NCBI GenBank assembly: GCA_965112735.1
Contig: OZ218952.1
Coordinates: 372,001 to 436,000 of the forward strand
Length of the DNA stretch: 64,000 nucleotides
Source of the DNA: Phaeosaccion multiseriatum
Lineage: Eukaryota; Protista; Ochrophyta, other classes
Direction of reading: 5' to 3'
Part shown: positions 1-64,000 of the stretch, piece by piece
Layout of the letters: each line of letters begins with the position of its first letter
Numbering within the stretch: position 1 is the first letter of the stretch
Notes under the pieces: generated by a model
Databases searched by the model: none
The model's input: only the letters and a program-made list of their open reading frames with translations
What the model was told of the DNA's origin: nothing
Made by a program: the position numbers and the translations under genes

Positions 1-3000
1 CACCTCGAGAGCATCAACCCAGAGCTGGACATGGACGGCTTCCCCGTGCAGCTCCCGTCGGTGATGGTGGAGTTGGAGGACGAGGGAGACATGTTGGTGG
101 GGGTGAGCTCATTCGGGGCGGGAGGAACGAATGCACACGTGCTGCTGAGGAGTTATGGGGAGAAGAGTGAGGGTGCGCCAGGCCCTAATCCGGTGCAAGC
201 AGAGACTCCAGTGGCGTTCTTGTTCACTGGGCAGGGTTCGCAGTACGTGGGCATGGGCAGGGAGCTGTACGAGAAGGAGGGCGTGTTCCGCGAGTGCATA
301 CAGCGGTGCAGCGGACTTCTCATGGAGCGGGCCTGGCTAACGGACAAGTCTGTGGTGGAGCTCATGTACCCTACCGCCGCTCAGGACGGGAAGGAGGAGC
401 AGGAGAAGACTGCACAAGCGCTGCTGAAGGAGACACGCTACTGCCAGCCGTGCCTGTTTGTGCTGGAGTATGCCCTCTGTGAGCTGTGGAAGTCGGAGGG
501 CGTGGAGCCTTCCATGGTGATGGGCCACAGCCTGGGCGAGGTAGTGGCGGCGTGCGTAGCCGGCGTCATGTCGCTGGAGGACGGGCTGATGCTGTCCGCC
601 AAGAGAGGAGCCGCCATGCAGGCCTGCCCCGAGGGCGAGGGAGTGATGTTCGCAGTGAGGGCAGGCAAGGAGGCGACTTTGGCAAGCATCGACGCTGCGG
701 GGGGGGCAGGGGAAGTGGTGCTGGCGTCGTCGAATGGACCGAGCGCGAGCGTGATCTCTGGAGCGCGCAGCGGTGTGGACAAGGTGGTGGAGAAGCTCAC
801 GACAGATGGGGTGGGCTGCAAGGCCCTGGAGGTGTCGCACGCCTTCCACTCTCCTCTGATGGAGCCCGCTGTACGTGCGCTGGAGGAGGCTCTGAGGCAG
901 GTGTCATTCAGCGCCCCACGCATTCCCCTGGTGTCCAACGTGACGGGCGAGGTGGTGAAGGCGGAAGAGGTTTCCCAGAAGACGTACTGGGAGCAGCACA
1001 TGCTCTCTCCCGTGCTGTTTGCAGAAGGTATCCACACGCTGGTGGAGCACTTGATGAGGGACAGGAGGGGCTTGAATGTTGTGGAGGTGGGGCCCAATGC
1101 CGTGTTGAGCAGCATGGGAGCCAAGTGCGAGCATCAGGAGGGGCTGGTGTGGGTCTCTACTCTAAATAGAAGACAAAACTCCAACGAGGGGTTTCGAGAG
1201 GCCCTGAGTAAAGTGATTGGCCCGGAGCACGTGGAGCTGTATCGGACGCGCAGACCGTTTCCTTGGTACGATGTCAGGGGTAGTGGCAAGAGGAAGAAGA
1301 GAGGAAAGGGCATTGTCAAAGCTCTTCCCCCAGCGACGGCTTGGGAGGAAAGAGGAGGAGTGAGGCTGTCGGTGGAGCAGCACCCGTACCTTGCAGATCA
1401 CGCAGTCAATGGTGGAGTGGTGTTGCCAGCGGCCGTCATGCTGGCAATTCTCTATGACACGCGCTGCTGCAGCACGTCAGGGGCCGGGGGTGAAGAGGGT
1501 GGTGGTGAGAGGACCATTTGCGACGCGGAGTTCGTTCGCTTCTTCCCAGTGAAGCAGTCCGAGGCTCAAGCTCTCGTAGTGTGCGACAATGGGTCTGGTA
1601 GTGGCAGGAGTGGCAGCGTCTCCCTGTGCAAGCCCGACAAGAAGGAGCTGCCCTACATGACAGCGAAGCTCGTGAGCGACAGCGAGAGCGAGAGCCCTGC
1701 GCAGGTACCTAACGGCGTAGACGTGCTATGGAAGGCTTGCCCAGACACGGTGGATGTCAGTCTGCTGTACGAGGAGCTGGAGCGGCACACGGGCAACCGC
1801 TTCGGCCCTGCCTTCCGGAACATTGTTGAGGCAAAGGTGGGCGACGGCGAGATGGTCGGGCGCGTACGGGTGCAAGGAGTGGCACCGTTTGCTCTCGACC
1901 CCATGGCGCTGGAGAGCTGCTTCCAAATGGCGGGTCTGCTCGACGGCGTCGCAGCGTTTGTGCCCACCAAGCTACGACGCCTTGTTGTGCTAACAGAGGC
2001 TGAGGGGCCGCAATTGCTGTGCCATACAAAGCTCATCGACAGGACTGCCACCAGCATCACCGCGGACGTGGTGACCATGTCCCCTCGAGGAGAGGTGTAT
2101 TGGAGAGTGGACGGACTGGTGCTCATGCAGCTGCCTCAGAGTCCGAATGCATGGCTGAAGCTGAGTGTGTACCACACTGTCTTCGCAGCCCCCGTAGAGT
2201 CTCCGGAGACGCCTCTGCCAGCATCAGCAGCAGCGGCAGCCGTGCCGTCGCGTCGCGTGTGCGTGCTAGGGATGGACAAGGAGACGGAGGAAACCATCGG
2301 CGTGCCGTGTGCTGACCTGGCTGAGGCTGATATCGTGGTTGACGCACGACAGTCCGTCGAGGAGGCTACCGAGCTGCTGCTCAAGTGCGTGGAGGCAAGC
2401 CGTGTTGGGCAAACTCTGAAAGCCCTCGTGTGGCTGGTCGTGCAGGCACCGCACACGCGGCAGGAGAAGGCACAGGAGGAGCAAAGAGCTTCCCCATCTC
2501 TCATGCTGGGATTGACTCGTGCTGCACGCTGCGAGAACCCCTTTCTACCAATCTACTGCTTTCTGCTTCCTCCCGGCATGCAGCTCTCGGTCGGGTGGCA
2601 ACACGTCCTTCCCTACATGCGGATGGAGAGGTTACCTGCAGACAAGGAGTGGCATCTCCTCCCAGGCACCGCTGCTCCCACTACTCACGCGTGGCGTGTG
2701 CCTCGACTGCAGCTGCTACCGAAGGAGCAGGCCGTCACACCGGAGGAACGTGCCGCGCCCGCCTTCCAGCTGCACGTTGACCGCCCCGGGCAGCTGTCCA
2801 GCCTACGCTGGCACGTGCTTCCTCGCTGGCCCTTGCAGGAGGGCGAGGTGCGTCTGGAGATCCACGCCGTTTCGCTGCACTTTAAGGACTTGCTGCTGGC
2901 CATGAGCATGTTGCCTGGGTTCCACCCTGTGCTGGGATTGGAGGCAGCGGGACGTGTCATCGAAGTGGGAGCAGGCGGAGAGGAGAGCATGCCACCGCAC

Positions 3001-4830
3001 TGCATGTACTCGATAGGCGACGAGGTGGTGAGCATGACCATGACCGCAGCCTCCAGTGACGCGCGCTACTCGCTGATGGGCACAGAGGCCATCGCCCCCG
3101 TGTGGAGTCTGCGGCCCAAGCCGGCCAAGCTTAGTATGGTGGATGCTTCTGGCTTCTACGGTGTGACGGTGACGGCCTACTATGCACTCATCGTGAAGGC
3201 CCAGCTGCAGCCCTCCGACACTGTGCTCGTGCACTCCGCAGCGGGCGGTGTAGGGCTGGCTGCGGTCCAGATTGCCAAGCACACCGGCGCCACCATCATC
3301 GCCTCGGCCGGATCCGTAGCAAGGCGCGAGCTGCTGCGAGAGCGCTATGGTGTACAGCACGTGATTGATTCCCGCGCACCCTCCAAGTTCGTCGATGAGA
3401 TTCGACGCGTGACGGGAGGTAGGGGGGTGGACGTGGTGCTGAACAGCATCGCCGGGGAGGGCATGGAGCAGAGCTTGAAGGCCATGGCTCCGCTCGGGCG
3501 CTTCGTGGAGATTGGCAAGCGCGATATTCTAAGCGACAACACGGTGCGCATGGGAGGCCTCAAGGAAAACGTGTCTCTCTTGAGTGTGCACATTGACCTG
3601 CTGACGGAGTCTCACCCGGATGTGGTGCAGCAGCTCGTGTCAGACTGTCAGCAGCTGCTGGAGGAGGGGAAGCTCTCTCCCGTGCCCACGACTGCCTTCG
3701 CCGCAGCCGATGCGACGGAGGCCTTCAAGCTGATGCGCATGGGGTCGCACACAGGCAAGCTCGCCATCGTCATGACGGCGCACGAGGGGGACGAGAAGAG
3801 CACTCCAACTCGCAATGTGCGTATACCTCCCTTTTTGTCCTCCTCTGTTGTGTTTGTCTGTATCCGGCGTTCCGGCGATTATGCTGAATGAGCTTTACTC
3901 ATGTCCCACCACGTCCCATCCTCCCCACCCATGACGCAGGCACGCTTCCTCCCGCAGCTCAGCGCCGACTGGACAGCCCGCTCGTCTCAAATCTTCCACA
4001 GTGCCGAAACGCTGGTAAGATCAGAGATGAGGACGTCAAGGGTAGCACTCACCACACCCTCCGCCAGAGTGGAGCAGTCGGTCATTTGCTCTCTCTCACC
4101 TTTTAACTGTGCGGTCATCTGACGGCCTGCCTTCGCTCCATCTCTCTCTCCCTCTTGTCTCGTATCTCTCCTACGGCTGTACAGGTGGTGGCGGGAGGAG
4201 CGAGTCGGATGGGAATCTCCCTCGTGGAGTGGATGGTGACCAACGGGGCACGACACATCGTCCTGCTGGTGTCAAGGCCAGTGGGCAGTCTCTCCCGCTC
4301 CATACAGCTTCGAGTGGAGAATCTCCGCAAGACCGGCGCTCATCTGCTCGTGCGAAAGTGTGATGTGGCAGACGCGGGGGCCCTTGCCGCGCTCTTCAAG
4401 GGGGCATGTTCGCACCCGCCGCTCACGGGCATTTTCCACTTGTCCTCAGGCCACGAGACCACCACACCTGCCCGTGGGGAAGAAGCGACGTTTCAAATGT
4501 CAGATGTGAAGGCGATAGAGGCCGAGAATCTTCACCGCCTCTCTGCTGCCCCTGAGCACCGAGACCGAGTGCGCTACTTTGTACTCTTCTCGTCTCTGGC
4601 AGCTGCTCACGGCAGCACCAAGCAGGCCGACGATGTGGGGGCACACGCCTCTCTTGGAGCGCTGGCGACGCACCGCCGGGCCATGGGACTCCCTGCCATG
4701 GCCGTCAACCTTCCGTTGGTACTCGGGGCTGGCCTCTACGACGTGAGGCAATTGCGGCAGCGGCGTTCGGACTCGTCGGGCACGGGGCTCAGCGGGGTTG
4801 AGGTTGAGCTCGTCTTTGCACACCTTCGGC
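1..4830 (+). other. PKS module A: KS C-terminus, malonyl-type AT, DH, ER, catalytically dead KR
   Basis: KS end GVSSFGAGGTNAH. AT FTGQGSQ, GHSLGE (523-540), HAFH (838-849). DH DHAVNGGVVLP (His 1399-1401). ER VHSAAGGVGLAA and GRFVEIGKRD. KR has GGASRMG instead of GGxGxxG, and QADDVGAH instead of QANYAAAN. Confidence 0.85.
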
Positions 4831-7800
4831 GTCTGCTCCTGTACAACCAACATCTACCTGCAGAGATGAGCATCGATCGGCCGCTCTTGGACGCATATCG
4901 CAAGGCCAGCTCCAATGAGAGCTTGTACGATCTCGTGGATGAGGAAGGGCGTTTGCAGACACACACACCTATCTCTGCGAGAGAGACGCCTCAAGCACGC
5001 CAGCAGCCCCAGCACACAGGAGCGCAGCAGTTGTTGGAAGCCAGATTGGATGAGGAGAAGGAGCAGCATCGGAAAGTTTTCTCGGAGGGACACGCAAGGC
5101 TTGCTTCTGTAGTCCAGCCCGCTGTGGTGGCCCAAGTTGCCGCCCTGTTGGGAGCGGAGTGGCATGAGGTGGACCCAACGGCCAGCCTGCCCGAGCTCGG
5201 GCTGGACTCCCTGGCGGCGCTGGAGCTGGTGAACTGGGTGGGGGAGGAGTATGGTTTGACACTGTCTCAGAGCGAGCTTCTGGACGGTGCATCAGCGAGC
5301 GATGTTGTCAACACGATCTGCTCAAGCGGAGGAGGGGGCATTGCTACTGTGTCTACACCTTCCAAGCTTTCGACTGTCGCAAAGTCGCCCCGGCAAGGCG
5401 TCAGCTCTCCCGCCAGCTTTGCAGCCAATGCACCCGCCTCGCGTTCTGCCGTGGAGTCCGCTGTGGTGGCCCAAGTTGCCGCCCTATTGGGAGCGGAGTG
5501 GCATGAGGTGGACCCAACGGCCAGCCTGCCCGAGCTTGGGCTGGACTCCCTAGCGGCGCTGGAGCTGGTGAACTGGGTGGGGGAGGAGTACGGTGTGACA
5601 CTGTCTCAGAGCGAGCTTCTGGACGGTGCATCAACGGGCGATGTTGTCAACACGATCTGCTCAGGCGGAGGAGAGGGCGTTGCTACTGTGTCTGCACCTT
5701 CCAAGCTTTCGACAGTCGCGAAGTCACCCCGGCAAGGCGTCAGCTCTCCCGCCAGCTTTGCAGCCAATGCACCCGCCTCGCGTTCTGCCGTGGAGTCCGC
5801 TGTGATGGCCCAAGTTGCCGCCCTATTGGGGGCAGAGGTGCATGAGGTGGACCCAATGGCCAAGCTGCCCGAGCTTGGGCTGGACTCCCTAGCGACGCTG
5901 GAGCTGGTGAACTGGGTGGGGGAGGAGTACGGTGTGACACTGTCTCAGAGCGAGCTTCTGGACGGTGCATCAGCGAGCGATGTTGTCAGCGTGATCACTG
6001 CGGACGGAAGTGCTCGAGAGAGCTACGCTGGAAACGGGTATCAGCGCTCACGACAGCTATCGCTGCGCGCAACTGCAGTGCCTGAGCGAGTGGAGAAGGC
6101 GGCCCCTCTGTCCACACCTCCACCCACTCTCGCTTATACGAGCATTGCTGTGCCGCCCAAGCTGACAGTGGAGAGTACCCAGCGACTTCTGGCCGAGATC
6201 AAGCGCGCAAAGGGCGTGATTGCCTTCAGCGGAGGAAGCGCCACCGAGCCGTTCTGCCTGGGAGCGGATCTCGAGGGTGCGGGGGGCTTTGGTACCGACG
6301 CTATGGCGGAAACGCTAGAGAGCTTCCGACGGCTCCAGGAGGTGCTCAACGCGTACCCTTCTCCGATCATCGTGGTGGTGAACGGCGCGTGCAGAGGAGG
6401 GGGCATGCTCTTCCCCTGCTGCTCGACCGTGTCCATTGCGGATAACGAGAACGCCTCCTTCGCCTTCCCAGAGATCCGCCGAGGGGGGCTGCCCGGCCTG
6501 GTGTCGGTGTCCGCTCAGCTGCGCATGACGAAAGCGCAAGTGACGAGGCTAATGTGCACTGCTGACGTCATCACTGCGGCAAGCGCACTCAACTTGGGGC
6601 TTGTTGATATCGTCACAGCCAATGAGGAGGAGGCGCATGTGGAGATGAAGCGCCTGGTGCAGCGCTTCCGTAGCATTCAACCCGACCTGCTCGAGCGCTG
6701 TGTGACGAAGTATCCATTGACGACCTCGGCGGAAGCAGCAGTGGAGATGGGCCGGTTCATGGCACCTCCTCCTCCCGCGCACGATCCGAAGCTGGTGGAG
6801 GTGTCGTACAGGGGTGAAGGAGGGGGCGTGGCGGTGGTGGAGCTCACCGATCTGCAGCACTTTAATGCTATTTCTCGCAGCCTGTCCTCGGCCCTGTCCT
6901 CGGCCCTGGAGGAGGTGACCAGCAGCAAAAGGGTTCGCGCCGTGGTGCTGCAGGGGCGAGGGCGGCACTTCTGTACCGGAGCCAACCCTGCGGAATTTGC
7001 GGAGTCTCTTAAAACGCTCCCCGTGATGGCAGCTGCCCAGCTCGTCTTCGAGGTGTACGAGCCCTTTGCGCGGCTGTGCGAGCTCAAACTCCCCGTCGTA
7101 TGTGTGAGCCACGGCAAGGTATGAAGATGTTGGGCATCAAGCGGTGTTGGTGGCTCTATTTTTCGCACGTTGTTGTGTTCCTACATCGATTCGCCGTCGC
7201 TGAAACGCCCTCCTCGTTCGCTCCTTACGGTCTCTCTTGTGCACCAGGTGCTTGGAGGAGGGCTCGCCGCAATGCTGAACTCGGACTTCCGTATCGCAGT
7301 GGCGGGGAGCGTCTACAACTACGGAAACCTCCCGCGGGGTGTGTGCCCAGGCCTACTCCTGTCCCGTAACCTCGAGCGCACTGTAGGAGCCCCTGCCGCC
7401 ATGGCGCTGTACCTCCGTGACGATGTGCTGAGCTCCAGCGACGCTCTCTCTGCCGGGCTCGTGCACGAGGTGTGCCCCACCCTACAGGAGGCGCAGGATC
7501 GAGCTCTGGAGCTTGCTGAGACCATTTCCTCCTCTGCAAAGGGCGGTGTGGATCAGACGCTGATGCTCATGAGGCCAGACTTTGATCGGGCTCGCCTGGC
7601 AACGGAATCCCTGGTAAGCGCAACATGATCGCACATCTAGAGCTTCAGTCATCACCTCAGTACATTGCTCTGAGCTCCACGTCCTCCATCTAATCCTCGA
7701 ATGTTTCTCTTGTCACGTGTAGGGCCTCGCCATGTGCGTGACTTCGGGAAATGCGTTTTCGGACTCTTCGCAGTGGAGCTCGACAGCTTTCCAAGAGGCT

Positions 7801-10800
7801 CTTCGTCGAAAGGGTAGGGAGGGGCTGGAGGCTCTGACCGCTCCTACTGCTTTGGTAGCGGAGAGAGGAGGGGCGGACACAGCACCCCCAACACAGCAAC
7901 TCCAGCCGCCAGGCCCCGGCCCACTCACCGCAGAGCCTGCTGTGACAAGCCCACCGCCAGAGCCTTCCACCGCCAGCAAGCCCACACAGCCCCCCTTGGC
8001 TTCAGGGCAGGGAGGGAACCAGAGCCGGAGTAGAAGAGGAGCAGGGGGCAATGTCGGTATCCATGCCATGGAACTGTACGTGCCCAACCTGTCCGTCAAG
8101 CAGACCGACATGGAGGCTTTGTACGAGTGCCCCGGCAAGTTCACCGTCGGCCTGGGGCAGGAGGCGCTGGGCTTCTGCCACCCCTGCGAGGATGCTGTCT
8201 CCATGGCCATGACGGCGCTACACGGACTTCTGACCAAACATGGCGTTCGCTGGCAAGACGTGGGCAGGCTGGAGGTAAGACGGGGCAATGTGTGCTCACA
8301 GTGAGAACAGCCATGCCAGCAGATGATACCGACGGTGTGAGTGAGAGGGTTGTGTAAGAGAATGAGCTTAGTCGATTTCCCCACGCGTGCTCCGCCTGCT
8401 CCTGCTGCTGCTAATCATCGCCCCGACCAGGTTGGCACGGAGTCCTCTGTGGACTACAGCAAGAGCATCAAGACATATTTGATGCAGCTCTTCAACAACG
8501 CCGGGTGCAACGACGTGGAGGGCGTGGACAGCATCAACGCGTGCTATGGCGGGACGGCGGCACTCCTCAACGCCGCGGCTTGGTGCGGCAGCGAAGCCTG
8601 GGACGGGCGCTGGGCGGTAGTACTTGCTTCGGACTGCGCCTTCCTCCGCCCACCGCAAGACTTTTTGAACGGCGCTGCTGCTATCGCCATTTTGGTGGGT
8701 CCAGAGGCGCCAGTGGTGCTGGAGCCCTGCCGAGCGACTCATATGACGCATAGTCACGACTTCTACAAGCCTGCTGGTAGGCCCGACCCCTACCCCTTTT
8801 TCCTTGCCAACGATGGAGGCGTCAGCGTGAAGCTGTACGAGGAGTCGCTCAGGCAGTGCCTCTGTCGCCTGCAGAGAGAGCTCCAGGCGCCGCTCGTTGG
8901 GGATGGCGGCGTGACAGACTACTTCGCCTTCCACTGCACCAGCACGTACCTGTGCAAGCGTGGCTTCAAGGTCCTAACCACGGGGGTGAAGGGACTGGGA
9001 TTCGGTACGTTTGCACGGAATCGTTGTCACAGACAGCACCCCCTTCTTGTCTGTGTGGCACATGCATGTTGTGCTCTACCACTCTCTTACTTGTCGCCCC
9101 ATGCCAATGGCCTGTCTGTTTGTCTGTCTACTTCCTTTCTCATGTGAAACAGAGGCCAAGAAGGCGCTGTACGACGAGCGCTGCGAGCCATCCACCAGAG
9201 TCACCAAGCAGCTGGGGTCCACCTTCGCCGCCTCGGCGTATGTGAGCCTCTACTCGCTGTTCGTTAACGCGGAAGTGGACGGGCTGGACTTGCGAGACAA
9301 GCGCGTGTTGGTGTACTCGTACGGCTCAGGATCGGCCGCTACTCTGTACTCGCTCAAGGTACGGACTCCGCCGGCGATTAAGGGCGGAAGAGGCATGGGC
9401 ATGATGGAGCGGCTGCGCCAGCGAGAGGTGGTGCATCCCGAGGTGATGCAGGCGAGCATGAGGAGGCGCGTGGAGTTGCTGCACAGCGCAGACTACACGC
9501 TCGAGCCGGAGGGACTGCTGCCGGGCACTTTCTTCCTGCAGTCGGTGGATGCTGCGGGAGTGCGGTGCTACGCCCAGTATAGTACACTGGGCGCCGACAG
9601 CCCCATCGTCCCCCTTGAGCAAGTCTCCGTGGCATTAGATGGTGAAGCTGTCATGCCACTTCCTCTGCGGCTGGCACCAGCTGCAGCGCCACCACGTCCC
9701 TCTGCATCGAAGCACATCGCCATTGTGGGCATGGCGTGCCGCTTCCCCGGGGGCGCTGACAGCCCTGAGCGTCTGTGGCAGCTCCTCTGCGAGGGCATCG
9801 ATGCTGTCGGGCCCTTTCCCACAGACCGGTGGGGAGAGGTGGGCAGCGAACAGCACACGTATGCCAGAATGGGAGCGTTCTTAGACGACGCACATCTCTT
9901 CGACTACAGAAAGTACGGGCTCACGCATAGGGAGGCTGAGCACATGGATGTGAACCACCGCATAATGTTGGAGGTTGCGGACGCGGCCATGATCAATGCG
10001 GGTATGGGAGGCGGAGAGTTCTCAGGCACCAGCTCAGAGTCCAAGCACAGTCGCAGCTCCACGGGTGTGTTCGTGGGGTGCAACAACGTCGAGTGGCTTC
10101 TATCCCAATGTATCGAGGGCCAGGGTGAGGGTGCGAAGCTGGGCGTTGCGAGGGTGCCAAAGACAGGGGCCTACACCCTGGTGGGCGGTGCTCCAAGCTT
10201 CGTGGCAAGCCGGCTCAGTTATCACCTCGGTCTCGGAGGGCCCTCTATGGGATTCGACATGGCCTGCTCGTCCTCCTTTGGTGCCATCCACGCGGCCGTA
10301 TCGAGCTTGCGCAGCGGCGAGGTGACTGCTGCAGTGGTGGGCGGTGTCAACATCATGTCCTTGCCTTTCGCATTCGACTGGATGGCCAAGCTGCAGCTAC
10401 TGTCCAAGGTTGGTCGGTGCGCTGCTTACGATATTGCCGGTGATGGCTACGCGAGGGGTGAGGGGTGCGGGGCGGTCGTGCTGAAGCGCTTGGAGGACGC
10501 CGAGGCGAGCGGCGACAACGTGCTCGGGGTCATTCTTGCGTCCGCTCTCACGAACAACGGGTGTCAGGACGAGGAGCAAAGCAGCGGCAGCAGCAGCAAA
10601 AAGGCCAGCATCGCTGCCCCGAATGAAAACGCCCAACGGAAGGCCGTGAAGCAGGCGCTCGCGCAGGCGGGTGTGGCGCCTTCGGAGGTGGGCTTTGTCG
10701 AGGCACATGGTCTGGGCTCACCGATGGGAGACGCCATGGAGCTCCGTGTGTTGCAGAGCGAGCTGCGCAGTAGCGGCACCAGCACTTCATCCACATCATC

Positions 10801-13800
10801 ATCATCAGTGGTGGCGCCTCTGCTCGTGAGTACCACCAAGCCCAACATGGGAAATCTGGAGGGCGCCGGAGGTATGCTGGCGCTGATCAAGACTGTGGTC
10901 GCGCTTCAGCACGGCTTTGTGCCGCCGAATATTCACCTTTACACGCCTCATCCTCGCTTGGAAGTGGACAATGCAGCAATACGGCTGCCCTCTGCTGGCG
11001 CAGGGAACGCTCCCTTTGAGGGGAGTGTGGCGGGCATGCACTGCTATGGCATCTCGGGAGTCAACGCGCATGTTCTAATCCGGAAGGGAGCTGCACAGGT
11101 TGCTCACGTCGAGCGAGGAGAGGAAGACACGAGGATGAAGACAGCTTTCCCATGGCCCGCAGCCCCTTGTACTGAGATGCGTCGTCCTCCGACAGTTCTG
11201 GCCTCGGCGAAAGGTACTTATGAGACGGAGATGGCCTTGAAGCCGCCTCGCGACGAGAGTCAACGCTCAACGACGACAGAAGTGATGGCCATAGCGAGAA
11301 GTTATCTAGGGCAGAATGGGGAGAAGCTGAGGGAAAATACTTCACTGATGGAGGCAGGCCTTGATTCGCTGGCACTGGTAGAGATGCGTGGCCAGCTGCA
11401 GTCTCGCTTTGGGGTGAACGTGTCCAGCGATGTGCTCTTCTCCAATCCGACCGTAGCAGCGGTGGCTGCGTGGGTGGAAGCGGAGGTGCTGGGAGCGGAC
11501 ACAGGACCTCCCACTGTTCGCTCTATTGGCGGTGCAAGCACTCCACGGAACCAAGCCGACTCGACCGCGCAGCTGGCCGTTGTTGGCATGGCGTGCCGCT
11601 TCCCTGGAGGTGCGAACAGCCCCGAGGCCTTCTGGGCCATAATGTCTGCAGGTACGGACTGTATTGGTGCGGCGCCTGTCGACCGCTGGGCAGACGATGG
11701 CAAGCAGAAGCAGTGGCAGGGGGGCTTCATTGACGGAGTGGAGATGTTCGACAACGCCTTCTTTGGCATCTCGGCCGCCGAGGCACAGGCCATGGACCCC
11801 AATCAGCGACTCATGCTGGAGGTGGGATTCGAGGCCCTTCACCAGGCTAGATACGAGAAGGGCACACTACAAGGCAGCAAGACAGGCGTGTTTGTGGGCA
11901 TGTCTGGGAGCGACTGGGGCTTGGTTGTTGCGGATGAGAACAAAGGCGCATATTCCGTGATGGGCACGTCCAACGCAAGTCCTGCCAACCGAATGTCCTC
12001 TGTCCTCGGGCTGAGGGGACCGAGCATAAGTGTAGACACTGCCTGCTCGTCATCATTGGTTGCGCTGGATGCCGCATGCAGCAGCTTGAGACGGGGCAAG
12101 AGCAATCTCGCCGTGGTGGGAGGCGTAAACTTGCTCCTGGGTACCAATGACTTCGAAGCTCTTACAGCGGGGGGATTCCTTTCACCTGACTGGTAAGTAC
12201 ATTGAGTGGGCTTCTCATTTCTCCTGTTTTCTGGCAGGGCATCTCGCGTGGGGGAGGGAACGGCTTGTAGCTATGCACCTGTACGGTTGATACCCCTCTG
12301 TGGATTGCTCACAAATATCCATCTCATTGCCCACTGTCATGCCCTATCCGCGCTATCAGGCGCAGTAAAACCTTCGATGCATCGGCCAATGGCTACGTGC
12401 GGGGTGAGGGCTGTGGTGCCGTTGTGCTGAAGCGACTGGATGATGCCGAGGCCGATGGTGACAACATTCTCGCCGTGGTGAATGGGTCTGCTGTGAACCA
12501 CAACGGCAGGTCCGTGCGCTTTACTGCACCCAACCCACTTGCACAGCAGGAGGTGATAAGAGAGGCTCTTGCGGATGCCGACTTTGATGGCTTGGACGTG
12601 CACTACGTTGAGGCACACGGCACAGGCACCTCTCTGGGCGACCCCATCGAGATGAGTGCTTTGAGGGCCGTATACGGCAAGGGTCGAAAGGAAGCGAGGC
12701 CTCTGGTGGTTGGGGCGGTGAAGACAAATGTCGGGCACCTCGAGGGCGCTTCGGGTATCGCTGGCCTCATCAAGGCAGTGCTTGTCCTTCAGCATGGAGC
12801 TGCCCCGCCCAACCTCAACCTGGACAAGCTGAATCCCGAGCTGCAACTCAAAGACTTTCCAGTGACATTACCTTCTGCCACGGTACCACTGAGTGGCGAG
12901 CGTGGAGAGACGCGCATCGCTGCCGTCAGCTCCTTCGGGGCTGGTGGGGCCAACGCACATGCTGTGCTCAGCAGCTTCGGAGCAGCGATGGTTGACAGAG
13001 GTGAGGCCCTGCCAGAGCCGGCTGAGCAGCACAGACGCATGAGCCCCCCAGTGGCATTCTTGTTTACGGGACAGGGCTCGCAGTACGTGGGTATGGGCAG
13101 AGATCTGTACGAGAAGGAGGGTGTGTTTCGCGAGTGCGTGCAGCGGTGCAGCGGACTTCTCATGGAGAGAACGTGGCTGGACAAATCTGCGGTGGAGCTC
13201 ATGTACCCTAGTGCTGAGGAAGAAAAGAGCGCACAGGCTCTGTTGGAGGAGACACGCTACTGCCAGCCTTGCCTGTTTGTGCTGGAGTACGCCCTCTGTG
13301 AGCTGTGGAAGTCGGAGGGCGTGGAGCCTTCCATGGTGATGGGCCACAGCCTGGGCGAGGTAGTGGCGGCGTGCGTGGCCGGCGTCATGTCGCTGGAGGA
13401 CGGGCTGATGCTGTCCGCCAAGAGAGGAGCCGCCATGGAGGCCTGCCCCGAGGGCGAGGGAGTGATGTTCGCAGTGAGGGCAGGCCGCGTGGCTACGTTG
13501 GCAAGCATCGACGTTGCAGGGGGGGCAGGCGAGGTGGTGCTAGCGTCGTCGAATGGACCGAGCGCGAGCGTGATCTCTGGAGCGCGCAGCGGTGTGGACA
13601 AGGTGGTGGAGAAGCTCACGGCAGATGGGGTGGGCTGCAAGGCCCTGGAGGTGTCGCACGCCTTCCACTCTCCTCTGATGGAGCCCGCTGTACGTGCGCT
13701 GGAGGAGGCTCTGAGGCAGGTGTCATTCAGCGCCCCACGCATTCCCCTGGTGTCCAACGTGACAGGCGAGGTGGTGAAGGCTGAGGAGGTGACGCAGGCG

Positions 13801-16800
13801 GCGTACTGGGTGCAGCACATGCTGTCGCCAGTGCTGTTCGCAGAAGGCATCCACACGCTGGTGGAGCACTGGATGGGAGATGGGAGGGGGGCTGACCTGA
13901 GCATCGTTGAGGTGGGCCCCAACCCTGTGCTGAGCAGCATGGGAGTCAAGTGCGAGCGTCGCGAGGGGCTGGCGTGGATCTCTTCCCTCACGCGCGGGAA
14001 GAGCTCTGAGGATTCGTTTCGAGCAGCCCTGGGCAGAGTAGCGGGGCCGGAGCATCTTGAGCTTTATCCGACTCGCCGATCATTTCCTTGGTACAAGCCT
14101 CCGCTGACCTTTATGCCGAATGGTGAGATGGTCCAGGAGGGAGACGGAATGAGGCTCCCAAGCCCCTTCTCCCCTCATCTCAAGGACCTTCTCAAGGACC
14201 ATGCCGTCAACAATATGGTGATCATTCCGGGGGTGACATACATTGAAGTGGCCGTTGTGGCTGCTCTAGGAGGAAGACAGCTCGGAGTGGAGCAGCAGGT
14301 AGTCCTACAAGGAGCCAGCTTTGTGGTTCCACTGGAGATTGAGGGTTTCCAACAGGCCGGCATGGACCAGGCTCAAAGCCGCCATACAATGGTCTGTGCC
14401 GGGATGAGTGCCCCTTCACGCGGCAGATGGAAGCATGCAGTTCTTCGGAGGTGCCACGGGCGACAAGGGCACCACGGCAACAATGAAGCACGTGTCTGTC
14501 ACAGAGCGAAGCTCGGGGCGTGTTTCTCTGCACGTGGAATCCATTCGAGCTAGAGTTGGCGAGCAGGACGTATCGAGTGAGCTCTACAAGTCATTCGAAG
14601 ACGCCGGCTTCCAGTACGGCCCCCGCTTTCAGCGGACCCGCCACATGTACGGAGGGGACGGAGAGGTTCTGTCGGTCGTGTGTGCCATGGATGAGGAGCT
14701 GTGCGAGCCGTGGGAGATGAAGGGCTTTGCTCTGCACCCCGCAGTGCTGGACAATGCTACCCATACCATCATGCAAGCGCTGCCAAGGAAGCTGCTCAAG
14801 GAGGGGGGGGGATCTCCATTCCTACCTGCAGGCTTTGACGAGGTGGTCGTTTCCGCCTCCATGACGGGAAAGAACGTGTGGGTGCACACGAAGCTGAGTG
14901 AGGGCCAGTCAGTGGCGGACAGCGTCAAGTTTGACATCCGCATTGCAGACTTCGACAGCAAAGAGGTGCTCGTGGAGATGCGGGGCTTCCGCGTGCAGCG
15001 GGCGAGGGGCTTTGTGCGTGTCAGTCCCGTTCGTCGTGCAATGTACGCATTGAAGTGGCAGGCCGCTGAGCCGTCTACACAGGAGGAGGCCCCTGGTAGT
15101 GATACTGACGCTGCTGAGGCGGCGGTGCCACAGAAGTGGCTGGTGGTTATTCCACAGGACGAGAGGGAGGAAGAGATGTCAATCATTGCTGCGGCACGGC
15201 GCTGCGTTCCGGAGAACGTGCACATACACACTCGATATAGGAGGGTGGACGCCTCCGGGGATGATGGTGCTTTTCTTCTTGGACAGGACGAGTGGACTCG
15301 AGTCTTGTACGTGCCGATCTCTGGGGATGGCAAAGAAAACGTAGAAGGGAGTCAGCAAGCACGGGCGGCCTACGCTCTGCTATCGCTACTCAGGAGCATG
15401 TCCACTACGTCGAATGTGCCGCTGACGGTCTTGACGAGCGGCGTCCAAAGCGGCGAGGACTGGCGTCACAGCTGGGTGACTGGGCTGGTGCGGACTGCGA
15501 GGGTGGAGCACCCCTCCATGCAGATTGGTGTGGTGGACCTGATCGACAAGGAGGTCCAAGACAGCGAGGTTGCCTTAGGCTTGGCCTTCCCTGCCACCAC
15601 AGAGGATGTGTGGGTACGCGATAGGCAGTGCTGGACGCCTCAGCTTGTACATCAGTCCCTGCAGCTTCCCTTCGTGCTTGACTTGAAGGCAAGAGGCAGC
15701 ATTGTGAACGCTTTCGCCCTTCGTGATGATGTGGACCATGGCAAACATCAACCCCGTGACCCAGCTGGCAGCTCCGTAGTGGTGGCAGTAAGGGCTGTTG
15801 GCCTTAACTTCCGGGACGTGCTTAATGTGCTGGACATGTACCCTGGCGATCCTGGGGATCCTTGCTCCGAGTTCGCCGGGCAGGTGATCAGTGTAGGAGG
15901 AAGCTCGCGCTTCCGTGTCGGCGATGCAGTGTTTGGCTTTGGCGATGCGGGATGTTTGCGCAGTCATATGACGACGAGTGATGTGTGTCTGGCCGTGATG
16001 CCGGCCGTGCTGAGCTTCGAGCAGGCCGCTGCACTTCCCACCGTGTGCTTGACGGTAGTGAAGGCCTTCCACGACCTCAAGGCTGGAGAGAAGGTGTTGA
16101 TTCATGCCGCATCGGGCGGTGTGGGCCTTGCCGCCGTGCAGTATGCTCAGCGGGTGGGCGCGGAGGTGTACGCTACTGCCGGTGCTGCTGTGAAGCATGA
16201 CTTCCTCCGGAGCTTGGGAGTGCAGCACATTGCGTCTTCAAGAGACGCAGAGGCGTTCAAGCAGTCCATGGGTGAGATGAAGGTGGACGTGGTGCTCAAC
16301 TCACTGGGCGAGGATTACATTCCCTTCTCATTGGACATGCTGACAAAGGGAGGCAGATTCGTGGAGATTGGGAAGAGAGGTGTATGGAGTCACGAGCAGA
16401 TGCACACCGCCCGGTCCGATGTGAGGTACAACCTCGTCGCCGTGGACGCCATTATCGAGTTCGACTTTTCGGCGGGTGAGCCGGGCTGGATAAGCGACGA
16501 GCTGAAGCATCTGGCTGAAGACTGCATGTCTGGCAATGTGAAGCCCTTACCAATCATACCCTTTCACATGAGGGAGGATACTCAGAAGGCCATGGCATTC
16601 ATGAGCCAAGCGAAGCATATCGGCAAGGTGGTGCTGACCAACCCCTCGTATGGTGTGCCAGTGGTGTCCGATGGTACGTACGTCATCAGCGGCGGTCTGG
16701 GGGCTCTTGGTCTCGTGACGGCCCAGCACCTCGCGTCGAGGGGCGCTCGTCACCTTGTGCTGCTGTCGAGGAGTGGGAAGGTCGTCGAGAGCATGACAGA

Positions 16801-19800
16801 ACAGTGGCAGCAGCTTCGAAACGTCGTGGAGCTGACTATCCATACTCCTATTTGCGATGTTGCTGATGCTGAGGCACTTCGGACTTGCCTGGGGGGCGTG
16901 CTGCCTCTGCTGCCCCCTGTGCGCGGCGTGGTGCATGCTGCCGGGGTGCTGGATGATAAGCTACTCGGAGAGCAAACGGTGGAGAGCGTGACGAACGTGT
17001 TCCGACCGAAGGTGCAGGGGGCGGTGAACTTGCACGAGCTTTCGTTGGCTTGGGCAAAGGAGGAGGGACACGCTCCTGGCCTTGACTTTTTCTTTTGCTT
17101 CACATCCATGGCCGGAGTACTGGGTAACGCTGGACAGGCCAACTACGCTGCAGCGAATGCGGCTGTGGACGGGCTGATGCGGCACAGGCGACACCTCGGG
17201 CTCACAGGGACGTCATTGCAGTGGGGGCCGTGGGCTGACGTGGGTATGGCCGCCAAGCTCGATATCGTTCAAAAGCAGTTGGAGATTGCGGGTGTGGGCA
17301 CGGTGTCAGCCGAGCTGGGCATGGCTGCCTTGGATGCCGCTGCGATGTTGTCAACGTCTTCAGGTGATGTGGCCGTCCTGCCTGGGATGGACTGGGGCAA
17401 GTTTGCAGACAGCTTGGGTGCGTCCCGCGGCTCGTTCCTGCTGTCAGGGCTTGTCTCAACAGCAGCAGGCGCGTCCTGGAATACCGAACTCAACAATGAA
17501 GTGCGCGCCTCGCTCTTGAGACTGCCCCCTGGCGAGCGACAGCAATCAGTGCAACTGGCGGTGCTTGATATGGCCAAGGACCTACTTGGAGAGGGTGCCG
17601 ACGAGCTGGACGCGAACACGCCTTTGATGGAAGCTGGTCTTGACTCTTTGTCAACAGTGGAGCTGCGCGGCCAGCTACAGGCTCGCTTCGGGGCCGTTGT
17701 GACCACTGACGTGCTCTTCGCGTATCCCACGGTAGCGGCGCTGGCAGTGCGGATCGAAGCGGAGGTGCTTGGCGGGGTAGAGGAACCCTCTAGCAGTCGC
17801 TCTGCGGTGATCGCGGCTGAAGCGCACCGCACTGACTCAAGGGCGCCGCTGGCCGTCGTCGGAATCGCCTGTCGCTTCCCTGGAGGGGTTAAGAACCCCG
17901 AGAACTTCTGGACTATGCTCTGTGCAGGGACAGACTGTATTGGAGCCAGCCCTGTTGGTCGCTGGGCCGATGAGGGTCAGAAGCAGTGGCACGGGGGCTT
18001 CATTGACGGAGTGGAGATGTTCGACAATGCCTTCTTCGGCATCTCTGCGGCCGAGGCGGGTGCCATGGACCCTCATCAGCGCGTCATGCTGGAGGTGGGG
18101 TACGAGGCGCTGCACAGGGCGGGATACCGCAAGGATACACTACATGGCAGCAACACCGGTGTGTTCGTGGGTATGTCCGGCAGCGAGTGGGGCTCAGTGG
18201 TAGACGATGCGAACAAGGGTGCGTACTCCGTCATGGGCATGTCCAATGCGAGTCCGGCAAATCGGATGTCTTACGTGCTGGGCCTCGGCGGGCCGAGCAT
18301 GAGTGTCGACACGGCGTGCTCGTCGTCTTTGGTGGCATTGGAGGGGGCCTGCAGCAGCTTGCGACTGGGCAAGTGTGACATCGCCTTGGTGGGAGGCGTC
18401 AACTTGCTGCTGGGTACACAACCGTTCGAGACCCTCACCAAAGGAGGTTTCCTGAGTCTTGACTGGTAAGTGTGTGTCTCTTTTGTGTGGGTGGGAGCTT
18501 GTTCTTGGGGCCGCCGTGAGAGACAGATCACAAGGCCCAAGCTGTCTGAAAGGCCCCTGTTGCTGATGGATTACCTCTTGTCTGTTCTTCCCTTTTGCAA
18601 ACCCACAATTCCTCACTGTCAGGCGCTGTAAGGCGTTCGACGCTGCGGCCAACGGTTATGTTCGAGGTGAGGGCTGCGGCGCCGTGGTGCTGAAGCGACT
18701 GGACGATGCACAGGCCAATGGGGACCACATCCTTGCTGTCGTCAATGGCTGCTCTGCGAACCACAACGGGAGAAGTTTGCGCTACACTGCCCCGAGCCCT
18801 TCTGCTCAGCAGCGTCTCATGGAGCAGGCACTGGCGGAGGCCGGCTTGAGCGGTCTGGAGATTGATTACGTGGAGGCGCACGGCACCGGGACTTCTCTCG
18901 GCGACCCCATCGAGATGAGTGCTTTGAGGGCCGTGTACGGCCATGGCCGCAAGGAAGCTCGGCCCCTGGTGGTTGGGGCGGTAAAGACCAATATCGGGCA
19001 TCTAGAGGGTGCGTCCGGAATCGCTGGCCTCATCAAAGCTCTGCTGGTTCTTCAGCATGGATCTGCTCCCCCCAATCTCCACATGAGGAAGCTCAACCCG
19101 GAGCTTCGTTTGGATGGCTTTCCGATGACTTTGCCGTCTGCCGTGGTGCCACTAAGTGCCAGGGACGGGGAGAGGCGCACTGCTGCTGTCAGCTCCTTCG
19201 GCGCGGGAGGAGCCAACGCCCATGCAGTGCTCAGCCGTTTCAGACCGACGATGGTAGAGGAGAGCGCGAGCGAAGCCTTGCTGCAGCTGGATGGACAGCA
19301 AGGCAAGAAGAGTTCACCGGTGACGTTCTTGTTCACAGGACAGGGTTCGCAGTACGTGGGCATGGGCAGGGAGCTGTACGAGAAGGAGGGCGTGTTCCGC
19401 GAGTGCGTGCAGCGGTGCAGTAGGCTGCTCATGGAGCGGGCCTGGCTGAACAAGTCTGTGGTGGAGCTCATGTACCCTGCCGCCGCTGAGGACGGGGAGG
19501 AGGAGGAGGAGACTGCACAAGCTCTGCTGAAGGAGACACGCTACTGCCAGCCGTGTCTGTTTGTGCTGGAGTACGCCCTGTGTGAGCTGTGGAAGTCGGA
19601 GGGCGTGGAGCCTTCCATGGTGATGGGCCACAGCCTGGGCGAGGTAGTGGCGGCGTGCGTGGCCGGCGTCATGTCGCTGGAGGACGGGCTGATGCTGTGC
19701 GCCAAGAGAGGAGCCGCCATGCAGGCCTGCCCCGAGGGCGAGGGAGTGATGTTCGCAGTGAGGGCAGGCAAGGAGGCGACCTTGGCAGGCATCGTGGCTG

Positions 19801-22800
19801 CGAGGCTGGCAGGCGAAGTGGTGCTGGCGTCGTCGAATGGACCGAGCGCGAGCGTGATCTCTGGAGCGCGCAGCGGTGTGGACAAGGTGGTGGAGAAGCT
19901 CACGGCAGATGGGGTGGGCTGCAAGGCCCTGGAGGTGTCGCACGCCTTCCACTCTCCTCTGATGGAGCCCGCTGTACGTGCGCTGGAGGAGGCTCTGAGG
20001 CAGGTGTCATTCAGCGCCCCACGCATTCCCCTGGCGTCCAACGTGACAGGCGAGGTGGTGAAGGCTGAGGAGGTGACGCAGGCGGCGTACTGGGTGCAGC
20101 ACATGCTGTCGCCAGTGCTGTTCGCAGAAGGCATCCACACGGTGGTGGAGCACTGGATGGGAGACGGGAGGGGGGCTGACCTGAGCATCGTTGAGGTTGG
20201 CCCCAACCCTGTGCTGAGCAGCATGGGAGCCAAGTGCGAGCGTCGCGAGGGTCTGGCGTGGATCTCCTCCCTCACGCGAGGGCAGAACTCCGAGGATTCG
20301 TTTGGAGCAGCCCTGGGTAGAGTAGCGGGGCCGGAGCATCTTGAGCTTTATCCGACTCGCCGATCATTTCCTTGGTACAAGCCTCCGCTGGCGTTTATGC
20401 CGAATGGTGAGATGGTCCAGGAGGGAGACGGAATGAGGCTCCCCAGCCCCTTCTCCCCTCATCTCAAGGACCTTCTCAAGGACCGTGCCGTCAACAATAT
20501 CGTGATCATTCCGGGGGTGACATACATTGAAGTGGGCGTCGTGGCTGCTCTAGGAGGAAGACAGCTTGGAGTGGAGCAGCAGGTAGTCCTACAAGGAGCC
20601 AGCTTTGTGGTTCCACTGGAGATTGAGGGTTTCCAACAGGCCGGCACGGACCAGGCTCAAAGCCGCCAAACAATGGTCTGTGCCGGGATGAGTGCCCTTC
20701 ACGCGGCAGATGGAAGCATGCAGTTCTTCGGAGGTGCCACGGGCGACAAGGGCACCACGGCAACAATGAAGCACGTGTCTGTCACAGAGCGAAGCTCAGG
20801 GCGTGTTTCTCTGCACGTGGAATCCATTCGAGCTAGAGTTGGCGAGCAGGACGTATCGAGTGAGCTCTACAAGTCATTCGAAGACGCCGGCTTCCAGTAC
20901 GGCCCCCGCTTTCAGCGGACCCGCCACATGTACGGAGGGGACGGAGAGGTTCTGTCGGTCGTGTGTGCCATGGATGAGGAGCTGTGTGAGCCGTGGGAGA
21001 TGAAGGGCTTTGCTCTGCACCCCGCAGTGCTGGACAATGCTACCCATACCATCATGCAAGCGCTGCCAAGGAAGCTGCTCAAGGAGGGGGGGGGATCTCC
21101 ATTCCTACCTGCAGGCTTTGACGAGGTGGTCGTTTCCGCCTCCATGACGGGAAAGAACGTGTGGGTGCACACGAAGCTGAGTGAGGGCCAGTCAGTGGCG
21201 GACAGCGTCAAGTTTGACATCCGCATTGCAGACTTCGACAGCAAAGAGGTGCTCGTGGAGATGCGGGGCTTCCGCGTGCAGCGGGCGAGGGGCTTTGTGC
21301 GTGTCAGTCCCGTTCGTCGTGCAATGTACGCATTGGAGTGGCAGGCCGCTGAGCCGTCTACACAGGAGGAGGCCCCTGGTAGTGATACTGACGCTGCTGA
21401 GGCGGCGGCGCCACAGAAGTGGCTGGTGGTTATTCCACAGGACGAGAGGGAGGAAGAGATTTCAATCATTGCTGCAGTGCGGCACTGTGTTCCGGAGAAC
21501 GTACACATACACACTCGATATGAGGGGATGGACGCCTCCGGGGATGATGGTGCTCTTCTTCTTGGACAGGACGATTGGACTCGAGTCTTGTACGTGCCGA
21601 TCTCTGGGGATGGCGAAGAAAAGGTAGAAGGGGGTCAGCAAGCACGAGCGGCCTACGCTCTGTTATCGCTACTCAGGAGCATGTCCACTACGTCGAATGT
21701 GCCGCTGACGGTTTTGACGAGAGGCGTCGAAAGCGGCGAGGACTGGCGTCACAGCTGGGTGGCAGGTTTGGTGCGGACTGCAAGGATGGAGCACCCTTAC
21801 ATGCAGATTCGCGTGGTGGACCTGAGCGACAAGGAGGCCTCAGACAGCGAGGTTGCCTTAGGCTTGGCCTTCCCTGGCACCACAGAAGATGTGTGGGTAC
21901 GCGATGGTCAGTGCTGGATGCCTCGGCTTGCACGCCCAGCTTTGAATCTTCCGTTTTCCCTGGAGCTTAGGGCAAGAGGTAGTATAGCCAATGCCTTTCT
22001 CCTTCGCGATGATGTTGATGTGGGCAAACATGAGCTCCTTGACCCATCTGGCAGCATCGTAGAGGTGGCAGTCAGGGCTGTTAGCCTGAACTTCCGGGAC
22101 GTGCTTAATGTGCTTGGTATGTACCCTGGCGATCCTGGGGATCCTTGCTCCGAGTTCGCCGGGGAGGTGATCAGTGTCGGAGGAAGCTCGCGCTTCCGTG
22201 TCGGCGACGCAGTGTTTGGCTTTGCGGACGGAGGATGTTTGCGCAGTCATATGACGACGAGTGATGCGTGTCTGGCCGTGATGCCGGCCGTGCTGAGCTT
22301 CGAGCAGGCCGCTGCACTTCCCACCGTGTGCTTGACGGTGGTGAAGGCCTTCCACGACCTCAAGGCTGGGGAGAAGGTGTTGATTCATGCCGCGTCGGGC
22401 GGTGTGGGCCTTGCCGCCGTGCAGTATGCTCAGCGGGTCGGCGCAGAGGTGTACGCCACTGCCGGTGCTGCTGTGAAGCATGACTTCCTCCGGAGCTTGG
22501 GAGTGCAGCACATTGCGTCATCAAGAGACGCGGAGGCGTTCAAGCAGTCCATGGGTGAGATGAAGGTGGACGTGGTGCTCAACTCTCTGAGTGATGACTA
22601 CATTCCCTTTTCGCTTGCCATGCTAAGCGAGGGTGGTACCTTCGTCGAGATTGGCAAGCGAGGTGTATGGAGTCACGAGCAGATGCGCACCACCCGGCCC
22701 GGTGTAAGGTACGAGCTGCTGGCATTGGATAGTATGATTGAGTCTGACTTCGCAGCTCGTGAGCCAGGCTGGATCAGTGGCGGGCTGCAGCGTCTTGCTG

Positions 22801-25800
22801 AAGACTGCGTGTCTGGCAATGTGAAGCCCTTACCGACCATGCCATTTGACATGAGGGAGGATACTCAGAAGGCCATGGCACTCATGAGCCAAGCGAAGCA
22901 TATCGGCAAGGTGGTGCTGACCAACCCCTCATATGGTGTGCCAGTGGTGTCCGATGGTACGTATGTCATCAGCGGCGGTCTGGGGGCTCTCGGCCTCGTG
23001 ACGGCCCAGCACCTCGCGTCGAGGGGCGCTCGTCACCTTGTGCTGCTGTCGAGGAGTGGGAAGGTCGCCGAAAGCATGACGGAGCAGTGGCAGCAGCTTC
23101 GAAACATTGTCGAACTGACTATCCATACTCCTACTTGCGATGTTGCTGACGCTGAGGCACTTCGGACTTGCCTGGGGGGCGTGCTGCCTCTGCTGCCCCC
23201 TGTGCGCGGCGTGGTGCATGCTGCCGGGGTGCTGGATGATAAGCTGCTGGGAGAGCAAACGGTGGAGAGCGTGACGAACGTGTTCCGACCGAAGGTGCAG
23301 GGGGCGATGAACTTGCACGAGCTTTCGTTGGCTTGGGCGAAGGAGGAGGGGCGCGCTCCTGGCCTTGACTTCTTCTTTTGCTTCACATCCATGGCCGGAG
23401 TACTGGGTAACGCTGGACAGGCCAACTACGCTGCAGCGAATACGGCTGTGGACGGGCTGATGCGGCACAGGCGACACCTCGGGCTCGCAGGGACGTCATT
23501 GCAGTGGGGGCCGTGGGCTGACGTTGGTATGGCTGCTCAGCTCGATATCGTTCAAAAGCAGTTGGAGCTGGCGGGTGTGGGCACGGTGTCAGCTGAGCTG
23601 GGCATGGCTGCCTTAGATGCCGCTGCGATGCCGTCAGCGTATTTGGGCGATGTGGCTGTTTTGCCAGGGATGGACTGGGGCAAGTTTGCAGACAGCTTGG
23701 GTGCGTCCCGCGGCTCGTTCCTGCTGTCAGGGCTTGTCTCAACAGCAGCAGGCGCGTCCAGCAACACCGAAATCAACAATGAAGTGCGCGAGGAGCTGTT
23801 GGGGCTGTCCGCCGAAGACCGGAAACGCGCGCAGGCGAGGGAGGAGCAGATCTTTCGCGCATTCACGGATGTGTACAACGACCTTACAGTAGGGGAGGAG
23901 GACGACTGGATTTTCCCGCGCACTTTGGAAGAGCTGCGCTCGAGCGAGGAGCTCATCCTAAACAAGGCCTTGGACTCTCTTGGAGTTGCACAGATGTGTA
24001 CCCAGCTCACGAAAGTCTTGCAGCTCGACCCGGCCATCCGACCAGCGGATGTCTTCGCGCATCCGTCCTTCTCTGCTTTCTTCTCGTACTTCCGCTCCCG
24101 AGTGGCGGCTCCATTGGGCGACGAGGGGGAAGAGAAGGAGAGTGGTGGGGGTAGTCATGGCCTTGGGGGTGGACATGCGGCGAGGGAGGGCACGGTCGAG
24201 TTTCGCGTCGAAGATACTCCCCCGTGGCTCATGGTGCTGCTGTGGATGTGTGCTTTCGCCTACCTGTCCTGGGCAATCCTCCTACCCATGTACGGCTTCG
24301 TCAGTTGTGTGTTCAACTACGCACAGGACCAGTCACTGCTATTCGCTGGGGGGGTCGTAGTACCCGCTGGATGGCTCACTTACCTCCTCCTCCAGATGGC
24401 AGTTGTCATCCTCTCGAAGCGCCTCCTTGTGCCTCCAGTGAGGGCTGGATGTACAGCGGATAAGATGCAGAGGCGCTCTGCTCAGTTCATCGCTTGGTGG
24501 ACGATGCAGCGACTCATGGGCTGGACTGCCAGTAACCACAGCTTCCTCCTGCGTCGCTCCCCTCTGCTGGTGTTGTACTACCGGGCCCTGGGAGCCACGA
24601 TTGGTCGCAACGTCATTTTGGACACCACGGAGCTGTACGACCCTGAGTGGATAGTAATCGGCGACCACTCTGTGGTGAACAAGGGAGTGGTCTTCAGAAC
24701 GCACGTTGTGGGTGTCAGAGACGTCTCTTTTGGCACAGCTTCTGTTGATGCCCGCTGCAGTGTGGAGCCGTGGGTGGTAGTTAATCAGGGAGGAAGGTTA
24801 CCAAGCGAGCACGCAGCGGGAGCGCTCGCAGAAGTACGGGGGCGCCCGGAGGGTGGAGAGGGTGTGAATGGAACGTCGCTGCCGGCACGTACTTTATCTG
24901 CAGTGGAGGACATCCTGTGGACTGTCCTGAGGCTGTACTTCGTGGTGCTTGTGGTGGCAGTGGGGACCTTCATTGCGTCGAGGGCCCTCTTCAAGCTTCT
25001 GAGTGTTGGCGGCATCTACCCCACAGACGAAACCAGAGCGCTGGGTTTCGCATCTCTGGAAGGCTCTTCAGTGACACTCGCTCTGCTGATGGCGTGGAAT
25101 CTGGCGGGCCCGCTGTCTATCCCCTTCTTCGCCGTCTTCCCGGGTATCAACAGGGGCCTTGTGAACCTCGTCCTGATGCGGGTGCTGAAGCGACACTACT
25201 TGTTTGGAGCGCTGTGGCCTGGAGCACTGACGTGGGTGGTGTACACAGCTGCCATGTGCACCATTGTGGCTCTCATCAAGTGGGCCATGTTGCTACCACG
25301 CGAGCCCCGAACGACGGCAGCCTCCTCATTCGAGGCTCTTCGTAGGGCTTTGGTGGCCGACCTCATGGCATTTACCGCTCGCACTGTGATGCCCTTTACA
25401 GTAGCGACACAGGCAGAGAACGCTTGGCTGACCAGCATGGGGGCTCGCTTTGGCCTGGGTGTGACGAGTTTCGCAGAGTACCCGTACGAGCCGGAGTTGC
25501 TCTCCGTCGGGACGCAGTCTCATCTAGGTATTCCGTCCGCCACCGTCACGGGCATGTTTGAGGTCGACGCGAAAGGCAGGCAGCGCTACGTAACGGACAC
25601 AGTGCGAATCGGTGACAACGCGTTACTCGGAGCCTTCTGCGTGGCGCTGCCCGGTGCGAGCATTCCGGCGGACTGTGAGGTGGGAGCTTTGAGTGTTGTG
25701 CGAGAGGGAGACGAGCTCCAAGAACGGTCCATCTGTCTCGGAGGACAGGGAGGGGTGTCTTCCCTGCCCCCTCCTGTGGATATCATTTCCAGGGTGAATG

Positions 25801-26624
25801 CTCCTGGTGAGCATCCCATCAGAGTGGACGAGCCCCGACGAAGCATGAGCGACCGCAGGCTGCGAACAAGTCCGGCCACTACGACGGTGGGGCAGATTGG
25901 AGGCAGCCCTTTACTGCAAATTGCAACCGGCAGCGCGTCGACGGAGAAGCTCGGGGCATTGCAAGTATTCACCATGTTGCTGATGCCGGTGCTGCAGCCG
26001 GGTGTACTTGCTCTCCATCTGTACACGCTGGCCACGATACTGAGTCTCGCCATCAGTAAAGTCGTGCTGCAGCTGGGTGACAAGAGCATCCTCGTGACGC
26101 TACCGCTGTGGTTGCTCTTGTTCCTTGCGCTGGTGGCGGTGACTTCTGCTGCACTGAAGTGGGCCGTGATGCCCACCCGGAGGAAGGCTCACTCCTTTAC
26201 ACGATCGTCTTTGGAGTTCATTCGCTGGAACTTTGCCATGGCCTGCCAGACTCTCGCCATGGGAACCGTCGTTGAGCTGCTTGCGGGCTCACCCCTCCTA
26301 CCGTGGTATCTGCGCCTGCTAGGATTGAGAGTCGGATCGAATGTGCACATTGACTGCCTTGTCGTTCCAGACCCCGACCTGCTCACACTGGAGGATGACG
26401 TTGTGGTGGAGAGGCACGCCATGCCCCAGTGCCACATTCTGGAGCACGGTGGGGTGGTGGACGTTGATAGCGTGCGCGTCGGCAAGGGGGCGAGGCTGAA
26501 CGCTCGCTCGCTGACCCTTCCCGGCTTCGTGCTGGGTGAGGGCGCGACACTGGATGTGAGCAAGATGGGAGAGAAGGGGTACGAGCTGACACTGGGAGCG
26601 CGAAGCAGCGCCCGCATGGTCTGA
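1..26624 (+). CDS. Giant multimodular type I cis-AT polyketide synthase, 5'-truncated by the window. Exons: <1-3816, 3940-4014, 4185-7118, 7248-7613, 7723-8274, 8431-9004, 9153-12192, 12360-18465, 18623-26624
   Basis: The ORFs starting at 31, 4155, 7170, 7732, 8341, 9011, 12397, 14408 and 18684 join in phase across eight GT..AG introns. The junctions restore conserved motifs: HGK|VLGGG, GRLE|VGTES, LSPDW|RSKTFD and LSLDW|RCKAFD. One +1 frameshift lies at 14411-14414. Stop is TGA 26622-26624. Confidence 0.92.
5121..5990 (+). repeat. Three tandem ACP domains, 339-bp (113-aa) period, units starting at 5121, 5460 and 5799
   Basis: Three near-identical copies of ELGLDSLA(A/T)LELVNWVGEEYG separated by duplicated Ser/Pro/Ala-rich linkers. 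Confidence 0.93.
6150..7760 (+). other. PKS domains: two crotonase-fold enoyl-CoA hydratases (ECH1 dehydratase-like, then ECH2 decarboxylase-like)
   Basis: ECH1: FCLGADL, VNGACRGGG, FAFPEIRRGGLPG (Glu retained). ECH2: FCTGAN, HGKVLGGG, SVYNYGNLPRGVCPG (no catalytic Glu, PksI-like pattern). Confidence 0.85.
8050..9575 (+). other. PKS domain: HMG-CoA synthase fused in cis
   Basis: VGIHAMELYVP, GKFTVGLGQ, GRLEVGTES (Glu), NACYGGT (Cys 8542-8544), FAFHC (His), YSYGSG. Two introns, 8275-8430 and 9005-9152. Confidence 0.92.
9710..11490 (+). other. PKS domains: atypical KS (Cys-His-Asn) followed directly by an ACP, with no AT
   Basis: IAIVGMACRFPGG, DMACSSS (Cys 10265-10267), EAHGLGS (His 10706-10708), NMGNLEG (Asn 10853-10855 in place of His). 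ACP motif AGLDSLALVEMR. Confidence 0.85.
11570..17770 (+). other. PKS module B: KS-AT-DH-ER-KR-ACP, fully reducing
   Basis: KS DTACSSS, EAHGTGT, NVGHLEG. AT GHSLG, HAFH. DH DHAVNNMVIIP and HPAVLD. ER HAASGGVG. KR GGLGALG, LDD (B-type), GQANYAAAN. ACP GLDSL. Confidence 0.9.
17845..24100 (+). other. PKS module C: KS-AT-DH0-ER-KR-ACP, a recent duplicate of module B with the DH His replaced by Arg
   Basis: Same motifs as module B, with near-identical DNA at an offset of about 6283 bp. DH reads DRAVNNIVIIP (CGT 20484-20486). Terminal ACP is divergent (KALDSLG, Ser 23976-23978). Confidence 0.9.
24225..26621 (+). other. C-terminal membrane domain like Pls/PosA (epsilon-poly-L-lysine synthetase C-terminus / NRPS terminal domain): three repeats of hydrophobic helices plus beta-helix
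   Basis: Three repeats, each after paired hydrophobic stretches: YYRALGATIGRNVILD..DPEWIVIGD; WLTSMGARFG..EPELLSVG..VRIGDNALLG; WYLRLLGLRVGSNVHID..DPDLLTLED..QCH..VRVGKGA. Confidence 0.82.
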
Positions 26625-27412
26625 GAGGAGGAGAGGGGTTGTGCTGGCTGGGAGAAGGTTGAAGGAGGGGAGGGAGGGAGGGAAAGAGGGGAGGGGGAGA
26701 GGGATGGAGGGGAGGGGAGGGGCGGTGAGAGGGAGACAGGAAGGAGGGAGGTGAGCGGAGGGGAAGTGAGATGATGCCGTGCGGAGACAGCGCAAAGGAC
26801 TGATGAGAGGGAGGGAGAGAGAGAGAGACGGAAGCACTCGCGGCGGGAGTGATAACCAAGGGTGTGACCCCTGACGATCAGCCTTCACAGTCAACAACAG
26901 TACAGGAAGAAAGAGAAATGGTTCCACTGAAGGGCAGTCCAGTACTCAAGTAAGTTAAAGCCCCATTTCACGGTAGCACCTAGCTAGGGCTAAGCCAAGC
27001 CAGGGTGGGCAGCGGGCAAAGACATAGGCCCTTGCGCGTTGGTTCATGTAAGGCGCCGCACATGAGTGGTGCGAAGTCCATCCTCAAATGGTACTAGCCT
27101 TTTTCTTCTCCTACCCCCTCCTGCTGCCATTCGTTTCGTTCTCTTCTCTGTGTTGCTGATTGCCGCTGCTGCTACAGCTCTCCTCCTCGCCCTCCTGTCC
27201 ACGCTTCCTTCCTTCCTTCCTTCCTTCCTTCCTTCCTTGACTTCCTTCCCATTGAGAAAATAAGCATATGGGCGAGTACATGGTGACGGAACACACAGGA
27301 GAGAAGTAGAGGAGGGGGGGAGGGGTGAGTCCCCTGCTGCTGCTGCTGCTGCTGTGAGTGTATAATGCTCTATCACCAACTGCTGAAAGGCACCCAACGA
27401 GGGCGAGCCTTC

Positions 27413-38280
<10,868 letters not shown>

Positions 38281-39589
38281 CGATCTGTTCCACAAGAGAG
38301 CCCAGATTGAGCCAAGGTGTAAGCAAAATGGTGACGTGAGGTGGTGAGGGTGGCTGGTGGGTGACCTTTAGCCCAAGACTTACTTTTGCGGAAGAAGGGA
38401 AGGTGAAAGACTGCACAGAGTAGTCCGAGAGGGCAAGGTTAAGCCTGTTGATTGCATTTCGGACAAGCCGTTTGTGCCACTGTAGCGTTTGCCCCCAGCA
38501 GCACATCCAAAGGGCTTTTTGCTCATTAAGTCTTGTTCAAGTCCGTTGACGTGAGTCCTCTTATACGCCTGATGGTCAGTGCAGCCTTGGGATGAAGGGC
38601 CCTCAAGCGAACCTCTTGCTGTAGGGCTCGGCAAATTCTTTATGTAAAGGAAGGGATCTGGCCCTGAGAAGGAGATCCGCTTCCAAAAATAAGAGTAAAG
38701 CAAAAAGGGAAAGAAGAACAACCCTTTTTCTGCCAGAAGAAATTCTACACCTGCATTCTCATTGTTTTTTAATACACAGTACCAGCGCGCGCTTAAACCA
38801 ACCCCCGTCCACGGGCGAAACTAAAGAAACCAACCCCCGTCCCAGCTTTTTGCTTCTAACAACTTTAAACCCCCCCCCCAGAGGGTTTTACGGTTTTGGA
38901 CGAGGGCCGAAAATCGTCTTAAAACCCCCGTCAGAGGGTTTTAACGGGCCGTCGTCTGTGGCCCTTTTCGTACGGTGTAGGCATCGACAGTGGCAGAAAT
39001 TTCGGGTATATAGTCTCTGGGTAGTCTTGGTACTGCAGTGCGTAATTCGTATTCCCTCGGTCGCCGCAGAGGCTAAACTAGGCTTCGCAGTGAAGCCCGC
39101 CGGAATCGTGGGCGTCACCCACGTAATTGATGGTCAGTCTTTGTGTCAGGGATTAGTGGCCGCCGACTGAGGTCCAGAGGTGGTCCGGAGGTGGAGGGGG
39201 GGTCCAGTGGGATGGCGTGAGGGAGTGTGAGATGCAGAGGGAGGGAAGTCTCTCGCTGAGGCGCGAGAAGCCTCTGGCTCCGTAACGGCTTCGGAAGGTG
39301 GTAGCAGGCGTTAGGCTAGGCTATTGGCCGGCCAAGCCGGCCCAAGCGCCTGCTGGGCCGATGCTGTTGGGGGGGGGCTGTGGCGTCTGGGGGTGGTGCT
39401 GGGGCTGCTTGTCCCGTCCGTGAGTTTACGGTCAAGCACACTTGCTGTGGGTCGAAGCAGAAAAGGCATAAGAACTTGTACGTCTGCCGCAGCTGTTGTG
39501 GAAAGAGCCGCCGCGGCCGCACGGCGCGCAGACGAGGACGACGGCATCGAGGAGCAAGTGCTGGATGGTGGCTCTGGTGCGGGATGACA

Positions 39590-42215
39590 GCCTACTGCGG
39601 CTGAACGAAAAAGGGAGGCCGCCAGGGAGGAGTGGGAAGTGCAAGAGCTTGGCAAGGTGGAGGTGGTAATGGAACGAGACTTCATGGGTACGACGCTGGA
39701 CGAGGCTGCTCGAAGGTCCGCCGCGCACATGGCCCGGGGGATGGAGAAGCTGCTTTGGGATGAGGGACGCGACCTGACGGAGGGGGATTGCTGCGGGTCC
39801 TCCTCAAGGACCTAGCGGTGGAGCTCGTCGGGTGGGCGAACGATGGGATTAGGAACGGGGCAGACCGGATTGACATAGAGGAGATGTGGGACTTCATCGG
39901 TGTGTTCTTCTACTCAAGCACGGTGAAGGTGTCGCTGGCCCGGGCCTTTGAGGACTGCCGCCGCGAGTGTCCGCACGCACGCCTCCTGAGCGTGGAACGA
40001 TTCAGATTCGTCTTCGCACACCTCTCCCCTTTTCCGGCTTCCAATACTCAGGTGAGGGTGGCACAGGCGTGCGCATGTGAGAGGTGGGGGGCTCGGGAGA
40101 GTGTGGTGAGCGATGGACTTTACGATCCTCTGGTTGCCCCCGGCTTCGATGCATATATGGGTGTGCGTAGGTGGACGCGACTTCCACTCCCATGCCCTCC
40201 TAAGCCAAGGTTCCTTTGTCTCCTGTCTGCTCTGGTACTGGTCACTCCTGATGGTAGCCGAGTGGTGACGCCTGGCACAGTCCAGTGGGTCCGACGACGT
40301 ACTGTGACGACTTTGAGAGGAAGGTGCTAAGCAAGACCCTCCGGTACCTGTTCGACCCTTCCAAATCAAACGGAGTGATTGACGACGAGCTCGTGAAAAC
40401 CAGATCCAAGGGTGTTCCACATCTAAAGCGGAACCCGCGGAAGGCGGGCAAGGAGGGCTGTGGGATGGACATCGCCGCTGAGGCAGCTTAGCTCGTGTAC
40501 TTCGCCGTTAGGTGCGTTCACTGGGGTGACGATGGATCTGAGGGGGGGATGGCAATGCTCTGCTGTCTCTGTGCGTCTGAACAACACTCTTCGGGTCCTC
40601 TCACTCCTCCGAACATCCCCTTCGCATCGAATCAGGCTGGACCGGCAAGGCGAGGATACGAAGACGCGTGTGCGTCCTCCAACACAGCACCCTGGAGAAG
40701 GCAGTGGAGACCATGTCCTGACTGTCGGTCGGGGCTTCGCTAGTGAGGAGCTCATAAGCTTCGTTGCAAAGTACCTGGGCATCAGTGTCTGCACCATCGC
40801 CAAGTCCAACGTCGCCTTCCACCCGTTTGTCTCGGAGTTGTCACTACGCACCCCAAACGCCCGAGGGTGAGTAAAGCGCATCCGATTGCTGTTGGACGTG
40901 GCCCACGATACGCGCTGTATTTACAGATGATGTCTTCTCCAATGGTACTGGCCCTCCCTTCCCTCCTCCCTCCCTCCCTCCCTCCCTCCCTCCCTCCCTC
41001 CCTCCCTCCCTCCTTCCTTCCTTCCTTCCTTGCTTGCTTCCTTCCCTCCGTCCTTCCCTCCCTCCTTCCTTCCGTCCCTCACATCTTCCTTCCCTCCCTC
41101 CCTCCCTCCCTCCCTCCCTCCCTCCTTCCTTCCTTCCTTCCCGTGTTCCTTCCTTCCTTCCCTCTCTCCCTCCCTCCCTCCCTCCCTCCTTCCCTCCTTC
41201 GTTCCTTCCTTCCTTCCTTCCTTCCTTCCATCCTTCCTTCCTTCCTTCCCTCCCTCCCTCCCTCCTTCCTTCCTTCCATCCCTCCGTCCTTCCTTCCCTT
41301 CCTCCCTCCCTCCCTCCCTCCTTCCCTCACATCTTCCGTCCTTCCCTCCCTCCCTCCCTCCCTCCTTCCCTCCTTCGTTCCTTCCTTCCTTCCTTCCTTC
41401 CTTCCATCCTTCCTTCCTTCCTTCCCTCCCCCCCTCTCTCCCTCCCTCCCTCCCTCCCTCCTTCCCTCCTTCGTTCCTTCCTTTCTTCCTTCCTTCCTTC
41501 CTTCCTTCCTTCCCTCCCTCCCTCCCTCCTTCCTTCCTTCCGTCCCTCCGTCCTTCCTTCCTTCCCTCCCTCCCTCCCTCCGTCCCTCACATCTTCCTTC
41601 CTTCCTTCCTTCCCTCCCTCCCGCCCTCCCTCCCTCACTCACTCACTCACTCATTCACCAGTCCCTCCCTCCCTCCCTCCCTCCCTCCTTCCTTCCTTCC
41701 TTCCTTCATTCCTTCCTTCATTCCTTCATTCCTTTCTTTCCTCCGTCCTTCCTTTCCTCCCTCCCTCTCTCCTTCTCTCCTTTCCTCTCCCTCTCTCTTC
41801 CTCTCCCTCCCCGTCCCCACCTCTCTCCTTCCGTCCCTGCCCCTCGCTGTGTCTCTGCCCACATGTGCCCCTTTCTCTCTCCCCTCTATCCCGCCCCCCC
41901 CCCCCCGCCCGCTCCCCCTCCCTCTCCCTCGCCAGGCGTCCCTTCACTACCATACCATGATGTCCTGTCTCCCCACCACGAACACAACGGGCAGGCTCGC
42001 CCCCCGAGTAGGCTCGAAGAAACACGTTATGCGCGATGCACGCGGGAAGCACTCCGTCCTCTGCTGGCTCTGCAGGCAGGGTGTCGAAGACGAGCGTGCA
42101 GTGTGACACGTGTGGCGCCTTTCTGTGCCACCAGCCCCCGAAAGACAACCGGACATATGCGTGCAGCTTTCGTTGGCACAACACGAAGAGGCTAACGATA
42201 CTGCGACAGCCAGTC
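39590..42215 (+). pseudogene. piggyBac-type DDD transposase pseudogene with probable introns
   Basis: EEMWDFIGVFF, LSVERFRFVFAHL, VIDDELV..RNPRKAGKEG, LTVGRGFASEEL..GISVCTIAKSN (second Asp position now Gly). C-terminal Cys-rich domain CWLC..CDTCGAFLC..CSFRWH is split by a frameshift. In-frame TAG at 40489-40491. Confidence 0.72.
40954..41830. repeat. (CCCT/CCTT)n polypyrimidine tract inside the transposase pseudogene
   Basis: Read directly. Bounded by GTGAGT at 40867 and CAG at about 41936. Confidence 0.95.
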
Positions 42216-43907
42216 AAAAAGGGGGGAAAGGGCGGCGGAGGAGCAGAGGGGCGGCGCCGCGACTCAGCGCCCGCAGCTATGGAGAGAGGGGGGGGGGGGG
42301 TGCACAGGTCAGACTCGGCGACTGCATCTCCTCACCCCGGTGAAGCGACGGTCAGCGCCCCACGCAGTGCAGGACCCACTCTCCGCCGACGACAGCGACA
42401 GCAGTAGCGTAACCTCCGCCGTCACTGGCCCCAGCAGGGTCGAGTCGAAATCAACTGGAGCAGCGAAGCGACGTCGCACGGAGCCGCCAACCGAGGCCGT
42501 AGGCAAGGGAGGGCCGAATACGCAGAGGCGGGACGGAGGCATCGGAGATGTCGGAGGGAGCACAGAGGCAGGAGTGGGCGCGGAGGAGGGGAAGCTCGTG
42601 GTGGAGGAGGGCGCTCGCAAAGGGGGGGGGGCGTACGAGGCACAGAACGGAGCGCAGCAGGCAGGGATGGCGCGGAGGGATGGCGCGGAGCGCGAAGGGA
42701 GGCATGGCAGGGGGGCAGGGGGGGAAGCGAGTCGCGGCGGAGGAGGGAGCACACCATCCAAGGGGGGCAGCAAAGGGAGGCGTGGTGGAAGAGGGAGCAC
42801 AAGCACGTCAGGGGGGGGGGGGGGGAGGCGGGGTGGGGGGGGGTCGGCTCCAGGCGAGGTTTCTCGGGCCCCCGATAAAGCAGAAGCCTGCGGCGGCCTG
42901 CGGCCGAAAGTAAGAAGCCTGCGGCTGGCCTGCGGCCAGAAGCCTGCAGAAAGTAGCGAGAAGCCTGCCAAGTCCCCCATTTTTATCCCAGCCTGAGAAG
43001 CCTGAAGCCTGACCACTGGCCTGCGGCCAGAAGCCCGAAGCCTGGAGGGGGCTACGGCCCAGAAGCCTAAAGCCCGAGAAACCTCGCCTGGAGCCGAGGG
43101 GGGGGCAAGTGGAGGAGAGAGTGGTGCCGCTAGCAGAGGGAAGACCCCTTCCGGAGGCGGAGGAGGGAGTGGAAGTGGAGGTGGGGGCACAGTAGGGGGT
43201 GATTCGAGGACGGCGCCGGCTCACGACACTGGGAGAAGCAGAAACCCCCCCCCCGCCTTCTCGCAGGGGTGCTCCTAACTACGGTGACGCCTGCAAAGCC
43301 GTCGGACCCATTGCCCTCGACGCCTGCAAAAAAGAGAAATGCGTTAGAACTTCACACCACGTGTGCACGGCCGAGTACGCGGCTGCAAAGGGGTGACGAA
43401 GACGCGTGCGACCGCCGTTGCAGGCCCGGTGTCGACGCCATGCTACAGTCGTAGAAAATAAGAGATAAATGCATTTTAATCCCCACCCACTGCAAGCGAA
43501 ACGAAAAACCACCGATAAGGGCCGGCCGCGGACCCGCCCGTGTGTCTGGCGCCAAGCCATGAGCGCCAGGGCCCACAAACAGCCCCCCTAAACCCCCCTT
43601 ACGATTACGGCACGCGAAAAACACATGGATTATGTCAACAAACGGGCTTAAAACCCTCCACCGAGGGTTTGACGGTTTTTGAGTGGCCGACGTGGCCGAG
43701 CCGTTCTGCACGCCACAGACGTCCCCAAAGCCCAGGATTAGCGTGAGAGTGAGACAAGAGTGCCCGCTAGCAGTGCTAGAAGCGCTCCGGCGTGGCGACG
43801 GCCCAAAAAGTAGGTACACCACCTCAAACATTAAAACCCTCTGGAGAAGGTTTTAAAATAGTTTTTTAGGGAAAGTTAATAAAATTTCCTTCTCGTCCCC
43901 TTCAAAT

Positions 43908-43938
43908 AAGGGGTACTAATAATGAATTAGTACCCCTT
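43908..43938. other. Perfect 13-bp inverted repeat with a 5-nt loop
   Basis: AAGGGGTACTAAT-AATGA-ATTAGTACCCCTT. Confidence 0.85.
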
Positions 43939-44428
43939 GTCCCCTCTGCGAACGTAAGTTAGCCGCCGCGTCGCCCTTCGGCGACGGGCCTCTTCTTTCC
44001 TTTCAAGCAAGGATAGGGAGGGGGCCACACGGACAACAACGCAAGGAATGCGCTCCTGTGTCCGGCTTGAGCGGCAACCAACCGACCAACCAGCCCCACC
44101 AACCAACCAACCAGAGCCCTTTCGCCAACTGCCCCCCCCTCGGGGAGGTAGGCTGTCGCCACTCCATACGATACTCGGTACTCGGTCCCTCCGCCCGCCC
44201 TCGCCGTGGGTCGCGTGTAGTTGTGAAGAACGGCAGCTGCAGAAACCTCACCCTCCTCAGACCGAGTGACAGAGTGCCAAGTGTTGCCCGTCGTGTCCCC
44301 GGAGTGGTTGGCGAGTGGAGTGGGTATCTCTTCAATGGCTTGGCCCAAGAGCATCCAACACCACACTGCTCCATCCTTGCTCAGGCCCGAGGAGGCATGC
44401 GTTTGATCGTGTGAGGCCACAAGGTCAC

Positions 44429-44463
<35 letters not shown>

Positions 44464-44656
44464 TGCCTGCCCGCTAACTGTTTGCGGTACAAACATACAC
44501 AAGAAGGTCACGCTTGTCTACGTCCCTTTTGTGCTTGAGCTGGCGCCTTTCAGCCCAACACCGCCACGACGCACGGCTCCAGTAAAATAAACTGCTCCTC
44601 CGGCTCCTAGAAGCTGCTCCTACATCTCAATGGTGCTAGTCTATATCGTGCCACAG

Positions 44657-45056
44657 TTAGTCTGCTTTGAGACCTGGCTGCTGTCTCTTGCTCTTGTCCT
44701 CGATCTTGCCTGCTGCGTGCACCCCCTCAACTTCATCCTCGAGCACTACCCCAATGGCTTCCAAATCTCTGCGGATATCTAGTCGCAGGAATCGGTACCA
44801 CAGAAAGGACACTGGGATTGTTGCCAGATGCCACAGCGCGTGGGCGTCCAACAGGCCAAGTAGGGGTGGAAAGTCCAGCAGCTGAAGGGGGTGGGGTGGA
44901 GAGAGCGCACAGGCAGGGTAAGGTTGAGGCGTATTGTGGGATCGAGGAAAGAGGAAGTCAGGGAGGGGGAGGGAGAGGGAGAGACCGACAGGAGATAAGA
45001 GAGAGAGGAACATGGAGACGGAGAGGGAGAGGAAGAGGAAGAGGAAGAGGAAGAGG

Positions 45057-45094
<38 letters not shown>

Positions 45095-45250
45095 GAGAGA
45101 ACAGAGAGAAGCTCCAGGAGGGGGGCGTTGGAGCTTCACCCACAATCGCCATTTGTGGCCAGCCTTCAGAGCCCAAATCTCTCTTGGACCCAAATAAGAT
45201 TCACACGACATACCCACACAATTCCACACACACACACACACACCACACAA

Positions 45251-45313
<63 letters not shown>

Positions 45314-46091
45314 ACACAACCACACACATACACACACACACGACCAGACCATCCTCCCCGGGGGGCATGGCCTGTCCTCCTGCCATGTTCCCTTCCATGT
45401 TAGCTACCTCGAGGGAGAGAGCGACATTGACGGCCAACAGCAACTTTGCCCCCAGGGCGACAATGCGAGGCCGATCCCTGCGCACACTGAACAAGTAGAC
45501 GCTCCAAGTGAGAGTGTGCAGCACACCCAAGACCAATGCAACCTTCATATTGTAACCATAATCGAAGGTAACCGTCCACATCCAGTGCACGTGATAGAGC
45601 CAGAGGCCTCCAAGACATAGACCCGATGCCACCAGAGCGATCCAGAGTGTCACCACACGAACCGTGTCCCAAATGAGTCGCTCTCCTTGGGTCGCCACGC
45701 CTCCTGAATTGATGAAGGTGGTCGGGCAGAAGGTGGCGAGGCTGAAGTAGAAGGAAGGGAGGCGGTTCGGTGCCAAGAGCCGCACGAGGGCCAACCACAG
45801 CCCTGTGCGGGGGGAGGGGTGGGGGGGAGAGGGGAGGAGGGGGGGAGGAGGGAGGGGAGGGGAGGGGAAAAGAGGGAAGGGGAGGGGGGGAGGGGAGGGG
45901 GAGACGAATAAGAAGCAAGGGTGAAGAGAGGACAAGGTTGTGTCAGTGGTCAAGTCAAGTACATTCGGGCCTTAAAAACCACATGCACTGAGCATTTCAT
46001 ACACTTCACACACACACACGCACACATGCACACACATACACACACATACACACATAAACACATACATACACACACATGCACACACGCGCGC

Positions 46092-46190
<99 letters not shown>

Positions 46191-49100
46191 GGAGTACTTA
46201 AGAGTACGAACGCACCCATGACAATTGTGAGGTCGGCGCTGAAATAGTCGGCCTGGAGAGGAGGACGAGAGGAGGGGAGGAGGGGAGGTGAGAGGAGGAA
46301 AGGAGCGATAGAAGCGACGGGAGGACAGGGGGAGAGGAGTAGAGGAGTAGAGGAGTAGAGGAGGAGAGGAGGAGAAGAGGGGGCGACAGATGGAGGCAGA
46401 GGCGGGAGAGCACCGCGTCAGTCGTGTAGAGACAGCACCGTCAAGCTTCGCCGCCGGAGAGAGCAGAATGATAAGCCTAAGCCTAAGCAGTAGAGAAGCA
46501 GAAGAGTCTGGGGGAGTAGCAGCGCTATGGATTGCAGACAAGCTAGCCCTACATCCTCCTATCTTCCCCACCTCTCCCCCATGTCGCTCTCCATCTCTCT
46601 GTCTCCCTCTCTATACCCCTCCCTCCCTATCTCTCTCCCTCTATCCCTTCTCTCTCTCCCTCTCTATGCCCCTCCCTCCCTATCTCTCTCCCTCTATCCC
46701 TTCTCTCTCTCCCTCTCTATGCCCCTCCCTCCCTATCTCTCTCCCTCTATCCCTTCTCTCTCTCCCTCTCTATCCCCTTCCCTCCCTATCTCTCTCCCTC
46801 TATCCCTTCTCTCTCTCCCCTCCCTCCCTATCTCGCTCCCTCTACCTCTTCTCTCTCTCCCTCTCTATCCCCCTCCCTTCCTATCTCTCTCCCTCTCTAT
46901 CCCCCTCCCTCCCTATCTCTCTCCCTCTATCTCTTCTCTCTCACCCTCTCTATACCCCTCCCACCCTATCTCTCTCCCTCTATCCCTTCTCTCTCTCCCT
47001 CTCTATACCCCTCCCTCCCTATCTCTCTCCCTCTACCTCTTCTCTCTCTCCCTCTCTATCCCCCTCCCTCCCTATCTCTCTCCCTCTATCTCTTCTCTCT
47101 CTCCCTCTCTATACCCCTCCCACCCTATCTCTCTCCCTCTACCTCTTCTCTCTCTCCCTCTTATCTCCTCTCTCTCTCTCTCCCTCTCTGCCCGCCCCAC
47201 TCACCGCCTCGGTAAGCCTCGTCGATCTCGTGTGATACACCACCGCAAGAGCCCAAGCGACGGCGTTCACCGCCGCATACATGAGCACCCAGGGCCGCAG
47301 GAGATGCGGAGATGGAGCCGCTGCGGCTCTACGGGCCACGCTGGACAGTAGGAGGAAGTGGGGGGCGGCTTGAGGGGGGAAGGAAGGGGGAGGGGGGAGG
47401 GAGGGGGGGGGGGGAGGGTGAGACGCAAGGGACTTCTTCTGGTGGGCGCTTTGTAGTGACGCTGATGACTTGGAGAGTGAGAGGGAGAGAGAGAGAGAAG
47501 GGAGGGAGGGAGGGAGGAAGAGATGGAGGGAGAGATGGAGGGAGAGAGAGAGAAAGACAGAAAGAGGGAGGGAGAGATGGAGGGAGAGAGAGAGAGAGAG
47601 AGAGAGGGAGGGAGGGAGGGAGGGAGGGAGGGAGGGAGGGAGGGAGAGAGAGATGGAGGGAGAGAGAAAAAAAGCGAGACAGCGGGAGGGAGGAAGGTAG
47701 GGAGGGAGGGAGGGAGGGAGGGAGGGAGGGAGGGAGGGAGGGAGGGAGGGAGGGAGGGAGGGAGGGAGGGAGGGAGGGAGGGAGGGAGAGAGAGATGGAG
47801 AGAGAGAGAGGGAGGGAGGGAGGGAGGGAGGGAGGGAGGGAGGGAGGGAGGGAGGGAGGTTGGGAGAGAGGGAGGGAGGGAGGTTGGGAGAGAGAGACAT
47901 GGAGCGAGAGGGGGGGGGAGGGAGGGAGGGAGGGACGGAGGGAAAGAGAGACAAATAAAGAGAGACTGGCTCAGTGTGGAAGCTCGCACACTGAAGATAA
48001 GGGACCCCCCGAGCGACACACCTGCCCAGTGCCTCGCCCACCCACACACTCACTCACTCACTCACTCCCGCACTAGCTCAGCCATCCATCCACTCACTCA
48101 CTCCCGCACTAGCTCAGCCATCCATCCACTCACTCACTCCCGCACTAGCTCAGCCATCCATCCACTCACTCACTCCCGCACTAGCTCAGCCATCTATCCA
48201 CTCACTCACTCCCTCACTAGCTCAGCCATCCATCCAATCACTCACTCCCGCACTAGCTCAGCCATCCATCCACTCACTCACTCCCGCACTAGCTCAGCCA
48301 TCCATCCACTCACTCACTCCCGCACTAGCTCAGCCATCCATCCACTCACTCACTCCCGCACTAGCTCAGCCATCCATCCACTCACTCACTCCCGCACTAG
48401 CTCAGCCATCCATCCATCCACTCACTCCCGCACTAGCTCAGCCATCCATCCATCCACTCACTCAGCCACCCACTCACTCACTCCCACACTCTCTCACTTA
48501 CCATTGGCGATCGAGAAGAGGGCGGAGAAGAGCTGCGTGCAAAAGACGAAATGACAGATCAAAGAAAAGGGCACAGGGATATAGGAGAGAGAGAAGAGGC
48601 GCGAAGGTGGTTAAGGCCGAGGTGAGGTGGGCAGAAGCCTTACTAACGCACACCCACAGGCTCTTCAATGAAGAGCAGGAGAGGGAGAGGGACGGCGATG
48701 AGCGGGGGCCAGGTACCTCCTTTCCGAGTACGAGCATGCGCTGTCCTGTCCTTACTTCTGTAACGCCGGCCACGCGGACGAAGGGCCACTTGCCGTGGTA
48801 TTGCTCCACCGGCAGCCCTTGCTCCAGCTTAGAGGCGGTGTCCTGCTGCTGGCAGGTGTAGTCGCAGTCGGACTCGCAGTCCCTGCTCGACATGCATCGG
48901 ATGAAGAGGAGGAAAGAAAGGGGAAGGCACGGGGAGAGGCAGGTGGGTCGGGGGATAGATATGTGAGGGACGGGGGATGCAGGCGAGAGAGAGAAGCACA
49001 CCCTTGCAAGAGACAGTACACCTTCCACACACACATTTTCCCGCCTTTCCCCCGAAAACCTTTCCCACCCCCACTTACCATCCTAGGAGGCGCAAAAGAG

Positions 49101-49475
49101 CCGTGGAGGAGTGCCAGCTGTTGGCAGATGGCCATTGCTGGAGAGGTGGAATGGAGATACGGGAAAGAGGGGTGAACAAGAGGGCCCCACACTCCTATGT
49201 GTGGATACCCTTGTGAAGACATTTGATAAAATCTGAGGTGAGAAGAGAGAAAGTACCAAAGGGGAGAAGCAACAAGCCAGCAGCTGAGGTGCACCATGCG
49301 GAGATGGGCTACAACGTACCTGCTTGGAAGCTTCATCTCTGCATGAACTCGTTAAGATGCATTTCCACACGCAGGATCGAAAGCCCAAACTAGCATCTCC
49401 AGTTGATGCGTGCGATGTGGTGGCGAGAAGCAGCAAGACGAGCAAGGTGGCGAGGACTACATGCGCCTCCCGCAT
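44657..49475 (-). CDS. PGAP3: PGAP3/PER1 GPI lipid-remodelling protein (CREST family), spliced
   Basis: Signal peptide followed by [19 protein letters not shown]|[70 protein letters not shown]. Confidence 0.92.
46595..47160. repeat. CT-rich degenerate minisatellite in a PGAP3 intron
   Basis: Recurrent CTCCCTATCTCTCTCCCTCTAT units. Confidence 0.8.
48054..48465. repeat. 36-bp minisatellite, about 11 head-to-tail copies, in a PGAP3 intron
   Basis: Unit CACTCACTCACTCCCGCACTAGCTCAGCCATCCATC, with no spacers. Confidence 0.95.
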
Positions 49476-50116
49476 CCTCGACCGCAGGTCGTGTTGTTTT
49501 GCCTTATGTATATGTCCTTGTTGAAAGGATCCCCGAAAGCGGGAATCAGACGCCATCGTCGTCATTTGTGTTCTGGCGCACCAACACACTTGCTGATTGG
49601 GTCCAAAATTCAAAATTCCATTATGCCCGTCTTTTCGACCCCTGACACGCTATCCGCTATCCGCTATCGCCGGCGCCAGCTATCCGCTATCGCCGGCGCC
49701 AGCCGGCTTTGGGGGGCGCTATCGAGAAAGTGGGCGATAGCGTGTCAGGGGTCGAGTCTTTGTCTTTTTGTGGTTCTTTCTGCCTGGCCAGCAAAGCTCT
49801 CTACAGGCTCACAGGCGGGTACCCCCCAAGTCTTTGTCCGGCTGTGGTCGTGTTACTGTCCCACCCTGGCGTGCTCGCTTGCAGGCTGGTGCTTCTGCAG
49901 CTGTTTCTGGTGTTTCTGCCGCTGTTTCTGGTGCTTCTGCAGCTGTTTCTGGTTGGTGCTGTTGGGGCTGCTAGTCCCCTCTCCCTCCCTCAAAACTATT
50001 TGATTCCTTTAGCAACGATGTCATCATCGACCAATAGAAGTAAGTGGTCTTGGGAAGACTTTGAAAAAAAGCACCTGCTGCCCACGACGCAAAGCAAGTC
50101 TTGGCAAAAAGTGCCC

Positions 50117-50285
50117 CTCACTGCCTCACTGCCTCACTGCCTCACTGCCTCACTGCCTCACTGCCTCACTACCTCACTGCCTCTCTGCCTCACTGCCTCA
50201 CTGCCTCACTGCCTCACTGCCTCACTGCCTCACTGCCTCAATGCCTCACTGCCTCACTGCCTCACTGCCTCACTGCCTCACTGCC
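50117..50285. repeat. (CTCACTGC)n octanucleotide repeat just 3' of USP5
   Basis: About 20 copies read directly. Confidence 0.93.
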
Positions 50286-50327
50286 CCACTACCCCACGGC
50301 ACCACTCATCCCCTCCCTCTCATCCCC

Positions 50328-57345
<7,018 letters not shown>

Positions 57346-57857
57346 GACTCTGGTGTTTACCTTCCTGGGTTCAGAGTCGCGGCGTTCCCTTTATTTTATT
57401 CACCCTTCACTCCTCCCTTCTACCTCTGTTGCTGATGTAACCCTTAGTGTTATTAAACACCCTACTGCTCCTACAAGTCCTAGCAGCTGAGCGAGAAAAG
57501 GCAATAAGGGAGAACGGGCAAGGGACGGCGGAGACAGCCGATAGGATGGTGGCCTACGGCGGCCTCCCTGACTTACTCCCCTCCCCAGCTCGTTCACTTA
57601 CTCTTGCTCTCCCCTCTCTCTCTCTCTCGCTCTTTAGCTGACGGCAGTTCTTATTACAGGAGTGCCTCTTCACAAGTGGCAGACGTCCATGGGGAAGCGG
57701 CTGAGTATCTGCGAATCAAAGAGAGAGCAGGGACAAAGGGATCAATTTTACCAACGGCCGCTTCCTCCATAGTCTTGCTGCGGTCGCTGAGCAGCGATCC
57801 GTTGCAGCAGGAGCAGCTAGAGCAGGATCACTGGCTCTCACCATCTTTATCATCATA

Positions 57858-57893
<36 letters not shown>

Positions 57894-57918
57894 GGCCTGA
57901 GGAGGTGTAGAGTGTGCG
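57346..57918. promoter_or_regulatory. Probable bidirectional promoter between USP5 and PIBF1
   Basis: Head-to-head start codons with 573 bp between them. No specific sites identified. Confidence 0.5.
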
Positions 57919-59260
57919 ATGGCTGACGAGGAGAAGCAGGGCTCCCTTCAAGAGCTTTCCGAGGAGAAGGAGCAGCAGCAGGAGCAGCAGCAGCAGCAGC
58001 AGCAGCAGGAACAGCAGGAGAGGGAGGAGGGAGAGGTGGAGGACCAAATACGAGAGTTGTCGGAGCAGCTCAACCTCAGCGACGTCGGAGCAGCACCTGG
58101 TGTGCCGCAAGCAGGGGCCGCCGAGGAAAAAGAAGATGAGGGTGTTAGTCCGGTGAGTGCGGGGGGAGGCAGTAGCACTCACGACGACGCTTCAGGCCCT
58201 TCAGCGTCTCCAGCTTCTGCAGGAGCTAAAGATGACAAGAACAGCAGTGGTGGTAGCAGCAGCAGCAGCAGCAGCAGCAGTGCTCTCCTCTACAGCACGC
58301 CCTGGAGTGGGGGGAGGAGCAAGAGAAGAAGGAGGAGAAGCGACGGAGATGACGACGACGACGATGATGTGGCGACAGAAGAAGAAGCGCAAAGGCGACG
58401 TAACAATAACCACAACACCAGTGACCCCTCCTGGCTGCTGCGCGGCACCGCGGAAGGCAGCAACAACCACCACCATAACAACAACAACAGCAGCAGCAGC
58501 AACAGTAGCAGCAGCCCCTCCTTCGACCTCTTTGGCGGGTCGTCGGTGTCCTCCGAGAGCGTGCAGCTGTCCATGATCCTGCCCCAAGAGGAGGGTCTGG
58601 TCGGGCTTGGAGGACACGGGGAGGGCGAGGCAGCGCTCATGATGCAGGCCACAGCTACTTTGGCGGCCGCCGCTCAGATGCAAGCAGGTACATGCACCAC
58701 CCTCCCCTCCCCCCTGTGACTTTTGGTTGATCCAAGACACGCGCTGCCCACCTTCACCGCGACCCTCCTGTGCTCCAAAAATAGCTTGGAAAGCCTTGGA
58801 CGTGCTGCCTCTTATCCGCCTCTTCTTCCTCCACCCCTCTGCGGGGTCCCTCCGTCCCTGTCTTCAAGCATCATCTCACCATCTCACACATGCCTCCCCC
58901 TCCTCCTCCTTCTTCTTCTTCTTCTTCTTCTTCTTCTTCTTCTTCTCCTTCTCCTCCCCCCTTCCTCCTCGTTCTCCTCCTCCCCCTCCCCCCCTCCTCC
59001 CTCCTCCTCCTCTTCTCCCTGCTCTATCTCCAGCAGGGGGGGGGGGTCTGGGAGGTATGGTGACTCTCGACGGTCGCACTGTCCAGCAGCGCCTGAGGGA
59101 GATGAGTGACGAGCTCAAGGACCTGGAACGTTCCAAGACCATTCTTCAAACGGAGCTCCTGTACGAGAAGCAGAGGTGAGTTTAATCCACCCACCCCGCC
59201 AGCAGGAGGAAGGAGGAGGCGGTGACGGCGGCGGAGGAGGAGGAGGAGGAGGAGGTTTCG

Positions 59261-59291
<31 letters not shown>

Positions 59292-59821
59292 GAGAGAGAA
59301 TGGACTCACCGCATTGCCCTGTCGTCGTACTGTCGTTCCATCCCTCCTCATTGTGTCGTCACGCCCCCGCCCCTTCCCCTCCTCTGACACCTCCCCTCCC
59401 CACCCCTCCCTCCCACCGCCCTACGACTCCCATCCACTGCCATCCTTCTCTCCCCCTCGGTCCCGCAGTCGGGAGGAGGTAGAGCTGAAACTGGAGAAGC
59501 GTTGGCTACAGCAGGTGTGTGTGTCCTCCTCCTCTCTACTCTGAAAATCGACGTTCTCTACTCTGGAAATCGACGTCTGCCCTGTCTTTCTAGTCCCTTC
59601 TTGCGTGGTCCACCCCGAAGCTGCCGCCGCGTAAGTCAGCAATGCGACCGACGTGACGTGATTGCCCTTTGCCCTCTACTCTTTGTCTGGGTCGATTCCG
59701 CCCCCCGCTCTTCTCTTTCCTCCCCCGTCCACTGCCATCCCCCCTCTCCTCTCCCATCCACCCCCATCTTCCTCCTCACCCCCTTCTACTATATCAATAC
59801 ACACACACATATATATATATG

Positions 59822-59870
<49 letters not shown>

Positions 59871-61317
59871 TACTCATGTATATTCCCGTCAGGTGGCCCA
59901 TCTCCGGCACTCTCTGGAGCTTGCCGACACCGAGCGAGAAGAAGCATTGCAACGGCTGAGCAGTGCCAAGGAGGGCTTCGATGAGGGGTGCCTCACCATC
60001 AGCGACGCACTCGCCACAGAGCTCATGGTGAGGGGTAGGGGCAGGTGTACTGAAACTGAAACTGTAGGAGGAGGGCTCTCTCTCTCCCCTCATGTGGGGC
60101 GTGTGTGTTTGTGTGTGTGGCTTGCTCGGTGTTCTCAACTCCTTCCCTCCCTTCCCATACACCCCTCTACCCTTCCCCCTCCCTCCCTCCTTCCCTCCCT
60201 CCCTCCCTCCCTCCTTCCCTCCCTCAACGCTTTCTCAAACATTCAACTCCAATGAACAGCGCACCCCGGAGGAGGAGTTAACCGTGAAGGAGTACGTAGG
60301 TCTGAAGGTGTACGCCAACACCTCGCAGCTGAAGCACCAACTGGAGGAGGTCCGGAGGGACCTGCAACAGACGCGCGCACAGCTGCTCAGCACGACAGAG
60401 GGGGCAGAGATGCAGGCCAGAGAGCACGCAAGGGCACAAAGGCTTGGAGCGGCGAGAGAGGAGGGGTTAGGGGTGGAGCTCGAGGCTCTAAAGAATGCGG
60501 TGAGTAGAGGAATATGGGAGGTGCGGGGGGGGGGGGAGGGATGAGCCCTCTCACCCCTCTCGAGCTGTGAATCCAATCACCAACACGCACAGAAGACCTC
60601 TCCCTCCGTCCTTCCCCCCCCTAGCAGTACCTTGAGTATGTGTGGGAGTGAGTGGGAGTGCGAGCCCCTTCCCTGAGCCCCGCTCTCCCTCCCCCCTCTC
60701 TCTGCGTGCCTGCCTCCCACCCTCCCTCCCTCCCTACCTACCTCCGTCAACAGAACCGAGACCTGGAAGTGAGGGCGAGAGACGCGGAGAGGCTGTGCGA
60801 AGAGCTCCGCACCAAAGGTAAGGGGAGAGGTGTATCGCCCACCCCCCCTCCCTCACCCACCCACTCACCTCCCCTCCCGTCCCCCTCCCCCTCCCTCTCC
60901 TTCCTCTATTCCTCCCTCTGTATCACCAACTCCCTCAGGTCGTCAATACGACACGATGGAATCGCGTGCCCTTACTGCAGAGAGAGATGTAGAGGCGGCT
61001 CGGGCCCTTGTGGACAGGCAGGCGAGGACTGTGGAGGACCTGGCAGAGGGAGACAAGGTAGATGAGAGGAGGAGGAAGAGAGAGGGGAGGGGGGGGGGGC
61101 AAGGAGGAGGAGGAGGAGGAGGAGGAGGAGGAGGAGGAGGAGGAGGGAGGGAGGGAGGGAGGGAGGGAGGGGGACGAGGAGGAGGAGGGAGACAAGGTGT
61201 GGCACACGTGGCATGTAGCGTACTTGCAGGGGGGTAAAGTTGTGATTTGCCGCCTTCTCGGAGGATCGTCAGCGGATGGATGGCAATGGATGGACGAAGG
61301 GATGGGGAGCACGCAAA

Positions 61318-61365
<48 letters not shown>

Positions 61366-64000
61366 AGTGATTTGAAGGTCTTGCGTGTGCATGTGCGTGT
61401 TTGTGTGTGCTCAGGTAATGAAGAAGAGGCTGGGGGAGGTGGAGCAGCAACTGTCGATGATGCAGCTCGACAAAACGTACCTCACCAGGGAGCTCTCAGA
61501 CACAGGGGCCAAGGCGGACAGGTAAGGGAGTGGGGAGCTGGCTTGTGGATTGGGTGGCTGACTGACTGACTGACTTACTGAGTGGCGGGCTGACTGGCTG
61601 ACTGACTGGCTGACTGACTGACTGACTGGCTGACTGACTGACTGACTGACTGACTTACTGAGTGGTGGGCTGGCTGACTGACTGACTGACTCACTGACTG
61701 ACTGACTGACTTACTGAGTGGCGGGCTGACTGGCTGACTGACTGACTGGCTGGCTGACTGACTGACTGACTGACTGGCTGACTGACTGACTGACTTACTG
61801 ATTGGCGGGCTGACTGGCTGACTGAGTGGCTGGCTGACAGTAGCAGCAGCAGAGTCCTCATCACCACCTCTCTTTGTTGGCCTCCCTCACGTGCTCTCAC
61901 CCCTTTACATCACAGACTGGAGAAGGAGGTAGAGGAGAGGCAGCAGAAGGTGCGTCCGTCTGTCGCGTCTGTGGGAAAGGGAAGGCAGAGAGGGGGAGGC
62001 AAAGGAAACCCTCCTTCCTCAAAGACACGTCTCATATGTATGTCTTTCTTCAGTCGCCTTGTTTTTTTGCCCCTTTCCCCTGGACACTGACACATGAATG
62101 CACTGCCCTGCGTTGCCCGGCACTGCTCTGAATGTACAGATCCGCGAACTGAAGGCCTTGCGTGACTCGCTGCACGAGGAGCTACGCGAGTGTCGAGAGA
62201 GTGCCCGTTCGGACTTTGACGGGAAGCTCAGCCAGGAAGTGGCGAGGATCAGCAACCAGAGCAACAAGGAACTGGTGAGAGATGCATAGCATGTTGTATA
62301 GTATATATATATATATGTGTGTGTGTGTATTATGTGTTTGTGTGTATATGGAGGGAGGAGAGAGAAGGTGGGATGAGTAGTGTGATGAGGACGAACCAAA
62401 TGGAAACACTATGCTCTCTGTTTGCTGAAGAGGAGGAGGAGGAGGAGAGAAAGTTCCGTTTTTGTTTTTTTTTGCTTCGACGAGCCCGATTCACACTCCC
62501 TCAAAGTCTCTCTCGTCTGCCTCCCGCACCTCTCCCCCCCGGCCTCTTGCCTCTCTCTCTCACTGGATGCCTCTCTCTCTCACTGCATGGCTCTCTCTCT
62601 CTCACTGCATGCCTCTCTCTCTCTCTCTCTGGATGCACACACAGGCCGAGATCCGCGTGAGCAGCAGAGAGGTGTACGAGAGAGAGAACAGGGTGCTGCG
62701 AGAGGGTCGCCAGGAGGCACTGGCAGAGACGCAGAGGTTGAGGGAGCAGCTCGCCAGCCTCTCCTCTTCGCATGAGGACCTTATTATGCGAGTCGCTAAG
62801 GTAAAATGGGTGTTCGATTTTGGTGTTGGATATGTTCCATATTGTTGGTTTGGTCGATTTCGTCCTTCTTCCTGTTCGATTTTCGATATTTGTTGACCTG
62901 CCCTCCTCTCGCATGAGAGTGGCTAAGGTAGGGTGGGGTAGGGTAGGGTGGGGTGGGGTGGGGTGAGGCGGGGTGGGGTGGGGCAGTGGCTCGGAAGTGC
63001 GTGGTGCATCTCTTGCTTATCGGTCCGGGCTCACTCGACAGCCACTCGCCTCACCCGGCTGTCTATCTATCTGTCTGCCTTTCTGCTTGTCTTTCTGTCT
63101 GCCTGTCTGTCTTCGTACATACCTTGTCTTGTTTTACCCACCCACCTACCCTACCCACCCACCCACCCACCCACCTACCCTAACCTACCCACCCCACCCA
63201 CCCACCTACCCTAACCTACCCTACCCACCCACCCACCTACCCTACCTACCCACCTACCCACCTACCCTACCCACCTACCCACCTACTCTACCCACCTACC
63301 CACCCACCTACCCTACCCTACCCACCCCACCCCACAACAGACGGAGGCTGCTCACGAGTCCGCGATGGGTGAGGTGCGATCAGAACTTCGCGTCAAGACC
63401 TTTGAACTGAGCCAGTTGGGGGTGTCGTTGGAGACGAGCAGCAGCAGCATGAGGAAGACAAAGCTTGAGGCAGACATGCTCAGGGAACAAGTCGAGGTGA
63501 GTTGATCACGCACTCACACACACACTTTCTTTGGCCGTCTGCCTTCGGCTGCACCCCCCCCCCCGCCGCGCATGGCTGTTGCTTGCATGCCTGCTAGCTT
63601 TCTTTGCTTGCTGGCTTCGCCTCCTTGCTTGCTTGCTTGCTTGCTTGTTGGCTTGCTGACTCCTTGCTTTGCTCACTTGCGTCCTTTACTTCCCCCGTTA
63701 CTTTCCTTTGCCTTCTTTTCCCTTTCCTTCTCTTCCCTTCGTGCTTCCTTTCCTCTCTTCGCTTCCTCCTTTGTTCCTTCCCTTCCCTTCCCTTCTCTTC
63801 TCTTCTCTTCGCTTCGCCACCTCCCCTCCAGGCCCACCGTGTGGAGTTCCTCAAGCTTCAAGCCGCCTCGGACAGGCAGCTTAGCGAGTTGCAAATCACA
63901 CTCGAGCACGAGAGAGCAAAGGTCAAGACCTTTGAGGAGCTCGAGTTGGAGCTGGACAGCGCTGTGGTCAGGGCAGGCCAGCACCTGGGGGAGGAGGGGG
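57919..64000 (+). CDS. PIBF1: PIBF1/CEP90-like centriolar coiled-coil protein, spliced, 3'-truncated by the window
   Basis: LTVKEYVGLKVY, QLDKTYL, SREVYERENRVLREGRQEA, ELRVKTFEL and KTFEELELELD match PIBF1 signatures as recalled. Low-complexity first exon; start codon inferred. Confidence 0.8.

What the first reader, a model, noticed from the sequence alone, without database searches (positions are those of the whole stretch)
4185..4830. KR is dead exactly in the module that feeds the branching cassette
Seen: the catalytic Tyr position is Asp (GAT 4632-4634; QADDVGAH versus QANYAAAN in the other two KRs), and the NADPH loop is GGASRMG. The ER of this module looks intact. Known: HMGS needs an unreduced beta-ketone. 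Inference: KR loss is functional, and the ER reduces the enoyl product left by ECH1/ECH2 to a saturated beta-methyl (isoprenoid-like) branch. This internal consistency supports a working cassette.
Basis: partly seen in the sequence, partly recalled or inferred. Interest (0 to 1): 0.7.

Follow-up and report, generated by a model that had tools for sequence, protein, structure and literature searches.

The report
Dead ketoreductase in algal methyl-branching module
One ketoreductase domain of a giant algal polyketide synthase has lost its catalytic residues in the module that carries a built-in methyl-branching unit. This fits known branching chemistry, but related units in bacteria and other protists keep an intact ketoreductase, so the loss belongs to this alga alone.

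Summary
GAT 4632-4634 encodes Asp at the catalytic Tyr of the KR domain. The partner Asn is His (4644-4646) and the NADPH loop reads GGASRMG (4194-4214). Lys and Ser remain, and the domain still models as a KR fold.

All three paralogous branching modules in this genome share the lesion. Of 82 other KRs that could be read at that position, 81 keep Tyr.

The block DH-psiKR-ER-KR-ACP-ECH1-ECH2-HMGS is one evolutionary unit, also found in bacteria (Dyella, Symploca, Myxococcales, Rhodospirillales) and marine eukaryote contigs. All 11 homologous units that have a KR keep Tyr, Asn, Lys and Ser; ten also keep a standard glycine loop and one has the classical-SDR variant.

Units with an intact KR whose start is visible begin or make up a whole synthase. 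The three units sitting behind other modules have a dead KR (this alga) or none.

The ER is the best-kept domain: 2 of 30 family-invariant positions changed, both conservatively. An ER sits beside the cassette in nearly all relatives, including one with no KR. The DH has catalytic Asp changed to Glu.

Best reading: KR is a dead scaffold, and ER saturates the branch. No RNA or product data were available.

The parts
217..1182 (+). AT domain of the branching module, malonyl type (GHSLG 523-537, HAFH 838-849); native algal lineage
   Evidence: Pfam Acyl_transf_1 E 2.6e-50. It is 88% identical to the AT of the window's last module and about 30% to the ATs of the bacterial units.
1351..2160 (+). 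DH domain. The His motif is intact (1399-1428). The catalytic Asp of the DxxxQ motif is Glu (1912-1914).
   Evidence: Pfam PS-DH / PKS_DH_N. In the alignment with 7 unit relatives, 7 of 19 invariant columns are changed, including D188E. The same Glu is present in the C1 and C8 paralogues.
2161..2820 (+). Structural (psi) KR subdomain
   Evidence: It matches only the corresponding stretch of the Dyella and Symploca units (30-33% identity).
2821..3816 (+). ER domain, NADPH motif HSAAGGVG at 3232-3255; looks intact
   Evidence: Pfam ADH_N/ADH_zinc_N. It is 43-48% identical to the ERs of the units and 29-33% to the alga's other ERs. Only 2 of 30 invariant columns are changed (Leu to Ile, Leu to Val). 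Best PDB matches are the CurK ER and the MAS ER.
3817..4184 (+). Intron (GTGCGT ... pyrimidine tract ... CAG) between the ER and KR exons
   Evidence: Frame and motif continuity. It is 94.3% identical to the C1 paralogue, against about 98% for the flanking exons. There is no RNA evidence.
4185..4880 (+). KR catalytic subdomain, reductase-dead (KR0)
   Evidence: Pfam KR E 1.1e-29. AlphaFold2 model pTM 0.80, TM 0.80 to DEBS KR1. It forms a clade with 9 unit KRs at 96/92 support.
4194..4214 (+). Glycine-rich NADPH loop GGASRMG (relatives: GGTGGxG; the C1 paralogue has GGASGMG)
4632..4634 (+). GAT = Asp at the catalytic Tyr position
4644..4646 (+). CAC = His at the Asn position of YxxxN
5109..6011 (+). 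Three tandem ACPs (Ser codons at 5208, 5547, 5886); presumed acceptors for branching
   Evidence: Pfam PP-binding, 3 stretches; positions. About 45% identical to the unit ACPs, with 0 of 12 invariant columns changed.
6102..7628 (+). ECH1 and ECH2 (crotonase-fold) domains; ECH2 continues in the ORF at 7170-7628
   Evidence: Pfam ECH_1/ECH_2; 42% identity to P0184 and P0185.
8050..9575 (+). HMGS domain, split by introns; the GTES Glu and NACYGG Cys motifs are present
   Evidence: Pfam HMG_CoA_synt_N/C; alignment; dN/dS about 0.1 between paralogues.
9710..10945 (+). AT-less KS after the HMGS (KSx) with a Cys, His, Asn triad; presumed generator of the acetyl donor
   Evidence: Pfam ketoacyl-synt; alignment.
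11282..11476 (+). ACP after KSx; presumed donor ACP
   Evidence: Pfam PP-binding, residues 758-822 of ORF 9011-12196.

Best explanation
The KR at 4185-4880 is a folded but reductase-dead domain. It is kept because, together with its structural half (2161-2820), it forms the frame that holds the ER. The module is a chimera. A native algal KS-AT is joined to a block DH-psiKR-ER-KR-ACP-ECH1-ECH2-HMGS, which also exists in bacteria and other marine eukaryotes at the start of a synthase or as a self-contained one. In this alga the block sits inside a multi-module assembly line and works once per chain. KS-AT adds malonate, giving a beta-ketoacyl thioester on one of the three ACPs. KR cannot reduce it. 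HMGS adds an acetyl unit, supplied by the following KS-ACP pair. ECH1 dehydrates and ECH2 decarboxylates. The intact ER then reduces the resulting enoyl thioester to a saturated beta-methyl branch. Shown here: the lesions, the fold, the shared ancestry of the block, the intact KR in all relatives, and the conservation of the ER. Inferred: the order of reactions, the ER substrate, the donor role of KSx-ACP, and the idea that the KR was switched off when an iterative unit became a single-pass module.
For: Tyr to Asp and Asn to His, plus Gly to Ser/Arg in the NADPH loop. All three paralogues share the lesion. Between paralogues KR0 has 10 non-synonymous and 3 synonymous changes (dN/dS about 1.2), against about 0.1 for HMGS (Fisher p = 0.009). 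One of these changes is Gly to Arg in the NADPH loop, which argues that cofactor binding is not under selection. The KR fold is retained, and 22 of 27 family-invariant columns are kept; the five losses include the catalytic Tyr and Asn and residues flanking the active-site motifs. The ER has 2 of 30 invariant columns changed, both conservatively, and the ACPs 0 of 12. ER, psiKR, KR, ACP, ECH and HMGS are all closer to the bacterial and TARA units than to the alga's own domains. The KR tree supports this at 96/92. Units with an intact KR whose start is visible have the KS at the protein's start (L089, L094, L088; L007-L010 show no PKS domain upstream). The embedded units have no KR (L090, L095) or a dead one (this alga). 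An ER without KR or DH sits next to the cassette in L090. Apratoxin is a published precedent for a KR-less module, cassette and ER giving a saturated methyl (PMC3075265). Only 1 of 82 readable non-cassette KRs in the genome lacks Tyr, so a dead KR here is unlikely to be coincidence.
Against: Eleven homologous units carry an apparently active KR next to the same cassette, so a live KR is compatible with the unit in some mode of use. Lesion and cassette are therefore not linked by necessity. The three algal copies are 96.5-97% identical over the aligned DNA and count as one evolutionary event. The paralogue dN/dS rests on 13 substitutions, and against the rest of the unit the difference is not significant (p = 0.08). 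KR0 as a whole has not diverged faster than the Tyr-bearing KR of the eukaryotic contig L007. The ER shows no special affinity to the known cassette-linked ERs CurF and JamJ. KSx keeps its Cys, unlike bacterial decarboxylating KS domains, so it might be an extending KS. There is no RNA, protein or product evidence.
Confidence: 0.6

Rival explanations
1. Neutral decay. In this lineage the KR was already bypassed, because HMGS captures the beta-keto intermediate first. The Tyr to Asp change is then a harmless consequence of disuse and not something that makes branching possible.
For: Relatives work, presumably, with an intact KR beside the cassette. KR0 evolves at dN/dS about 1.2 between paralogues, and one lineage has since added Gly to Arg in the NADPH loop. 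The DH also shows drift: 7 of 19 invariant columns changed.
Against: Two of the four catalytic residues are hit while 22 of 27 invariant positions are kept. Only 1 of 82 readable other KRs in the genome lacks Tyr. Sequence alone cannot separate selected loss from tolerated loss.
Confidence: 0.2
2. The cassette acts on a different carrier. KSx (Cys present) is a true extending KS, and HMGS branches the beta-keto chain on the ACP that follows it. In that case the dead KR leaves a plain ketone, or has some other meaning, in the preceding module.
For: KSx keeps the active-site Cys and the first His. An ACP follows it. In the Thiosymbion locus L095 the only ACP detected in the branching protein lies after HMGS.
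Against: The three tandem ACPs lie directly upstream of ECH1. They are the ACPs conserved with the unit relatives at about 45% identity, and in the stand-alone units those are the only carriers present. KSx-ACP has no AT. The ER would then have no evident substrate, yet it is strongly conserved.
Confidence: 0.1
3. The module, or the whole gene family, is degenerating and makes no branched product. The KR and DH lesions are early pseudogenisation.
For: Lesions in two domains. No expression data.
Against: Long open exons are kept in three paralogues. HMGS dN/dS is about 0.1 and ECH1 0.09-0.57. The ER and ACP invariants are kept. Exons are more conserved than the adjacent intron.
Confidence: 0.05
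4. KR0 has a new catalytic role that uses the new Asp and His, for example double-bond isomerisation of the ECH2 product, and is not merely a scaffold.
For: Both substitutions are fixed in all three paralogues, and they create an Asp/His pair in the old active site.
Against: dN/dS is near 1. The model has low confidence around the site, with the 141-150 block at pLDDT 65. No relative has this pair.
Confidence: 0.04

Closest known systems
Reductase-inactive KR domains of modular PKS (KR0; C1-type in Keatinge-Clay's scheme; from my own knowledge)
   Same: The KR fold and the structural subdomain are kept. The catalytic Tyr is lost and the NADPH motif is damaged. The domain is retained inside a module.
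   Different: Here the dead KR flanks an intact, apparently working ER. It belongs to a KR lineage that travels with an HMGS cassette. The AT is malonyl-specific, so an epimerase role is irrelevant.
Apratoxin, curacin and jamaicamide beta-branching in cyanobacteria (AprB-AprG; PMC3075265)
   Same: A module without KR activity and with tandem ACPs feeds ACP/KS/HMGS/ECH1/ECH2. An ER then saturates the branch to a pendant methyl.
   Different: In those pathways the branching module has no KR at all, the cassette enzymes are mostly separate proteins, and the ER is fused after ECH2. Here everything is in one polypeptide, the ER sits in the normal DH-ER-KR position upstream of the ACPs, and the donor KS has Cys-His-Asn and not the Cys-to-Ser form.
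Uncharacterised synthases KS-AT-DH-ER-KR-ACP-ECH1-ECH2-(R)-HMGS in Dyella (L089), Rhodospirillales (L094), Symploca (L088), Myxococcales (L091) and marine eukaryote contigs (L007)
   Same: The DH-to-HMGS block is colinear and homologous (ER 46-51%, HMGS 51-61%, ECH 37-48%, KR 33-39% identity).
   Different: Those units start or constitute the synthase and keep the KR catalytic tetrad and the DH Asp. The alga's unit is embedded behind other modules, uses a native KS-AT, has three ACPs plus a trailing KS-ACP, and has a dead KR.

Membership tests
Reductase-inactive KR (KR0) of modular PKS | KR/SDR fold retained | tested here: met
   Pfam KR E 1.1e-29; AlphaFold2 pTM 0.80; Foldseek TM 0.80 to DEBS KR1.
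Reductase-inactive KR (KR0) of modular PKS | Loss of the catalytic Tyr and/or the NADPH-binding motif | tested here: met
   Tyr to Asp, Asn to His, GGASRMG.
Reductase-inactive KR (KR0) of modular PKS | No reductase activity; no NADPH binding | not testable with these tools
   This needs a biochemical assay.
HMGS (HCS) beta-branching cassette | HMGS with the catalytic Glu and Cys motifs, plus ECH1 and ECH2 | tested here: met
   Pfam; GTES and NACYGG motifs.
HMGS (HCS) beta-branching cassette | Tandem acceptor ACPs directly before the cassette | tested here: met
   Three PP-binding stretches, 5109-6011.
HMGS (HCS) beta-branching cassette | Decarboxylating KS with Cys-to-Ser, plus a donor ACP | tested here: not met
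   KSx keeps Cys, and its second His is Asn. An ACP does follow it. A donor role is possible but unproven.
HMGS (HCS) beta-branching cassette | The acceptor module delivers an unreduced beta-ketone | tested here: met
   The only KR of the module lacks Tyr and Asn. This is inferred from sequence, not assayed.
Cassette-linked ER (AprG / CurF / JamJ type) | An ER with an intact NADPH site, physically linked to the cassette | tested here: met
   HSAAGGVG at 3232-3255; 2 of 30 invariant columns changed. An ER lies next to the cassette in the complete units and several partial contigs.
Cassette-linked ER (AprG / CurF / JamJ type) | Sequence kinship with the CurF/JamJ ERs and fusion directly after ECH2 | tested here: not met
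   The best PDB hit is the CurK ER (155 bits), against CurF/JamJ at 128 bits. The ER lies upstream of the ACPs, not after ECH2.
Self-contained KS-AT-DH-ER-KR-ACP-ECH-ECH-HMGS synthase family | Colinear homologous block from DH to HMGS | tested here: met
Self-contained KS-AT-DH-ER-KR-ACP-ECH-ECH-HMGS synthase family | KR catalytic tetrad and DH His/Asp intact | tested here: not met
   Alga: Tyr to Asp, Asn to His, and DH Asp to Glu. All relatives are intact.
Self-contained KS-AT-DH-ER-KR-ACP-ECH-ECH-HMGS synthase family | The unit's own KS-AT at the protein's N-terminus (initiating or stand-alone) | tested here: not met
   The alga's AT is 88% identical to its own other ATs. A loader and a full module lie upstream.

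The most novel reading that the evidence does not exclude
The alga took a self-contained, probably iterative branching synthase that is also found in bacteria. It grafted the DH-to-HMGS part onto a native KS-AT inside an assembly line. It then turned the unit into a single-pass beta-methylation module through single-base changes that kill the KR (TAY to GAT, AAY to CAC) and perhaps weaken the DH. That would be a natural, datable example of module reprogramming by point mutation. A second KR with Tyr to Asn, and a reported DH with its His lost, suggest the same habit elsewhere in this genome.
Probability: 0.35. Interest if true: 0.55.

Novelty: new member of a known kind. Interest (0 to 1): 0.35.

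Why it matters
Predicting products of the very large, uncharacterised polyketide synthases of algae depends on knowing which reducing domains actually work. This case gives a firm call for one module: KR off, ER on, methyl branch saturated. It also shows that the comparison set matters. This KR is not a sister of the neighbouring KRs. It came with the branching unit, whose other members keep a live KR. That sets up a concrete question for enzymology: what does the KR do in the stand-alone Dyella and Rhodospirillales synthases, and is switching it off what makes the unit usable as an ordinary module? As a finding on its own it is expected PKS logic and not a surprise.

Tried and rejected
(1) The exhaustive representative search with KR0 returned only long multi-KR proteins at no more than 40% identity, ranked by summed scores. 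It gave no orthologue and was of no use for the lesion question.

(2) The word search with the whole KR0-ACP-ECH exon found no protein combining KR, ACP and ECH. Only the search restricted to the ECH region found relatives, P0184 and P0185.

(4) Faster overall divergence of KR0 is rejected as evidence of decay. Its branch length and identity to relatives match those of the Tyr-bearing KR of L007.

(5) An apparent loss of an invariant HMGS Glu ('E5Q') is rejected. It is intron sequence translated at an exon edge, and the GTES motif is intact.

(6) An alternative, more upstream splice acceptor for the KR exon is rejected. There is no AG in the pyrimidine tract before 4183-4184.

(7) Kinship of the ER with the CurF/JamJ cassette ERs is not supported.

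(8) Literature searches for the fused cassette in algae, or for dead KRs in branching modules, found nothing specific.

(9) One KR hit (C2:521790) was not fetched. L200 could not be read at the Tyr position.

Full report
WHAT IS THERE

The window (G000:C3:372001-436000) comes from a 67-Mb, intron-bearing algal genome. Bases 1 to about 26600 are part of one giant modular type I PKS gene on the + strand. Pfam scans of the open exons and of the DNA upstream give this order:
- a loader;
- a fully reducing module;
- then, upstream and into the window: KS | AT-DH-psiKR-ER (31-3816) | intron 3817-4184 | KR-ACP-ACP-ACP-ECH1-ECH2 (4185-7628) | HMGS (8050-9575) | an AT-less KS plus ACP (9710-11476);
- two near-identical fully reducing modules;
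- a hexapeptide-repeat terminal domain.

THE OBSERVATION

The DNA reads AAG CAG GCC GAC GAT GTG, with GAT at 4632-4634. Alignment to DEBS KR1 (2fr0/6w7s) and to the other KRs puts this Asp on the catalytic Tyr. Other features of the domain:
- The Asn four residues later is His (4644-4646).
- The NADPH loop is GGASRMG (4194-4214).
- The catalytic Lys (4509-4511) and Ser (4593-4595) are kept.
- The Pfam match covers almost the whole KR profile.
- An AlphaFold2 model has pTM 0.80, and its best structural match is DEBS KR1 at TM 0.80.

So this is a folded KR that has lost two of its four catalytic residues. In PKS KRs the Tyr is the proton donor, and its removal abolishes reduction (my own knowledge of the family, not tested here).

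IS IT MORE THAN CHANCE?

The genome holds at least 87 KR matches. I fetched 80 of them and added the three others in this gene. Of these 83:
- 79 show the full GGxGxxG/K/S/Y/N signature.
- Two partial ones show K/S/Y/N.
- One could not be read at the Tyr position.
- One (L195, C15:243092-243640) has Tyr to Asn relative to close paralogues.

The genome has exactly three cassette-type HMGS domains plus one housekeeping HMGS. Each cassette is preceded by a copy of this KR with the same QADDVGAH. The three loci are 96.5-97% identical over the aligned 10-17 kb of DNA, so they represent one event, not three.

WHERE THE KR COMES FROM

A search restricted to the ECH region found two relatives. An alignment of these (A3) was then used to scan metagenome and genome collections.

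Domain mapping by tblastn and Pfam shows the same colinear block, KS-AT-DH-ER-KR-ACP(1-2)-ECH1-ECH2-(thioester reductase)-HMGS, in:
- Dyella sp. (L089, a single 3217-residue ORF followed by a reductase gene);
- a Rhodospirillales MAG (L094, a single 3581-residue ORF with the reductase inserted before HMGS);
- Symploca (L088, where it opens a PKS-NRPS line);
- a Myxococcales MAG (L091, a partial contig that starts within the ER);
- several metagenome contigs (L008-L010, L013);
- intron-bearing marine eukaryote contigs (L007 from TARA, L016, L017).

The alga's ER, psiKR, KR, ACP, ECH and HMGS are each closer to these units than to the alga's own domains. For example, the ER is 43-48% identical to the unit ERs against 29-33% to the alga's other ERs. 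KR0 scores about 100 bits against the unit KRs and 48-65 bits against the alga's own. The AT, in contrast, is 88% identical to the alga's other ATs.

A maximum-likelihood tree places KR0 with nine unit KRs at 96/92 support, apart from the alga's ordinary KRs and from bacterial reference KRs. The module is therefore a chimera: a native KS-AT joined to a shared DH-to-HMGS unit. The proper comparison for this KR is the unit lineage, not 'the other two KRs' of the gene.

In all eleven relatives that have a KR between the ER and the ACP, the Tyr, the Asn, the Lys and the Ser are intact (QAxYVxAN or similar). Ten also have the standard GGxGxxG loop; L007 has GGTAGIG, the classical-SDR glycine pattern. 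These are L007, L008, L009, L010, L013, L016, L017, L088, L089, L091 and L094. L008, L009 and L088 are close to one another. Tyr is thus ancestral, and Asp is derived in this alga.

I compared columns that are invariant in the relatives with the alga's sequence:

| Domain | Invariant columns | Changed in the alga | Notes |
|---|---|---|---|
| KR | 27 | 5 | A87S, N144S, Y150D, N154H, D175N; includes the catalytic Tyr and Asn |
| DH | 19 | 7 | includes the catalytic Asp of LLDGxFQ, now Glu at 1912-1914 |
| ER | 30 | 2 | Leu to Ile, Leu to Val |
| ACP | 12 | 0 | |
| ECH1 | 52 | 7 | |
| ECH2 | 21 | 3 | |
| HMGS | about 44 | about 6 | one intron artefact removed |

KR and DH together have lost more invariant positions than the rest of the unit (Fisher p = 0.018). 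The DH change is conservative. FabZ-type dehydratases use Glu (my own knowledge), so I do not call the DH dead.

Overall, KR0 is no more diverged than the Tyr-bearing KR of L007. Its scaffold has therefore been kept.

Between the window copy and the C1 paralogue, KR0 has 10 non-synonymous and 3 synonymous changes (dN/dS about 1.2), against about 0.1 for HMGS (Fisher p = 0.009). Against the rest of the unit the difference is not significant (p = 0.08). One of the non-synonymous differences is Gly (C1) versus Arg (window and C8) inside the NADPH loop. The counts are small.

A PATTERN THAT EXPLAINS BOTH STATES

Wherever the unit has an intact KR and its start is visible, its KS sits at the start of the protein or no PKS domain lies in the roughly 3 kb upstream (L089, L094, L088, L007-L010). 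These units initiate or constitute the whole synthase, some with their own reductive release domain. They must self-prime and probably iterate. In that mode KR, DH and ER would serve ordinary reducing rounds beside the branching round. This is inference.

The three cases where the cassette sits behind other modules have no working KR:
- Dyella jejuensis L090: AprA-like loader-KS-ACP-ER-ACP-ECH1-ECH2-HMGS, with an ER but no KR or DH.
- The Thiosymbion locus L095: A-ACP-ACP | KS-AT-ECH1-ECH2-HMGS-ACP, with no KR or ER.
- This alga, with a dead KR.

An ER next to the cassette is present in all the complete units and several partial eukaryotic contigs. Apratoxin gives a published precedent for a KR-less tandem-ACP module, then ACP/KS/HMGS/ECH1/ECH2, then an ER, yielding a saturated pendant methyl (PMC3075265).

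MECHANISM PROPOSED

1. KS-AT (malonyl-type, HAFH at 838-849) extends the chain.
2. The beta-ketoacyl-ACP is not reduced.
3. HMGS condenses it with acetyl-ACP, made by the trailing KS-ACP. That KS has Cys, His and Asn, not the bacterial Cys-to-Ser, so this step is the least certain.
4. ECH1 dehydrates and ECH2 decarboxylates.
5. The ER saturates the branch.

KR0 and psiKR stay as the frame around the ER. Shown: the lesions, the fold, the ancestry and the conservation pattern. Inferred: the reaction order, the ER substrate, the donor identity, and the transition from iterative to single-pass use.

COMPARISON WITH WHAT IS KNOWN

The system works like the cyanobacterial cassette-plus-ER systems, and the domain works like the KR0 domains of modular PKS. 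It is not a member of the CurF/JamJ ER group. Its donor KS does not meet the Cys-to-Ser criterion. It differs from its own family of self-contained synthases in the features that define them: a live KR, its own KS-AT and an initiating position.

LIMITS

No product is known. The three algal copies are one event. No close algal orthologue exists in the searched collections.

VERDICT

This is expected PKS logic in a new setting. The useful correction is that the lesion is lineage-specific and that the KR belongs to the imported branching unit.

Noticed in passing
G000:C15:243092-243640 (minus strand; locus L195): A second, independent KR with the catalytic Tyr replaced, here by Asn (NQSANAGAN against NQSAYAGAN in close paralogues L179 and L186). 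Its NADPH loop is intact and no HMGS cassette is nearby.
   Followed up: partly
window 4206-4208, versus L005 (C1 paralogue): The NADPH loop differs among paralogues. The window and C8 copies have GGASRMG. The C1 copy has GGASGMG, which still fits the classical SDR glycine pattern. The Gly to Arg change came after the Tyr to Asp change.
   Followed up: yes
L089:3170-14031 (Dyella sp.); L094:3341-14086 (Rhodospirillales MAG): Self-contained single-protein synthases KS-AT-DH-ER-KR-ACP-ECH1-ECH2-(thioester reductase)-HMGS, flanked in Dyella by unrelated sugar-hydrolase genes. I found no paper on them. They may build their own branched starter and iterate, releasing an aldehyde or alcohol.
   Followed up: partly
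L090:3755-12733 (Dyella jejuensis): One protein combines an AprA-type loader (AprA_N, winged helix, MT2-like domain) with KS-ACP-ER-ACP-ECH1-ECH2-HMGS. There is an ER next to the cassette but no KR or DH.
   Followed up: partly
window 9710-10945: The AT-less KS after the HMGS has Cys and the first His, but Asn in place of the second His (NMGN). Bacterial cassette KS domains have Cys-to-Ser instead. A similar KS follows the HMGS on marine contig L022.
   Followed up: partly
window 1912-1914: The DH of the branching module has Glu where all seven relatives have the catalytic Asp (ALESCFQ against LLDGxFQ). The same Glu is present in all three paralogues.
   Followed up: yes
L016:4409-10837: A eukaryote-like metagenome contig carries a class I/II aminotransferase domain inserted between ECH2 and HMGS of the same kind of unit.
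   Followed up: no
L095:14687-16153 (Ca. Thiosymbion): An IS66-family transposase gene lies between the branching protein and the next psiKR-KR-ACP piece of the PKS.
   Followed up: no
window 28001-30000, 32001-36000 and 40001-42000: Strong strand-composition skews: GC skew 0.62 and AT skew 0.61 at 28-30 kb, and GC skew -0.45 with AT skew -0.44 at 40-42 kb. These lie downstream of the PKS gene.
   Followed up: no
window 12397-26624: The last two modules are near-identical duplicates (their KR stretches differ at only a few positions). Comparisons that use them count as one data point.
   Followed up: partly
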